NCBI RefSeq assembly: GCF_964204645.1 | Contig: NC_134028.1 | Location: 14,143,653-14,207,652 of the forward strand | From: Tubulanus polymorphus | Lineage: Eukaryota > Animalia > Nemertea | Direction of reading: 5' to 3' | Length of the DNA stretch: 64,000 bases | Shown: one piece after another, positions 1-64,000 of the stretch | Layout of the letters: the number at the start of each line of letters is the position of its first letter | How positions within the stretch are numbered: position 1 is the stretch's first letter | Notes under the pieces: model-generated | Database searches by the model: none | Seen by the model: only the letters and a program-made list of their open reading frames with translations | What the model was told of the DNA's origin: nothing | Made by a program: the position numbers and the translations under genes

Positions 1-1315
1 ATTACAGACGTAGAATATCCTAAAATTAGTATATCTGATAAATTTACATTTATAAAATGGGAAGATAAACCAATATATGTTATAAATTCTCTTTCACAAC
101 AATTATTTCAAAACAACATATAGATGATAAATAAAATAAATGTTATAATGAAGTAAAAAACAAAATAGAAGAGAAATATTTTGAAGGATTTGGTTTAATA
201 TTTGATGAAATAATATGTATGACGTAATATGTGTACAATACAAAATATAATAAATTAACTAAATCAAAACCAATTGATCATATTATAAAGATGGTAATAT
301 AAACGCATCAAGTTATATCAAATTGCCATTTAAAACTAATGCTGTTATAAATGTACAAAATGAAGATAATAAATGTTTTTTTTGTGGTCAATAATTAGTT
401 GCTTACATCCAACAGAAGATATTACACATAGTTTTAGATTAACAAATTATATACCATTTGAAAATAATAATAGTAATAATAGTTATAATAATAAGATAGA
501 CAGTTATCCGGTAAGAATTAAAAATATTCCAAAAATGGAAAGAGATAATAATCTAAAAATAAATGTATTTGATTAAATCAAATTACCAAAAATAAAATGT
601 AATATTATTAAACATTATACATTAGAACCTTTGTATTTATCAAAAGATTATGATTCAAATGGTGTTATAGATATATTATATCATGAGAATCATTATATGT
701 GGATAAAACAAATTGATTTATTTTTTAAATCAGAAAATGATTATACTCGTAAAATATATGTATGTAGAAAACGTATAACTAAATTCAGTAATGAAAGTGC
801 ATTATTAAATCATAAACAATTATGTGATAATCATGATTATTATAAATTAATTTTACCAAATGAAAAAGATAAAATATTAGAATTCAAAAAATATGATTAC
901 AAGAATAAAGTACCATTTGTAATATATGGAGATTTTGAATCATTAGATAAAGAATTAACTGATCAAGATAGAAAAGAAATATATTATAAAAGAAAGAAAT
1001 TAAATTCTAATGACAGTGATTTTTCAGACCCGCCAAAAACAAACACTATAAAAAAATTCATTAAATTGCTGCAGCTTTTGGATTATATACACAATCTGAT
1101 TATCCAGAACTAATTAAAAGTGAATATTATTATTATAGAAATGAAAATGTTGCAGATATATGTTATTATTGTAATCAAGTATTCTAGTCATCTGATAAAA
1201 AAGTAAGAGATCATGATCATTTGAATGGTTAATTTAGAGGTGTAGCAAATGAGAATTGTAACTTACAAGCTAAGAAAAACAATCTTGTTCCAGTTATATT
1301 TCATAATTTATCAGG
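1..1315 (+). pseudogene. polB: Polinton B1 protein-primed PolB, N-terminal segment (degraded)
   Basis: ORF fragments 373-576 and 631-1113 match the pPolB at 48022-49497 (FLWSIISCLHP, VPFVIYGDFES). The frame ends at IFHNLSG, where the Gypsy element is inserted. Confidence 0.9.
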
Positions 1316-1991
1316 GTAGCCGACATTTCATGCTTGGTATGTTTTATTGTTTCTTTATGCAGGTTTGGACCAGTTCCTTTCGGTATTTAGTTTTCCTTAT
1401 AGGTGGCGTTTTCATCGCTAAACCCTGGTTGTCAGATGATCAGTGACCGCCATGTTTGAGAGACCAATTGTAAAGAAATGAATTGTTGATAATTTGTTTA
1501 TTCCTCGCGGTGTGTATCACGTCTGAGGAAACATGTGTTGAAGTATAGAGAGCGTATACGCTGTGTATGAACTTCGAGTTCGTTGAAATTGTTCGTCTAG
1601 ATTCTCAATTATTTGCCGTTTATTGTTATCGTCGAAATTGAAAAAAATGACATCCGATGGTTTATCGAAATTCGTCTGGAATGTGAGTTATTTGGGCGTC
1701 AGTTCATCGTCTGGTTACAACTCAAGGTTGAAGGATTACGGTAATAATTATACATGTGCATGCGTGCATGATATAATAGCTAGCTAGCTTTACGGTTGTG
1801 TGTGTAAGGGTAAGCTGATCTCACAGTGAGAGCTTATGACTTTAGTTTAGTTGGTGAATGGTGAATATTTCCGGGAGAGAGACTCTGATATTTTCATTTC
1901 TGTTTATTTATTTGACAATCTGTGCTTTTCCTGTGCTTGTGCTCGTATTATAATAATATTCTGTGCTTATTGTGGTGTGTAGTAGAGTCAC
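1316..1991 (+). repeat. Putative 5' LTR of the Gypsy element
   Basis: First ~190 bp match 12020-12228. Followed by PBS-like TGGTGTCA at 1993. The downstream part does not match the 3' LTR, so the right boundary is uncertain. Confidence 0.55.
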
Positions 1992-2559
1992 CTGGTGTCA
2001 TGAGTGACAACAAATTGGGTTAACAAATTCTGAAGGTTAGGCCTAAAGTGCTACCTGGGGTGTTCTACTATAACTAAATTGGTTGAAACTTGTATTTTCT
2101 GCTCCTAACACCTGGTGGTTTTTTGGAAAAAATACCTGTGATATTTATTTGGATGTAGCTTGTTTATTTGTTGCATGTGCATGTCTTAACTTGTTCATAT
2201 TCTGTCAGAATTTGGTGAGCCAATTTATATTAATTTTCTGTGGCAAATATTGGTTAACCTCGTCAAACCCTGGCTAGGTAAAGTCCTGTTTAGGTAAGTT
2301 AGGTATAAACAACAGTAAGCCGTATTGAGTTTGCCAGTTTTGACTTATTAAGTAGGCTAACTTTATTGGAAGAGTAAGTGTGTTCACCCTAAGCGAGGTA
2401 GATAGAATTTTATCTTTGGTCCAAAGATATTTCCAAATTTGAACTGTGTTCCATTCTCGCTCCGAAATGGATGAGGGTAATAAGAAAACCTAAGGTCGGC
2501 CAGGTAGGTTTTGGAACTGGCGTCGTGCTCCATACACCTCGCTTGGGTACATTTTCTGG

Positions 2560-5500
2560 TATAGAGGGTGTTGGAGGTTCGAGCTGATAGCCTTAATGGA
2601 AGATGCATCTATCAAGACCCCTACAGTTATTCAAGCCGTCTGGAGGTCTCTTCGAGGTACAGCTGCGGAAGTGGTCTGGACTTAGGAGAGGAGGCTACTC
2701 AAAAGGATATACTTGAAAAATCTGAACCGATTTATGGCGACGTACTTACACCATCACATGTGTTTTCGAAGTTTTATTGCAGTGCTCAAGAACCATTGGA
2801 GTCTGTCGCACAATTGAGTTGTCGGTTAGAGGAATTGAGATCCGAGGCATTCAAGGACATTTCCTAAGCGATGTTGAAGTCCCATTTCTGGGCTGGACTG
2901 CAGAATATGCAACTGAAGCTGACGATAAGGGCGTTTGTAAACACAGACGATGTGAATTTCAGAAGTTTAGTAACCGAAGCCAGGAAAGTTGAGCAGGAGT
3001 TATCCCGCTCAGTAACGGCTATCTCTACCAAAGCTAAAGTATCGGCGTGAAATCGAAAGAAACTGGACCGAAACAACGATCGATTTAAAACTACTGACAC
3101 CAGGACGACAAGTATTGAGTCACGTCTAGAGCGGCTTGAAACTGGTGCAAAGTCAAACCGTTGGGATTCTAAGATCAGGAACAGATCGACACCCCAGGAG
3201 AACAGAACTACGCAGTGGACTTGTTACAACTGTGGTAGAGAAGGCCATGGTTGGCGGAAAAGTCGACAGCCCCACTGAACGCATGGAGCAGCTGGAGATT
3301 CGTCGGATTTAAATGCCAACCACCCTCGGGACAACGGAAATAGGCCGAAGGAGGAATATATACGTATTAAAGCTAACAGACGTGTAAAATTAACTAAGGT
3401 GAGAAATCATGGCAACCATAGGACAAGGGATGATGTTGACGTTGATAGATTGGTTGGTCCTCCCAATGAAGCGTCAGTCACAGTTGATGGGATTTCCTGT
3501 CAGGTGTTGCTAGATACTGGTTCAATGGTGTCTACTGTCAGTTATAGATTTTTGGAAAAATTAAGACGTACTCGGGATATAACTCCTGTTTCGGATCTTA
3601 TAGAAGTGAAGTCTGTAACTGGAGAGATTCTTCATTATATTGGATGCATCGAGCTGAACCTTGGAATAGTAGATGCCAGTGTTCATATTTTCTGCCTTGT
3701 AGTACTGGATACCCCATATCACGAGAGAGTTCCAGTTTTGCTCGGTATGAATGTTCTTCTGGAGATACGAGATCTTGAAGGTTTACCGTCGATTTGGCAA
3801 TGCACTAAGAATTTTTCAGCTGATAACCAGCAATTGGATATCGTTATGTGTACCAAAGCAGTAGTTGTTCCGCCAAATTTGCAGATGGTCATCCATTGCA
3901 TTCTAAGAGGTAAGAGAACAGACACAGGGCAGCAAGTTATTACGTGTGATGAAGGAAGTAATATTCCCGGTAATATTTTATTGGTACCTTCGGTAAGTTA
4001 TTTAACTTTGACTCAGTCCAGCAGGGTAAGTGTTATCATCATAAAATATAGGTACTCGCTCAGTGACCATTCCATCGAAGGCTGTTTTATGTTCCTTGCA
4101 GAATGGCACATCTGTTCATCCTGTGTGCAATAACATCGGTCTGGATCACAACTCCCCAGATATATCAGACGAGGATTTCTTGAATTTTTCTCATTTGAGA
4201 AGTCAACTGGGCTCACCAGCGATGAATTGAAGATTCAGAAGGAGGTCTTGGACAAATGGAGAAAGGTTTTTGCGATCAGTGACCTGGATATGGGTAGGAC
4301 CAATGTCTTGCGGCATGAGATCATGTTATCCGACAGTACCCCTTTCAGAGAACGGTATCGTAGAGTTTCGCCCGGGATGATCGAGGAAGTCAGAAGCCAA
4401 CGAAGGTCAATGCTTGATGCTGGGATAATTCGGCATTCTCATTCACCAATTGCATATCCGATTGTACTCGTCAGGAAACAGAATAGAGAATTACGATTCT
4501 GCATAGACTACAGGACCCTGAATGCTCGAACTATTCGTGATCAATTTCCGCTTTCACGTATTAATGAACTCATTGACATTGGCGGGTGCCCATGACTTTG
4601 CTAGCCTCGACTTGAAGAGCGACTACTGGCAAGTAGAGGTGGCAGAGCAGGACCGCAAAACGACGGCATTTAATGTAGGCCCAGGTTTCGGCTTTTATGA
4701 GTTCAACGTAATGCCTTTCGGCCTCACGAATGCGCCATCAACCTTCCAAAGGCTTATGGAGCGGTGTCTTGGAGATTTAAACCTGAAAGGAAGCTGCGTA
4801 TACTTGACGACATAAGCGTACACGCCGTTTACTTCGATGAAAACATCACCAAGCTTGAAGAGGTATTCGAACGCTTGTACATCGCTGGTCTTGAGTTGAA
4901 GCCATCCAAGAGCGCATTTGGACTCGAAAGTATGATCCGTCTTGGACATAAAGTATCGGCTGCTGGGATTGAGCCAGATCCCTCCAAAATTGAGACCTTG
5001 AAGTCATGGCCTGAGCCATCTACCATTGCTGAAGTTCGGACTTTCCTTGGATTTGATTATAGGAAGTTAGTCAGGGGTTACGCCCAGGTTGCAAAACCAC
5101 TTACGGAACTTTTGGATTGGTTAAGAAAACAAGAACTCGCCGGTTGTTAACTGGACAGAAGACTGTCAGAAGGCATTCGAACTGCTGAAGGAAGCATTGG
5201 TCACTCCTCCAGTCTTAGCCTTTGTCGACTATTCTCGGGAATTCGAATTACACACCGACGCTTCGAGACAAGGCCTAGGTGCAGTAATTTATCAGTGAGG
5301 TCTAGGAGACGAGACGTTACACGTCATTGCGTACGCCAGTCGAACCTTGAATTAAGCAGAACGGAATTACGAGGTACACAAGCTGGAATTTCTTGCCCTC
5401 AAATGGGCCTCAGATAAATTTCATGATTATATTTACATTAGCAAGGTTCATGATAAGACCGATAATAATCCTCTCAACTATGTCCTGAAGACTGCAAAGT

Positions 5501-7025
5501 TGGATGCCACCGCTCATAGATGGGCACAGTCTATTTCCACGTATGATCTCGATATTGAGTACCGGAGCGGCTCAAAGAACATCTTTTCCGACACCTTATC
5601 TCGATTGTACAACTCTGACGTTATGTCAGCTATTTGCAAAGCCAACAGAGTGGATGAAGATCATGGTGATGAAGGCAGCGATGAGATTGACCTTGAGTTG
5701 AGACCGCATGAATCTGTGGAGTTACTCCAATTACATGAAGATGACCCATGCATTCGAAGGGTACGCAATTATCTGGAAAATGGCACCAAGTTCAATGTTA
5801 TGGTATGCCGAAGAAGGATGGAACGAGGCCGATCAACCATTCACATCGTCTTACCAAGTTCGGAGATTGGTACCGTGTTGCATGGAATGCATGACTCAAT
5901 GGGACACCAGGGGCGAGATAAAACTTTGGCCTTACTTAAATTACGGTATTACTGGCCGGGGATGAGAAACGACATCGAAGAACACCTCAAATCATGTGAG
6001 CGCTGCGTGGTTCATATATCACCGACCCCTGTGCAGTTAGCTCCGCTGAAGAATGTAGTCACAACCCATGGAACTGGTGTGCATAGACTCACCATCTATT
6101 GGAAAAAATCACAAGGCTATGAAAGGCTTTGAAAATTTGCTTGTCATAACAGACCATTTCACCAAGTTTTCATTGGCGATTCCGACCCGGAATCAGTTAG
6201 CAACAACGACCGCTCGAGTGCTCGTGGAAGATTTCATTAAAAAATTCGGAATGCCGGACCGCCTTCATAGTGACCAAGGAAGAAAATTTTTAGTCACCAA
6301 CGATAGCTCAGATATGTAAGATTCTTGGGATTCAGAAATCACGCACCACCCCCTATCACCCTCAGGGCAATGGAGTGTGCGAAAGATTTAACCAGACTCT
6401 GATAGGATTATTAGGAACTATGGCCGAGGAGAAGAAAGCAGCTTGGAAGGAACACGTCAGTACCATGGGGTACTTATACAATTGCACACCGCACGAAGTA
6501 ACAGGATATGAGCCGCATTATCTCCTTTTCGGACGTCATCCAAGACTACCAGTCGATGCTCAATACGGTTAGAGAAGCCAAGGCGATGATGAACGGAGTT
6601 TTACGAAATACGCTGTGGCGCTTAGGAAGAGACTGGAAACGGCATGGAAATATGCTCATGCGAGAATCAAAGAAGCTGGAGAGATACGTAAGGTCCGATA
6701 CGACATGAAAGCTCGTGGAACGAAAATCACTTCTGGCTATTTGGTATTAGTTAAAAGAGTAGCACTTACAGGAAAGCATAAATTGGCTGATAGGTGGGAC
6801 TCTACTCCGTATGTTGTTAAGGAACAAGTTGCTGAGGATATTCCGGTATTCTTGGTTGAACCTTTAGGAGGTGGCAGGTCTCGGACTCTTCACCGAAATT
6901 TGCTATTGCCATTGGCTGGACCTTTACGACCTGAGCCATCATCAGACAAGGAAACATCTGCAAGGAAATTAAAGACAACTCCTAAGCAACCAAAACGTTT
7001 CAAAGATCCTGAATTAAGTCAGTAA
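2560..7025 (+). pseudogene. Gypsy gag-pol (zinc knuckle, aspartic protease, RT, RNase H, integrase), frameshifted
   Basis: CYNCGREGH knuckle (~3220), LLDTGS protease (3399 ORF), RFCIDYR and MPFGLTNAPSTFQR RT motifs, ELHTDAS RNase H, H-H-CC zinc finger (HDSMGHQG...CERC), and DHFTK...HSDQG...ERFN integrase core. Many stops and frameshifts. Confidence 0.92.
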
Positions 7026-7520
7026 CAAGAAGATGATGGGTGGTTATTGGTTCCCATTGGCAATGATACAGAGATTCAGTCTGCGTCAGTAATAGGAGTA
7101 ATAGGCTGTCAGATCAAAGGTCGAACGGTCGAGCTCGTAAAAAAATGAAAATAACAATAATTTACAGTTGAATTAGTCGCGCACACTCCTAATTCAACTG
7201 GAAATGAACATAGTTTACATGAATTTCATATATTTCAAAATCATTTATACGTTAATTACAAAAGTGTGAGTAATAATTCATATTTTAACAGATTTCGAGT
7301 AAAAATATAAGTAAGATAAATGGATAACTAAAAGAGTATAAAAGTGTGAGTAAAGTGTGAGTGAAATAGTTTATATTTTAAACATATTTCAATATTTATA
7401 TTTGTATGAGTTAGATTTTTAAACATTAAAAGTGTCAGTAAAGTGTGATTGAAATAATTCATATTTAAAACATTGAATATTTATATTTGAATGAGTTTTA
7501 ATAAAAATTTTGTTATAAAA

Positions 7521-8138
7521 ATGAAGAAAGAAGAAGAACCCAACTTTTAAATCGAAATCAATGAAACCAATAAATCATTTTCACAGTTTAACATTAAAAA
7601 TTATATTTCAGCCACAAATTTAGTGTCCGCAAGGTATTATAAAATTGATAACATTACTATGATTAATCAAATATCATCAAATGAAACATATTTAATTACT
7701 GAACTAGTAGATACTTTTGATAATGGAATAAAAAATCCTAAAATATTCAATACAGTTTTAAATTTTAAAGGATCTTTAGATGAAAACCTAATAAATATAC
7801 TTCAAACCCCTTTCAATGAAAGAAATGATGATATAATACTTTCAAAAGATTACAATGATTTGTTTAACTTAAGAATTGAAAAAAGACAATTATATTATTT
7901 CAATTTTGATAATGAACAAATTATCTATAATGAAAATTCATCAAATATTGGAATTCAATGTGAATTAGATAATGAAAAATCATTTAAAGATATTGCAGTT
8001 CAATGTAATTTAGATGATGAATTTAGAAAATTCAATCCTAATGAAAAAGTGCATTGTTATTGCGGAGGTAAATATTTAAAATCAAATAAATCAAAGCATT
8101 ATGAAACAATTAAACATAAAAACTGGCGTAAAGAGTAA
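7521..8138 (+). pseudogene. Hypothetical protein with C-terminal C2H2-like zinc finger (early in-frame stop at 7548)
   Basis: ORF 7623-8138 is in frame with the ATG at 7521 and ends HCYCGGKYLKSNKSKHYETIKH. Confidence 0.55.
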
Positions 8139-8193
8139 CAATTCTACATTATACTTATTGAATTGAGTTAAATGATTTAAATATCTAATAGGC

Positions 8194-10710
8194 TGTTGAA
8201 ATGATAAATTGTTTGACAGTTGAAATGATAAATTGTTTGACAGTTGAAATGATAAATTGTTTGACAGTTGAAATGATAAATTGTTTGACAGTTGAAATGA
8301 TAAATTGTTTGACAGTTGAAATGTTAAATTGTTTGACAGTTGAAATGATAAATTGTTTGACAGTTGAAATGATAAATTGTTTAACAGTTGAAATGTTAAA
8401 TTGTTTGACAGTTGAAATGATAAATTGTTTGACAGTTGAAATGATAAATTGTTCGACAGTTGAAATGAAAAATTGTTTGGCAGTTGAAATGATAAGACAG
8501 CTGAAATGATAAATTGTTTGACAGTTGAAATGATAAATTGTTTGACAGCTGAAATGATAAATTGTTTGACAGCTGAAATGATAAATTGTTTGACAGTTGA
8601 AATGATAAATTGTTTGACAGTTGAAATGATAAATTGTTTGACAGTTGAAACGATAAATTTTTCGACAGTTGAATTGATAAATTGTTCGACAGTTGAAAAG
8701 ATAAATTGTTCGACAGTTGAAATGATAAATTGTTCGACAGTTGAAATGATAAATTGTTTAACAGTTGAAATGATAAATTGTTTAACAGTTGAAACGATAA
8801 ATTTTTCGACAGTTGAAATGATAAATTGTTCGACAGTTGAAATGATAAATTGTTTGACAGTTGAAATGATAAATTGTTTAACAGTTGAAATGTTAAATTG
8901 TTTGACAGTTGAAATGATAAATTGTTTGACAGTTGAAATGATAAATTGTTCGACAGTTGAAATGAAAAATTGTTTGGCAGTTGAAATGATAAGACAGCTG
9001 AAATGATAAATTGTTTGACAGTTGAAATGATAAATTGTTTGACAGCTGAAATGATAAATTGTTTGACAGCTGAAATGATAAATTGTTTGACAGTTGAAAT
9101 GATAAATTGTTTGACAGTTGAAATGATAAATTGTTTGACAGTTGAAACGATAAATTTTTCGACAGTTGAATTCATAAATTGTTCGACAGTTGAAATGATA
9201 AATTGTTCGACAGTTGAAATGATAAATTGTTCGACAGTTGAAATGATAAATTGTTTAACAGTTGAAATGATAAATTGTTTAACAGTTGAAACGATAAATT
9301 TTTCGACAGTTGAAATGATAAATTGTTCGACAGTTGAAATGATAAATTGTTCGACAGTTGAAATGATAAATTGTTTGACAGTTGAAATGATAAATTGTTT
9401 GACAGTTGAAATGATAAATTTTTCGACAGTTGAAATGATAAATTGTTCGACAGTTGAAATGATAAATGGTTTGCCAGTTGAAATGATAAATTGTTTGACA
9501 GTTGAAATGATAAATTGTTTGACAGTTGAAATGATAAATTGTTTGACAGTTGAAATGATAAATTGTTCGACAGTTGAAATGATAAATTGTTTGACAGTTG
9601 AAATGATAAATTGTTCGACAGTTGAAATGATAAATTGTTCGACAGTTGAAATGATAAATTGTTCGACTGTTGAAATGATAAATTGTTTAACAGTTGAAAT
9701 GATAAATTGACAGTTGAAATGATAAATTGTTCGACAGTTGAAATGATAAATTGTTCGACAGTTGAAATGATAAATTGTTTGACAGTTGAAATGATAAATT
9801 GCTCGACTGTTGAAATGATAAGACAGTTGAAATGATAAATTGTTTGACAGTTGAAATGATAAATTGTTTGACAGTTGAAATGATAAATTGTTTAACAGTT
9901 GAAATGATAAATTGTTTGACAGTTGAAATGATAAATTGTTTGACAGTTGAAATGATAAATTGTTTAACAGTTGAAATGATAAATTGTTCGACAGTTGAAA
10001 TGATAAATTGTTTAACAGTTGAAATGATAAATTGTTCGACAGTTCAAATGATAAATTGTTCGACAGTTGAAATGATAAATTGTTTGACAGTTGAAATGAT
10101 AAATTGTTCGACTGTTGAAATGATAAGACAGTTGAAATGATAAATTGTTTGACAGTTGAAATGATAAATTGTTTGACATTTGAAATGATAAATTGTTTAA
10201 CAGTTGAAATGATAAATTGTTTGACAGTTGAAATGATAAATTGTTTGACAGTTGAAATGATAAATTGTTTGACAGTTGAAATGATAAATTTTTCGACAGT
10301 TGAAATGATAAATTTTTCGACAGTTGAAATGATAAATTGTTCGACAGTTGAAATGATAAATTGTTCGACAGTTGAAATGATAAATTGTTCGACAGTTGAA
10401 ATGATAAATTGTTTAACAGTTGAAATGATAAATTGTTTAACAGTTGAAATGATAAAATGTTTAACAGTTGAAATTTAAAATTGTTCGACAGTTGAAATGA
10501 TAAATTGTTCGACAGTTGAAATGATAAATTGTTTAACAGTTGAAATGATAAATTGTTTAACAGTTGAAATGATAAATTGTTTAACAGTTGAAATGATAAA
10601 TTGTTTGACAGTTGAAATGATGAATTGTTTGACAGTTGAAATAATGAATTGTTTGACAGTTGAAATGATCAATTGTTTGACAGTTGAAATGATCAATTGT
10701 TTGGCTGTAA
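8194..10710. repeat. 24-bp minisatellite (TTGAAATGATAAATTGTTTGACAG), ~100 copies, with higher-order duplications
   Basis: Directly visible tandem array. Shortened variant units (GATAAGACAG) recur at ~8491, 8988, 9817 and 10122; a 497-bp block is duplicated (8506 vs 9003). Confidence 0.97.
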
Positions 10711-10827
10711 AATTAATTGTTATTTGATTTAATCATTTAAAAGTTTAATATTTGTAAAATGATTATAATATATTTAATTAAAAACTAGCAAATATTTTAT
10801 AAACTGTTTAATTTTTCTCTTAAATAA

Positions 10828-10971
10828 ATGGATGGTTTCATCCCAACTGGGAAAAGTGATTTGAAACATTATTTAGTTGCTGGAGGTTTAATATTGGCAG
10901 CATTATATTTTTACTATGAGAATATTTCAAAAGATTTGATGAATGAAAATAATAAATTGAGAAAAAATTAA
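10828..10971 (+). CDS. Small membrane-anchored protein (47 aa; may extend to ~11045 via frameshift)
   Basis: Manual translation MDGFIPTGKSDLKHYLVAGGLILAALYFYYENISK...; start lies in TAAATAAATG after a T-run, like the Polinton genes. Confidence 0.5.
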   Translation: MDGFIPTGKSDLKHYLVAGGLILAALYFYYENISKDLMNENNKLRKN

Positions 10972-12014
10972 AGAAGTTAAATGGAAACAATCACAGAAAT
11001 AAAAAGAATAAAAAAGTTAATTTAGAAAATGATTTAGAGGATTAAAACAGCATCTTTTAATTTCATATATTTTGACTATAAAAATGAGTGAAAATATAAA
11101 CTATTTCACTCACACTTTACTCACACTTTTATACTCTTTTAGTTATCCATTTATTTTACTTATATTTTTACTCGAAATCTGTTAAAATATGAATTATTAC
11201 TCACACTTTACTCACACTTTTGTAATTAACGTATACATGATTTTAAAATATATGAAATTCATGTAAATTATGTTCATTTCCAGTTGAATTAGGAGTCTGC
11301 TGTGTCAACTGTAAATTATTGTTATTTTTATTTTTTTACGATCTCGACCGTTCGACCTTTGATCTGAAAGCCTATTACCCCTATTACTTGCGTCGTCGGA
11401 CAGCGACATTGAAAATCGTTCTGATGATGTAATTGAAGACAATGCAATAGAAGATCGTGAGGAAGAAACCGATTCTGGGACAACGAAGTAGTCGAGGAAG
11501 TTAGCTTGCGATGAAGTAGGAGGGAACGACGTCCTCCAGCAAGGTTGACTTCCGGAGAGTATGAAACTCTTATGGCTCTACTGTTACGTCATCGTGATCC
11601 AGGTTATGTAAGTTTTGTTGTTTTTTTTAGATTTCTGAAACGGTTTTTGGGATTTCATGAATTTTATACATGTAGTCGGTCATTATTTTAAAGCAAAAAA
11701 TAGTAAAAGCATACAATACATTCATATATTCTTGGCTTAGGGAGGATTGTTGATTCATCCTACATGTATTGATATCGTTGTTTGTAAATTTCGTATGTTT
11801 GTATTTATTTGATGTAATGTTGTAGTATTCTGTTATTTGTCATGTAATGGGGATTATATGTTCCTTAGTTTGCTCGGCATGTTCAGTTATGTATGTTCTG
11901 AGTTTGCCGATGTTATGGAGATGTAGGGATCTAAAAGTGTTTGGGGTTCGCCTTTTTCTGTATATATATATTTATATATATGATGGGGCGATATTTCCTT
12001 TACCCAGGGGAGAG

Positions 12015-12666
12015 TGTGATAGCCGAAATTTCATGCCTGGGTATGTTTTATTGTTTCTTTATGCAGGATTTGTCCAGTTCCTGTCGGTATTTAGTTTTCC
12101 TTATCGGTGGCGTTTTCATCACTCAAACCTGGTTGTCAGATGATCAGTGACCGCCATGTTTGACGGATCAATTGTAAACAAATAAATTATATCTTTCGAG
12201 AGACTATTGATAATTTGTTTATTCCTTCAGGTGAGAATTATTTATGCTTATTCGTGAATTCTATACTGCATTTGTCCACATTACTATTTAGAAAGTTTAT
12301 CACTTTAGTAATTTTGACTTTGAAAGTTGAATAATTCAATTCTTGTATTAGCAAATTCAATATGGCTACCACTAGTCTGTGTAAATGCTATGTATTGTAA
12401 GTCAGTGTGATAACTCATAAAATGGTTTTAATATTTATATGTGAGATGATCAGTGACCGCCATGTTTGAGAGATCAATTGTTAAGAAATAAATTATATCT
12501 TTAGAGAGACTATTGATAATTTGTTTATTCCTTCTTCTTCAGGATCACATAGGGGCGTGTTATCCCGCCGCCTTTGACGCCTTCGACCATTTTTTTCATC
12601 GAGTTAATCGGGAGTCCGAACCTACGACAGGAGCCGCAAGTGCTCACGGGCAACCAGCCTGTAACA
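12015..12666 (+). repeat. 3' LTR of the Gypsy element
   Basis: TG...CA ends and upstream PPT. Internal ~90-bp duplication at ~12445-12535. Confidence 0.7.
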
Positions 12667-12864
12667 TGATGCTCATTTATTTATCAAACAGCTATGCCAT
12701 AAAATAGAAGAAATCAATAATGAAATAGAAAGATTAAATTCAAATAGATAAAAAGATGTTGCTAAAATACCAACTTATAAATTTAAATTGTTAGCTTAAA
12801 CATCTGAAAATTATATATCTTTTCAATTAGGATGTTTAAGATTTATAGATTCATATAGATTTTT
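12667..12864 (+). pseudogene. polB: Polinton B1 pPolB, second segment
   Basis: Encodes DAHLFIKQLCHKIEEINNEIERLNS...SENYISFQLGCLRFIDSYRF, matching 49613-49805. Confidence 0.9.
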
Positions 12865-13840
12865 GATGGGTTTCGTCGTCAGACGAACCCATCTATGGCA
12901 TCGTCGACATGTCTGTCTGTATGTCTGTCTGTCTGTCTGTCCGTCTGTGGATGTTTCTTTATGACACGATTTAAGCTGTTTGTGTGGACCGACAATTCTG
13001 TAATTTCACACAGGTATTCTCTACTTGATGTAGATGGTGCAGCTTGGTTTATATTTGATTCCGATGGTTATAAGTGCTCTAATTTGGTTAAAAGATAATT
13101 AACGTTACTCGCTAGTTCAAGCCGCTGTACAGCGCGTTGCTACGACGACGCTCGATCAACATACTGGTACTCGCTGTGTAATACTGAACACGTATATACC
13201 TGTAGATATTGATCGTACTAGCACCGGTTTTAGATAGCGCGCGCGCTGATCGGTCTTAACACTTTTCGGAACTGCTGTGCTAAATGCTGAGAGGCCGAAT
13301 CTATGCGCAATCATTTATTGGGCTCGTCACATTTGATAGTGAATGGATAAATAACCGGTGTCAATGACGGTCGCTACTCCCCATCAGTATAACTCATCAG
13401 TATAAGAAATAATTCTTTCGAGTTTTTTTTTCAATCCCCGAAGTTGTTGTTACGATATTGACCTCGCCGTTTTATAAGCTTACCGATGATTCTTCTAGTA
13501 TTTTCAGGGTCACAAGACATGACGAAGTCGCCAAGTTTTGTACAAATTTCACGAAACAAACAATTATTTAGGCGGCACCTGATCTATTGATTAATTATAA
13601 TAAATAATGTTTATTTCATTAAAAATTTGTTTTATTCAAACACTACTTTCATCGCACATAGCGTGATCGGTAGGCCCTACTATTCTACGGTAGGCCATGG
13701 ACTCTTTCATGTGGTAGGCCTATTACAAATGATACAATCCGCGTGTCCGTGAATAAGTGACACGTGGTGGGCCGGGTTGTGAGGAGCATCGAAACTAATC
13801 CGTCACAAATAATAGATAGAAAACAATACCTTAAGAGGTT

Positions 13841-13930
13841 AGTAATTGGAATATCAGGGGTTCAGATCAGAGGACGAGAGGACGAGACACCACTCATCAC
13901 CACAAGTAATTTTTTCCCCTAATAAATGGG
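13841..13930 (+). repeat. Left TIR of Polinton A (contains the pPolB start codon at 13926)
   Basis: Reverse complement of 30275-30364. Confidence 0.97.
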
Positions 13931-16900
13931 GGAGAATGAACACCATCTAGAAAACAATAATGTCAATAAAAATCAATATTATTGTCAATATTGTAAAAAA
14001 TACATCGATACATCTAATAAAACACGACATGAAAAAACTGCAAATCATATAAAAAATGTAATAGATTTTGAAACTCCAGAAAATTCCAATGAATGAAAAG
14101 AAAGATTAGAAAATATGAATGTGGATGAAATAAAATGTGAAGTTTGTAACGAATTTATAGTAAAAAGGAATTATAATAGACATCTCGAATCACAAAAACA
14201 CCACCAAAATTTGAGTAATAATGTTTTAGGAAAAGATTATTTTGATAATAAACCTCAACAAGTAAAAGAATCAACTTCAAAAACAAAATCTATTTCAAAT
14301 AAACCTTACATGGAAAATGTTAGAAATTATATTGATTCACTAGAAATAAAAGATACAATTGAAATTTTAGAAACATTACATAGTAAAATTGGTCCTGCAG
14401 CTATTATATTTAGATTTTTTAAAGGTACAACAATAGAAGATTATAGTAAATTTAATGAAATAATAGAAAAAATACTAGATTTGATAACAGATGTTGAATA
14501 TCCAAAAATTAGTATCTCTGGGAAAGTAAGTTTTATAAAGTCAGAAGAAAAAATGGATTATAATATTCAAACACTCTCTGAAGAAATAATTTCAAAAACA
14601 CAAATAAAAGAGAAGTTAGAAAAATATTAAATGAATTTAAACGTCATATTGAAGAAAGATATTTTGAGGGTTCTGGTTTAACATTGAATGAAATTATATA
14701 TTTAGATTTAAATGTTTATAATACAAAAAGAAATAAAACATCAAAAAGTAATAAAATGTTTAAAAATAATTCAAACTTTATAATAGAAAAAGATATGAAA
14801 GCATCAAGTTATATTAAATTACCATTTTTATCAAAAGCAATTATAAATGTTAAAAATGAAGACAACAAATGTTTTCTGTGGGCAATTATTAGTTGCTTAC
14901 ATCCATCACAGGAAAATGTTTGTAGAATAACAGATTATCGGAAATATGAAACATTATATAAAATTGATCAATATCCAGTAACTATAAAAATGATTCCTAA
15001 AATGGAAAAAGTTAATAATTTAAAAATAAATGTATTCGAATTAATGCAATTACCAAAGACAAAAGGTGAAAATATTAAAGATTATACATTGGAAGCTTTA
15101 TATTTAACAGAATATTATGATGATGAAAATGCTATAGATTTGTTATATTATAAAAAAGATGAAAATGAACATTATATGTGGTTAAAACAAATTGATTTAT
15201 TCTTTAGAACAGAAAGTGATCATCATAATAAAATTTATCTATGTAGAAAATGTTTATCCAAATTTATGACTGAGAATACATTATTAAAACATAAAGAATT
15301 ATGTGATAATAAAGATTTTTGTAAATTAATAATGCCAACAGAAAAAGATTATAAATTGAAATTTACTAATCATAAATTTAAAAATATTGTTCCATTTGTA
15401 ATTTATGGGGATTTTGAATCATTGAATAAAGAATTAACTGATCAAGATAGAAAAGAAATATATAACAAAAAGCAATTATTAAAATCAATGGATAAAGGAA
15501 GTGAATTAAATGAAGACATAATACAAGCAAGACCTACCAATTATAAATACAATTAAAAAAGTTCATCAAAGAGCTGCTGCTTATGGAATTTATATAAAAT
15601 CAAATTATCCCGAATTATATGAAAGTCAATATATTTCTTTTAGAGGTGAAAATGTAGTTAATGATTTTTGTGATAAAATTATTGAATTAGAAAGTGATTT
15701 TACAAAATTATTAAACAAAAATAAAAGAATAGTTATGACAAAAGAAGATGAAATTGATTTTAATTATGCAACTCATTGTTGTTATTGTGAAAAACGTTTT
15801 TATTCATTTGATAAAAGAGTTAGAGATCATGATCATTTAAATTCAAAATATCGTGGAGCTGCTCATGAAGATTGCAATTTACAAGCTAAAAAAGTAAATT
15901 TCGTACCAATATTATTTCATAATTTATCAGGTTATGATACCCATCTATTTATAAAACAATTATCGGGAAAATTGGGCGCAATTAATCAAGAAATAGAAGA
16001 ATATAATGCTATAAATGAAGCAAATGTAAGAAAATATGATTTTAAACTATTAGCTAAAACATCTGAAAATTATATTTCATTTCAATTTGGTTGCATTAGA
16101 TTTTTAGATTCTTATAGATTTCTAGCAAGTTCATTAGATAATTTATCAAAATCATTAGTTGATAATGATTTTGTTATAACTCGATATTATTATCCAAATG
16201 ACCAAGATTTTAAATTATTGAGATATAAAGGCGCAATTCCTTATTCATTTTATAAAACACACGATGATTTCAAAGAAACGAAATTATTGAAAGATCAATT
16301 TTATGATAAATTAAAAGAGGAGTATGTGAAAGACGAAGTTTTTGATAGAACATTAAATATTTGGAACCATTTTAAGATGAAAAATCATGGTGAATTAGTT
16401 GATTTATATTTAAAATCAGATGTTATGATATTGGCTGACATATTTGAAAAATTTAGAGAAGTTAATTTGAATCATTTTAATGTTGATCCTTGTTATTGCT
16501 ACTCTAGTCCTGGTTTAACCTGGCAATGTGGTTTAAAATATACAAATGTAGAATTAGATTTATTAAAAGAACCAGATATGGTTTTATTATTTGAAAAATC
16601 AATTAGAGGTGGAATTAGTGGTGTTATGGGAGATAGGTATTTTAAAGCAAATGATGAATATAAATTATTATATATTGACGCCAATAATTTATATGGTTGG
16701 GCAATGATGCAACCTCAACCATATAAAAATTTTATATTAACAGAAGTTGAAAATGATGATAAAACTAATTGGGAAAGCGCAATTATGAGTTTAGAAGATG
16801 AAGCACCAATTGGTTATTTCTTTGTAGTTGATTTAGAATATCCTGAAAATATAAAGTTTAAAACAAGAAACTTACCTTATTGCCCAGAACATTTAACTGT

Positions 16901-18986
16901 AGATGATAGTTATTTAAGTGAATACCAGAAGAAAATAAAACCGAAAGATCATGTTTTTACAGAAAAATTAATACTTACTCAAAATAATAAATACAATTAT
17001 ATTGTTCATTATAGAATGTTAAAATTTTATCTAAAACAAGGAATGAAATTAAAGAAAGTACATAAATATATTGAATTTAATCAATCAAAGTGGTTAGAAA
17101 AATATATAGATTTCAATACTCAACAGAGAACAATATCAAAAACAGATTTTGAGAAGGATTTTTTTAAATTAATGAATAATAGTTTTTATGGAAAAACATG
17201 TGAAAATATTAGAAATAGAAATGATATTGAATTAGTGAATAATTATGAAAGATTAAGGCATTTACAATCAAGTCCTAGACATTTAGGAAATAAAAGGTTT
17301 GAAGATTATTTAACCGCAGTAAAATTAAAAAGAACATCCATGAAATTTAATAAACCTATATTTATAGGTTCAACCGTTTTAGAAGTTTCAAAATTACTAA
17401 TGTATAATTTTCATTATAATGTTTTGCAACCACTTTTTTGGGAAAAACAAATTCTATACTTCGATTCTGTAACAGCTGACACCCCAATATTATTAAAATG
17501 TAATAATAAAATATTGGTAAGAAGAATTTCAGAAATAATTCCAAAACAAAATGAATGTTATATTTCATATGGTGAAAGAGAATTAATACAAATAAATGGA
17601 TTAATGGATGTTTGGACAAGAAATGGATGGAAAAAATTAAATAATATTATTAGACATAAAACAAATAAGAAAATCTATAGAGTTAGAACTAAATTAGGAT
17701 TTGTAGATGTTACAGAAGATCATAGTTTAATTAAACAAAATGGTGATGAAATAAAACCAACTGATATAAAAATTGGAGATGAATTATTACATAAAAGATT
17801 TTACCCAAGAATGAATCATATGTCATTTGATGAAATAATTGATAATATTTATAATATAGAACCCGAAACATTGGAAGAAAAAGAATATTTTATCAAAGGA
17901 TTTTTCATGGGTGATGGTTCAGCAGGTGTGTATAATTATGTTAGTGGAACTAAATATTGTTGGTATTTATGCAATCAAGACTTAAAATTATTAGAAAGAA
18001 TTAAGAAATTCTGTGAAGAAGTTTATCCAAATAAAACATTCAAAATCATAGATGTTATGAAATCATCAGCAGTTTATAGAATACTTGTAAATAATCCTAA
18101 AGATTTTGCTATAGAGTATAATGATGAATTCTATATTCATGCAATAGTGAAAAGTAATACTTCGACAAAAGAAAAGATAGTTCCAGATTATGTATTAAAT
18201 GCAAAAAATAATTTAAGAAAATGGTTCTTCATTGGGTTCTATGCCGCACATGGCACTAAAAAATTTACAAAGGATAAAAAGATAACCTTTGCACAGAAAG
18301 GAAAAGTTGCTATATCAGGATTGAATATATTATGTAATTCATTAGGCTTCAATATGAATATTGGGTTGATTAAATCTAAACCAAATTGTTTTAATTTAAG
18401 GCATGTAGAAAAAGATTTAACTGAAGAAGTTAAAGATTTATTTGAAATATATAACCCAACTGACTATGTTTATGATTTATCAACAGATGATGGAACATTC
18501 AATTCTGGGTTCCCATTAATCCAAAAAAATACTGACGCCTACATACTAAAAATCAAGACAAATGACATAACAAAAGACTTAAAAACATTAAAACCTCATT
18601 TTGATTTTAGCAATTATCCTAAAGATCATGAACTATTTAGCAATGATAATAAAAAGATTCCTGGTAAGTTTAAAGATGAATTAGGAGGTGATGAAATGAT
18701 TGAATTTGTTGGGATAAGAAGTAAAATGTATAGTTACAGAACAAAAGATCATGAAGCTAAAAAGTTAAAAGGAATAACAAAACATGTGGTTGATAAACAT
18801 ATAGAATTTCAAGATTATATAAAGTGTTTATATAAATCAATTGTAATGAAACACAAAATGAATTGTTTAAGATCAGAAGATCATGAGATGTACATTAATG
18901 AAGTTGAAAAAACTAGTTTAAATCCATTTGATGATAAAAGGCATATTTTAGATGATGGTATAAAAACATTACCTTATGGCCATTAA
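13926..18986 (+). pseudogene. polB: Protein-primed family B DNA polymerase of element A, with intein (stop at 14094, frameshifts ~14630 and ~15540)
   Basis: YGDFES (Exo I), RDHDH...AHEDCN, FHNLSGYD (Exo II), YLKSD (Exo III), DANNLYG (motif A), KLMNNSFYGK (motif B), YFD|TD (motif C split by intein), KMY, KLKG. Confidence 0.95.
17466..18530 (+). other. Intein (355 aa) with LAGLIDADG homing endonuclease, in pPolB motif C
   Basis: Block A SVTADTPILL, block B VTEDHSL, LAGLIDADG helices FIKGFFMGDGS and FFIGFYAAHGT, block F VYDLSTDDGTF, C-terminal KN followed by +1 Thr. Removing it restores YFDTDA, matching the empty site YFDTDS at 51163-51180. Confidence 0.95.
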
Positions 18987-19345
18987 AACATAAAATCAAT
19001 ATCATCATACTCGAAATCACTATTGGCTTCTTCATTTTCATTTAATTGTTCAGGTTCTTCTTCCATTCCATTTTTCTCATTTAAATAAAGTTCTATCTTG
19101 TTCCACATTTCATCTCGCTCTCTTTGTTTCTTTTTGTTTGTTAATTCATCAAATGGAATTATAATATCTAGGTTTAAATAATTTACAATCTTATTTAAAA
19201 AGAATTCATAATTTATTGAATCTGTTATTCTATTTTCCAAATAATACATTAATATTTGTTTGAATATTTTTTTTATATTTTTCATATCTTCTTCTGTTAA
19301 TTTAGGTTTTTCATAATAATCGTTAAATAATAAATATAAATACAT
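18983..19345 (-). CDS. Hypothetical protein with acidic C-terminus (possibly frameshifted tail of 19297-20286)
   Basis: ORF track; overlaps the upstream minus-strand ORF. Confidence 0.45.
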   Translation of the reverse strand: MYLYLLFNDYYEKPKLTEEDMKNIKKIFKQILMYYLENRITDSINYEFFLNKIVNYLNLDIIIPFDELTNKKKQRERDEMWNKIELYLNEKNGMEEEPEQLNENEEANSDFEYDDIDFMF

Positions 19346-20286
19346 TTTCTTTTGTTAAATGTTGGTGGAATAATTGTTTTTATAATATCTTTTTTAGTTA
19401 TTTCACCATTTTTATTTTCTATTATTTTCATTTTTTCAAGCCATTGCATATATTCTGGTGTATGATCTTCTATAGAAAATATTTTAAAAATTTCATCAAG
19501 ATAATTTAATTTTGAATCTATGAGAAAATTTCTAGTTTTTTCTTCACCCCATAAATTCTTTTGCCATCCACAATCAACACAAAATAACACAGTACCTTCT
19601 TGGGTTAAGGTCGCATAACTACATTGTGGGCATTTTTGTTTATAATTTATTGGTAATAGATCTTCATTAAGCTCTTGGTATTTTCTTACGTTTTCTTTAT
19701 GTTTTATTGTTCTATTATGTAGATTTGAATTACTTGTTGTAATAATCAATTTACAATATTTACAATAATATGTTTTTCTTGTTAATTCATTATATTGTTT
19801 TTCTAACTTTTCAACTGTTTCTTCATTATCTGGTAACGTTTTCTCATATTTTATTTTTTCTAATAAATTATTTTTTCTTTCATTGAATTCAGTTTCAAAT
19901 TTATTAGAAATTTTATCTATATGTGCTTTACGAAATTGATGATTCTCCCAATCTTCTATATTTTCAGGACAAAATCTTATTCGACAATGCTCACATAAAT
20001 TATTCTTTACATTATTCTTGTCATAAAATAAAAAAGGTCTTTTCCAAATAGGTTCAACTTCAACAGAATTATTATTACTTTCGTTACTACCAACATTAAT
20101 TATTAAGTCTTTAATTCTACACTTCTCTGAATGTTTTTTAACATAATTTCTTGAGAATAATTTATTACATTTTGGGCAGTTTATTTTAGGGGGTTTATAA
20201 TTTTCATCATGTTTTTTCATATGTCGAGCCTTATTACTTTTTCTTAGAAGTTCACCACAAATTTCACATGCTATCTTCTCTTCCAT
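19297..20286 (-). CDS. Multi-zinc-finger protein (C2H2-type)
   Basis: Repeated CxxC...HxxxH motifs (CEIC...HMKKH, CPKC...H, CKYC...HNRTIKH). Start in TAAATG. Confidence 0.8.
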   Translation of the reverse strand: MEEKIACEICGELLRKSNKARHMKKHDENYKPPKINCPKCNKLFSRNYVKKHSEKCRIKDLIINVGSNESNNNSVEVEPIWKRPFLFYDKNNVKNNLCEHCRIRFCPENIEDWENHQFRKAHIDKISNKFETEFNERKNNLLEKIKYEKTLPDNEETVEKLEKQYNELTRKTYYCKYCKLIITTSNSNLHNRTIKHKENVRKYQELNEDLLPINYKQKCPQCSYATLTQEGTVLFCVDCGWQKNLWGEEKTRNFLIDSKLNYLDEIFKIFSIEDHTPEYMQWLEKMKIIENKNGEITKKDIIKTIIPPTFNKRKCIYIYYLTIIMKNLN

Positions 20287-20355
20287 TTATTTAGAAAAAA
20301 ATTTTATTAAAATTAATTTTTAGTGATGAGCGGTAATTTTTTTATGTTATAAATA

Positions 20356-21114
20356 ATGGTAGAATTAAAAGAATACAGAATATTTGTTGATTCTAGAAGG
20401 CTTACAAATTATAAATCACATAATTTACTAGTACAATTAGATAGAGAATTTAAGAATTGTGTAGATTTAAAATTAGTAAATATAAGTTTATGTAATTCTT
20501 TTTATAATATATCGGATAAAACTTTCGAACATAGAGGTTTTGCAATTCATATGAAAAATAAAAATAAATGGTTTTATCTAATGTTAAAACCAGGGTTATA
20601 TAATTTAGAAACATTAGCCCAAGAAATTAATCGGAGAGCACGATTAAAACTTGGAAGTGAATATAAATTTTCAATTAGATTTATAAAAAGTGATAGTTCT
20701 GATAAAATTAAAATAAAGTTAGATGATGAAAGCAAACATGCATTTATGGTAAGGAAACCTTTAGCTAAACTGTTAGGAATTAAACCACAAATTGTTACAG
20801 GAAACGTAGACGGTAATTCAAATATAATACCTTTTACACATTTTTATATTTATTGCAATTTAATCGATCCTACAAAAACATTTGAAGCAACTAAAGATAC
20901 AACATGTAATTCTGGTTTACTAAACATTTTACCATTGAAGAATGTTAAACAATTTGGAACGCAAATAAATTATAATTTAACAGAATGTGATTTTAAACCT
21001 TGCATTCCTCATTTTAATAATTTTAGATTAGAAATAAGAAATCATAATGGATACTTAATTGATTTGAATAACTTTCCTGTAATTTATGAATTAGTTATAA
21101 GATGTAAAGAGTAA
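20356..21114 (+). CDS. Minor capsid protein (penton, single jelly-roll)
   Basis: IFVDSR N-terminus and FYIYCNLIDP...FRLEIRNHNGYLIDLNNFPVIYELVIR C-terminus are typical of Polinton/virophage pentons (by recall). Confidence 0.75.
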   Translation: MVELKEYRIFVDSRRLTNYKSHNLLVQLDREFKNCVDLKLVNISLCNSFYNISDKTFEHRGFAIHMKNKNKWFYLMLKPGLYNLETLAQEINRRARLKLGSEYKFSIRFIKSDSSDKIKIKLDDESKHAFMVRKPLAKLLGIKPQIVTGNVDGNSNIIPFTHFYIYCNLIDPTKTFEATKDTTCNSGLLNILPLKNVKQFGTQINYNLTECDFKPCIPHFNNFRLEIRNHNGYLIDLNNFPVIYELVIRCKE

Positions 21115-21130
21115 TTTTTCACCTTTATAA

Positions 21131-21472
21131 ATGAATATAACTGTTGGACCGAGTATATGTTTTGGGTTTGATTTTAAACATGGTAAAGAAATGAGAATTA
21201 AACTAAATGATGTAATTACTGATATAAAAAGTAAATCATTTAACAATGCATCAATGATTGATAAAGAAAAGTATAATATAGAAAAAGTAATTGATTTAAT
21301 TAAATCACCTTTAGAATATTATGAATTAAATAAAGATGGAATTATAGATGATATCAAAAACATATTATCCAAAATATATGATAATCATAAAACTAGTAAT
21401 GAAATAAATGTTGAAATAATCATAAATAAGTTAACTAAATATTTTGAAGATAGTAATTTTTTTGATAAATAA
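21131..21472 (+). CDS. Hypothetical Polinton protein
   Basis: Conserved in the copy at 52873-53237; TAAATG start. Confidence 0.75.
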   Translation: MNITVGPSICFGFDFKHGKEMRIKLNDVITDIKSKSFNNASMIDKEKYNIEKVIDLIKSPLEYYELNKDGIIDDIKNILSKIYDNHKTSNEINVEIIINKLTKYFEDSNFFDK

Positions 21473-21694
21473 ATGAGTGATAATAAGTGGATAATAACTG
21501 GATTATATAATGGCGCATTACTATCAGTTGGAACTGTTGGTTATTCAATGGTATTAAAAAAAGTATTCAAAATGGGAAGTGTTAATGTTGATAGATTTGA
21601 TATAAATGATATTTTAAAGTTAACATTAGCAGTTACTTTATCTAATTTAACTATTGATTATTTGGAAAAACAAAAATATATTCCTCCCATATAA
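21473..21694 (+). CDS. Small hydrophobic/membrane protein
   Basis: Near-identical copy at 53238-53459; two hydrophobic stretches. Confidence 0.75.
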   Translation: MSDNKWIITGLYNGALLSVGTVGYSMVLKKVFKMGSVNVDRFDINDILKLTLAVTLSNLTIDYLEKQKYIPPI

Positions 21695-21719
21695 ATGCAT
21701 AATTTTTTTTGCTAAATAA

Positions 21720-22142
21720 ATGGCTTCTGCAATTATAACTATTATAGGATCGGCAATTGTTAACGCTTTAGCATTTACTGGTGGTGGTTATTTATTTAAA
21801 CATATTGATAAAAATAGTTCATTAGGAGAACAAAGAAGACATAACTTAGCGTTAGAGAAATACAATAAAGCTGCAGAAGAATATAGAGAAAAGAGACAAA
21901 ACTATATGGATTACATCAATAAAGAATTATATGATCAGAAGATTTCACATAGAGATTTTCAATCAGTTGATGATGCAATGAGTTTATATAACGCGGTAAC
22001 CAATAAAGAAAAATTACAACTATACAAACCCAAATTATCAGATTATTATACCCCAAGTAAAGAACAACAGAAATATGAAATAATTTGGATTTTAGGTGGA
22101 ACAGTTATTGTTATATTTGTTGCTTATAAGTTTACTAATTAG
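21720..22142 (+). CDS. Membrane protein (N- and C-terminal hydrophobic segments)
   Basis: Copy at 53484-53906; IWILGGTVIVIFVAY C-terminal anchor. Confidence 0.78.
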   Translation: MASAIITIIGSAIVNALAFTGGGYLFKHIDKNSSLGEQRRHNLALEKYNKAAEEYREKRQNYMDYINKELYDQKISHRDFQSVDDAMSLYNAVTNKEKLQLYKPKLSDYYTPSKEQQKYEIIWILGGTVIVIFVAYKFTN

Positions 22143-22161
22143 TAATTTTTATTCTAAATAA

Positions 22162-22596
22162 ATGGAAGATAAAGTTGATAGTATTGATATTATTCCTCAT
22201 GATATAAATAAAACTAAATTAAAAACATATTTAGAAAAACAAATATTAGAATTTGAAAGTGACTTGGAGATAAAAAAGAAAAAATATTTAAAAAGTAAAA
22301 TTATATATTATTTGATTATAAGTGGTTCGGTTACAATTAGTTCTGTAATAACATTTCTAGCAATATTCAGTCCATTAACACCTTTAGCTATATCAATTGG
22401 TGTGTTAGGATTAAGTTCAAGTGTTTTAACTGGTATAAGTTCAAAATTAAATATAAAAAGTAATAAAGAAAAAATTAAAACTAATATAAAAGAAATAAAT
22501 AAATTAAAGAACACACTAGATTATATAATAAGTTTAAATGGTCATATAACAGTTGAAGAACAAGATAAATTATTAAAAGAATTAATAAATTATTAA
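22162..22596 (+). CDS. Two-TM coiled-coil membrane protein
   Basis: Central hydrophobic hairpin; copy at 53926-54351. Confidence 0.78.
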   Translation: MEDKVDSIDIIPHDINKTKLKTYLEKQILEFESDLEIKKKKYLKSKIIYYLIISGSVTISSVITFLAIFSPLTPLAISIGVLGLSSSVLTGISSKLNIKSNKEKIKTNIKEINKLKNTLDYIISLNGHITVEEQDKLLKELINY

Positions 22597-22612
22597 TTTT
22601 TTAATTATATAA

Positions 22613-24019
22613 ATGGCAGATAGTTTTCCAAAAGCTTTCCAATATAATAAATCAATTAAATATAATATTCCAGCAATAGATTTTAATAAAGATATTACAT
22701 ATAGAAATGAAGTTTTAGATTCATTAACTAATTTAGAAATTTATATTACTGAAACTAATAATTTTAATGCAAAGATGGAAAATATATTTCATGTATATTT
22801 AATTAATTTTAAAAAATTAAAAGATGAAAAACAATGGTTATTAAAATCTAATATGAAGTATTGGCAGAATCAATTAAATTTTGCTGTTTATTGTGCAACA
22901 ACAGGATGTGGAATAAGTTGGAATGATCATTTGAATAATTCTAAATATAAACTAATTCAAAGTTTATTTAGATTTCATACATACTTTCAAATCAGAATAA
23001 TATTAAATGAATTAGAGTGCGCTTTACCAGGATCTAGATATTTTAAAGAATTAGATAATAATATTAATTTATCAAAGTTTTATAAAATTTGCAATGAATT
23101 TAATATAGATATAAATAATTCTGATTTTAGAACAAAAATTGGAACAATAAGATCACTTCCTTGCCCTAAAAAGATATATTGTAAAAGGTATATTGCAGAA
23201 TATTGTGCACTTCCCATACCATCTAATAGTTTTTATAATATCTATAATAATAAATTAGGTTATGGTAAAATAGAAACAAAGGATTTAGAAACATTAAATT
23301 TCAATAAATTACCAAAATTTTATGATAATTTAAAACAAGAAAACAATAATGGTTGGGTTTATTTTATTTTAGAAAATAGTGAAGGTTTTACAAAATCAGG
23401 TATAGAAAGAATTAATCAATCTATTAGAACTTATTTGATTTGTATTCTAGGATCACAAGTTGAAACAAGATCACCGATAATTGGAAATTTGAATACATCA
23501 TTCGATACACAAAAACAGTTTAAAGTTTTATTTGAAGATTCCATTCATAATGATAAAAATAGATCGATTCCAGAAAACATTATAAGATATCAAAATTATT
23601 TAGATAAATCTCATGTAAGACTTAATTATTGTATAGGCCCTAATCTATTAATTATTTCTAATGATTTAGTATTAAAGATGGGAAATATAATTGGTTATAA
23701 TAATCTAATTAAAACTGCAACAATAAATAATTCATTTGGATTAAATGATATAAATAAAAAGATTATTACTGCTCCAAAATTAATGGAAGGTGAAAAAAAT
23801 AAAAAACACATTCAATCAACAGAAACTAAAACTAAGAATATTAAATTAAATAATGATTCTAAAATAAAAGATTACAATACTACAGAAAATAATAGAACTG
23901 ATATTATTCAACATGATATAATTAAACTAAATGATGATAATAAATCCCATGAAAATACTAAATTAGCTATAACTTGTATAGGAATTGTAATCGGAGGAAT
24001 ATTATATTTTAAATTTTAA
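22613..24019 (+). CDS. 468-aa uncharacterized protein with C-terminal membrane anchor (candidate virion surface protein)
   Basis: Intact ORF ending LAITCIGIVIGGILYFKF; copy at 54368-55757. Confidence 0.8.
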   Translation: MADSFPKAFQYNKSIKYNIPAIDFNKDITYRNEVLDSLTNLEIYITETNNFNAKMENIFHVYLINFKKLKDEKQWLLKSNMKYWQNQLNFAVYCATTGCGISWNDHLNNSKYKLIQSLFRFHTYFQIRIILNELECALPGSRYFKELDNNINLSKFYKICNEFNIDINNSDFRTKIGTIRSLPCPKKIYCKRYIAEYCALPIPSNSFYNIYNNKLGYGKIETKDLETLNFNKLPKFYDNLKQENNNGWVYFILENSEGFTKSGIERINQSIRTYLICILGSQVETRSPIIGNLNTSFDTQKQFKVLFEDSIHNDKNRSIPENIIRYQNYLDKSHVRLNYCIGPNLLIISNDLVLKMGNIIGYNNLIKTATINNSFGLNDINKKIITAPKLMEGEKNKKHIQSTETKTKNIKLNNDSKIKDYNTTENNRTDIIQHDIIKLNDDNKSHENTKLAITCIGIVIGGILYFKF

Positions 24020-24035
24020 TTTTTTTATTATATAA

Positions 24036-25463
24036 ATGGATGTAGAAGGTGTAGAAGATATTGGAATGGATCCTTTTGATGAACCTAACATAACTGATGA
24101 ACAACCACCTGATTTTGATGAAACAAGTTTTAATGATGGTAATGAACCAGAATATAACAATAATTTAAATATGCCTGAAAAATGCTGAATCACAATTAAA
24201 TCCTGAAAATTTAGACCCAGATTTAGTAAAACAAGATTTAGATAATTTAAACAAAATACCTAAATTAGAAGATTTAATTGAAAAATCTAATTTTAACATA
24301 AATGATGAAGACGTTGGACTTTTAGCAGATCAATTAAAATTTTTAGATAATGGTAAATGTTATTATCGTTTGAAAGGTGATTATTATATTGATATCACTT
24401 ATAAAAATAATAAAAATAAAATATTATCAGAATCAACTTTAGAAAAATTAAAACCAGATAGAATTAAAATAATAAGTAATAGTAATGAAATAACTGATGT
24501 TACACAAAAAGAAATAGATGATAATAGAGATGTATTTAAACAAAGAATTAATGAATTATTTGAAATAATCAAAAAGAAATCAGAAACAGAAACAACTTCT
24601 GAACAGAATATAACTTCCAAAAATAGTAAACTTAGATCAAATAAAGTTCCAATTGAAAAACTTTTACCGAATGGATTACTTGATGCAACAGATCAAGAAT
24701 TAGAAGATTTAGATATATTTTCTGATAAAGCAATTAGAGAAATTATTAGTATAAGACTTGCATCTGATAAAATTGCACATAATAAAAGTATAAGAGATTT
24801 TAAAATTAGAACTTTAGAAAAAGAATTAACTGATAAAAATAAAGAAATAGAACAATTAAAGTCTGATTTAGATCATCAAGTAATTGATGAAATAGAATAT
24901 AGACAAAAAGAATTACGTTTAGAAAAAGAAAAAGATGATTTAGAATATAACATAGAATTACAAAAAGAAGAAATTAAATTATTGTTAAAATCATATGATT
25001 ATAATATTAATAGATTAAAAGTTATTTTTATAGATTTGTTGATTAAACCAAATTCTGAAATATCATTAAAAGACAGGATGAAGTTATTATTTAAATTAGA
25101 AGGAATAACAATTCTTTCAATTCTAACAGCTGTAACTATGTTATTTACAACAATTGGTTTAGCAATATCAAATGCTTTGAAATCTACTCCTACTCCCACT
25201 CCTAATAAACCAGATAAACCTCCAAGCAATAATTCTATACAAGATAAAGTTAAAGATGGTTTAAAGAAATTAGCAAAATATTTATGGAACTATCTAAAAA
25301 ATCTGCTGCAGCATTACCAGGAGTTATTGCTTCAATTGTTGGTTTTATATTGAAATCTGCAGGTAATATTCTTAACTTTGCTGCTGAACATATTATTTTA
25401 TTTTTAATCACAGTTGTAAGTGCTATTATTTTTGGGTTAGTAAATATGATTAAAAATAAATAA
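24036..25463 (+). pseudogene. Acidic/coiled-coil protein with C-terminal TM segments (two frameshifts)
   Basis: ATG in TAAATG at 24036; central ORF 24370-25353; homolog at 55774-57202. Confidence 0.75.
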
Positions 25464-25483
25464 TTAATTTTTTTGTTAAATAA

Positions 25484-26731
25484 ATGAGTGGGAGTTATAT
25501 AAGTCCTTCTAAGATTTCTAGAATATCTAATGCTATTAAAGCAGAAAGATCACATCATATAATTACTCATAACCCTTCAAATATTAATCCCGATGAAACT
25601 TTATACGTTAGAATCCCTCGATTAACACAAAATAGTTTTTATGTTCCAAACAGTATTTATTTATCAGCTGATATAAAAGTAATCGGTAATAATAATAATT
25701 ATGTTGTTGATAATGTTGGAAGATATTTGATTAAAAAGTTAACAATAAAGATTGGTCCAGAAACAGTTTTCTCATTAGATGATTATAATTTATTTATGCA
25801 CTATAAAGATTTATGGTTAACTAAAGAAAATAGAAATAATATGATATTTCAAGGAATTCAATCAGAAAACCAAAATAAATTAAGATCTGAAGCCAATAAC
25901 GCAATAGTAAATAATGACGTAGATAATTTGATTAAAAAGATTTATGGAAGCAAATATAAAATTCCATTAGACTTTGAATTGATAAATAATAATGCACCTT
26001 TATATAAATACGCAATTCAAGAAGATATTATATTTGAGATAACATTTGCTCCTGTAAATGAAATTGTATTATCTAGCGTTGTTAAAGATATGAGTTATAA
26101 ATTATCGAATATATGTTTAGAATATGATACAGTAACTGATGAAAATATTTCAAGTATAATTCAAACTCAATACAATCAAGGATTTTCATTATTATATGAT
26201 TATATTGATAAATTTAAAACTGTAACTATTAATGCAAATGATGAAATAATTAATGAGAATATTAACTTTCCTAGAAGATCTATTAAAGGTATATTAATAT
26301 TTTTTACTATTGGAACGTATACTAATGGCGCAATAAATGTTGATAATTATTATAATCCTGAAATAACAAAAGTAGAAATAACTATCGAAGGTATAGCGAA
26401 TAAAATATTTTGTCAAGGAATGAGAATGATTGATCAATGGGTAGAAATTAAAAAACATTTTATGAATGAAAAAGTAAAATCATTTGAAAATTGTAACATT
26501 AATCAAATTGATTATTATACCGGTAATAAATTTGCATTATGGGTAGATTTTAGAACAACTGAAGATAATTCATTACATGGTTCTGGGAAAAAATTACAAA
26601 ATACAAAAGATGGAATACAATTATTTATGAAAAAGAAAAAGGGAATGAAAAATTTTAAAATGCATATTTATATTATATCTGACGCACAATTAAATATTGT
26701 AAATTCTCAATTAGATAGTATTCAATATTAG
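25484..26731 (+). CDS. Major capsid protein (putative double jelly-roll)
   Basis: 415 aa, beta-rich, with typical Polinton MCP-like segments (IKKLTIKIG, YKIPLDF, LSNICLEYD, MHIYIISDA) and a position next to integrase/ATPase. Fold inferred, not computed. Confidence 0.75.
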   Translation: MSGSYISPSKISRISNAIKAERSHHIITHNPSNINPDETLYVRIPRLTQNSFYVPNSIYLSADIKVIGNNNNYVVDNVGRYLIKKLTIKIGPETVFSLDDYNLFMHYKDLWLTKENRNNMIFQGIQSENQNKLRSEANNAIVNNDVDNLIKKIYGSKYKIPLDFELINNNAPLYKYAIQEDIIFEITFAPVNEIVLSSVVKDMSYKLSNICLEYDTVTDENISSIIQTQYNQGFSLLYDYIDKFKTVTINANDEIINENINFPRRSIKGILIFFTIGTYTNGAINVDNYYNPEITKVEITIEGIANKIFCQGMRMIDQWVEIKKHFMNEKVKSFENCNINQIDYYTGNKFALWVDFRTTEDNSLHGSGKKLQNTKDGIQLFMKKKKGMKNFKMHIYIISDAQLNIVNSQLDSIQY

Positions 26732-26761
26732 AAATATAAAGTTAAAATTAAGGATATATAA

Positions 26762-27888
26762 ATGAGTGGTAAAAAACTCCTAATACTAAAGAACAATATT
26801 TAAGAAATTTATATTACAACCCTGAGAGTTCGGTTGCTTATTCTTCTACTAAAAATATATGGCGTAAAGTAAAACAAGATAAATTAGATAAGATAATCCC
26901 ACAAAATTTAGTTAAATATAAAGATATAAATGAATTTATGTTAGAACAACCAACATATACAACACATAAAAAAATTGTTAGAAAATATAAAACTCGTAAA
27001 ACTATGGTAAGTTATGTAGATCAACAGTGGCAAGGAGATTTAATTGATATGAAAAATCTTAAAAAAGATAATAATGATTATTGGTGGATATTGAATATAA
27101 TTGATATTTTTAGTCGTTATGTATGGAGCTTCCCACTTTATAGAAAAGATGCTGCACAAACATCACATGTTTTAAGAAAATTTCTTTCAGGTGGTAAACT
27201 AAAACCAGAAAAAATTCAATTTGATGATGGAAAAGAATTTGATAATTCATTAGTTCATGAACTTTTAGATTTTCATAATATTAAATATTTTTCGACAAAA
27301 TCGGATAAAAAAGCAGCAGTTGTTGAACGATTTAATAGAACATTGAGAACAAGAATGTCAAAATATTTCACAGCAAATAATACTTATAAATGGATTGATG
27401 TTTTACCAAAATTTATAGAAGGATATAATAATTCTTATCATTCTTCTATTGGAATGAAACCTATTGATGCTAGAAAACCTGAAAATGCTGAAATTGTTTG
27501 GAATAATTTATATGGAGCATTTCTTGTTGATGATTTTGGTGAACCTAAATTTAAAGTTGGTCAAAATGTTAGAATTTCTAAGTATAAAAAGATATTTGAC
27601 AAAGGATACGATCGAAATTTTACTAGAGAAATATATAAAATAAAAAAGGTAATAACAACAAAACCATATGTCTATAAATTAGAAGATTTAGATGGTGAAG
27701 AAGTTGATGGCTACTTTTACGAAGAAGAATTAAGTTTAACTACTGAAAATCTAGAACAAGAATATAAAATTGAAAAAGTACTAAAAACAAAAACTGTTAA
27801 AAGAAAAAAATATTCTTTAGTAAAATGGGTTGGATGGCCAGATAAATTTAATGAATGGATATTATCAAGTAAAATTAAAAATATATAA
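26762..27888 (+). CDS. Retroviral-type (RVE) integrase with C-terminal chromodomain (5' frameshift; main ORF 26938-27888)
   Basis: WQGDLID...IDIFSRY...QFDDGKEF...VERFNRTL DDE core; YKIEKVL...VKWVGWPDKFNEWI chromodomain. Confidence 0.93.
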
Positions 27889-28497
27889 ATGAATAAGGAA
27901 TTATTCATATTTGAACCTCATAATATGTTAATTTCTGGTGTAACAAATTGTGGAAAAACTTATTTTATATTAAATTTATTAGAAACTGTTTACAAAAACT
28001 ATTTTGATAATATAGTATTATTTTGTCCAACATATGAATTTAATCAAACTTATGATAGAAACATTACTAGAAATAATAAATTTATTATATTAGATCCTAA
28101 AACAGTAAAAGAAAATTTAGATAATTGTATAAAAATAGCAATTGATATTTATAAAGGATCAAATACATTATTTATCATAGATGATTGTGCTAATCTACAT
28201 GATTCAAAAGTTAGAGAAAGTGAGTTATGTTATTTAGCTTTTTCTGGCAGACATTTTGGGATAACAACTTGGGTTTTAAATCAAAAATATAATTCAATTG
28301 TTAAAGACTTTAGAGAAAACATTAGATTTCTAGTTTTATTCTACAATAAAGATAGAAAATCGATGAAAAATGCACTTGAGGAAAATGATATTATTCCACA
28401 TGATTTACATAATGAATATATGGATAAGTTGAAAAATATTAAAAGATCAAAATTACTATTTAGATTACAACACCCATTTAAATATGAATTTATTTAA
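27889..28497 (+). CDS. A32-like (FtsK/HerA) genome packaging ATPase
   Basis: Walker A GVTNCGKT, Walker B FIIDD, GRH motif, Q...RxN. Confidence 0.92.
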   Translation: MNKELFIFEPHNMLISGVTNCGKTYFILNLLETVYKNYFDNIVLFCPTYEFNQTYDRNITRNNKFIILDPKTVKENLDNCIKIAIDIYKGSNTLFIIDDCANLHDSKVRESELCYLAFSGRHFGITTWVLNQKYNSIVKDFRENIRFLVLFYNKDRKSMKNALEENDIIPHDLHNEYMDKLKNIKRSKLLFRLQHPFKYEFI

Positions 28498-28499
28498 AT

Positions 28500-28870
28500 T
28501 CAATTAGTTTGTTAATCTAGTTGAATTCTAGTTATTGGTAGTTGTAACAAAAATCAAATAGATTTAACAATATTTTAACTAGCTTGTTAATCTAGTTTAA
28601 TTCTAGTTACATTCTAGTTGAATTCTAGTTGTTAGTAGTTGAAACAAAAATCAACTAGAATGTAACTAGAAATAAACAAAAACAACAATATTTCAACTAG
28701 CTTGTTAATCTAGTTGAATTCTAGTTACATTCTAGTTGAATTCTAGTTGTTAGTAGTTGAAACAAAAATCAACTAGATTTAACAAGAAATAAACAAAAAC
28801 ACTAATATTTCAACTAGCTTGTTAATCTAGTTGAATTCTAGTTACATTCTAGTTAAATTCTAGTTGCAAC
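28500..28870. repeat. Non-coding repeat array (~118-bp units of CTAGTT/GAATTC subrepeats)
   Basis: AACTAGCTTGTTAATCTAGTT recurs at ~28577, ~28695 and ~28812. Confidence 0.85.
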
Positions 28871-28899
28871 ATCACACAATTAATTTTTTTGTTATATAA

Positions 28900-29454
28900 A
28901 TGGTAGGTGAAAAGAAAATAAAATCTAAAAATGGTGATGTTCCAATTGAAAAAACTTTAGATGATTTAGGAATAACAGAAACAAAATTAACTCCAGATGA
29001 TGGTGCTTTAAATAATGTTACAACAAATAATAATTATGAATATTATCTTTATTGTAAACATCAATTAGAAATATTAATAGCATCTGGAAAATGTAAAAAT
29101 TTTGTTGGTAAAAATTTAACTTATAATGAATTAGATACAATGAAATCAGATGAAATTATTAGATTATTTAAGATTTATGAAGCCGCGAGAACAGCTAGAA
29201 TTAATGATGCGATATCAGAAAATGTAGTAAAAGGTTATAGTAAATTATGTAATTATATACTACCAATTGAAGATGAAAATAGATTATATTCCGATTTAAA
29301 AAATGATTATTTAGTTACGACAGAATTAAATAAATGGATTGGATATTTATCATTTCAATTAGGTGGATTTATGACATTATTATCAACTGGGGTTATAACA
29401 TTTTCAAATATTGAAAGTAAAAATATTTCTATAATAAATGAGCGAGGTGGATGA
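28900..29454 (+). CDS. Conserved hypothetical Polinton protein (C-terminal hydrophobic segment)
   Basis: Homologs at 36170-36740 and 60899-61500. Confidence 0.8.
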   Translation: MVGEKKIKSKNGDVPIEKTLDDLGITETKLTPDDGALNNVTTNNNYEYYLYCKHQLEILIASGKCKNFVGKNLTYNELDTMKSDEIIRLFKIYEAARTARINDAISENVVKGYSKLCNYILPIEDENRLYSDLKNDYLVTTELNKWIGYLSFQLGGFMTLLSTGVITFSNIESKNISIINERGG

Positions 29455-29791
29455 AGTGAAGAAAAAACCGAGATCACAGAAACAAATTGAATGGTCTCGG
29501 CAATTAGGAATTAAATCACAAGAATATAAAAAAGCTGTAAAAGAAAAAATAAGTAATAAAAATGTTAATAAAAATAGTGAAAATGTTGTTATTTCTAATC
29601 CTTCTAATGATAGAATATTTGATAAATATTTATATTTTACAGTTGGATTTGTAATTGTATTCATTTTGATTGGGTGTAATTGGTATAAGAAATCAAATAA
29701 AATTCATGGTATTAGTAATTCTGAACCAACTGCTATCAAAAATGAAAGTACTTCTGAAATTCCAAAATTGATAATAAAAAAAATGGATTAA
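29438..29791 (+). CDS. Small single-TM protein with basic N-terminus (KKKPRSQKQI)
   Basis: Homolog at 36737-37072. Confidence 0.78.
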   Translation: MSEVDEVKKKPRSQKQIEWSRQLGIKSQEYKKAVKEKISNKNVNKNSENVVISNPSNDRIFDKYLYFTVGFVIVFILIGCNWYKKSNKIHGISNSEPTAIKNESTSEIPKLIIKKMD

Positions 29792-29851
29792 TATTTTAGA
29801 AAAAAAGCAAAAAAAAATAATTTTTTTAATTAATTAAATATTAATTGAATA

Positions 29852-29914
29852 TCTAACTACTTTTGTCTATCTATGAGGAGCAATTAAATTGTCCAGATAA
29901 GTCATTTCGGATTC
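29852..29914 (-). other. Conserved ~65-nt structured non-coding element (copy 1)
   Basis: Also at 35797-35862 (+) and 61733-61799 (-); hairpin with compensatory changes. Confidence 0.6.
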
Positions 29915-29952
29915 TAGATATTCATTATTTTTATTAATCTATTTTTTTAAAT

Positions 29953-30279
29953 TTAATCAACAATTTCTAAATCATGATGGCCATCTTCATTTTTCCCATG
30001 ATATATTATTTTAAATCCTACTAAATCTTTCAATTCCTCCATACTCAATGAAACCCATTTATCGGGTAAAAACACTTTAAATTCTCGCGATGTACTAACA
30101 TTACAGTAGCTTAAATTAGCTGATACTTTCTCTCCATATTTAGTTTTTATCTTTTCTAATTTTAATATTTTATGTTCAATTTCTTTTGTAACATCAACTA
30201 ACTTTTTTATTTCAAATTGTTTTTTTGCTGGTTTTATTCTGTTATTTATTGTTGCTAAGAATGCTTTTCTATCTCCCAT
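29953..30279 (-). CDS. Conserved small protein (possible OB-fold/ssDNA-binding, inferred)
   Basis: Starts inside the right TIR. Homolog at 51729-52082 shares KYG...F(K/R)xxLPD...GKNExGHH. Confidence 0.7.
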   Translation of the reverse strand: MGDRKAFLATINNRIKPAKKQFEIKKLVDVTKEIEHKILKLEKIKTKYGEKVSANLSYCNVSTSREFKVFLPDKWVSLSMEELKDLVGFKIIYHGKNEDGHHDLEIVD

Positions 30280-30364
30280 TTATTAGGGAAAAAAATTACT
30301 TGTGGTGATGAGTGGTGTCTCGTCCTCTCGTCCTCTGATCTGAACCCCTGATATTCCAATTACT
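30275..30364 (-). repeat. Right TIR of Polinton A
   Basis: Reverse complement of 13841-13930, followed by TSD GAGGTT. Confidence 0.97.
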
Positions 30365-31097
30365 GAGGTTAACTTTTATAAACATCATTACCAAATCAAA
30401 ACCTGCACATCCTATCATAAATAGAAATTCTAAGAATTTATTTCAAAGAATAATAAATTACGTCTAAATATTGGGATTCGAACTCGTAGCATCGATTCAG
30501 GTGCCTTTCCCAAAGCGGGTATCCCGCGGGGAAAACCCATTACTATTTATATCGAGAATGGCCTTTTTGACAGCGAGTTCGGTGAATGAAACAGAAACAA
30601 TTACACAGAAACCCATCATGGAAAGTTTCTTTCTGGTTAAGTAGTTCATTAGATAATTTATCAAAATCATTAGTTGATAATGAATTAAGAATATTAAAGC
30701 AACATTACCCAAATAATGATGATTTTCAATTAATGAGATATAAAGGCGCAATTCCATATTCATTTTATAAATCGCATAATGATTTTAACATGACTGAATT
30801 ATTAAAAGAACAATTCTATGATGAATTAAAAAATGAATATGTTAAAGATGAAGTATATAATAGAAAATTGAATATTTGGAATCATTTTGGAATGAAAAAT
30901 CATGGACAATTAGTAGATTTATATTTAAAATCAGATGTATTATCATTAACTGATATATTTGAAAGGTTTAGAGATGTAAATCTAAAATATTTTAATATTG
31001 ATCCATGTCATTGTTATTCTAGTCCAGGAATAACTTGGGACTGTGGTTTAAAATTTACAGATATAAAAATGGATTTGTTAACAAATATAGATCAATT

Positions 31098-31306
31098 GAG
31101 GAGAGAATCCCACAATGATAATAAAAAGTCCGAAAATGAAACTTCGAGATTAGTAGTTTATTTCAACGTTTCGACTATATCCTAATAGTCATCTCCAGGA
31201 ATAATGACTACTATCTCGAAGTTTCATATTCGGACTTTTTATTATCATTGTGGGATTCTCTCCTCATCGCGTCAACACGGATATTGTGTTCTACCTATCG
31301 TGATAA
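31098..31306. mobile_element. Penelope-type pseudo-LTR fragment with ~60-bp inverted repeat and degenerate hammerhead
   Basis: 7-bp TSD ATCAATT (31091-31097 and 31307-31313). Minus strand CTGGAGATGACTATTAGGATATAGTCGAAACGTT. Confidence 0.65.
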
Positions 31307-32654
31307 ATCAATTATTATTATTTGAAAAATCTATAAGAGGAGGAGTTTCAGGTGTATTAGGTGATAGGTATTTCAATGTAAATGATAACCCTGGATATAA
31401 GTTATTATATATAGATGCAAATAATCTATATGGTTGGGCAATGATGGAACCACAACCTTATGGAGTATTTGAAATAACTGAAGTTTTACAGTATGAAAAT
31501 AATGATAAATACGATTGGAAGAAAAGAATTCTAGATATTTTAGATGATTCAGATACTGGTTACTTCTTTGTTGTAGATTTAGAATACCCTGAAAACATTA
31601 AATCTAAATCTAGAAATCTAGCATACTGTCCCGAACATAAAACTGTAACACATGAAGAATTATCAAATTATCAAAAAAGAATTAAACTTGAAAATCATAT
31701 TCATACAGAAAAGTTAATGGTAACTCAGGAACATAAATATAAGTACGTAGTGCATTATCGGATGTTAAAATTCTGAAATCTAAAACGAGGAATGATTCTA
31801 AAAAAAGTACATATACATACTTCATTTAGTCAATCTAAATGGTTAGAAAAATATATAGATTTTGATACCAAACAGAGAACTAAAGCTAAAACTGACTTTG
31901 AGAAAGATTTTTTCAAACTAATGAATAATGCATTTTATGGTAAGACTTGTGAAATAGTAGAAATTATATTAGAAATAGAAATGATATTGAGTTAGTTAGT
32001 AATGCTAAAAGAATTAGACATTTACCAAAATATCCTAAATTTATTGGTAACAGAATATTTGATGAAAATTTAGCTGCTGTTAAAATAAGGAGGACTTCTT
32101 TGAATTATCAAAAAAGAATTAAACCCGAAAATCATATTCATACAGAAGAGTTATTGGTAACTCAGGAAGATAAATATAATTATGTAGTACATTATAGAAT
32201 GTTGAAGTTTTATTTGAATCAAGCAATGATTCTAAAAAAAGTACATAGGTATATTTCATCCAGTCAATCTAAATGGTTAGAAAAATATATAGATTTTAAC
32301 AGCAAACAGAGAACTGAAGCTAAAACTGATTTCGAGAAAGATTTCTTCAAGTTAATGAATAATGCATTCTATGTTAAGACTTGTGAAAATATTAGAATTA
32401 GAAATGATATTGAGTTAGTTAGAAATGGTAAAAGCATTAGGCATTTACAAACATATCCTAAATTTATTGGTAACAGAATATTTGATGAAAATTTAGCCGC
32501 TGTTAAAATGAGAAGAACATCAATTAAATTTAATAAACCAATTTATGTTGGTGCTTCAGTTTTAGAAATATCAAAACTATTAATGTATGAATTCTTTTAT
32601 AACGTATTACGACCTCATTTTGGAGAAAAGCATATAGAATTCTTATATTTTGAT

Positions 32655-33700
32655 TCTGTAACAGCTGACACCCCAATATTTTTAAAATATATTAATCAAA
32701 TGTTAATTAGAAGAATTTCAGAAATAATTCCAAAACAAAATGAACTTTATATTTCGTATGGTGAAAAAGAATTAATACAAATAAATGGATTAATGGATGT
32801 TTGGACAGAAAATGGATGGGTGAAATTAAAAGAATATAATTAGACATAAAATAAATAAAAAGATTTATAGAGGTAGAACTAAATTAGGATTTGTTGATGT
32901 TACTGAAGATCATAGTTTAATTCAACAAAATGGTGATGAAATAAAACAAACTGATATAAAAATTTGAGATGAATTATTACATAAAAGATTATACCAAAGA
33001 ATGAATTATATGTCATTTGGTGAAATAATTGATAATATTTATAATATAGAACCTGAAACATTGGAAGAAAAAGAATATTTTATCAAAGGATTTTTTATTT
33101 GAGATGGATCAGCAGGTGTGTATAAATATGTTGAAATAAATATTGTTGGTATTTATGCAATCAACATTTGAAATTATTAGAAAGAATTAAAAAATACTGT
33201 GAAGAATAAAAAAGAATTTCCAAATAAAACATTTAGAATCATAGAATACACGTAAATAATTCAAAAGATTTTGCTATAAAATATAATGATGAATTTTATT
33301 TTCCTGCAATCATTAAAAGTAATACTTCAACCAAAGAAAAGATTGTGCCAGATTATGTATTAAATTCAAAATATGATTTAAGAAAATGGTTCTTCATTGG
33401 ATTTTATGCTGCAGATGGTTCAAAAAACTATACGAAACAGAAAACTATATCTTTGACACAAAAAGGAAAAGTTGCTATATCAGGATTAAATATATTATGC
33501 AATTCATTAGGATTTAATATGTTAGTAAATATTAGAAAGGATAAACCAAATGTATTTCAATTAAATATTGATGCATGTAAAAATTAACTAACAGAAGAAG
33601 TTAGAGATTTATTTGAAATATCCAATCCTACAGAATATGTTTATGATTTAACAACTGAAGATGGTACATTTAATTGTGGATTTCCATTAATCATAAAAAT
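32655..33700 (+). pseudogene. Degraded allele of the pPolB intein (LAGLIDADG)
   Basis: SVTADTPIFL...VTEDHSL...FFIGFYAADGS...VYDLTTEDGTF...IK(N)|TDS, at the same site as 17466-18530. Contains stops and frameshifts. Confidence 0.92.
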
Positions 33701-34257
33701 ACAGATTCTTACATATTAAAGATAAAAACTAATAACATAACAGATGATTTAAAAACATTAAAACATCATTTTGATTTCAGTAACTATCCAAAAGCTCATG
33801 AATTGTTTAACAATGATAATAAATAGGTGCCCGGTAAATTCAAAGATGAATTAGGTGGTGAAGAAATGATTGAATTCATAGGTATTAGATCTAAAATGTA
33901 TAGTTATAAAACTAAAACTCATGAAGAAATTGAAAGGAATGACCAAAAGCGTAGTAGAAAAGAATATTCATTTCAAAGATTACATCAATTGTATATTTAA
34001 TGAATAAGTTAGAAACTATAAGATGAAATGTTTAAGATCTGAAGATCACGAGATGTTTATTGAAGAGATAGAGAAGATAAGTTTTAACCCATTCGATGAT
34101 AAAAGATATATTCTAGATGATGGAATTCATACAGTCGGTTATGGTTGCAATTTAGAAGAATATTTAAAATTTAAAAGGGAAGAGTCAAAAGAGAATGAGA
34201 TTATGAAAAGGATTCTAGCGTGTTAATCAAATTTTAGTAAAAAAATATGTATAATAA

Positions 34258-34927
34258 ATGGAGCGGGAACAATCACAAACTAACAATATTACAAATAGTG
34301 CTGTTAATATATACTATAAGAAATATTCAAAATGTGAATTTGATAAACAATCTTCAGAATATAATACAGATAGATATTCTAAAGATGGTAAGCAGAGTTA
34401 CTGCAAAACTTGTAGCAAACTATATGCTAAACAATATCAAGTGAATAATCCAGAAAAATGTAATGAAAAAATAGACGTTGGCGAGCTAATAATCCAGAAT
34501 ATTATAATAATTATCAAAAAGAAAGGTATAAAACAGATTTTAATTTCAAAATGAGAAAATGTTTAAGTTCTAGATTATCACAACTATACAGTAAAGATAA
34601 TCACTCAGACACACTATCTAATTTGTTGGGTTGTTCAGATGAATTCTTAAAATCATGGATTATAAATCAGTTCAATGATGAAATGAATATTAATAATTAT
34701 GTTGAATACTTTCATATTGATCATGTGTTACCAATATCTAAATTTAACATGAATGATGAACACAATGAGAAATTAATCTGGAACTGGAAAAACTTAAGAC
34801 ATTTAGAAAAGAAAGATAATGAAATTAAATCTAACAAACTAGATTTTCAGTTGTATTTAGATCAGCTGTGTAAAGCAAAGACATTTGTTGAATTATGGAA
34901 CTCAACACAGAACGAAAAATACGTTGA
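34258..34927 (+). pseudogene. HNH-type endonuclease (giant-virus-like, CxxC plus HIDH...N...N), frameshifted
   Basis: SYCKTC then FHIDHVLP...WNWKNLRHLEKKDNEIKSNK. Homolog at 63404-63990. Confidence 0.75.
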
Positions 34928-35796
34928 ATCTGAAGCGCTTAGAAAACCGGTAACTCTCGATCTATGTCAAACTGATTATATACAATTGTATTACATCAGA
35001 CCGTCGACGAACATCATAATGCAAAGCTGTAGGTTGTTTACAAAACATCTGTCGCAGTTGTATTCAGTTGAATGGGGAGTACCTCATTTGAACATTGATC
35101 AAACGCGCTCTTTCGGTTGAAAAGAATTAATCAATTTCATCATAACAGAACACCTGTTACCATCGCGGCAGACAGTGTTTAGCTAGTGAATAACTGGCAG
35201 TTATAAGCGCGCAGTGCATAAGCATAGGAACGCATAGGATTTCTCTCTGGAAACATTATTAGGAGTCTACAGTTCTAAATGTAAGTACCGTTTTTGTTGT
35301 TAATAAGGCGCTGGGAAACGTTAAACATGTTTAAGTGCTGTAATTGATATTTGACAACTACAACTTCAAGTTAGTTTAATTCTACGCTAGATATTTATCT
35401 TTTAGATAACAAATTGCTACGCGTAACAAGAAGACAATTGCTATTTGAGTCATGAAAGTGAAGATGGAAGGATGTGGAATCAGAAATTATGGATATTTCA
35501 ACTCATGAGACTGTAGCAGTTTAGTCATACTGTATAGACTTTCAATGTATTACGTTTGCCGGAATTTCAAAAGCGTCATTCAGTCGTTGTTAATGGTTAC
35601 AGCGACAGATGTTGTATTATACTTTATTGATTCCTGCATTCCACACATACCTTACCGGGCCTCAGCCGAGCGGCTTGGAATGTGGAAATCGATACTGACT
35701 GTAGAATAAAATACAATAAAATACATGTGTTTATGAAATAGTATTTCCACCAAGCGTTTCGTTGAATTGATTTTCAGTTTGAGGATTTATTATCGA

Positions 35797-35862
35797 GGAT
35801 CCGAAATGACTTATCTGGACAGTTATAGTTACCGCTCCTATAGATAGACAAAAGTAGTGAGA
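35797..35862 (+). other. Conserved structured non-coding element (copy 2)
   Basis: GGATCCGAAATGACTTATCTGGACAG...CTCCTATAGATAGACAAAAGTAGTGAGA. Confidence 0.6.
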
Positions 35863-36169
35863 TATTGAATCCTAATTTAGATAAAAAGTATTTAAATAAA
35901 CAATAACTTCAAATAGTAATAAAATAACTTAAAACTTTAACACTAGATTGAATAGATTTTGATAAGAATTGAATAAAAAAACAATAACTTCAAATAGATA
36001 GTGAATTATATTATATTTTTAATATTTTCTTTTGCAATTCTAGTTAACACTAGATTAAATAGATTTTGAATAGATTCAAGTAAAAGTATTACTTATCAAA
36101 CACTACTATCACATTAAGTATTATTCTAGTATCATTTTATAATATTTTGCCGCTTTTTCTATTATATAA

Positions 36170-36740
36170 ATGTCAAAGAAATCGAGTGAAAATAGTATTG
36201 ATATTAAAAGACAATTGAGGATTTAGGTATTACTGGCAATAATGATACAGTTGTTTCTAATTGTGCTCAAAATAATAATAATATTGATTATGAATTCTAT
36301 TTAACATGTAAGCACCATCCAGAATTACTAATTGCTAGCGGAAAGTGTAATGAATTTCTCAGTAAAATTATAGCTTATCAAGAATTAGATAATATGAAAC
36401 CAGATAAAGTAATCAAACATTTCAAAATATATGAAGAAGCTAGATTAGCTAGAATAAAGGATTCTATAAGTGATAGAATAGTGAAATGTTACTCGAAGTT
36501 ATGTAACCGGATAAAACAAATTGATGACGGAAATAAATTATATAGTGATTTAAAAAATGATTATTTAGTTATGACAGAATGACAAAAATGGGTAGGTTAT
36601 GCTTCATTTCAATTAGAAGGAATTATGATATTAATTTCCACTGGAGTTATAACATTTTCTAATATCAAGCCTATAGAATATAAAGATAAAAATAAATCAG
36701 AAAATATTGAATCTATTGAAAAATTAACTAAAATAAATGA
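36170..36740 (+). pseudogene. Homolog of 28900-29454
   Basis: FKIYEEARLARI...LYSDLKNDYLVMTE; stops and frameshift. Confidence 0.8.
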
Positions 36741-37072
36741 GTGATGATACTAAGAAAAAGCCTAGATCTGAAAAACAAATTGCATCGTCAAAGCAATTAG
36801 GTGAAAGATCTGCAGAGTTAGAAAAAGCTAAGAAAGAGAAATTAGCTGTTATAAATGAATCATCCGTTATTGATTCGAATGATAATCCATCTAATACTGG
36901 AAGAAATAATTACTTATATATTACAATTGGGTTAATCACAGTAGTTATATTTTTTGGCGTAACATATAAATTCAAATCTAATAATAATCATGATAATGAT
37001 AATGATGATAGAAGTGATGATTATAAACCTATTATACACGAAAATAAATCTAAATTATTATTAATGGATTAA
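36737..37072 (+). CDS. Single-TM protein, homolog of 29438-29791
   Basis: KKKPRSEKQI plus a TM segment. Confidence 0.75.
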   Translation: MSDDTKKKPRSEKQIASSKQLGERSAELEKAKKEKLAVINESSVIDSNDNPSNTGRNNYLYITIGLITVVIFFGVTYKFKSNNNHDNDNDDRSDDYKPIIHENKSKLLLMD

Positions 37073-37078
37073 AATTAG

Positions 37079-38163
37079 ATGAAAAAAGAACAGTATTTAA
37101 GAGATTTATATCATAACCCAGAGAGTGAAGTATCATATTCTAGTGTTTAAGAATTATAGGGTAAAATAGAATTTGATAAAGAAAATATATAAAATATAGT
37201 GAACTAAGATTATGGTTACAAAATCAACCCATGTATCAAATCCATAAGAAAATGGATAAAAATTATTTAACAATAAAAATTATTGTTTCATATATAGATC
37301 AACAATGGCAAGCAGATTTAATTGACATGAAGAACTTAGAGGAATACAATAAAGAATATTTCTGGTTATTAAATGTTATAGATATATTCAGTAGATACGC
37401 ATGGTCAATTCCAATCAAAAATAAAACTGGTATAGAAGTTACTAATGCATTTAAAAATATATTTAAAGAAGCTATCCCAGGAAAGATACAATTTGATGAA
37501 GGTAAGGAATTTTATAATAAACATTTAAAAAAACTATTTTCTGATAACGATGTAGAATATTTTTCAACACACTCAGATAAAAAAGCATCTATTATAGAAA
37601 GTTTTAATAAAACATTGAAAACTAGAATGTGGAAATATTTTACTGCAAATGAAACATATAAATATACCGATGTATTAGATGATTTAGTGAAAGGTTATTA
37701 CAATTCTAAACATAGTTCTATAAATATGAAACCTATACAAGCTAGAAAAGAAGATAATTCAGAAATAGTTTGGAATAATTTATGTGGAGTGTTTGTTACA
37801 CATGATTTTGGAGAACCTAAATTTAAGATTGGACAACACGTTAGAATATCTAAATATCGAAAAACATTAAAAGGTTATACTCCAAATTTTACTGAAGAAA
37901 TATTTAAAATTAAAAAGATAATATTAACTAAACCTTTTGTTTATAAATTAGTAGATTTAAAAGATGACGAAATATTAGGTTATTTCTATGAACAAGAATT
38001 ATCACTTGTACCAAATCCAGATGAAATAGAATACAAAATAGAAAAAGTATTGAAAACAAAAACTCTTAAAGGAAAAAAGTATTCTTTGGTGAAATATAAA
38101 GGGTATGATGATAAATTTAATGAATGGATTTTATCTAGTAAAATTAAAATAATAAATGAATAA
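37079..38163 (+). pseudogene. Polinton B1 RVE integrase with chromodomain
   Basis: WQADLID, QFDEGKEF, IESFNKTL and chromodomain; 5' end disrupted. Confidence 0.9.
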
Positions 38164-38710
38164 AGATTTCTTTATATTTGAACCACATAATATGTTAGTT
38201 ACTGGAGTAACCAACTGTGGTAAAACGTATTTCATATTAGATTTGTTAGAAACTATTTATAAGAATCATTTTGATAATATAATATTATTCTGCCCTACTT
38301 ATGAAATCAATAAAACATATAATAGAGATATGGTTAAGATAAAAAAGTTTATTATATTAGATCCTAAAACAGTGAAAGAAAATTTAGATAATTGTATTAA
38401 AATTGCAATTGATATTCACAAAGGTTCGAATACATTATTCATTATAGATGATTGTGCAAATTTACATGATTCAAAAGTTAGAGAAAGTGAGTTATGTTAT
38501 CCGGCTTTCTCAGAGAGACCTTTTCGTATAACAACTTGGGTTTTAAATCAAAAATATAATATAATTCAATTGTTAAAGATTTTAGAGAAAACATTAGATT
38601 TTAAGTTTTATTCTACAATTAAGATAGAAAATAAGATAAAATCCCACTTTTTACAGATTAAACGAATTTAAAAACCAGAATCTATTTATTCAATCAAAAA
38701 TATATAAAAG

Positions 38711-38752
38711 ACACGACGCTTCGATCTCACCCTAGAGATCATCGTCAGGTGT
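38711..38752 (-). ncRNA. Minimal type I hammerhead ribozyme of Penelope pLTR (GAAA core mutated to GAAG)
   Basis: Minus strand ACAC-CTGACGA-T-GATCTC(TAGGGT)GAGATC-GAAG-CGTC-GTGT. Confidence 0.75.
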
Positions 38753-39287
38753 AAGATATAGATTAAAAACAGGGGTATATATACAGAGGAGGACAGGTTA
38801 ATTGAGTAAATTGGTGAGTGAGTAAATAATTAGTGTTTGGCAAGGCATGAAGTAATATACTTAGAAAGAAGGGAATTATGTGGAGAAAAGCCATTATTTA
38901 AATTGGTACTAATATCTGAGTGACGAGTAATCAGGGCAGACTCAACTATGTTGCGTTTAGTGTAATTGCTGGAAGTATAAATAATTTCGGCTTTATCAAA
39001 ATTAAAACGATGACCAGTGTTCCAAACGTGATTGGCTACGCCACTAGCCGGGTTTTGATTTATTGTATCCTTTTTGTGTTCCGAAATTCGAGTTTTTAAA
39101 TCACGACCAGTTTCTCCAAAGTAAATTTTATCACAGCCAAAACAAGGAATTGTGTAAACTCCGCAGTCCAAAGGTTTAGGTTGATTGTTTTTAACCATTG
39201 ATTGTTTTTAAATTGGTTTAATCTGTAAATAGTGGGATTTTATCTTATTATCCGTTCACCACGTTTGAGTGTTGTTATCGTTCTATT

Positions 39288-41537
39288 ATGTTACCCACGG
39301 ATTTTAATTTGGCTTTGAAATTCTTATTCATAACCTTTCCTCATTTGATCTTTACTTTTCGAAAATACGAATCTGCTGCTTATAAAGCTCACAAATCCAA
39401 AGAAAACGTCATATTTTTTCAAAAATGTCTCCAGGAACCGGTTATTCCTAAATCTCTGAATTGGTTGAATAAATTCAAATCAGATCAACCATTTTCAAAT
39501 GAAGCAGCATCTCATCTAATACATTGCATTGTGGAGGCAAAAGAAACTACCAACACCAATTTCTATGAAATGCGACTAGCAGAACGTTTTCCAGACACCA
39601 TATACCTGATGGTTTCCTTTGGCACTCTCTTCATTGAGGCATCAAGAATCTTTGCGCGGCACATCGTCTTAAGGAAAAATTCGCATTTCTCTTCCATTCT
39701 GAATAAATTAATTGCCAACAGCCCTTGGACCAAATTTTGCGCTACTGATAATGTTGTCAATCTATCTTCGGCTAAATCAACCAAGACACCATTTGGAATA
39801 CCCTTCAACGTCAATCTAATCAGTTCTTTCCTCGGAGATTTTCGATTGCTCTCCATGAACTAAAATCCATCAAAACCATCCGCATCTCCAAGGCTAATAA
39901 AGGCGGCAAAATTGTTATTCAAGATTTGATCAATTACAATTCTAAAATGTTTGCTATTCTCGTTGATTCCAATTTCTACAAATCCATCAAAAACAACACT
40001 TTGAAAAAAATGCAATCAGCTTTTAATTTAGGTTTAAAAAACATCTCTAAGAAATTTCCTAACCATTCGGACTTCATCTTAAAATTTAACTATCGGCTTC
40101 CAAATCTTCCTTATGCTTATGGTCTTCCCAAAATTCATAAACCCAATTCACCTTTAAGACCGATCATTTCTAATATCAATTCTCCATCATATCGGCTCTC
40201 CAAATATGTAGCTAAAGTACTCTCCCCGGCTCTGGGTACTTTTTCTGATTCTCACATTCGGCACAATATGGATCATTTAGACAAACTCAAAAATCTCAAA
40301 CCTAATGGACAAAAATTTATATCTTTTGACGCTGTTTCCTTGTTCACAAATATACCATCGGAACCAACTCTCAATTTCTTAAGAAGAAAACTCCCGGACT
40401 CCAATCTTGTTCTCCCAATTCCCGTAGAATGTTTACTTGAACTTTTGGAACTCTGTACAACCGATCTAAATTTCCAATTCCAAGACAAATTCTATGAACA
40501 AATTTTCGGTTTCGCTATGGGTAACCCATTATCCCCCATTTTGGCTAATCTTTTCCTTGAACACTTTGAATCCGAAATTCTCCCTAAGTACGCTGGCTCT
40601 AAGCCTAACTTTTGGATTAGATATGTTGATGACATTCCGTGCTTAGTTTCTGATAATTTTGATCTTACCTCTTTTATCGACTTCATCAACTCCCAATATC
40701 CATCTTTGAAATTCACTTTTGAATGGGAACAAAATGACCAAATTCCGTTTTTAGATGTTCTAATTCACAATAAAATATCTCATTTGATTTTATCAGTCTA
40801 CCTAAACCTATCAACGCCGAGGCATACCTTCACTTCTTTTCGTTTACTGCTAAATCAATCAAAATTGGTCTCGCTCAAGGTCTCTTTCTCCGTGCACTAC
40901 GGATTTGCGATGAAACCTTCCTTTCGGCTGAATTTGAACATATATCCAACTCTCTTAGAAAATTGGCTTACCTTGATCACATTTTGAAAATCGCTATTTC
41001 TAAGGCTAAACGTACTTTCTTCAATTCTAAACCTCCAGAAAATAAAAAAAAACACATTTCAGAGTTCACTGTAGTTCCGTATGTACCTGTTTTGGAAAAG
41101 TTTCGTCACTCTCTCCCTTAATTGGATAAACAAATCATTTCACGTATGAAAACAAAATTAGTAAGACTTTGGTTAAAAACAATCAATCTAAACCTTTGGA
41201 CTGCGGAGTTTACACAATTCCTTGTTTTGGCTGTGATAAAATTTACTTTGGAGAAACTGGTCGTGATTTAAAAACTCGAATTTCGGAACACAAAAAGGAT
41301 ATAATAAATCAAAAACCGGTTAGTGGCGTAGCCAATCACGTTTGGAACACTGGTCATCGTTTTAATGTTGATAAAGCCGAAATTATTTATACTTCCAGCA
41401 ATTACACTAAACGCCACATAGTTGAGTCTGCCCTAATTACTTGTCACTCAGATATTAGTACCAATTTAAATAATGGCTTTTCTCTACATAATTCCATTCT
41501 TTCTAAGTATATTACTTCATGCCTTGCCAAACACTAA
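39288..41537 (+). pseudogene. Penelope-like RT/GIY-YIG polyprotein (frameshifted)
   Basis: ORFs 39288-39863, 39926-40987 and 41169-41537. Confidence 0.9.
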
Positions 41538-41615
41538 TTATTTACTCACTCACCAATTTACTCAATTAACCTGTCCTCCTCTGTATATATATACCCTGTT
41601 TTTAATCTATATCTT

Positions 41616-41651
41616 ACATCTGATCTCTAGGGTGAGATCGAAACGTCGTGT
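41616..41651 (+). ncRNA. Second hammerhead copy (deletion in the CUGAnGA core)
   Basis: ACATCTGATCTCTAGGGTGAGATCGAAACGTCGTGT; GAAAC intact, core shortened. Confidence 0.65.
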
Positions 41652-41939
41652 CTTATATATTTTTGATTGAATAAATAAATTCTGGTTTTTAAATTCGTTT
41701 AATCTGTAAATAGTGGGATTTTATCTTATTATCCGTTCACCACGTTTGAGTGTGGTTATCGTGGTTATCGTTCTCCAATAAAGATAGAAAATCAATGCAA
41801 CAATCATTGGAAGAAAATCATATTATACCTACTGAATTACATGATGAATATATGAATAAATTAAAAAGTAATAAAGGTTCAAAATTATTACTGAGACTAC
41901 AATTTCCTTATGAATAGAAATTTATAAAATACCTATTTA

Positions 41940-42265
41940 TATATCTATGTACGAGACGTACGAGTAAGAAACCAAGATTCTTGCCAAGAAATTAAGAAAG
42001 TAAGAATTCTTGGATTCTTACTCGTACCTCTCGTACTTGGGTATATGAATTAGTTTTGTAATAATTAAAAATATAAAAACGAATAAATGTTTTCACTTAA
42101 TTAAATAAAAATAGATTATATTATAACTATTTCTATACTTAGATAAATAATTTACATTTTTAATTTTGAAAAACTAATTTACATATCTAATTACGAGACG
42201 TACGAGTAAGAAAGTAAGAATTCTTGGATTCTTGGATTTTTACGTACGTCTAGTACATAGATATA
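41940..42265. repeat. Palindromic repeat cluster downstream of the B1 ATPase
   Basis: GTACGAGACGTACGAGTAAGAA direct and inverted copies. Confidence 0.75.
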
Positions 42266-45200
42266 TTAATCATTCTAATTTTGTTTCTGATATGTTTATA
42301 AAATCATCTTTGTTTATATCTAATTCATAATAATGCTTAGGTAGATTTATCAATTTTAGTTGAACCATCAGATTATGATAATTAGTATGTATCATACCTT
42401 CTTCTCTTAATTTTTCAAAGTATTCATCAAAATAGAAATCAAAATGATATCCAAAATTTTTTATAAGATAACTTAAATCTATTTTTCTAAAATATAATAA
42501 TTTATATATTTGTTTAGGATTATCTTCTGCATAAGCTAATAATTTATCAAATAACAACTTATAGAATATATAATATTGTTTAGTTTTAGTGATGCAGCGG
42601 AACTAATAAGGAACATTTTGATATATAACATGACCATAGTACACTATCCCTGATGGAATAATAAGCTCCACTCGACAAACTCGTTCCCGTGTATTTTTAT
42701 CTCTGTTTCAGCACACATAACAACTATGGCGGCTTTTCGAGGTGCATGATGGGAGTGTAAATTACGGATTCGAACTTAAACTTGGTGCCAATGCAGATAT
42801 TAATCTTGTTTCAAATTATTAAGGTTAAAATTGACCAAAATATATGCGTTTTATCAACAAGAAAATCACATTTAGAGTAATTTTAGAGAGACATATTGAA
42901 TTTTCACATCGTATTAATTTAGTCCGTATTGGAAATCCTGATAGTGGCAATCAATTCAATTCAAATCAAATCAATAAATTCTCCGGTTCGCGATTTAAAT
43001 CATCAAAAAATTTATTATAAATCACGTTTTCAAAGTCAACAAGGTAACTAATTTATTTATTTTAGTACAAAGGTTTGATTTGACACTAAAATCAGTTGTT
43101 GCATTGCAATTAACAGGAGTTAACCTCTATATGATACTTTAGCGTCAGACGTTGTACGGAACCGTAACAACGACTGGTATTCAGACTACACACACACAGC
43201 CCCTCTACCATCAATGCCTAACCCCTGTTCGACCAACTGTGGGCGTTTTACTTTGAAACATAAGCCTAATTGTAAAAGATAAGCATTAATCTAAGTTAAT
43301 GCTGCATCTTTGTCATGAAACCTAAGAAAGATTATTCTATTATTTAGGCCTATTCAAATTTTCTGTCCACTACCACGTGGAAAAAAGACCCAGTCAAAAT
43401 TGTGCATCACGCTTTGACAATGAAATTGGTTCTAGGCTATAAATTTTACGACTCAAACGAATCTTTTCCTTAACAAAGCCGCTTTTAGTTTGAAGCAAAA
43501 TGTCATTTGCTTTTAAAATGTGTAATTAGGCCTAATCAAAAGGATACTTCAAAGGCAAACTTTGCCGGGCCAAGAGCCATATTGAATTCAATTTTTTCCG
43601 AACCATTATGCCTCTTTCATCATAACATTATTTATTCTATTTCAAGATCTTAGGCCTACAAGTAGAGAGAGGGCCTACGTTGGGTTCAAATCGGAATTTT
43701 AAGATTTATTTCATTTAAATCTAGGTTTTCACTGTAGATTATCAAAGACATGTGGCGTTGTGGGAGTTCATAGTTGTTTGATAATCCATCATTTGTAAGT
43801 GTAAGGCTATTTGAGGGATTCGAAACCGACATTTTGTAAATTTTGTAGCTTTATTACGTTTAATTCCAGATGTTTACCATGACACGTTTCATTTTGGGGG
43901 TTTGTCAGCGAGTTGGTATGCTGTCGGCAGAAGTAGTTTGATAATTCGTTCCATGTAAGTAAATAGCAATTTGAAGGATTCGAAACCGAAATCCGTATTG
44001 TGAATTTTTTAGTTGTATTTTGTTTGATTCTAGGTGTTTATCATGAATAGGACATGATTCATTTTGAGAGTTTGTCCGCGAGTTTGTATACTGTCAAATG
44101 AAGTTTCTTCGTCAATTTGACGTATGTAAGTATCAATCTATAGTTTATATATAAGGGGTTCGATACAGACATTTGGTGAATTCCTCAGATTTTATTTATT
44201 CCAGGTTGTCAGAAAAATATGTACTTTATTTCATAGGTTGGTCTTTGATTGAAAACTAAAAATGGATGATAGTTCTAAATTTGATGTTGATTCACATGAC
44301 CAATCTAGTAAGTATGGCTCACTCGTCTTTTAGAATAAGAGATCTATTGCATTAATCCTTCAATTCAAGTTGCTATACAACCTTTTATACAGATATTTAC
44401 CTTATCAATATAAACATGTATTTGCCATTAGCCATACAATTCAGTAAAACTTTTCCCATCCAGATTTTGAAACATCATTTGACTCAATTTTTCCTCCTAG
44501 CAAATTGCTTTAGCTCATTCCAATGTTCGCAGTAAAAGTGAATTGTAGCATGTATGATTCCCATCCATCAATTTTGTCTTGTTTCGTATTTTTAGCGAAA
44601 ATCTCGAAAAAGTCTGACGTCGCGGCAGGTGGTGGCCAGAAAAAGGAATATTCTTGGGAAATATTTAAAGACGCATGGCAAACACACTTATTGTTCACTT
44701 TTTTCCTATCCTTATTTTTAAACTGAAGTATTGTAATAAACTATTGATTTATTTTTGTTGATCAACGCAACTAGTTTTGTTGTTTTCTTTCTTAATTTAC
44801 ATTTGAATTGGATGGTCACCTTGCGTAGGAGTCTGTTTGTCATCGAAGCAATACAGTCTAACATGTTGACGTCTCAGATGCAGCGGGGCAGGGCGGTCAT
44901 TATATTGTGGACTTTTCCAAATTACACTTACACAGCCCAACGTGTTTCAGTGTGTAAACTCCGTCGTACTCCGCATTATAAGACAGTGAGGAATTGAGTT
45001 TTAGTCACTTCCTTCGGCTTGATTCGACCAAAAAGACCTTAACTGACTCCACAGAATTTGATTATGAGTCAAGGATTTTCTAAATTTCTGAATGCTTTCT
45101 CTGGTTTTAAGATCAATTCAAATTCAATCTTCAAAATATTTTTGTTGAAAGAAATTCTACTGAAGACAGATTTTGAAATGAAGGATATATCCAGGCAAAT

Positions 45201-46748
45201 AAATACAGCAAAATCAACTGATGATCATCAAGGTGAAGTTTTCATTCATCTTCGGCTAATTTGTCTACCCCTGATGATTGAAGCATTTTGGTTACTCGCG
45301 CCAATTAGTCAGCCACAGTCGATTTTCATACCATCTGACCTCTTTCCATCTGTAATTAAGCAATCAAATGTAAGAATTACTTAGATAAGGAGCGAAATAA
45401 TATATAGATATCTTAGGAGACTATTTGAAATCATGAGTTTGTTGTGAAAATCTATTACTACAGTCTCGTAGAGCATAGACACCAAGCCACGTGGCATTGG
45501 TATTTTAAGGGCTATTCAGTTTACTCCAAAACAAGTCAATGATTAACATTAAAAAAAGCTTCATATCAAGGGTATGTCGCAGGACTCGTGACGCCCATGA
45601 ATTACCATCCCATAATTACAATGAATCCAATTCTGCATGTACGTTAGCACGACTGAATACTAATCCAAATATTGCATTAAAAAAAAACAAATATAGCTGC
45701 TAAGCAGCGATGACGGGTTTTCTGTAAAGCCATTCAGAATGATGGGAATTGTAGTAGGCCTAAATTGAAATTTCGATACAAAGAATAAAATGCATTGACA
45801 GATTCGAACCTAATATGCAACCACTGTGTAAACGTCAAATATGATTCAGCTTTGAAACCAATCATACGCGGACGTACAGTCACAAATATTAATATATTTG
45901 ACCAGGTATTTATTTTGGCATTCAAACATCATGATACTGTATTATCACCATCCTTAAAAATGGATCTGTCCTATTAAGAAGTCATCTTAAGCACCTGCTG
46001 AGCCGATAGATTGAGTGAATTCACAGATAAGAACGTATTATGATTTAGAATAGATTTAAGAAGTTAATGTTTTTATTGAAATATTTGAATAAATACATAT
46101 ATTGTAGTGTAGATTCAATCAATAAATTATGAATTGATTTGGTCTGGGTTTCCGGCTGATGTTGATTTGGCTTTTATGGATTACAAATTCTATAGTAATA
46201 AACAATTGATACCTGCAACATGTGTGTAAATTAAACCTATTCCATTAGTTGCGTGTGTTTCCAAATAAACGGGAGAGTCACTCTTGATCTGAGTTATTAG
46301 AACAAGGGGTCCAAAACACCATGCCCACTTGGGAAGTGGTTCCAAATGCTCAACAATGTAACAATTCAGGTATCAAAGGTATAAGACATCCCTTTTCAAA
46401 GAATACCCATCAAAAATTGCAATGAGAAATGGCAAACTCAGAATTCGGGCCAAAATTGACATTTTTGGGCACTAAAAAAGGTCATAGCATGACCATCTTG
46501 AGTCCGTATCCCAATTTCTGTTATGCTGATGGGCCCAGGGGGCATTCGCATATATCCGAAAGATCAAGGTAATTGATCGAAGCATCTTCAAAATTTCCCT
46601 CAAAAAGTTAAAAAAATGTGTAAAAAGTGTTGATTTTGGAGAACAACAATGGCTGGCAATGGAACCAGAATTCTAGCCCGAGTTAAGCGAACTATTGATT
46701 CTGATATAATGTAAGAACTGATTTCCTTTGTGTACTCTTGCAGAATGT

Positions 46749-47080
46749 CATCCTCCCCCGGCAGCAGGGATTCGAACCTGATGGCATCGAGATTGCCACG
46801 GCACGAAACCCTGCCATAATCGACCATGTGCGCAGATACATGCGCAGTTCAGATGATGTGATATTTAGCCAATCAGAAATCCCGTTTTATTTTAGCCCGG
46901 GTTTTCCCATTTATAGTTCTTCCTTGAAATTTGCCTCAACGATTATACAACGAGCAATCTGATTGGTGCCGCCAGTTTTTGTTCAGAAAGCTGCGCATGT
47001 ACCTGCGCACCCGGTCTACTGATGCAGGGGTTCGTGCCGTGGCGATGCCATCAGGTTCGAGTCCCTGCAGAGGGAGAATG
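46749..47080. mobile_element. MITE with long imperfect TIRs and 9-bp TSD (Mutator-like)
   Basis: GCAGAATGT at 46740-46748 and 47081-47089. Arms GCAGGGATTCGAACCTGATGGCATCG / CGATGCCATCAGGTTCGAGTCCCTGC. Confidence 0.8.
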
Positions 47081-47346
47081 GCAGAATGTGTTATGTATTA
47101 TTTCAAGCTGTTAAATCATACAGTTAGACAAACATCCAATTATTGAATCTTTCTTGTTGACTCGTCTAATTTTGTGAGTTTAGAGTTCCAGTCAATCCAC
47201 AATGTGCAGTGCCTAGCCTTCATCTACACTAAAGCCATGCCTGTGTATGGGAAAATGTCGTTCGACTCCTATAAGCCAGACAAATCAAAGCATGCAATAC
47301 ATTGCAGATAGTAGTCTCCGGCAAGTTGAAAGAGAAAGTAAACCAG

Positions 47347-47756
47347 AGTAATAGGGGTAATAGGCTTTCAAATCAAAGGTCGAACGGTCGAGCTCATTAA
47401 AAAACAAAATATTAAAAGTAATTTAAAACTATAATATATTTTCATAACCGTGTGCATTTCATATTATAACTAAATATTTATTCTAAGATATTAATAATTT
47501 TAATTTTAAAAGCATATTGTATTAAATCAATTGGTCGCTCCGCTTCGCTACAAGCTCCGCTGCGCGACCAATTGATTTAATACAATACACAAATTCATAT
47601 AATCAAATACATTTTAATAATAATAATTATTCTATTATTCAACTGAAATGCACACGGTTATGAAAATATATTATAGTTTTAAATTACTTTTAATATTTGT
47701 TTTTAATGAACTCGACCATTCAACCTTTAACCTGAAAGCCTATTACCCCTATTACT
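47347..47756. repeat. 410-bp fold-back built from Polinton B-type termini
   Basis: AGTAATAGGGG...CCCCTATTACT with ~115-bp outer arms and an inner ~25-bp hairpin. Same termini as 7088-11388; no TSD. Confidence 0.85.
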
Positions 47757-48021
47757 CTTAAAATAATCATATACATGAATAACATTTAAATTGACAGATT
47801 ATTCAATATAAAAGTGTAAGCTCTTATAGAATAGATAGATAGATATATTTTAAACATTATTTCAATATTCATATTTGTATGAGTTAGATTTTTAAACATT
47901 AAAAGTGTTAGTAAAGTGTGATTGAAATAATACATGATATAAATCATTGAACTTCTAAAATCAATTTTAATAAAAAATTTAGTATTAAAATAAAAATAAA
48001 TTAAACAATAAAAGACCATAC

Positions 48022-51000
48022 ATGGAAGATGTAAGAAAATATATTAATTTATTAGATAATAAAAAAGATATAGAGATAACCAAAGCATCTAAAAGTGATA
48101 TCGGCCCTGCAGCTATCGAGTTTAAATTTCATAAAGGAAAAACATTAGAAGAAAATAAAAAACATTTAGAAAATATGAAAGAAATAATAAAAATAATAAC
48201 TGATGTTGAATATCCTAAAATAAGTATATCTTCTAAAGTTAAATTCATAAAATCTGAAGATAAACCAATATATTATATAAATTCTCATTCACAACATATT
48301 ATATATAAACAACATATAGATGATAAATTAGATAAATGTTATAATGAAGTAAAAACTAAAATAGAAGAGAAATATTTTGAAGGATCTGGTTTAATATTTG
48401 AAGAAATAATATTTATGACTTTACATGTTTATGACACAAAATATAATAAGTTAACTAAATCAAAACCAATTGATGAAAATAATGTATCATATTATAAAGA
48501 ACCAGATATTGAAGCATCGAGTTACATTAAACTACCATTTAAAACTAATGCTGTAATAAATGTACAAAATTTTGATGATAAATGTTTTCTATGGGCTATA
48601 ATAAGTTGTTTACATCCTGCAACTTATAATATTTGTAGATTAACTCATTATAAACCATTTGAAAATAATTATAAGATAGATAAGTATCCTGTTATAATTA
48701 AAAACATCCCAAAAATAGAAAGAGATAATAATATAAAGATAAATGTATTTGATTTAATCAAATTGCCAAATACAAAAGGTAACAATATAAAACATTATAC
48801 ATTAGAACCTTTATATCTATCAAAAGATTATGATTCAAACGATGTTATAGATATATTATATTATGAGAATCATTATATGTGGATTAAACAAATAGATTTA
48901 TTCTTTAGAACAGAAAGTGATCACCATAATAAAATATATCTATGTAGAAAATGTTTACATAAATTCAGTAATGAAAGTACATTATTAAATCATAAACAAT
49001 TATGTGAAAATCATGATTATTGTAAATTAGTTTTACCAAATGAAAAGGATAAAATATTAGAATTCAAAAAATATGATTACAAAAATAAAGTTCCATTTGT
49101 CATATATGGAGATTTTGAATCATTAAATAAAGAATTAACTGATCAAGATAGAAAAGAAATATATTATAAAAGAAAGAAATTAAATTCTAATGAAAATGAT
49201 TTTTCAGATGAACCACCAATAACAAATACTATTAAAAAGATACATCAATCAGCTGCAGCTTTCGGGTTATATATTAAATCTGATTATCCAGAACTAATTA
49301 AAAGTAAATATTATCATTACAGAAATGAAAATCTTATAAATCATTTTTGTGACTTATTAATTGAATATGAAATAAAATTTAATGAAAAGTTAAATAAAAA
49401 TATAGAAATTATAATGACAGAAGAAGATAAAGAAGCATTTGAGTTTGCAGATAAATGTTATTATTGTGAAAAGAAATTTATTTATAAAGATAAATAAGTA
49501 AGAGACCATGATCATTTGAATGAAAAGTTTAGAGGCGCTGCACATGAGAATTGTAACTTACAAGCTAAGAAAATTAACTTTGTACCAGTTATATTTCATA
49601 ATCTATCAGGATATGATGCACATTTATTCATCAAACAGTTATGCCATAAAATAGAAGAAATCAATAATGAAATAGAAAGATTAAATTCAAAAGGATCAAA
49701 AGCTAAAATACCAACTTATGAATTTAGAATGTTAGCTAAAACATCTGAGAATTATATATCATTCCAATTTGGTTGCCTAAGATTTATAGATTCATATAGA
49801 TTTTTAAATAGTTCATTAGATAACTTATCAAAATCATTAGTTGATGATGAATTAAAAATATCAAAGCAACACTATCCAAATAATGATGATTTTCAATTAA
49901 TGAGATATAAAGGCGCAATTCCATATTCATTTTAAAAATCACATAATGATTTTAATATAACTGAATTATTAAAAGAACAATTCTATGATGAATTAAAAAA
50001 TGAATATGTTAAAGATGAAGTATATAATAGAACATTGAATATTTGGAATCATTTTAGAATGAAAAATCGTGGGCAATTAGTAGATTTATATCTAAAATCA
50101 GATGTATTATTATTAACCGATATATTCGAAAGGTTTAGAGATGTAAACCGAAAATATTTTGATATTGATCCTTGTCATTGTTATTCTACTCCAGGTTTAA
50201 CATGGGATTGTGGATTAAAATTTACAGATATAAAAATGGATTTGTTAACAAATATAGATCAATTATTATTTGAAAAATCTATAAGAGGAGGAGTTTCAGG
50301 TGTATTTGGTGATAGATATTGCAATGTAAATGATAACCCTGGATATAAGTTATTATATATAGATGCAAATAATTTTTATGGTTGGGCAACGATGGAACCA
50401 CAACCTTATGGAGTATTTGAATTAACTGAAGTTTCACAACATGAAAATAATAATAAATTTGATTGGAAGAAAAGAATTCTAGATATTGCAGATGATTCAG
50501 ATACTGGTTACTTCTTTGTTGTAGATTTAGAATATCCTGAACGTATTAAATTTAAATCTAGAAATCTAGCATACTGTCCCGAACATAAAACTGTAACTCA
50601 TGAAGAATTATCAAATTATCAAAAAAGAATTAAACCCGAAAATCATATTCATACAGAAAAGTTAATGGTAACTCAAGAAGATAAATATGTAAAAAATTAT
50701 GTAGTACATTATAGAATGTTAAAGTTTTATCTAAAACAAGGAATGGTTCTAAAAAAAGTACATAGATATATTTCATTCAGTCAATCTAAGTGGTTAGAAA
50801 AATATATAGATTTTAACACCAAACAGAGAATTGAAGCTAAAACTGATTTCGAGAAAGATTTCTTCAAGTTAATGAATAATGCATTCTATGGTAAGACTTG
50901 TGAAAATATTAGAAATAGAAATGATATTGAGTTAGTAAGTAATGGTAAAAGAATTAGACATTTACAAACATATCCTAAATTTATTGGTAACAGAATATTT

Positions 51001-51683
51001 GATGAAAATCTAGCCGCAGTTAAAATGAGAAGAACAAGTATGAAGTTCAATAAACCTATTTATGTTGGAGCATCAGTTTTAGAATTATCAAAGTTATTAA
51101 TGTATAAATTTTACTATAACGCATTACAACCACTTTTTGGAGAAAAACATATAGAAATATTATATTTTGATACTGACAGTTAGATATTAAAGATAAAAAC
51201 TAATAAAATAACAGATGATTTAAAAACATTAAAACATCATTTTGATTTCAGTAATTATCCTAAAAATCATGAATTGTTTAGCAATGATAATAAAAAAGTT
51301 CCCGGTAAATTCAAAGACGAGGTGGCGAAGAAACGATTGAATTCTTCGGTATTAGATCTAAAATGTATTCATATAAAACTAAAGAACATGAAGCTAAAAA
51401 GTTAAAAGGAATAACCAAAAGTGTAGTAGAAAAGAATATTCATTTCAAAGATTACATCAATTGTATATTCAATGAAGAAGTTAGAAAACATAAGATGAGA
51501 TGTTTAAGATCTGAAGATCATGGAATGTTTATTGAAGAAATTGAAAAGATAAGTCTAAACCCATTTGATGATAGAAGATATATTTTAGATGATGGAATTC
51601 ATACAGTTGCTTATGGTTGTAATTTAGATGAATACTTAAAATTTAAAAGAGAAGAAACAAAAGATAAGGAAATAATGAAATGA
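48022..51683 (+). pseudogene. polB: Polinton B2 pPolB, intein-free allele
   Basis: All pPolB motifs; uninterrupted YFDTDS at 51163-51180; several premature stops. Confidence 0.93.
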
Positions 51684-51728
51684 ATTCTAACGTGTTAATC
51701 AAATTTTAATTAAAAATATGTTATTAAA

Positions 51729-52082
51729 ATGGAGAGTAAACAAACACACAGTGAGAACAACAGATTATTTCTAGATAGAATAAAAGATACTTCAATTGTC
51801 AAATCAGTAGATTATAAATTTAAGAAGTTAAAAGAATTAATAATCCATAAGAAATATCTAATAACAAATATTGATAGAGTTACTAACAAATATGGAGATA
51901 AATTAGTAATACACTTAGAATATGAAGGATTAAAAGGAAATACATATAAATTCAGAACATATTTACCGGATAGATTTCATAGATTATCAAGTGAAGATCT
52001 AGAAGAATTATGTTCTGGTGATTTCTATTTCGTATACAAAGGTAAGAATGAATAAGGGCACCATGAAATAGATTTCGAATAA
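51729..52082 (+). pseudogene. Homolog of 29953-30279
   Basis: Shared motifs; premature stop at ~52053. Confidence 0.7.
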
Positions 52083-52099
52083 GAAAATATGTAAAATAA

Positions 52100-52857
52100 A
52101 TGGTAGAATTAAAAGAATACAGAATATTTGTTGATTCTAGAAAACTTACAAATTATAAATCACATAATTTATTAGTACAATTAGACAGAGAATTTAAGAA
52201 TTGTGTTGATTTAAAATTAGTAAATATAAGTTTATGTAATTCTTTTTATAATGTATCGGATAAAAGTCTAGAACATTTAATTTTTTCAATCTTTTACAAA
52301 AAAGGAATAAATGGTTTTTTATATATTTAAAACCAGGATTATATAATTTAGAAACATTAGCACAAGAAATTAATAGAAAAGCTCGAGCTTAATTAGGAAG
52401 TGATTCCGGATTTAGTATTAGAATTTTAAAAAGTGATAGTTCTAATAAAATAAAGATAAGGTTAGCTAATGACGAACAATTTAAATTTACAGTAAGAAAA
52501 CCTTTAGGTAAACTGTTAGGAATTAACCCAGATATTGTTACAGCATACGCAGAAGGTAGATCAAACTTAATACCTTACACACATTTTTATATTTATTGCA
52601 ATTTAATTAATCCTACAAAAACATTTGAAGCAACTAAAGATACAATTTGTAATTCTAGTATATTAAATATTTTACCATTGAAGAATGTCAAACAATTTGG
52701 AACGCAAATAAATTATAATTTAGACGAATGTGATTTTAAACCTTGTATTCCTCAATTTAATAATTTTAAATTAGAAATAAGAAATCATAATGGATATTTA
52801 ATTGATTTGAATAACTTTCCTGTAATTTATGAATTAGTTATAAGATGTAAAGAGTAA
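52100..52857 (+). pseudogene. Minor capsid protein (frameshifted)
   Basis: Near-identical N- and C-termini to 20356-21114. Confidence 0.8.
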
Positions 52858-52872
52858 TTTTTTATTATATAA

Positions 52873-55800
52873 ATGAATATAACTGTTGGACCGAGTATAT
52901 GTTTTGGATTTGATTTTATTTTAAACGCGAGAAAGAAATGAAATTTAACATTAATGATGTAATAATACATATCAAAAATATTGCATTTTCTAATGAAACA
53001 ACATTTGAGTATGAAAAAACAATAGATAAAGAAACTTTAAATGTAGAAAAGATTACTAATTTAATTAGAGAATCTTTAAGATTTTATGAATTAGATGAAG
53101 ATTTTATCATAGATGATATTAAAAACATATTAACCAAAATATATGATAATCATGAAACTAGTAATGAAATAAATGTTGAAATAATTATAAATAAGACTAC
53201 TAAATATTTTGAAGATAGTAATTTTTTTGGTAAATAAATGAGTGATAATAAGTGGATAATAACTGGATTATATAATGTTGCATTACTATCAGTTGGAACT
53301 GTTGGTTATTCAATGGTATTAAAAAAAGTATTCAAAATGGGAAGTGTTAATGTTGATAGATTTGATATCAATGATATCTTAAAATTAACATTAGCAGTTA
53401 CTTTATCTAATTTAACTATTGATTATTTAGAAAAACAAAAATATATTCCTATTATATAAATGCATAATTTTTTCACTAAATAAATGGCATCTGCAATTAT
53501 AACTATTATAGGATCGGCAATTGTTAACGCTTTGGCATTTACTGGTGGTTGATATTTATTTAAGCATATTGATAAAAATAGTTCATTAGGAGAACAAAGA
53601 AGACATAACTTAGCATTAGAAAAATATAATAAAGCTGCAGAAGAATATAGAGAAAAGAGGCAAAACTATATGGATTATATTAACAAGGAATTATATGATC
53701 AGAAGATTTCACATAGAGATTTTCAATCAGTCGATGCTGCAATGAGTTTATATAACGCGGTAAGCAATAAAGAAAAATTACATCTATACAAACCTAAATT
53801 ATCAGATTATTATACCCCAAGTAAAGAACAACAGAAATATGAAATAATTTGGATTTTAGGCGGAACAGTTATTGTCATATTTGTTGCTTATAAGTTTACT
53901 AATTAGTAATTTTTTTGCTAAATAAATGGATGATAATATTGATATTATTCCTCATGATATAAATAAAACTAAATTAAAAACATATTTAGAAAAACAAATA
54001 TTAGAATTTGAAAATGATTTAAAAGTTAAAAAGATAAAATATTTAAAATCTAAAATTATATATTATTTGATTATAAGTGGTTCGGTTACAATTAGTTCTG
54101 TAATAACATTTCTAGCAATTTTCAGTCCATTAACACCTTTAGCTATATCAATTGGTGTGTTAGGATTATCATCAAGTGTTTTAACCGGTATAAGTTCAAA
54201 ATTGAATATAAAAAGTAATAAAGAAAAAATTAAAACGAATATAAAAGAAATTAATAAATTAAAAAATACACTAGATTATATAATAAGTTTAAATGGTCCT
54301 ATAACAGTTGAAGAACAAGATAAATTATTAAAAGAATTAATAAATTATTAATTTTTTTATTATATAAATGGTAGATAGTTTTCCAAAAGCTTTCCAATAT
54401 AATAAATCAATTAAATATAATATTCCTGCAATAGATTTTAATAAAGATATTACATATAGAAATGAAGTTTTAGATTCATTAACTAATTTAGAAATTTATG
54501 TTACTGAAACTAATAATTTTAATGCAAAGATGGAAAATATATTTCATGTATATTTAATTAATTTTAAAAAATTGAAAGATGAAAAACAATGGTTATTAAA
54601 ATCTAATATGAAGTATTGGCAGAACCAATTAAATTTTGCTGTTTATTGTGCAACAACAGGTTATGGAATTAGTTGGAATGATCATTTGAATAATTCTAAA
54701 TATAAATTAATTCAAAGTTTATTTAGATTTCATACATACTTTCAAATCAGAATAATATTAAATGAATTAGAGTGCGCTTTACCAGGATCTAGATATTTTA
54801 AAGAATTAGATAATAATATTAATTTATCAAAGTTTTATAAAAATTTGCAATGAATTTAATATAGATATAAATAATTCTGATTTTAGAACAAAAATTGGAA
54901 CAATAAGATCACTTCCTTGCCCTGAAAATGTTGCAGCATATTGTACACTTCCCATACCATCTAATAGCTTTTATAATATCTATAATAATAAATTAGGTTA
55001 TGGTAAAATAGAAACAAAGGATTTAGAAACATTATATTTTAATAAATTACCGAAATTTTAAGATCATTTAAAACAAGAAAACAATAATGGTTGGGTTTAT
55101 TTTATTTTAGAAAATAGTGAAGGTTTTACTAAATCAGGTATACAAAGAATAAATCAATCTATTAGAACTTATTTGATATGTATTTTAGGTGCGCAAGTTG
55201 AAACAAGATCCCCAATAATTGGAAATTTAAATACATCATTTGATACACAGAAACAATTCAAAGTATTATTTGAAGATTCAATTCATAATGATAAAAATAG
55301 ATCTATTCCAGAAAACATTGTAAGATATCAAAATTATTTAGATAAATCACATATTAGATTAAATTATTGTATAGGCCCTAATCTATTAATTATTTCTAAT
55401 GATTTAGTACTAAAGATGGGAAATATAATTGGTTATAATAATCTAATTAAAACTGCAACAATAAATAATTCATTTGGATTAAATGATATAAATAAAAAGA
55501 TTATTACTGCTCCAAAATTAATGGAAGGTGAAAAAAATAAAAAACATATTCAATCAACTGAAACTAAAACTGAAAATATTAAATTGGATTATGATTCAAA
55601 AATAAAAGATTGCAATACTACAGAACATATTAAAACTGATAATATTCAACATGATATAATTAAAACTGATAATGATAATAAATCCCATGAAAATACTAAA
55701 TTAGCTTTAACTTGTATAGGAATTGTTATGGGAGGAATATTATATTTTAAATTTTAATTTTTTTATTATATAAATGGATGTAGAAGGTGGAGAAGATATT

Positions 55801-57202
55801 GGAATGGATAATTTTGATGAACCTGGCATAACTGATGAACAACAACCTGATTTTAGTGAAACAAGTTTTAATGACGGTAATGAGCCAGAATATAGTAATA
55901 ATTTAAATATGCCTGATTATATTAAAAATGCAGAATCACAATTAAATCATGAAAATTTAGACCCAGATTTAGTAAAACACGATTTAGATAATTTAAACAA
56001 AATACCTAAATTAGAACGTATAATTGAAAATTCTAAACTTAACATAAATGATGAAGACGTTGGACCTTTAGCAGATCAATTAAAATTTTTAGATAATGGT
56101 AAATGGTATTATTATTTGAAAGGTGATTTTTATATTGATATCACTTTTAAAAATGAAAACAAAATATTAGCAAAATCAATTTTAGAAAAATTAGAACCAG
56201 ATAGAATTAAAAGAATAAGTAATAGTAATGAAATAACTGATGTTACACAAAAAAAAGAGATGATAATATAGACGTGTTTAAACAAAGAATTAATGAATTA
56301 TTTGAAATAATCAAAAAGAAATCAGAAACAGAAACAACTTCTGAACAGAATATAACTTCCAAAACTAGTAAACTTAAATCAAATAAAGTTCCAATTGAAA
56401 AACTTTTACCGAATGGATTAATTGATGCAACAGATCAACAATTAGAAGATTTAAATAATATATTTTCTGTTGAAGCAATTAGAGAAATTAAAAGTATAAG
56501 ACTTGCATCTGATAAAATTGCGTATGATAAAAGTATAAGAGATTTTAAAATTAGAACTTTAGAAAAAGAATTAACTGATAAAAATAAAGAAATAGAACAA
56601 TAAAAGTCTGATTTAGATCATCAAGTAATTGATGAAATAGAATATAGGCAAAAAGAATTACGTTTAGAAAAAGAAAAAGATGATTTAGAATATAACATAG
56701 AATTATAAAAAGAAGAAATTAAATTATTATTAAAATCATATGATTATGATATTAATAGATTAAAAGTTATTTTTAAAGATTTGTTGATTAAACCAAATTC
56801 TGAAATATCATTGAAAGATAGAATAAAGTTATTATTTAAATTAGAAGGAATAACAATTCTTTTAATTCTAACAGCTGTAACTATGTTATTTACAACAATT
56901 GGTTTAGCAATATCAAATTCTTTGAAATCTACTCTTACTCCAAATTAACCAGATAAACCCCAGATAATAATTCTATACAAGATCAAGTTAAGGATGGTTT
57001 AAAGAAATAAGCAAAATATTTATGGGAACCATCTAAAAAATCTGCTGCAGCATTGCCCGAAGTTATTGCATCAATTGTTGGTTTTATATTGAAATCTGCA
57101 GGAAACATTATTAACTTTGCTGCTGAACATATTATTTTATTTTTAATTACAGTTGTAAGTGCAATTATTTTTGGGTTAGTAAACATGATAAAAAATAAAT
57201 AA
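52873..57202 (+). pseudogene. Block of six structural/membrane gene homologs (52873, 53238, 53484, 53926, 54368, 55774), partly disrupted
   Basis: Collinear with and highly similar to 21131-25463. Confidence 0.85.
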
Positions 57203-57222
57203 TTAATTTTTTTGTTAAATAA

Positions 57223-58115
57223 ATGAGTGGGAGTTATATCAATCCTTCTAAGAAACATAGAATATCTAATGCTATTAAAGCAGAAAGATCACATCATATA
57301 ATTACTCATAATCCTTACAGTTTTCTCATTAGATGATTATAATTTATTTATGCATTATAAAGATTTATGGTTAACTAGAGAAAACAGAAATAATATGATA
57401 TTTCAGGGCATTCAATCGGAAAACCATAATAAATTAAGATCAGGAGCTAATGACGCAATAGTAACTCGTGCCACAGATAATTTGATTAAAAAGATTTATG
57501 GAAGCAAATATAAAATTCCATTAGACTTTGAATTGATAAATAATAATGCGCCTTTATATAAATACGCAATTCAAGAAGACGTTATATTTGAGATAACATT
57601 TGCTCCTGTTAATGAAATTGTAATATCTAGCGTTAATAAAGATATGGGTTATAAATTATCGAATATATGTTTAGAATATGATACAGTAACTGATGAAAAT
57701 ATTGCTAACACAATTCAAACTCAATACAATCAAGGATTTTCATTATTATATGATTATATTGATAAATTTAAAACTGTAACTATTAATGCAAATGATGAAA
57801 TAATTAATGAGAATATTAACTTCCCAAGAAGATCTATTAAAGGTATATTAATATTTTTCACCATTGCAACATATACTAATGGCGCAATAAATGTTGATTA
57901 TTATTACAATCCTGAAATAACAAAAGTAGAAATAACTATCATTCATTACATTTTCATTACATGGTTCTGGAAAAAAACTACAAAACACTAAAGATGGAAT
58001 ACAATTATTCATGACAAAGAATAAAGGAATCAAAAATTTTAAAATGCACATTTATATTATATCTGACGCGCAATTAAAGATTATAAATTCTCAATTTAAT
58101 AGTGTTATGTATTAA
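57223..58115 (+). pseudogene. Major capsid protein with two internal deletions
   Basis: Matches 25484-26731 with segments missing near 57317 and 57945. Confidence 0.85.
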
Positions 58116-58147
58116 GATTTTAACTTTAATAAAAATTTATATAATAA

Positions 58148-59017
58148 ATGGAAGGAGGTAAAGTATATAAACATATTCCATACATCGATACACATGAAAA
58201 TAATAATGGTTTATATTGTGTAATACCTTTTAATATAGCTTTGATATTTGATCCTATTTTAAAAATTTATAAAAATAAACTAATAGAAATCGATAATAAT
58301 AAAAGTGGTGTTGTTGATAATTTAAGTAATGTAATACCTTCTACATATAATAATGTAATACCTTCTACATCTAATAATGTAATACCTTCTACATCTAATA
58401 ATGCAATACCTTCAACATCTAATAATGCAATACCTTCTACATCAAATAATGAAATAATATTAAATATTAGTGAAAATAGAAATTATTGTGATTATTGTAA
58501 AGGTGAATTTTCAAACGCTCCATCAAATTGGAATAATCATATGAATACAAATTCACATATTATTAATGTAATAGATCGTGTTGGTATAAGAGAATTTATA
58601 GAACACCCATTTAATTATGTTACAAAGTTTGTTTCAAATAAAAAAGTAGATGGTAAAGATTTATATAAAGATTTATTAGGTGAATATTTATCTAAGGAAC
58701 CTAGTAATGATGAATTAGATTTATCTGCGGCTAAAAAAATATTAGAATCGAGCATTGTAAATACAATATTAAGATCAAACACTAAGAAAGATGACAATGA
58801 AAATATAGTTACAGGAAAGCGCATTGATAATAAAGATTCTATGAAACTTAAATCAGAAAATAAAGATATAGTTGAGATGACTAATAAGTATACCATTAAA
58901 CCAATTATTTATGAAGATACGGTAGAGCATTTGAATAAATTGATGGGGTATGATGATGAATTGGAGAGTGATGATGAAAGTGATCCAGAAAGTAATTATC
59001 TAACACTCAGAAAGTAA
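58148..59017 (+). CDS. Hypothetical protein with (NNxIPSTS) repeats and one zinc finger
   Basis: Intact 289-aa ORF; five 24-bp repeats at ~58325-58450; CDYC...H...H; TAAATG start. Confidence 0.7.
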   Translation: MEGGKVYKHIPYIDTHENNNGLYCVIPFNIALIFDPILKIYKNKLIEIDNNKSGVVDNLSNVIPSTYNNVIPSTSNNVIPSTSNNAIPSTSNNAIPSTSNNEIILNISENRNYCDYCKGEFSNAPSNWNNHMNTNSHIINVIDRVGIREFIEHPFNYVTKFVSNKKVDGKDLYKDLLGEYLSKEPSNDELDLSAAKKILESSIVNTILRSNTKKDDNENIVTGKRIDNKDSMKLKSENKDIVEMTNKYTIKPIIYEDTVEHLNKLMGYDDELESDDESDPESNYLTLRK

Positions 59018-59359
59018 TAAAGGTTGAAAATTGTATAAAATAATAGTAAATAAAAAAGGGGGTTTAAGTATTAAGGTATCTAATGCATATCTAATACATA
59101 TCTAATACGTATTAATACGTATTATTTGAAAATACCTGAAATTATATTTTTTTTTAAATTTATATTAGAAACCTCAGTAGTAATAAATAACCTTTATTAT
59201 TTTCAAACTTATTCATATATTAGTTGAAAAAATAAAAATAAATTGGTTGAAAATTGTAAGAATAATATTTATTTTAAAAATGGGGTTTTAAGTATTAATG
59301 TATTTAATACGTATCTAATACGTATTTAATACGTATTAGATAGATAGATATATAAATAG

Positions 59360-59971
59360 TTATTTTATAAACTTATATTCATATGGAAATTGAAGCCTCA
59401 GTAATAATTTTCAACCTTTATTATTCTTTAATTTATTCATATATTCATCATGTAATTCAGTAGGTATAATTTGATTTTCTTCCAATGATTGTTGCATAGA
59501 TTTTTTATCTTTGTTATAAAATAAAACTAGAAATCTTATATTCTCCCTAAAGTCTTTAACAATTGAATTATATTTTTGATTTAAAACCCATGTTGTTATC
59601 CCAAAATGTCTCCCAGAGAAAGCTAAATAACATAACTCACTTTCTCTCACTTTTGAATCATGTAAATTAGCGCAATCATCTATAATGAATAATGTATTTG
59701 ATCCTTTATAAGTATCAATTGCTATTTTTATACAATTATCTAAATTTTCTTTTACTATTTTAGGATCTAATATAATAAACTTCTTCATCTTAACTATATC
59801 TCTATTATATGTTTTATTCATTTCATTAGTAGGACAGAATAATATTATATTATCAAAATGATTCTTATAAATAGTTTCTAACAAATCTAATATGAGATGT
59901 GTTTTACCACAATTGGTTACTCCAGTAACTAACATATTATGCGGTTCAAATATAAATAAATCTTTATTCAT
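59360..59971 (-). pseudogene. A32-like packaging ATPase (B-type)
   Basis: GVTNCGKT, FIIDD, GRH; late premature stop. Confidence 0.9.
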
Positions 59972-60670
59972 TTATTCTTTTAATTTTACTAGATAAAATC
60001 CATTCATTAAATTTATCATCGTATCCTTTATATTTCACCAAAGAATACTTTTTCCTTTAAGAGTTTTTGTTTTCAATACTTTTTCTATTTTGTATTCTAT
60101 TTCATCTGGATTTGGTACAAGTGATAATTCTTGTTCATAGAAATTACCTAATATTTCTTCATCTTTTAAATCTTCTAATTTATAAACAAATGGTGTAGTT
60201 AATATTATATTTTTAATTTTAAATATTTCTTCAGTAAAATTAGGGGTATAACCTTTATAAAAGGTTTTTCTATATTTAGATATTCTTACGTGTTGTCCAA
60301 TTTTGTATCTAGGTTCACCGAAATCATGTGTAACAAATGCTCCATATAAATTATTCCAAACTATTTCTGAATTATCTTCTTTTCTAGCTTGTATAGGTTT
60401 CATATTTATAGAACTATGTTTAGAATTATTATAACCTTTCACTAAATCATCTAACACATCGATATATTCATGTTTCATTAGCAGTAAAATATTTCCACAT
60501 TTTAGTTTTCAATGTTTTATTAAATCTTTCTTAGATGCTTTTTTATCTGAGTGTGTTGAAAAATAATCTACATCGTTATCAGATAATAGTTTTTTAAAAT
60601 GTTTATTATAAAATTCCTTACCTTCATCAAATTGTATCTTATCTGGAATAGCTTTTTTAAATATATTCTT
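59964..60670 (-). pseudogene. RVE integrase with chromodomain (5'-truncated, B-type)
   Basis: Near-identical to 37450-38163. Confidence 0.88.
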
Positions 60671-60689
60671 AATAATATTATAACTGTTA

Positions 60690-61500
60690 CTAATCCAATT
60701 GTAATATATAAGTAATTATTACTTCCAGCATTAGAAGAATTAGATGGATTATTATTTGAATTAATATCAGATAAAGTCTGTGATTCATTTATATCAGTTA
60801 ATTTCTTTTTCTTAGCTTTTTTTAATTCTGAAGATCTTTTACCTAATTATCTTGCCCATTTAATTTGTTTCTCGGATCTAACCTTTTTCTTAATTCCATC
60901 ACTCATTTATTTTAGTTAATTTTTGTTCTGATTCATTTTCTGTTTCGGCGTTTGGTTGTAGTACATCTGTTTCGTTCTTACCTGATTTATATTCCATAGG
61001 CTTGATATTCGAAAATGTAATGACACCAGTAGAAATTAATGTCATAACCGATCCTAATTGGAATGAAGCATAACCAACCCATTTTTGTAATTCAGTCATA
61101 ACTAAGTAGTCATTTTTCAAATCACTATATAATTTATTTTCATCATCAATTGGTATTAACTGGTTACGTAACTTAGAGTAACATTTGACAATACCATCTG
61201 AAATAGAATCATTTATTCTAGCTAATCTTGCTTCTTCATAAATCTTAAAATATTTTATTACTTTATCTGGTTTCATAGCATCTAATTCTTGAAAAGTAAT
61301 TAACTTAATTAAAAACTCTTTAGATTTCCCGCCAGCAATTAGTAATTCAAGATGGTGTTTACAATATAAATGGTATTCATAATCAATATTACAATTAACT
61401 TGAGCACAATTAGTTACAACTGTATCTTTATTATCACTTTTACCCAAATCATCTATTGTCTTTTCAATATCAATACTATTCTTACTCGATTTCTTGACAT
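60690..61500 (-). pseudogene. Homologs of the 36170 and 36737 genes
   Basis: ORF 60899-61447 plus a KKKVRSEKQIKW fragment. Confidence 0.78.
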
Positions 61501-61732
61501 TTATATTAGAGAAAAAAGCGAAAAAAAATATAAGTATTATAAAATGATACCAGTGTCTCTTTAGATTAATACTAGCTTAGGTAAAGAATTTTAGTATTAG
61601 TTATTGTTTTTTTAGTATTTTTTTTTGTGATATTAAGTATTCTCTTTTGAAAATATCAAAAATTAAAATAGAAATAATGGTTAGTTGAAGTTATTGTTTT
61701 TTTAATATATTTTATTTGAATTCTATTTGATA

Positions 61733-61799
61733 TCTCACTACTTTTGTTTATCTATTAGGAGCAGTAATTATAACTGTCCAGATAAGTCATTTCGGATCC
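61733..61799 (-). other. Conserved structured non-coding element (copy 3)
   Basis: Matches 35797-35862; follows an HNH C-terminal fragment (~61790-62003). Confidence 0.6.
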
Positions 61800-62208
61800 T
61801 TGGTATCAAATTCCTCAACGTATTGTTCATTATTTGGATCATTGTTCCATTGATCAATAAATTTCTTTGCCTATGTTAACTGTTCTAAATATAACTGTAA
61901 ATCTAGTTTATTAGATTTGATTTTATTTTCTTTCTTTTCAAGAGGTCTTAAATTTTTCCAATTCCAAATAAGTTTTTTATTGTATTCATCATTCCTTTCC
62001 ATTTATAAATCAAATTTTTATTAAAATTGATTAACATTTTAGAATCCTCTTCCATTTCTTCGACTAACGTCATCCTTTTTCATTCCTCGCTGCTTTTGAT
62101 AAGTCATTTCGGATCCTCGATAATAAATCCTCAACTGAAAATCAATTCAACGAAACGACTGGTGGAAATATTATTTCATAAACACATATATTTATTATGT
62201 AAATTTTA

Positions 62209-62560
62209 GCGATCGATAATAGAACAATGGAGAACAATAGAAAAGCGGTCCAATCGGACCGGTTATTGCGCAATACACAGTTATATTTTTATTCTGTAAA
62301 CTACAACATTCAAACATAGAACTGTAACCAATCAATATTGAGCAGCTGTTTCCGTCAACAACGATCAATAATAGAACAATGAAGAACAATAGAAAAGCGG
62401 TCCAATCGGACCCGTTATTGCGCAATACTTAGTTAACAGTAATCAATCAATACAGAACAACCGCCGCCATTAACAACGATCAATAATAGAACAATGGAGA
62501 ACAATAGAAAAGCGGTCCAATCGGACCGGTTATTGCGCAATACTTAGTTAACAGTAATCA
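62209..62560. repeat. Three ~70-bp direct repeats with internal palindromes
   Basis: AATAATAGAACAATGGAGAACAATAGAAAAGCGGTCCAATCGGACCGGTTATTGCGCAATAC at ~62215, ~62366 and ~62482. Confidence 0.85.
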
Positions 62561-62639
62561 ATACAATATTAAAACAGATATATACAATCGAGATTACATT
62601 TTTTGATATCTATATCACAAAGACCTTCAGTGTTATAAT

Positions 62640-63017
62640 TTATAATTTTATCCAGAATTCTTTAATTACTGGATTGTGTCCAATCATTTCTTCAATTTCT
62701 GGTAAATATCTGACTACTTCACTAAATGCTAATGCTAATATTTTGAATTTTTCATATTTTATTAATCTACCTACTCTTCTCAGTTTTCTTTCAAAGCCGG
62801 CACTGATATCTCCACTCATTTTCTTAGTTTTCGATTCGTTGAGTCCCAACAGCAATTTAAGTCGCGTTGCTGGTAATTTTGGTAATTGTAGTTCGCGCGG
62901 TAAATGTTTATTATGTATTACATCACTCAGAATTTTCACCATTTCTTGATGATAGTCCAAATGTTCTTGTAATTTTTGTGAAGTTTGTTCGTCAATTACG
63001 AGAGTTTCATCCTCCAT
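62640..63017 (-). CDS. Hypothetical 125-aa helical protein
   Basis: Open ORF with plausible composition, inside the insertion downstream of the HNH gene. Confidence 0.45.
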   Translation of the reverse strand: MEDETLVIDEQTSQKLQEHLDYHQEMVKILSDVIHNKHLPRELQLPKLPATRLKLLLGLNESKTKKMSGDISAGFERKLRRVGRLIKYEKFKILALAFSEVVRYLPEIEEMIGHNPVIKEFWIKL

Positions 63018-63403
63018 TTCTATTGATTCCTGTGACTTGGAATTTCTGGTCGATCTCTGTATTCCATTTTAATCTAAAAGATGCCGTGAAAATGAATTAC
63101 TGTACTTAAATATGTTTAAAGGTTTCCCTACTTCATAATAACTACAAAAAACGGTACTTACATTTAGATTTAGAACTGTAAACTGTGTTTTGAGAGAGTT
63201 GATTTCTCACTGCCGACGTGGCGCACGTTCGACCAAACTAATTATTTCTGCATGTTTGCCTGGATTGTAACAGATGTTCTTTATGATGAAGTTAATTAAT
63301 TCTTTAGAATTGAAAACAAGATATATTTGGCAACATATGTTTTAGTGGTAAGCAAAAGCTATGTATTATAGACATACAAAGCTCAAATAGAATTGCCAGC
63401 TTT

Positions 63404-63990
63404 CTAACCACTGATCAAAACCTCAGAATGCGGTTGATTCTGTGAAATACTATTCCATAATTCAACAAATGTCTTTGCTTTATCCAGTTTATCTAAATAT
63501 AACTGTAAATCTAGTTTATTAGATTTAATTATGTTTTCCTTCTTTTCTAAAGGTCTTAAATTTCTCCAGTTCCAGATTAGCTTCTTATTATAATGATCAC
63601 TCATGTCAAATTTAGAAATCAGCAACACGTGATCAATATGAAAGTATTCACCATAATTATCTATATTCATTTTATCATTAAACTGATATATTATCCATGA
63701 TTTTAAGAATTCATCTGAACAACCCAATAAATTAGATAGTGTTTCTGAATGCGTTTCTTTGTTGAATAATTGTGTTAATCTAGATCTTAAACATTGTTTC
63801 AATCTAAAATTAAGATCTGTTTTATATCTTTCTCTCATATATTCTGCCATATAATAATTATAATGTTCTATATTATCTTCTCGATATTGTTTGGTATATA
63901 GTTTAGTACAAGTTTTACAGCAATATTGAAGACCATCATTGCTAATCTTACGCTTATTCTGTTTAAGCTAATTTATCTAATTCATCTAAT
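63404..63990 (-). pseudogene. HNH-type endonuclease, homolog of 34258-34927
   Basis: YCCKTC; FHIDHVLL...WNWRNLRPLEKKENIIKSNK. Confidence 0.75.
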
Positions 63991-64000
63991 TAATTAGAAC

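Follow-up and report, generated by a model that had tools for sequence, protein, structure and literature searches.

Several small capsid-coding elements carry a helper-type promoter on their genes and occur as integrated copies, namely mavirus and EMALE04 with CroV, Sputnik with mimivirus, Gezel-14T with PgV, and the Tetraselmis PLVs with TetV-2. In mavirus, one promoter class has been reported on all genes, and the borrowing of a helper's late promoter by virophages, which the first-pass annotation of this DNA had invoked, has a precedent in print. The Polinton described here, element A, resembles these systems in all three respects and shares a protein-primed DNA polymerase B (pPolB) and an rve integrase with mavirus. 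However, those virophages and PLVs have protist hosts, Imitervirales helpers and TCTA, AT-rich or AAAATTGA motifs, whereas element A has a likely animal host, a poxvirus-like motif and a Polinton-type capsid.

Among animal elements, the Polinton-like entomopoxvirus-associated PLVs have been proposed as poxvirus hyperparasites (Barth et al. 2024, PMC11296320). Compared by description only, they carry an adenovirus-type protease, unlike element A, and co-purification and gene exchange tie them to their helper; the words “promoter,” “TAAAT,” “motif,” “VLTF,” and “intein” are absent from the main text of that paper. Polintons/Mavericks, adintoviruses and coral polintoviruses share with element A the pPolB, rve integrase, A32 ATPase, double-jelly-roll capsid, terminal repeats and 6-bp duplication, with VLTF3 in a subset (PMC8502044, PMC11131425, PMC10748475). 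Element A differs from them in its pPolB intein, its gene-by-gene poxvirus-like promoter and the lack of a detected adenain. The word “promoter” occurs 0 times in these three papers, and our literature search turned up no report of an animal Polinton with a promoter of this kind.

Organization of element A and related copies

Element A occupies positions 13841..30364 (16,524 bp, 23% GC) of the window, the whole analyzed stretch of 64,000 nucleotides, and several of its genes contain stops or frameshifts. It is flanked by a 6-bp target-site duplication, GAGGTT (left copy 13835..13840, forward strand; right copy 30365-30370), and a single contig from a public run contains the empty-site joint 13834>30365. 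The left terminal inverted repeat (13841..13933, forward strand) is 93 bp long, matches the right one (30272..30364, reverse strand) at 98% and carries the promoter of the first gene, while the right repeat carries that of the 30279 gene. The presence of terminal inverted repeats, the duplication and the total length agree with the Polinton frame (duplication of 5-8 bp, 13-25 kb), although the repeats are slightly shorter than the Polinton range of 100-1500 bp (PMC10748475).

The pPolB gene (13926..18986, forward strand; PF03175, E 1.6e-18) is broken in its 5' part, and its start was placed by the zinc-finger N-terminus seen in the intact relative P0121. A zinc-finger and VLTF3-like gene follows on the reverse strand (18983..20286) in two frames, 19297-20286 and 18983-19345. 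The 252-aa product of the gene at 20356-21114 (forward strand) is a candidate minor capsid protein, without a match in Pfam, NCBIfam or PHROGs. The product of the 22162 gene has two membrane segments and a weak SLATT match below the cut-off, and the gene at 24036 is broken here and intact in locus L011. The major capsid protein (25484..26731, forward strand) was modeled as a double jelly roll (pLDDT 87), which in Foldseek matched the PBCV-1 and iridovirus capsids at E about 1e-17. It is followed on the same strand by an rve integrase with a chromodomain (26762..27888, broken near its 5' end; PF00665, E 1.3e-9) and an A32-like packaging ATPase (27889..28497; PF04665, E 3.5e-13); a tandem repeat of 118 bp precedes the promoter of the 28900 gene. 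With its pPolB, rve integrase, packaging ATPase and double-jelly-roll capsid, element A is a Polinton/Maverick. No RNA polymerase gene was found in it.

An adenovirus-like protease was absent from 21 ORF pieces of element A and three further stretches, where a gene that has decayed or diverged strongly could escape detection. Assignment to the adintoviruses, the adenain-bearing Polintons, was rejected because no maturation protease was found. Membership in the Lavidaviridae was likewise rejected: the protease is missing, and the mavirus capsid ranks 43rd (TM 0.53, 9% identity). These results lower the case that the element is a virophage and leave the question of whether it works like one untouched.

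The window also holds two decayed related copies. One (30586..38671, forward strand) retains part of pPolB, an endonuclease gene, an integrase and an ATPase, with TAAATG starts at 34258, 36170, 36737, and 38156. The other (48015..64000) is 92% identical to element A over the structural block and has TAAATG starts at 52100, 52873, 53238, 53484, 53926, 54368, 55774, 57223, and 58148 on the forward strand and at 59971, 60906, and 61500 on the reverse strand. No VLTF3-like gene was seen in the portion of this copy inside the window.

A two-part motif at gene starts

The first-pass annotation had listed 24 start codons overlapped by TAAATG (14 in 13921-30285 and 10 in the other copies), and all 24 were found as described. 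Its statement that almost every gene of element A begins in this way also proved correct, with TAAATG marking 14 of its 15 gene starts and 36 of the 631 remaining ATGs (Fisher p 6e-16). A bipartite version, TAA-W4/5...ATAA-ATG, separates the two groups further (14/15 vs. 2/631). The 15 starts include those of the broken genes 13926, 24036, and 26762, which were set by homology; a mechanical count that took the initial ATG of each ORF of at least 100 aa gave 10/16, the misses being ATGs behind breaks and the start at 20356. This last start is the single exception among the 15, with TAAAT three bases earlier: its variant promoter (20334..20358, forward strand) consists of a T-run followed by TAAATA-ATG, and its homologs at 52100 and in L011 begin with TAAATG.

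On the forward strand, the motif lies at 13907..13928 with a T-core (pPolB; inferred start 13926), 21112..21133 (start 21131), 21454..21475 (21473, overprinted on the end of the preceding coding region), 21700..21722 (21720), 22143..22164 (22162), 22594..22615 (22613), 24017..24038 (24036), 25465..25486 (major capsid gene, 25484), and 28881..28902 (28900). An A-core version was found at 26743..26764 (integrase; inferred start 26762), 27870..27891 (ATPase, 27889; overprinted on the integrase coding end), and 29419..29440 (29438, within the preceding gene). The reverse strand carries the motif at 20284..20305 (VLTF3-like gene, start 20286) and at 30277..30298 (start 30279), within the right terminal repeat.

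The motif might be a by-product of AT-rich DNA, of stop-start coupling or of splice-leader acceptor sites, since the upstream regions are 88% AT, the gaps are tiny, and the upstream TAA at -19 is the previous stop at three sites, as at 21131. When each upstream 30-mer was shuffled 20,000 times, however, TAA-ATG appeared at 1.3 of the 15 starts on average and never at more than 7, against 14 observed. The TAA is the stop of the previous gene at just 2/14 and 1/52 starts, so the enrichment goes beyond both AT background and coupling. Moreover, both terminal repeats carry the motif without a gene upstream, and the TAA elements at 13926 therefore cannot be stop codons. Against trans-splicing, AG occurs within the last 9 nt of just 3/65 starts. 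TAAATG is also less frequent at the starts of AT-rich distant relatives (4/40) and of four giant-virus bins (7/45, 1/23, 4/28, and 6/25). AT content, coupling and trans-splicing were rejected as causes on the basis of clade counts, pattern scoring and shuffles, and it is hardly conceivable that they produced the motif. The proposed intergenic gaps of 0-30 nt apply to 9 of 11 same-strand pairs, the other two pairs having a 402-nt repeat gap in one case and an overlap of 17 nt in the other.

Comparison with poxvirus promoters

The late promoter of vaccinia virus and other orthopoxviruses consists of a T-rich core, a spacer of 5-7 nt and a TAAAT(G/A) initiator (PMC5294985, PMC11423596 Table 1). 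The motif studied here has its core, AA-W4-T, at -18 to -12, followed by a spacer that tolerates GC and by WWA-TAAATG over the start codon. The first-pass annotation had described an upstream T-run; runs of four or more T are present in 51 of 80 sites and missing from the other 29. As a correction to that description, the core has a fixed position, and the run stops 5-8 nt short of TAAAT in 46 of the 51 sites; about a third of sites have an A-rich core. When external patterns taken from PMC11423596 Table 1 were scored, the vaccinia late pattern T-N9-TAAATG was matched by 13/14 starts of element A against 12/36 other TAAATGs, and by 40/51 starts against 28/84 in 15 related loci. The full group I pattern gave 6/14 vs. 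0/36 and 16/51 vs. 2/84, respectively, and the poxvirus intermediate pattern TAAAAA-N14-TAAA was rejected (0/14 and 0/51). Thus, the proposed resemblance to the poxvirus late promoter is upheld in both sequence and register: a TAAAT(G/A) initiator lies at the start, behind a T-rich core with T at -13, with the vaccinia spacer length and back-to-back arrangement. In L008 and L023, back-to-back TAAATG pairs 28-30 nt apart have one common core, and bidirectional promoters are on record for poxviruses. Unlike the vaccinia promoter, the putative promoter of element A belongs to a 16.5-kb integrating element without an RNA polymerase, serves all genes including the DNA polymerase, has a stricter AA at -18/-17, and has an A-rich core variant that is unlike the intermediate pattern.

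The proposed use of the early terminator TTTTTNT was not supported, as this sequence lies within 50 nt behind only 6/15 stop codons and in 4 of these 6 is the promoter core of the next gene. Its depletion inside genes is no stronger than that of other homopolymer runs and is seen also in motif-less lineages. Avoidance of AATAAA in coding sequence is absent from motif carriers and equally from lineages without the motif, so this test does not discriminate.

Alternatively, the motif could be a compact host-type signal that resembles poxvirus promoters by convergence, either a Pol II core promoter of the leaderless kind or a context for translation start; convergence is easy for short AT-rich motifs, and TATAAA overlaps 26/65 starts. 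However, in the canonical Pol II complex TATA is offset by about 24-30 nt, and a TATA touching the ATG is unable to serve that ATG. T at -3 is a disfavoured base for scanning initiation, whereas AT-rich relatives use AAA-ATG. Together with a register that fits the vaccinia pattern, this makes a host-type signal improbable.

Distribution of the motif among relatives

In homologous genes, the motif was found at 29/32 starts in one capsid clade (SH-aLRT support 99), at 4/26 in intermediate lineages and at 0/114 in distant ones; it is lineage-specific and limited to this clade. Across the clade it is retained from 20% to 44% GC, and AAA-ATG starts are absent (0/60), compared with 20/33 in AT-rich distant relatives. 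Because the motif has a single origin on the tree, the loci do not count as independent; it also occurs in L070 and L075 outside the clade.

Other motifs close to the start were found in neighboring lineages. The sister loci L026 and L027 have a T/C-run and TATA at 8/23 starts, and AT-rich distant loci have TATA at -4 to -10 in 14/34 ORFs. The African swine fever virus late promoter consists of a T-rich element and a TATA initiator (PMC5294985, PMC7163114). The promoter of element A is similarly two-part, AT-rich and near the start, but its initiator is TAAAT, not TATA; the L026/L027 motif resembles the viral promoter, a likeness that serves as a lead only. These start-hugging motifs of sister lineages could represent a family-wide system read by the elements themselves, which counts against reading by a helper.

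Cargo genes and the source of transcription

The clade carries cargo that, judged by sequence, is of large-DNA-virus type: a PolB intein, a VLTF3-like gene and a deoxynucleoside kinase (L005 and L011). The intein (17466..18530, forward strand; 355 aa, with a LAGLIDADG-like domain) lies in the polymerase motif YFD/S...N/TD, and its relatives are in other pPolBs (41-63%) and in large-DNA-virus PolBs (mostly 35-42%). The VLTF3 match is confined to the second piece of its gene (18983-19345; PF04947, E 1.9e-7, 31.4 bits, cut-off 25) and covers profile positions 83-164, the C-terminal helical domain of VLTF3 (vaccinia A2). Fold comparison of this piece gave VLTF3 matches at E 0.3 or weaker, and for the N-terminal zinc ribbon and first helical part of the family, the CxxC..CxxC at the end of 19297-20286 scored 4.6 bits, with one of three giant-virus VLTF3s only. 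For both the intein and the VLTF3-like piece, the nearest named viral relatives are mimivirus-type more than poxvirus. The VLTF3-like gene had been overlooked in the first-pass annotation, and it feeds a serious rival explanation.

According to this explanation, the element is autonomous, and its large-DNA-virus-type late promoter is read in the nucleus by RNA polymerase II of the host, with an element-encoded factor as guide, either the VLTF3-like protein or a conserved protein of unassigned function. Such a protein is encoded by element A and also by L026-L028, which have their own start motif; VLTF3 has been reported in coral polintoviruses; integration implies a nuclear phase; and about seven conserved genes lack an assigned function. 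VLTF3 is also retained by mriyaviruses, which lack an RNA polymerase, and it is present in nucleocytoviruses that have no such enzyme and are believed to rely on the nucleus, so a pox-type promoter need not imply a cytoplasmic polymerase. On the other hand, the VLTF3-like gene and the polymerase gene sit behind the same motif, and no separate early promoter class that could start a cascade was seen among the element genes. VLTF3-like sequence was found neither in the other copies in the window nor in 16 motif-clade loci, all fragments; the sister copy keeps the motif without a visible VLTF3-like gene in its window portion. The unassigned genes are common to lineages without the motif. Autonomy is the main rival to helper dependence but a less likely reading.

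We favor, with a probability of roughly 55%, the view that the promoter is post-replicative and that, as in mavirus, a co-infecting large DNA virus helps to read it. Helper dependence is suggested by the clade restriction, the common promoter on the polymerase and VLTF3-like genes, and the large-DNA-virus-type cargo, none of which was available to the first-pass annotation. The dependence proposed there is the best inference, while a cytoplasmic virus, as it named, or a poxvirus is less certain, the cargo being closer to mimivirus-type than to poxvirus proteins. The single promoter class across the genes of element A, as in mavirus, was counted for helper dependence. A helper genome with a TAAATG promoter was looked for and not found.

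Under helper dependence, the fixed two-part signal would act as a poxvirus-type post-replicative promoter transcribed by the machinery of the co-infecting virus, of which this Polinton clade would be a virophage-like dependant; the helper may belong to the poxvirus order or be another nucleocytovirus. By analogy with poxvirus biology, initiation inside the AAA would give a leaderless message, and slippage would add a 5' poly(A) head, removing the unfavourable T at -3. Expression would occur only once helper late factors are present, and integrated copies would be mostly silent. More tentatively, the VLTF3-like gene may be captured cargo that tunes or competes for the late machinery of the helper, rather than a starter of the cycle.

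Implications for the biology of animal Polintons

It has long been an open question whether animal Polintons live as autonomous viruses, as transposons or as parasites of larger viruses, and to our knowledge hardly any of them has been observed in an active state. A promoter that has vaccinia late geometry and is both nearly universal and clade-specific makes this question directly testable. Helper dependence predicts that the elements stay silent until infection by a large DNA virus, and that a pox-like virus or other nucleocytovirus awaits discovery in the host group. A more specific and rather speculative proposal is that the clade comprises virophages of poxviruses or of their undiscovered invertebrate relatives, and that promoter type tells the helper, TAAATG going with pox-like viruses and the sisters with T/C-run, TATA and their own VLTF3-like gene with asfarvirus-like ones. 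If so, integrated copies would give animals a heritable system that the helper triggers, comparable to mavirus in Cafeteria, and the small repeat-filled satellites (7088-11388) would use the same promoter. Since close relatives with the same genes differ in their start motifs, sorting Polintons by life style from sequence alone becomes feasible.

Start-Codon Motif of Element A

The first-pass annotation had placed TAAATG over the start codon at 24 positions, and direct reading confirmed all 24, of which 14 fall within element A, the Polinton at 13841-30364. TAA directly preceded the ATG at 14/15 gene starts of this element and at 36 of its 631 other ATGs (p = 6e-16), while the two-part form, in which an AT-rich core lies upstream of TAAATG, was found at 14/15 gene starts and at only 2/631 other ATGs. 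The exception was the start at 20356, which reads TAAATA and then ATG. Three of the 15 starts (13926, 24036, and 26762) belong to broken genes and were placed by homology; a mechanical count of the first ATG in each element A ORF of at least 100 aa gave TAAATG at 10/16. With a leave-one-out weight matrix, the 14 sites scored from 1.3 to 22.1, and just 2 of 632 other ATGs of element A reached 1.3. The motif was also present in both terminal repeats, without a preceding gene, and at 21473, 27889, and 29438 it overlies the end of a coding region.

The first-pass annotation had raised the possibility that the motif is no commoner than AT richness or stop-start coupling would make it; it proved to be commoner than either. 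A compositional artefact is a negligible explanation, since shuffling of the upstream 30-mers (20,000 trials) yielded at most 7/15 motif-bearing starts, compared with the 14 observed; this result and the comparison with AT-rich relatives led us to reject AT bias as the source of the motif. Stop-start coupling was rejected because the stop of the upstream gene supplied the TAA at just 2/14 starts in element A and 1/52 in related loci. Trans-splicing was rejected as well, with AG occurring within the last 9 nt at 3/65 starts vs. 23/120 other sites.

Motif Anatomy and Comparison With Poxvirus Promoters

The anatomy of the motif was derived from 80 distinct sites in the window and in the motif-clade loci, i.e., metagenome loci of the capsid clade of element A and its relatives. 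G and C were almost missing from positions -18 to -12, with A predominant at -18/-17 and T reaching its maximum at -13 and -12 (79 and 90%, respectively); positions -11 to -8 accepted G/C, and A occupied -4 in 89% of the sites. A run of at least four T was found in 51/80 sites, and in 46 of these it ended 5-8 nt upstream of TAAAT. According to a review, late promoters of vaccinia consist of a T-containing core placed 5-7 bp ahead of TAAAT(G/A) (PMC5294985).

For a formal comparison, poxvirus patterns were fixed beforehand from Table 1 of PMC11423596 and compared among TAAATG sites alone, in element A and in 15 related loci (L002 was left out as a near-copy of L001). The pattern T-N9-TAAATG was found at 13/14 starts vs. 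12/36 other TAAATGs in element A and at 40/51 vs. 28/84 in the related loci; for the full group I pattern, the counts were 6/14 vs. 0/36 and 16/51 vs. 2/84, respectively. Sequence and register thus agree with the likeness to a poxvirus late promoter that had been proposed for these genes. The A-rich core was considered as a vaccinia intermediate promoter, and this was rejected, as the intermediate pattern occurred at 0/14 and 0/51 starts. In the AT-rich subclade, the core type tracked the gene family, with an A-core at 6/6 ATPase genes and a T-core at 6/6 capsid genes; several A-cores overlapped coding ends. The divergent genes in L008 and L023 had TAAATG at both ends of gaps of 28-30 nt, and bidirectional promoters are noted for poxviruses (PMC3185747).

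The proposed link to the poxvirus early terminator TTTTTNT was not supported: the depletion of this sequence just matches that of all homopolymer runs. Counts of AATAAA, splice donors, and TTTTTNT against synonymous shuffles did not separate motif lineages from the others.

Distribution of the Motif Among Relatives

The capsid alignment retrieved 80 of 179 confirmed metagenome loci. Among the 49 with a readable capsid start, TAAATG was found there in 13/14 loci at 50% identity or more (20-44% GC) vs. 2/35 below this level. When ORFs of at least 100 aa were considered, the 16 close loci had TAAATG at 52/65 starts vs. 98/2,323 other ATGs, and the other 64 loci at 16/425 starts, including 4/40 in the 12 AT-rich ones. 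Across six homologous gene families, the motif was present at 29/32 starts in the motif clade, 4/26 in intermediate lineages, and 0/114 in the distant clade, after removal of identical upstream sequences (33, 31, and 127 rows beforehand). A quick tree was built from 61 capsids, leaving out loci with fewer than 330 aa; in it, the window clustered with 14 loci (SH-aLRT 99), and 14 of these 15 rows, in four sub-lineages, carried the motif.

Five motif-positive rows were located outside this clade. The motif starts of L075 (4/5) and L070 (2/3) look real; the positive labels of L021, L022, and L049 come from one ORF each. L079, also outside the main motif clade, had TAAATG at 1/3 starts. The motif in L070, L075, and L079 reflects independent gain or the misplacement of long branches in the tree. 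Overall, the motif is a real, strong, and clade-specific feature, and its distribution suggests essentially one gain retained across deep divergence rather than many independent cases.

T at -3 is a poor translation context. AT-rich distant relatives had AAA directly before the ATG at 20/33 starts, whereas the motif clade never did (0/60); judging from these start sites, T at -3 is therefore under selection despite the poor context. Other start designs were observed outside the clade. The sister loci L026 and L027 had a T/C-run and TATA a few bases upstream of the ATG at 8/23 starts, which is reminiscent of the late promoter design of ASFV as described in PMC5294985 and PMC7163114. Short VLTF3-like genes were located in this sister lineage (L026:5082-5579, L027:6543-7052, and L028:4427-4936), the gene starts of which have a T/C-run and TATA(G); in L026 and L027 the VLTF3 match is weak (E 6e-4, under the cut-off). 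The AT-rich distant loci L014, L016, L056, and L059 showed TATA, then an A-run, and then ATG at gene starts, possibly a third initiator variant. Capsid relatives at 54% identity (the P0046 cluster) are filed under several Bartonella assemblies, on contigs of 0.5-1.6 kb, and are probably host DNA within those assemblies.

Gene Content of Element A and Its Neighbors

Element A (13841-30364; 16,524 bp, 23% GC) ends in inverted repeats of 93 bp and is flanked on either side by GAGGTT, a 6-bp duplication. Profile matches identified pPolB, an A32 ATPase, and an rve integrase with a chromodomain; the double-jelly-roll capsid protein was modeled with a pLDDT of 87, and its top structural matches were the PBCV-1 and iridovirus capsids. 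Profile scans of the element A ORFs found neither a protease nor an RNA polymerase subunit, and several genes were broken. The conserved proteins that begin at 21131, 21473, 21720, 22613, 28900, and 30279 have no assigned function. The only long gap in the element contains a 118-bp tandem repeat in 2.6 copies (28566-28866), which is rich in TCTAGT/ACTAGA, partly palindromic, and a possible origin or regulatory region. In a public run, one empty-site joint across element A was found, and 15,285 contigs of the same run aligned on a 19-kb stretch, a figure that is no copy number and points to a repetitive family. The host is probably an animal: the reverse transcriptase adjoining the element groups among animal clusters, and one of the named capsid relatives (38%) comes from a bivalve.

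Two features lay beyond what the first-pass annotation had described. The first is a 355-aa intein with a homing-endonuclease domain at 17466-18530, inside pPolB; this stretch is mostly missing from the 48015-51616 copy and present in the 32117-34144 copy. Among the best 120 of 844 matches, the closest relatives were inteins of other pPolBs (41-63%), followed, for most of these 120, by those of RNA-primed PolBs of large DNA viruses, including named mimiviruses. The same family occurs in pPolBs of another type (P0125), and invasion of Polinton polymerases by inteins has already been suggested (PMC11161782). The second is a piece at 18983-19345 (-) that resembles poxvirus late transcription factor 3 (VLTF3), exceeds the Pfam cut-off, and extends the zinc-finger ORF 19297-20286 in a different frame. 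In a fold search, mimivirus-type proteins were nearer (26-35% identity) and entomopoxvirus ones farther (19-22%), all at E of at least 0.02. With the VLTF3 profile, no convincing match emerged from the other window copies or from the 16 loci of the motif clade, which are fragments (the sequence of L011 stops within a zinc-finger gene that corresponds by homology to the first part of the 20286 gene); for this reason, and as far as such fragments indicate, the promoter seemingly does not require the element's own VLTF3. Two motif-clade elements carry a deoxynucleoside kinase as cargo (L005:2895-3377 and L011:10340-10981, both on the minus strand). The motif, its geometry, its distribution, and the cargo were observed directly.

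A 4,301-bp element at 7088-11388 has inverted repeats of about 300 bp that start with AGTAAT, as in element A, and a 6-bp duplication, TGCGTC. Within it, a 24-bp unit is repeated 106 times in tandem (8195-10703). An A-core motif lies in both inverted repeats (7320 on the plus and 11150 on the minus strand) with just three codons behind each, and a full T-core motif lies upstream of a 47-aa membrane-type ORF at 10828. This element is likely a non-autonomous satellite of the element A family. A 410-bp miniature at 47347-47756 shares its terminal repeats and has an internal palindrome; no target duplication was seen at its ends. Endonuclease VII/HNH-type genes were located in the other window copies at 34258-35120, 61854-62002 (-), and 63404-63967 (-), and the motif begins the one at 34258. 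Host retroelement pieces comprised a GIY-YIG endonuclease with a reverse transcriptase at 38830-40987, which we take to be Penelope-like, and an LTR-type integrase zinc finger at 5623-6132.

Search for a Helper Virus

A pattern scan of IMG/VR returned 120 loci from about 260 stretches, with one match each and no convincing run of motif genes. Four giant-virus bins (23-43 kb of each), which also served as controls, and three other records were counted. TAAATG occurred at 7/45, 1/23, 4/28, and 6/25 ORF starts in the four bins, which were rejected as the helper on these low counts. AAA preceded the ATG at 18/22 starts in L210-L211 (bin G004) and 11/24 in L214 (bin G001), with a T-run at the element A distance at 16/22 and 8/24 starts, respectively. 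Because these two bins combine a T-run with AAA before the ATG, nucleocytoviruses may commonly share the two-part layout, the exact TAAATG being the poxvirus-like trait. IMG/VR searches found no relatives of the capsid, the VLTF3-like piece, or the endonuclease gene; the search with the kinase yielded a single contig, unrelated and lacking the motif, and three capsid matches were in prokaryote bins.

Transcription of the Element

All gene classes of element A carry the same signal of post-replicative type, even the polymerase and VLTF3-like genes, and no second promoter class able to start an autonomous cascade was seen among the element genes. We consider it somewhat probable (about 0.55) that the element is read from its TAAAT initiators by the late machinery of a co-infecting large DNA virus. 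A single motif on all gene classes is the pattern of mavirus, in which the CroV late promoter lies upstream of all genes (PMC6723459); the earlier statement that virophages such as mavirus use the late promoter of their helper is borne out by that source. The intein relatives in PolBs of large DNA viruses and the deoxynucleoside kinase in two motif-clade loci also support the helper reading. In such a cycle, element DNA would be present in free form in cells that a large DNA virus has infected, and the late machinery of this virus would transcribe it from TAAAT initiators into leaderless messages; pPolB would then copy the genome, the capsid module would carry out packaging, and the integrase would deposit nuclear copies that stay mostly silent. 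Here, we infer the initiation site, the poly(A) leader, the dependence on a helper, the compartment, and the helper family. That the helper belongs to the poxvirus order is a tentative and rather doubtful suggestion.

Several results count against this reading or leave it undecided: no helper was found in the searches, the VLTF3-like piece is nearer to mimivirus-type than to entomopoxvirus proteins, and coding sequence shows no depletion of AATAAA (60 occurrences over 12.5 kb, 58 expected), equally so in lineages without the motif. Contigs of one possible RNA run covered almost none of the stretch, which speaks neither for nor against transcription. Mriyaviruses, described as having VLTF3 without an RNA polymerase and thought to be nuclear (PMC11253617), were weighed in the same way. 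An autonomous element transcribed by host Pol II with an element-encoded factor is an unlikely but serious rival, against which stands the lack, among the element genes, of a second promoter class to start its cascade. A compact signal of host type is more improbable still.

In protist virophages and PLVs, promoters of the helper type are an established feature (PMC6723459; PMC11998528; bioRxiv 2022.07.28.501842; bioRxiv 2025.10.09.676808), and VLTF3 is already known in polintoviruses (PMC11131425; PMC8502044). PLVs have been associated with entomopoxviruses in PMC11296320, the available main text of which does not mention a promoter, TAAAT, motif, VLTF, or intein; the available text of PMC10748475 and bioRxiv 2024.03.23.586382 does not contain the word "promoter." No report of an animal Polinton with a promoter of poxvirus type was found in the literature searched, most subscription journals, Repbase, and supplements lying outside its scope. 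Helper-type promoters in small integrating viruses are known, and the present variant shows vaccinia late geometry in what is likely an animal Polinton. The helper remains hypothetical; through this motif, the life style of animal Polintons becomes directly testable.

Follow-up and report, generated by a model that had tools for sequence, protein, structure and literature searches.

The PolB of Mimivirus carries an intein of 351 aa within motif C (YGD/TDS, the slash marking the insertion point), with the splicing residues Ser1, Asn and Thr+1, a TxxH block and a nested LAGLIDADG endonuclease (Ogata et al. 2005, PMC549080). Also described are inteins of Anaeramoeba and inteins within viral-type DNA polymerases encoded on nuclear scaffolds of algae and protists (Gallot-Lavallee et al. 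2023, PMC10710043); the main text of that report mentions neither Polintons nor animals. In the protein-primed polymerases (pPolBs) of Polintons, nuclease inserts of the HNH and VSR types are on record (Jeong et al. 2023, PMC10748475; Krupovic et al. 2024, PMC11071308). The type with a VSR insert was reported from mollusc and marine nematode Polintons (PMC10748475), and Krupovic et al. suggested that such nuclease inserts derive from intein invasions (PMC11071308), while the words 'intein' and 'Hint' are absent from the main text of Jeong et al. A motif NX histidine has been described for Ser1 inteins (Pasch et al. 2023, PMC10189870). A full-text literature search, outside of which lay most subscription papers and supplements, returned no report of an intein either from a Polinton pPolB or from the nuclear genome of an animal.

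We analysed an intein in motif C of a Polinton pPolB, found in a window of 64 kb (the whole stretch of DNA under analysis) that holds three Polinton copies. It shares with the pol-c inteins of Mimivirus and other Nucleocytoviricota, as far as these are described in PMC549080, the motif-C site, Ser1/Asn/Thr+1, TxxH, the LAGLIDADG domain and a similar length (355 compared with 351 aa). However, those inteins sit in RNA-primed PolBs, whereas the Polinton intein sits in a protein-primed PolB (PF03175) of an integrated, multi-copy element; and unlike them, the members from Polintons group in a clade of their own, and a single genome contains both occupied and empty alleles. The inteins on algal and protist scaffolds resemble it in being virus-borne, in lying in a eukaryotic nuclear genome and in their proposed non-allelic spread, but according to the main text of PMC10710043 they reside in giant-virus or host genes and not, as here, in a self-replicating Polinton of a probably animal host. 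The HNH and VSR inserts are likewise nuclease domains within Polinton polymerases, and the pPolB studied here itself has an HNH/EndoVII-like insert, whereas a related polymerase (P0097) has a VSR insert. In the accessible text of the two reports (PMC10748475, PMC11071308), however, no Hint domain and no motif-C insertion are described for such inserts, whereas the window intein is complete and lies at the catalytic site. What appears new is thus a pol-c allele in a new class of host protein and a new setting; pol-c inteins themselves are known. We assign a probability of about three in four to our main reading, that a pol-c-type intein occupies the active site of a Polinton pPolB, likely homing among many copies, in what is probably an animal genome.

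Table 1. Positions of the intein, its parts and the Polinton features in the window
Feature	Positions	Strand	Remarks
Intein, 355 aa (SVTADTP...LIQKN), Ser1...Lys354-Asn355	17466..18530	+	pPolB motif C, Polinton copy 1
N-terminal splicing (Hint) region, ~residues 1-112	17466..17801	+	Ser1, R63-H64, T83xxH86; boundary from the secondary structure of the model
LAGLIDADG endonuclease domain, ~residues 113-317	17802..18416	+	Pfam, model, alignment
LAGLIDADG helix 1	17889-17918	+	D150 retained
LAGLIDADG helix 2	18225-18254	+	conserved acidic residue absent in copy 1
C-terminal splicing region	18417..18530	+	block F D337, terminal Lys-Asn; Thr+1 at 18531
Decayed intein, Polinton copy 2, same junction	32655..33700	+	frameshifts, stops; helix 2 acidic residue kept
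Empty allele ILYFD/TDS, Polinton copy 3 (decayed)	51142..51201	+	junction 51171/51172; alignment to occupied copies
Polinton copy 1, 16.5 kb	13841..30364	+	TIRs, AGT...ACT ends, TSD
pPolB gene, copy 1	14115..18986	+	three frame pieces: 14115-14630, 14756-15556, 15735-18986
rve integrase with chromodomain, copy 1	26938..27888	+	PF00665, E 1.3e-9
A32-type packaging ATPase, copy 1	27889..28497	+	PF04665, E 3.5e-13
Putative major capsid protein, copy 1	25484..26731	+	presumed label

An earlier note on this DNA had proposed a 355-codon in-frame insertion, YFD/SVTADTP...LIQKN/TDA, in motif C of the polymerase, and this was borne out. The ORF of the third frame piece contains the insertion in frame, with zero stops and flanked by YFD and TDA (none of 20,000 base shuffles of the insertion was stop-free), and the junction is fixed exactly by the empty allele in copy 3. 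All of the splicing residues lay where that note had put them, namely Ser1, T83xxH86 in block B, D337 in block F, N355 and Thr+1. By these features the insertion is a class 1 Ser1/Asn/Thr+1 intein of the pol-c type, and is predicted to splice. The profile searches proposed in the same note agreed with its assignment: TIGR01445 (intein_Nterm) scored 30.2 bits, above its cut-off of 24.5, and the Pfam families Intein_splicing (E 4.6e-7) and LAGLIDADG_3 (E 2.2e-4) matched slightly under their cut-offs. His64, which follows an Arg, is nearly invariant in the family alignment, and the R63-H64 pair is likely to be motif NX. In class 1 inteins the penultimate residue is usually, but not universally, His; copy 1 has Lys354 instead, and among 109 family members the position is H in 48, K in 47, S in eight, F in five and Q in one. 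The description as a full homing-endonuclease intein holds for the two LAGLIDADG helices and the architecture, but the acidic residue of helix 2 is replaced by His in copy 1, so that 'full' describes architecture and not activity. This residue is kept in the 12 other full-length Polinton inteins, and both acidic residues are present in 12 of the 13. A chance ORF or assembly artefact was rejected in view of the second copy, the reads of another study and the intact relatives, and a Hedgehog-type Hint domain in view of the internal endonuclease, the terminal Asn and Thr+1.

An AlphaFold model of the copy 1 intein built from a 21-row alignment reached pLDDT 88 and pTM 0.90, and was used instead of a single-sequence fold, for which pLDDT was only 35. 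The model predicts a Hint fold, with the two LAGLIDADG helices in a DOD fold. Its best PDB fold matches were full homing-endonuclease inteins (7qsu, E 6e-18; 2cw7, 1dq3 and 1vde), the proteins named being TliVMA, PI-PkoII, PhoVMA, PI-PfuI and PI-SceI, with I-DmoI also among the matches; sequence identity to the full solved inteins was 13-18%. The Arg-His pair aligns with a Lys-His pair of the 173-aa polymerase intein 9hth, which we take to be a PolB16-like intein. Ser1/Thr+1 ester chemistry and fold are shared with the cysteine-independent Ser1 inteins PolB16, as far as described in PMC10189870, PI-PkoII (2cw7) and TliVMA (7qsu), but PolB16 is split, whereas the copy 1 intein is contiguous and has a penultimate Lys.

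The identification of the host element as a Polinton in the earlier note was upheld. Copy 1 shows the Polinton/Maverick traits of TIRs (93 bp, 13841-13933 and 30272-30364, 98% identical), a 6-bp target-site duplication (13835-13840 and 30365-30370), a pPolB (PF03175, E 1.6e-18 for ORF 15735-18986), an rve integrase and an A32 packaging ATPase. Its polymerase contains motifs A, B and C in addition to the EndoVII/HNH-like insert, and a putative vOTU-like motif read by eye. Polintons also have a double jelly-roll major capsid protein; the ORF taken here as the major capsid protein, a label that we assume, had no match in Pfam, PHROGs or PDB sequences. An adenain/Ulp1 maturation protease, a trait of adintoviruses (Starrett et al. 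2021), had no Pfam match in the 11 non-polymerase ORFs of copy 1 that were scanned (four short ORFs were left out). Two frame changes, at ~14.6 and ~15.5 kb, interrupt the polymerase, both upstream of the intein. All three Polinton copies of the window are broken; copy 1 is a decaying element, and is unlikely to yield a whole polymerase or an active endonuclease. A giant-virus contig misread as a Polinton was rejected in view of PF03175, the TIRs, the target-site duplication and the integrase.

The copy 2 polymerase gene lies in two parts (12666-12864 and 30637-34150), split by an insertion of later date within which copy 1 and its target duplication lie; thus copy 1 landed after copy 2. Several other elements surround them. 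A non-autonomous element (7088-11388) has inverted ends of ~300 bp (91%) that start like the end of Polinton copy 3 at 47347, and within it a 24-bp unit is repeated ~106 times (8195-10703), reading as long open frames. In a Penelope-like retroelement (38627-41733), the RT (39947-40987) is flanked on either side by inverted halves that bear GIY-YIG (96%). A decayed Gypsy-like element (1317-7080), with remnants of protease, RT and integrase, lies inside another Polinton polymerase fragment (1-1318), and its end repeat is found again at 12020-12188.

The two inteins of the window and the empty site allow the histories of intein and polymerase to be compared. The flanks of the copy 2 intein are 90.8% identical to those of the empty copy 3 over 480 nt upstream and 89.2% over 420 nt downstream, compared with 76.7% and 78.5% to copy 1 over the same lengths, whereas the intein of copy 2 shares 87.9% identity with that of copy 1. 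In the comparison of these two copies, third codon positions differ at 120/298 in the flanks and 71/342 in the intein (p 1e-7), and fourfold sites at 25/37 and 19/66 respectively (p 2e-4). Identity falls at the intein edges, to 71% at 31-100 nt upstream and 70% at 1-30 nt downstream. The copy 2 polymerase is thus close to copy 3 and its intein close to copy 1, so the intein likely passed between two Polinton families after their split. A tract of high identity limited to the intein is what homing would predict, and is likely to be its trace. In the endonuclease domain, codon positions 1 and 2 differ between the two copies at 8.4% and position 3 at 22.8% (p 3e-6), a pattern by which this domain is judged to be under purifying selection between them. 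The same holds for the C-terminal splicing region (p 2e-4), while the N-terminal region gave a non-significant p 0.11. Between copies 1 and 3, a structural block (20351-26386 in one, 52094-57940 in the other) is 92-94% identical and the polymerase blocks 74%, which on this pattern of identity is a module swap by ordinary recombination between the two Polinton families.

Read depth was measured with 1,934 Mb of reads that carry the same species label but stem from a different study and sample. The mean depth was 209 over the intein and 380 over its flanks, a ratio of 0.55; the intein is present in about half of the polymerase copies detectable at 85% likeness. The copy number can be bounded at 11 to 324 for assumed genome sizes of 100 to 3,000 Mb. 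At the helix 2 codon 143 of 151 reads disagreed with copy 1, showing that the damage is private to copy 1.

The same intein was found in motif C of other pPolBs (P0094, P0095, P0101, P0103, P0063 and P0097), several of them unbroken precursors, such as P0094 with 1,693 aa and P0095 with 1,537 aa (from a cluster of 136). The Polinton inteins fall into five or more divergent lineages, between which identity is 41-64%. P0097 is a VSR-type pPolB, a separate class with an N-extein alignable only in short pieces, and its intein is 49% identical to that of copy 1; we infer that the intein reached this second, distant class in at least one jump. Among the 120 nearest polymerases, motif C was empty in 100, occupied in six and unreadable in 14. 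On a polymerase tree of 68 rows (124 stretches thinned at 88% identity), the occupied or empty state changed at least 11 times, nine of the changes being forced by starred branches, and occupied and empty polymerases form pairs at 79-99.5% identity. At depth the intein tree largely matches the polymerase tree, so much of the intein history may be vertical with losses. An old acquisition followed by repeated loss and re-invasion fits best, the change counts being blind to gain as opposed to loss. With the 13 full-length members in a single clade (below), these inteins are an old Polinton family rather than the product of a single recent jump.

P0235, P0241 and ~30 other empty pPolBs have YMD/CDS in place of D/TDS at the insertion site, which, speculatively, could confer resistance to the endonuclease. 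One empty pPolB is labelled 'Sulfurimonas sp.', probably because DNA of its host was binned with a bacterium. Two other Polinton inteins gave no matches when scanned against IMG/VR, and a scan with the polymerase gave three Polinton-like contigs, none with the insert. In a metagenome scan (17 of 64 parts), 79 of the 80 retained loci could be parsed; 64 of them start at YGD, and a pPolB was recognised in none.

For the relationship to giant-virus inteins, we note that the label 'giant virus' rests here on Pfam architecture, GVMAG contig names and the neighbour genes of two loci, with no per-row taxonomy. In a tree of 109 rows the 13 full-length Polinton inteins form one clade (SH-aLRT 100) among giant-virus-type PolB inteins. 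In a mixture-model tree of 66 rows the Polinton clade (100/100) has as its sister (98/92) a giant-virus group ending G[FTY]PLIxKN, and the deeper nodes nesting the two together have 100/96 and 99/97. No named archaeal pol-c intein was among the tree rows, and the GTDB genomes held distant archaeal inteins only and no usable pol-c outgroup. When 30 rows were added, the Polinton clade stayed (100) and its sister group was unstable. The best 150 matches among 1.84 billion representatives comprised, by a crude sorting against five references, 137 PolBs other than pPolB, one pPolB, one topoisomerase and 11 unsorted proteins, and Megavirus PolB ranked fifth in the viral fold search at 27% identity. 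The nested position in the tree with NCLDV pol-c inteins accords with the earlier note, as does the kinship with giant-virus PolB inteins, which include the nearest non-Polinton relatives (uncultured members with the G[FTY]PLIxKN ending, 39-44% identity), Mimivirus itself lying outside the comparison. The intein directly follows the first aspartate of motif C, and this site together with its affinity in the trees marks it as a pol-c allele as defined in PMC549080. The note's inference of a giant-virus jump is revised in that this was not a single recent event: a pol-c-type intein is present in a Polinton pPolB, but in at least five lineages within one clade. A recent giant-virus jump into copy 1 was rejected because identity to the copy 1 intein reaches 64% among other Polinton inteins but 44% at most among those of giant viruses. 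We infer that the intein was captured once, long ago, from the corresponding motif of a giant-virus PolB and then resided for a long time in Polintons. Of the 18 nt around the site, 4-8 differ between the empty Polinton allele and 14 giant-virus loci; it is therefore plausible that an enzyme of a giant virus made the first cut, although this would have been a rare non-allelic event.

The same intein family also occurs in other proteins. P0182, by name a DNA polymerase delta catalytic subunit of the green alga Chloropicon primus, has a related full intein at the same motif-C site (residues 759-1100). P0099, P0183 and P0196-P0212 include type II topoisomerases with 12 inteins of the family in one clade at two sites, mostly D/TDG, which is similar to PolB motif C; these represent another non-allelic jump. 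P0038 has a divergent member (residues 76-404) at WMD/.../TDM in a non-polymerase protein without a Pfam match.

We propose the following course of events. Once the precursor has been translated, an acyl shift at Ser1 would form an ester, aided by His64 and His86 as in class 1 chemistry; Thr+1, aided by Asp337, would take over the ester, and cyclisation of Asn355 would restore motif C as YFD-TDA. Because the insert separates the two motif-C aspartates, the polymerase would be dead without splicing. The released LAGLIDADG endonuclease, as the sequence pattern suggests, would cut empty pPolB genes at motif C, and repair would copy the intein in, the dispersed Polinton families providing empty targets within one genome. 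Intein-free copies would have arisen through loss or would never have been invaded. In the history suggested by the trees, the single old capture from a giant-virus PolB and the Polinton residence would have been followed by at least one jump to the second pPolB class.

The host is probably an animal, as judged indirectly from the relatives of the genes in the window. The three nearest pPolB clusters (0.94-0.97) are 95-96% eukaryotic and mostly from Arthropoda, and the nearest clusters of the flanking Penelope RT are mostly from Arthropoda, Cnidaria, Chordata, Rotifera and Nematoda, many with an HTH_animal domain. Should element and intein be as described but the host a large-genome protist, an alga, a fungus or a co-assembled symbiont, the intein would resemble those of viral-type polymerases in algal and protist nuclear genomes. 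Viral PolB inteins on algal scaffolds are indeed on record (PMC10710043, main text), Polintons are known from protists (PMC11071308, accessible text), and one pPolB look-alike cluster with a lower score (0.84) is mostly from Preaxostyla. No host gene was found in the 64-kb window, only transposon nests of Gypsy, Penelope and several Polinton pieces, which leaves room for such a host; however, gene-free nests of this kind would suit a large invertebrate genome, and animal phyla predominate both in the three best pPolB clusters and in those of the Penelope RT. We therefore consider a non-animal host quite unlikely.

The spread of the intein might, alternatively, be passive: gained once, inherited with the polymerase, repeatedly lost and moved by ordinary recombination, with an endonuclease that drives nothing now. 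The module swap between copies 1 and 3, the damaged helix 2 of copy 1, the agreement of intein and polymerase trees at depth, and change counts that do not distinguish gain from loss are all in keeping with this. It is nevertheless quite unlikely in our judgement, because the tract of high identity that copies 1 and 2 share does not extend past the edges of the intein, because the endonuclease domain shows purifying selection, with both acidic residues in 12 of the 13 inteins, and because the VSR-type pPolB that carries the intein is too distant for homologous recombination. With regard to origin, the direction from giant virus to Polinton is not fixed statistically, since an AU test did not reject a root that would leave the Polinton branch outside every giant-virus intein (p 0.33). 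The Polinton lineage might be a sister or the source of the giant-virus pol-c inteins, or its donor, for instance a protist Pol delta, might be missing from the sampling. The long stem to the Polinton clade, its unstable sister group and the related intein at the same site in the C. primus Pol delta would fit such an origin, but the Pol delta intein lies far off in the tree, three trees put the Polinton clade among giant-virus inteins, and the rare GxPLIxxN ending is common to both. Furthermore, the giant-virus members are far more numerous and diverse, whereas most pPolBs are empty. An origin other than from giant viruses is thus unlikely, although less so than passive spread, and capture from a giant virus followed by homing among Polintons remains the reading that we prefer.

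Going further, we lean slightly towards the view that active homing inteins have long had a reservoir in the Polintons of animal germlines. On this view an intein of giant viruses entered a protein-primed polymerase long ago, now sits in about half of the detectable copies of this animal, is still moving between Polinton families within the genome and has spread to a second class of polymerase. If this is true, animal genomes encode true self-splicing inteins, and multi-copy elements give them endless empty targets. If the host is an animal, the locus would be a counter-example to the description of inteins as absent from animal genomes, although its intein resides in a virus-like element rather than in a gene of the host. 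The intein also records, at the genetic level, a contact of Polintons with giant viruses, and shows that the boundary between RNA-primed and protein-primed PolBs can be crossed by an intein via their common motif C. With occupied and empty alleles in one genome, it offers a natural system for measuring homing between dispersed copies, and new Ser1/Thr+1 inteins and LAGLIDADG nucleases with an evolutionary history in the eukaryotic nucleus may be obtained from the family.

Follow-up and report, generated by a model that had tools for sequence, protein, structure and literature searches.

How does an intein come to occupy one site in the DNA polymerases of two Polinton copies and to be missing from that site in a third copy nearby? 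The window that raises this question, a stretch of 64,000 nucleotides from the nemertean Tubulanus polymorphus (contig NC_134028.1), carries three polymerase (pPolB) genes, in elements here called A, B1 and B2. Motif C (YFD|TD, the bar marking the point of insertion) is occupied by an intein in A and B1 and empty in B2; the first-pass annotation, made from the letters alone, had said as much, and its coordinates and motifs were confirmed on rechecking. It had also proposed that the intein moved recently between Polinton subfamilies by homing. Our analysis shows that Polinton lineages differ in PolB-c intein occupancy at this motif and suggests that homing has probably spread the intein between them, along a course more involved than the one first proposed.

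Three Polinton copies and their motif C alleles

The elements and alleles, all on the forward strand, are the following.

13841..30364, + strand: Polinton A, complete integrated copy of 16.5 kb, with terminal inverted repeats of 93 bp that agree at 91/93 positions and, at either end, the 6-bp target duplication GAGGTT; Pfam identifies pPolB, rve integrase and A32 ATPase
13968..18986, + strand: pPolB gene of A, from tblastn with the full-length homolog P0095 and from its translation (PF03175, E 5.5e-18)
17466..18530, + strand: intein of A, 355 aa, Ser1 to Asn355 followed by Thr+1, in motif C (YFD|TD); frame open
26773..28494, + strand: retroviral-type integrase with chromodomain (PF00665, E 1.8e-9) and A32-type packaging ATPase (PF04665, E 3.5e-13) of A
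30634..34223, + strand: broken pPolB of B1, within which about 430 bp are duplicated in tandem
32655..33700, + strand: intein of B1, broken by 3 stops (one in motif 1) and 7 frame-shifting gaps; Asp kept in motif 2
48013..51695, + strand: intein-free pPolB of B2, interrupted by stops and one frameshift
51163..51180, + strand: empty target site of B2, TAT TTT GAT|ACT GAC AGT, junction between 51171 and 51172

Polintons (Mavericks) are marked by terminal inverted repeats, a 6-bp target duplication and a length of 15-25 kb. The termini and size of A are of this kind, and its matches to PF03175, PF00665 and PF04665, all above cut-off, belong to the Polinton gene set. Searches for a capsid or maturation protease in 25484-26728 and 22613-24016 gave no Pfam, NCBIfam or PDB sequence match; from its position and a motif, we take the former to be a double jelly-roll capsid candidate. 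The N-terminal part of the A polymerase is spread over three reading frames by two frameshifts, while 15522-18986 is open. A, B1 and B2 are all decaying genomic copies. The window also holds a Penelope-type reverse transcriptase (39776-40984), for which the commonest taxon is an animal phylum in 8/8 of the nearest Atlas clusters listed, and a Gypsy ORF that found no match in a phage search.

The left junctions read TTC GAT|TCT at 17466 in A and TTT GAT|TCT at 32655 in B1, and Thr directly follows the end of the A intein. The insertion lies between the Asp and Thr of the family B motif C, which defines a PolB-c allele, and it is in frame and paired with a precise empty allele, as an intein should be. 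B2 is colinear without the insert, and so are homologs P0094-P0108 except P0104 and P0101, the latter of which ends just past the site. Independent reads (run X5) cover both alleles deeply, at about 540 and 470 over the exteins and about 230 over the 5' intein; 221 reads join the exteins directly across the insertion site, and two intein haplotype classes are present. A further candidate, an empty allele with the exact flank of B1, was dropped: 89 reads join there, with the flank letters not visible.

Splicing residues and endonuclease motifs

The Polinton intein combines a Hint domain with a two-motif LAGLIDADG endonuclease within 355 aa. Its Ser1, block B VTEDH at 82-86 (TxxH), Asn355 and Thr+1, as seen in A, are the residues of a class 1 intein, and we predict that it is self-splicing. 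The penultimate residue is Lys rather than His, as it likewise is in the giant-virus relatives L001, L002 and L006. The A intein matches TIGR01445 at 30.2 bits, above the cut-off of 24.5; PF14890, also at 30.2 bits, is below its cut-off of 35.8, the Pfam intein and LAGLIDADG scores both falling just short. A structure model of the A intein, built from a 36-sequence alignment (pLDDT 88.8), matches the fold of endonuclease-bearing inteins (Foldseek against the Tli VMA intein, E 2.6e-17). Its LAGLIDADG helices at 136-150 and 248-265, together with matches to I-DmoI and PI-SceI, correspond to a two-motif fold. The underlying motifs are:

17898..17921, + strand: first LAGLIDADG motif of the A intein, GFFMGDG, acidic residue present
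18234..18257, + strand: second LAGLIDADG motif of the A intein, GFYAAHGT, His at the conserved acidic position

The second motif of B1 (GFYAADGS at 33399) keeps its Asp. Both residues had been read correctly in the first pass, which passed over the stop in the first motif of B1 and the other lesions of that copy; neither copy in the window has both acidic motifs. Across the Polinton inteins Asp is present in 42/42 first motifs and 33/34 second motifs, A being the sole exception. The first pass had seen in these residues a homing cycle in its stage of nuclease decay; this comparison does not support that, with the His unique to A, the A gene frameshifted and B1 broken. To judge from the homologs, the His probably reflects damage to that one copy and less likely a lineage-wide loss, though A-only changes at deeply invariant columns (5/88 in the intein and 6/67 in the N-extein vs B2; 1/68 and 1/40 vs P0094) do not tell private decay and change across the subfamily apart. 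The broken state of the B1 intein also rejects B1 as the active donor.

Divergence of intein and exteins

Nucleotide identity over the exteins adjoining the site is 91%/89% between B1 and B2 and 76%/76% between A and B1. The exteins of B1 and B2, earlier called nearly identical, are alike at about 90%; the clear divergence of B1 from A is borne out. The shared strings NVNDNPGYKLLY and DWKKRILDI lie at 31375 and 31513 in B1 and at 50323 and 50461 in B2. Over the intein, A and B1 are 88% identical, and the long identical stretches reported in the first pass are real (41 and 40 nt, vs 23 nt at most in the exteins). The contrast extends to silent sites, with 44/271 A-B1 differences in the intein vs 143/404 in the exteins (Fisher p 3e-8); GC3 is equal at 0.152, which rules out composition bias as its cause. 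It is unevenly distributed along the intein, and a third tract adjoins it in B1:

17466..18126, + strand: 5' part of the A intein, recently shared with B1; 14/171 silent differences; left edge at the splice junction
18127..18530, + strand: 3' part of the A intein; 30/100 silent A-B1 differences, an extein-like divergence (vs 143/404, p 0.35)
32490..32654, + strand: foreign flank of about 160 bp upstream of the B1 intein, differing from both B2 and A (alignment and silent counts)

The intein is a mosaic, its 5' two-thirds recently common to A and B1 and its 3' third old. The low-divergence tract starts -3 nt from the splice junction, with a support interval of -18 to +12. Silent differences between B1 and B2 number 15/43 inside the upstream flank vs 7/109 before it (permutation p 0.0016), and the same region gives 15/37 for A-B1 and 15/38 for A-B2. 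Since it is unlike both A and B2, the flank points to a third, unsampled lineage, from which it was probably acquired as a co-conversion tract. These patterns support a lateral move of the intein from one polymerase lineage to another, and their footprints point to the endonuclease as its probable driver. The first proposal of recent transfer between subfamilies holds for lateral movement, through the silent contrast, the junction edge and the foreign flank. It does not hold for a single recent move of the whole intein from A to B1, which is rejected by the mosaic and the foreign flank, as such a move misfits a 3' third at extein-level divergence.

Extein trees group A with the empty P0094, and B1 with B2 and the empty P0095-97; an AU test rejects an A+B1 extein clade (p 9e-55). 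As inteins, A and B1 are sisters with weak support (82/52). On an extein tree of 44 hand-picked rows, 10 of them occupied, occupancy needs 8 changes, a count in which gain and loss are not distinguishable. An independent, comparable case is the P0123 cluster, a separate Polinton family, where 7 of 15 listed members are occupied, 6 are empty and 2 lack coverage of the site. Over the 400 residues preceding the site, the occupied members and three of the empty ones are 97.5-99% identical. The occupied members carry the flank YMD|TDSFVLSVNT, which is absent in their empty sisters and present in 13 empty rows elsewhere in the clade.

The course that we infer, including the direction of transfer, the place of homing and cleavage, would run as follows. 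The intein would splice out and restore the polymerase active site, while copies with both acidic motifs would cut the empty motif C site of a co-replicating Polinton, and repair of the cut would copy the intein with a short flank of the donor. This would have happened more than once, with recombination between occupied alleles producing the mosaic intein, and the B1 allele would most likely have come through a third lineage rather than directly from A. Homing would probably take place in active, replicating elements before integration.

Much of this could arise without the nuclease, if the intein were old in both lineages and owed its movement solely to ordinary recombination, or to gene conversion, between Polintons that share a host, with empty alleles converted from never-invaded lineages. 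A and B2 have in fact exchanged a central module (six genes at 3.5-11% silent difference, against about 34% for the polymerases), and such exchange by ordinary recombination means that shared tracts do not require an endonuclease; the conservation of motif C may in itself make crossovers at the junction more likely. The 3' third, being no closer than the exteins, speaks against homing and for this account. So does the congruence of intein and extein identity at depth: across the other occupied pairs (28/28), the identity of the intein never exceeds that of the better extein by more than 4 points, and at deep levels the intein tree tracks the extein tree, so that most intein history is vertical. 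We nonetheless consider a history without any role for the endonuclease in these events unlikely. The tract edge falls within about 30 nt of the splice junction, short foreign flanks are centred on the site in two separate families, and both catalytic motifs are conserved across lineages that are 41-64% identical, which needs selection on the nuclease.

Far less probable is that the intein descended vertically from the common ancestor of A and B and was precisely lost from B2 and the other empty lineages, being simply better conserved than its polymerase. The old 3' third is compatible with such descent, and precise loss through recombination with an empty allele belongs to the published model (PMC1654191). 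Yet the A-B1 contrast lies at silent sites with equal GC3, the 28 other pairs do not share it, and A and B alike have empty lineages as their nearest relatives, which would call for many precise losses. The first pass had named equal A-B1 divergence of intein and exteins as the mark of such inheritance; equality is found for the 3' third, not for the intein overall, and the 5' silent count against that of the exteins largely refutes vertical inheritance with loss. Least probable of all is that collapsed repeat copies were assembled into a chimera in A or B1, which would make the mosaic an artefact: the family is high-copy and 91/6987 X5 reads on B1 reach at least 99% likeness, but A has matched terminal repeats and a target duplication, both allele types and both intein haplotype classes occur in independent reads, private B1 lesions span intein and exteins alike, and the P0123 cluster repeats the pattern.

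Relatives of the Polinton intein and its biology

All pPolB inteins sampled (16/16) fall on one side of a branch (100/99), beside the giant-virus PolB-c inteins L001, L002 and L006, which occupy the same site (YGD|TDS). On the homing account, the Polinton intein lineage would likely have entered once, from the PolB of giant viruses. Giant-virus PolB-c inteins, including that of the Mimivirus PolB, are described at motif C (YGD|TDS; PMC549080, PMC5784728). They have in common with the Polinton intein the site, the Ser1/Asn/Thr+1 chemistry, the LAGLIDADG endonuclease and the length (351 and 355 aa), and those from giant-virus MAGs are 42% identical to it. Their hosts differ: an RNA-primed PolB in the giant viruses, and here the protein-primed polymerase of a 16.5-kb integrating element, which, unlike the viral case, resides on the chromosome of a cell in many copies, some occupied and some empty. 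Scans of viral (37 loci) and metagenomic sequences (at least 55 loci) gave, among the loci listed, nothing closer than 42% identity over the full length, and no free Polinton contig with an intein occurred among the 37 viral loci whose insertion sites were read. A search of representative sequences returned other inteins, with 26/27 of the top matches scanned lying in PF00136 polymerases and one in a topoisomerase. The best profile and fold matches are the archaeal PI-PkoII (2cw7), Tli VMA (7qsu/7qss) and PI-PfuI (1dq3), which are likewise Hint domains with an inserted two-motif LAGLIDADG, have cellular archaeal hosts and are 13-18% identical to the Polinton intein.

Nuclease insertions of other kinds, HNH and VSR, have been described in nematode, oomycete and mollusc pPolB2 (bioRxiv 10.1101/2023.08.22.554363; PMC11161782). 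No splicing domain is described for them in the passages covered, and the word intein does not occur in the preprint text; here a full Hint and LAGLIDADG intein lies in the catalytic motif, with empty alleles. Algal and protist endogenous viral DNA polymerases hold inteins, and Anaeramoeba shows intragenomic intein spread (PMC10710043). Those cases likewise involve viral-type polymerases on nuclear scaffolds and spread between paralogs of one genome; their hosts are not animals, and Polinton and Maverick are absent from the main text of that paper. Coexisting occupied and empty alleles and lateral spread recall the homing cycle as set out in PMC1654191. With no fixation-and-decay phase seen, empty alleles common and nuclease motifs conserved, the Polinton intein comes nearer to the persistence models of that review. 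In the main texts of the open literature searched, we found no report of Polinton polymerase inteins.

Inteins have been described as absent from animal genomes. A splicing-type intein in Polinton polymerases would be the first concrete case of the intein invasions that a PNAS paper only suggests as the origin of nuclease insertions in these enzymes (PMC11161782). It would also tie Polintons to giant viruses through a gene transfer that requires the two to share a cell, and the footprints of homing imply encounters and recombination of distinct Polinton lineages within a single nucleus. We put forward, tentatively and at somewhat less than even confidence, that a giant-virus-derived intein in the pPolB active site may act as a naturally occurring gene drive in the endogenous viruses of animal genomes, passing by homing from one lineage to another within a host, and doing so in several hosts that are unrelated. 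The target variants of empty lineages (Cys in place of Thr at +1 in 46/94 empty rows) might then be escape alleles, and mobile inteins would exist in metazoan nuclear DNA. With both alleles at hundreds-fold read depth, the family amounts to a population of dated copies within a single genome, from which events of invasion, resistance and loss can be tallied, and the polymerase activity of the intein-bearing Polinton lineages would depend on protein splicing.

Mobile elements of the window and the intein of Polinton A

The window consists of AT-rich eukaryotic DNA (27.8% GC) dense in mobile elements, among which three Polinton-type polymerases bear on the intein.

Polinton polymerases of the window and their extents
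13841-30364: complete Polinton A, bounded by terminal inverted repeats of 93 bp (91 of 93 positions identical) and flanked by the target duplication GAGGTT
30634-34223: B1 polymerase, broken copy
48013-51695: B2 polymerase, broken copy

A codes for a protein-primed polymerase (PF03175), an rve integrase and an A32 ATPase. Its polymerase is interrupted in motif C, as YFD|TD, by an in-frame insert of 1065 nt (355 aa) that runs from Ser to Asn and is followed by Thr. The insert passes the TIGR01445 intein cut-off and narrowly misses two Pfam cut-offs. A structure model (36 sequences, pLDDT 88.8) best matches the Tli VMA, PI-PkoII and PI-PfuI inteins, which a profile search recovers again together with I-DmoI. 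The insert is an intein that carries a two-motif LAGLIDADG domain, and it occupies the PolB-c site, the position reported for the Mimivirus intein (PMC549080). The occupied sites, the empty site in B2 and the motifs named in the first-pass annotation were all found where it had placed them.

In a set of 50 Polinton-type intein proteins, 42/42 first motifs and 33/34 second motifs found carry the acidic residue, the sole exception being the His of A. The full-length Polinton inteins measured fall between 333 and 355 aa and include no mini-intein. These sequences argue that the Polinton intein lineage has retained its nuclease, and the decay of the nuclease as part of a homing cycle, claimed earlier, is left unsupported. 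Neither A, with two frameshifts further upstream in its polymerase, nor B1, with a stop in motif 1 of its intein, would be expected to cut DNA; with moderate confidence, the likeliest account of the His in A is a lesion confined to one integrated copy.

The B1 polymerase contains an internal tandem duplication of ~430 bp (31666-32098 and 32103-32521), its copies merely 86% alike. A fourth B-like polymerase fragment (1-1316 and 12665-12865), interrupted by ~11 kb of inserts and accompanied by a repeat of 168 bp (1317-1484 and 12020-12188), ends short of motif C. A further Polinton fragment (59341-63967, minus strand) carries an ATPase, an integrase and their neighbours and is 92% alike to the integrase-ATPase block of B1. 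An ORF family without a Pfam match lies directly 3' of the B1 polymerase (34467-35117) and is repeated at 63407-63967 (minus strand); we presume a resemblance to viral HNH-type proteins. Inside the ATPase gene of B1, which picks up again at 41771, sits a Penelope-type element (38627-41733) with a reverse transcriptase, a GIY-YIG domain and a 570-bp inverted copy of its own end; in 8/8 of the clusters listed nearest to this reverse transcriptase the commonest taxon is an animal phylum, a lead that makes an animal host likely. Remains of a Gypsy-type LTR retroelement (3279-7022, 43-46% GC) match protease, RNase H and integrase zinc-finger domains, and a long short-period tandem array (8094-11000) has strong GC skew and keeps several frames open.

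Lateral movement and mosaic structure of the intein

Silent differences, scored among codons with an identical residue in both copies, separate A from B1 at 143/404 in the exteins and at 44/271 in the intein (p 3e-8), with a GC3 of 0.152 in both; B1 and B2 differ at 60/499. At the protein level the A and B1 inteins are 82% identical against 70% and 75% for the exteins, ~7 points above the better extein, and in 28/28 other occupied pairs with alignable exteins the intein stands at most 4 points above it. This protein contrast is modest, so the silent sites carry the case. In extein trees A is sister to an empty homolog (P0094) and B1 to B2 among further empty ones (P0095-97), and a clade of A and B1 exteins is rejected (AU test, p 9e-55). 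Together with the silent contrast, these trees make plain vertical descent a poor fit. The lateral movement proposed by the first-pass annotation is thus borne out, and we are highly confident that the intein has moved in part, if not as a whole.

The structure of the intein is mosaic. Up to ~18126, A and B1 differ silently at 14/171 codons, and beyond it at 30/100 (permutation p 0.0002), so that a 5' part is shared and the 3' part has diverged as far as the exteins have (p 0.35). On its left side the shared part begins at -3 nt relative to the splice junction; silent sites place this edge between -18 and +12, and all sites together between -33 and +57. In the ~160 bp directly upstream of the B1 intein, B1 and B2 differ silently at 15/43 codons vs 7/109 further up (p 0.0016), and this tract is equally distant from A (15/37); downstream of the site, B1 and B2 are unlike in the first three codons and alike thereafter. 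The simplest reading would be at least two events, in which the 5' part was exchanged between occupied alleles and homing placed an intein beside a new flank at the splice junction, a third lineage donating the flank of B1. The foreign tract could belong to B1 or to B2, and the window cannot show the direction of transfer. Lateral movement stands, but the route given in the first-pass annotation was too simple: the intein is mosaic and the B1 flank matches neither A nor B2.

What counts against a reading by homing alone is the central module of A and B2, where six common genes differ by 3.5-11% at silent sites, unlike the polymerases, which are ~74-80% alike; the integrase and ATPase differ from their B1 counterparts at 60/188 and 30/111. 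The module blocks (20353-26730 in A, 52094-58114 in B2) show 88-94% identity over long stretches. Such sharing is best described, from these comparisons, as exchange between Polinton lineages. With recombination this wide among elements, A and B denote polymerase lineages rather than whole-element subfamilies.

Occupied and empty alleles in reads and in other Polintons

An independent run (X5: raw WGS reads, ~12% of the run, 85% likeness threshold), from a study distinct from that of the other runs (X1-X4), gives depths of ~540 and ~470 for the exteins and ~230 for the 5' intein, these being distinct from copy numbers, with A-type exteins mostly under the threshold. Across the empty site 221 reads join, with several 3' flank variants; occupied and empty alleles are both multi-copy. 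The 40 rows listed (281 others) include 25 places within the intein, and A's letter appears at 24 of them. It stands in 88-100% of reads at 17 of these, marking B1's letter as private decay, and in 54-67% at 7, a pattern suggesting two classes of intein haplotype.

The site is also occupied in scattered Polinton polymerases with extein identities to A of 58% (P0104), 48% (P0123) and 44% (P0063). In another PF03175 polymerase (P0215) the exteins are unalignable to those of A, and the intein would have jumped to a pPolB group far removed from A; this intein is 47% identical to that of A and sits at YLD|S. An extein tree of 44 rows, 10 of them occupied, requires 8 changes of occupancy (against a mean of 9.2 after shuffling); the rows were hand-picked from 120 listed of 6218 matches plus further homolog lists, so this count conveys scatter, not frequency. 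Among 15 listed of the 136 members of the P0123 cluster, with intact proteins on long contigs, 7 are occupied and 6 empty. The occupied members are 97.5-99% identical upstream of the site to three empty ones and carry a short flank characteristic of a different subfamily. The cluster repeats the occupied/empty pattern of the window, though its members may derive from more than one host genome. In a third family with both alleles (the P0216 cluster), 3 of 15 listed are occupied and 1 (P0357) is empty, with the same flank.

In the P0123 clade YMD precedes the site in 21/21 occupied rows, and empty rows vary. Within this clade (P0109-P0213 and P0337-P0350), Cys replaces Thr at +1 (DCD) in 46/94 empty motif-C sites, and others vary before the site. 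Such variants may possibly reflect escape from cleavage.

In the intein tree 16/16 Polinton inteins fall on one side of a branch (100/99), adjoined by giant-virus PolB-c inteins (L001, L002, L006) that share the C-terminal GFPLI motif. Given a midpoint root, the topology suggests a single entry into Polintons from giant-virus PolB. A related intein (P0300) occupies the same site in the DNA polymerase delta of Chloropicon primus, as already reported in PMC10710043.

Probable homing among Polintons

In earlier accounts, inteins are confined to unicellular eukaryotes and viruses, with none in metazoan genomes (PMC7765530, PMC6805012). One sentence in PMC11161782 (preprint PMC11071308) suggests intein invasions as a source of nuclease insertions. 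HNH and VSR insertions are described in bioRxiv 10.1101/2023.08.22.554363, whose searched text, like that of PMC8502044, uses 'intein' 0 times; PMC12220804, PMC3671162, PMC5718144 and PMC13768754 contain general mentions, and the searched text of PMC5784728 and PMC10710043 uses 'Polinton' 0 times. The literature searched, with most subscription journals and Repbase outside it, yielded no account of splicing-type inteins in Polinton polymerases. The pairing of a familiar intein type with a novel type of host element is real and, as far as that literature goes, undescribed.

The anatomy, both alleles, the tracts, the trees and the conserved motifs are observed directly, and the mechanism is inferred from them. 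Because the insert splits a catalytic motif, an active polymerase would need protein splicing. Cleavage of empty motif-C DNA by an intact endonuclease, followed by repair off an occupied template, would copy the intein with short flanks, steps that follow established intein biology, including the homing cycle described in PMC1654191. We regard endonuclease-driven homing as probable, with fairly good confidence. Given that B1 bears private lesions and that both haplotype classes exist in multiple copies, homing probably took place among replicating elements prior to the integration of these copies, and its apparent footprints are seen in two separate Polinton families.
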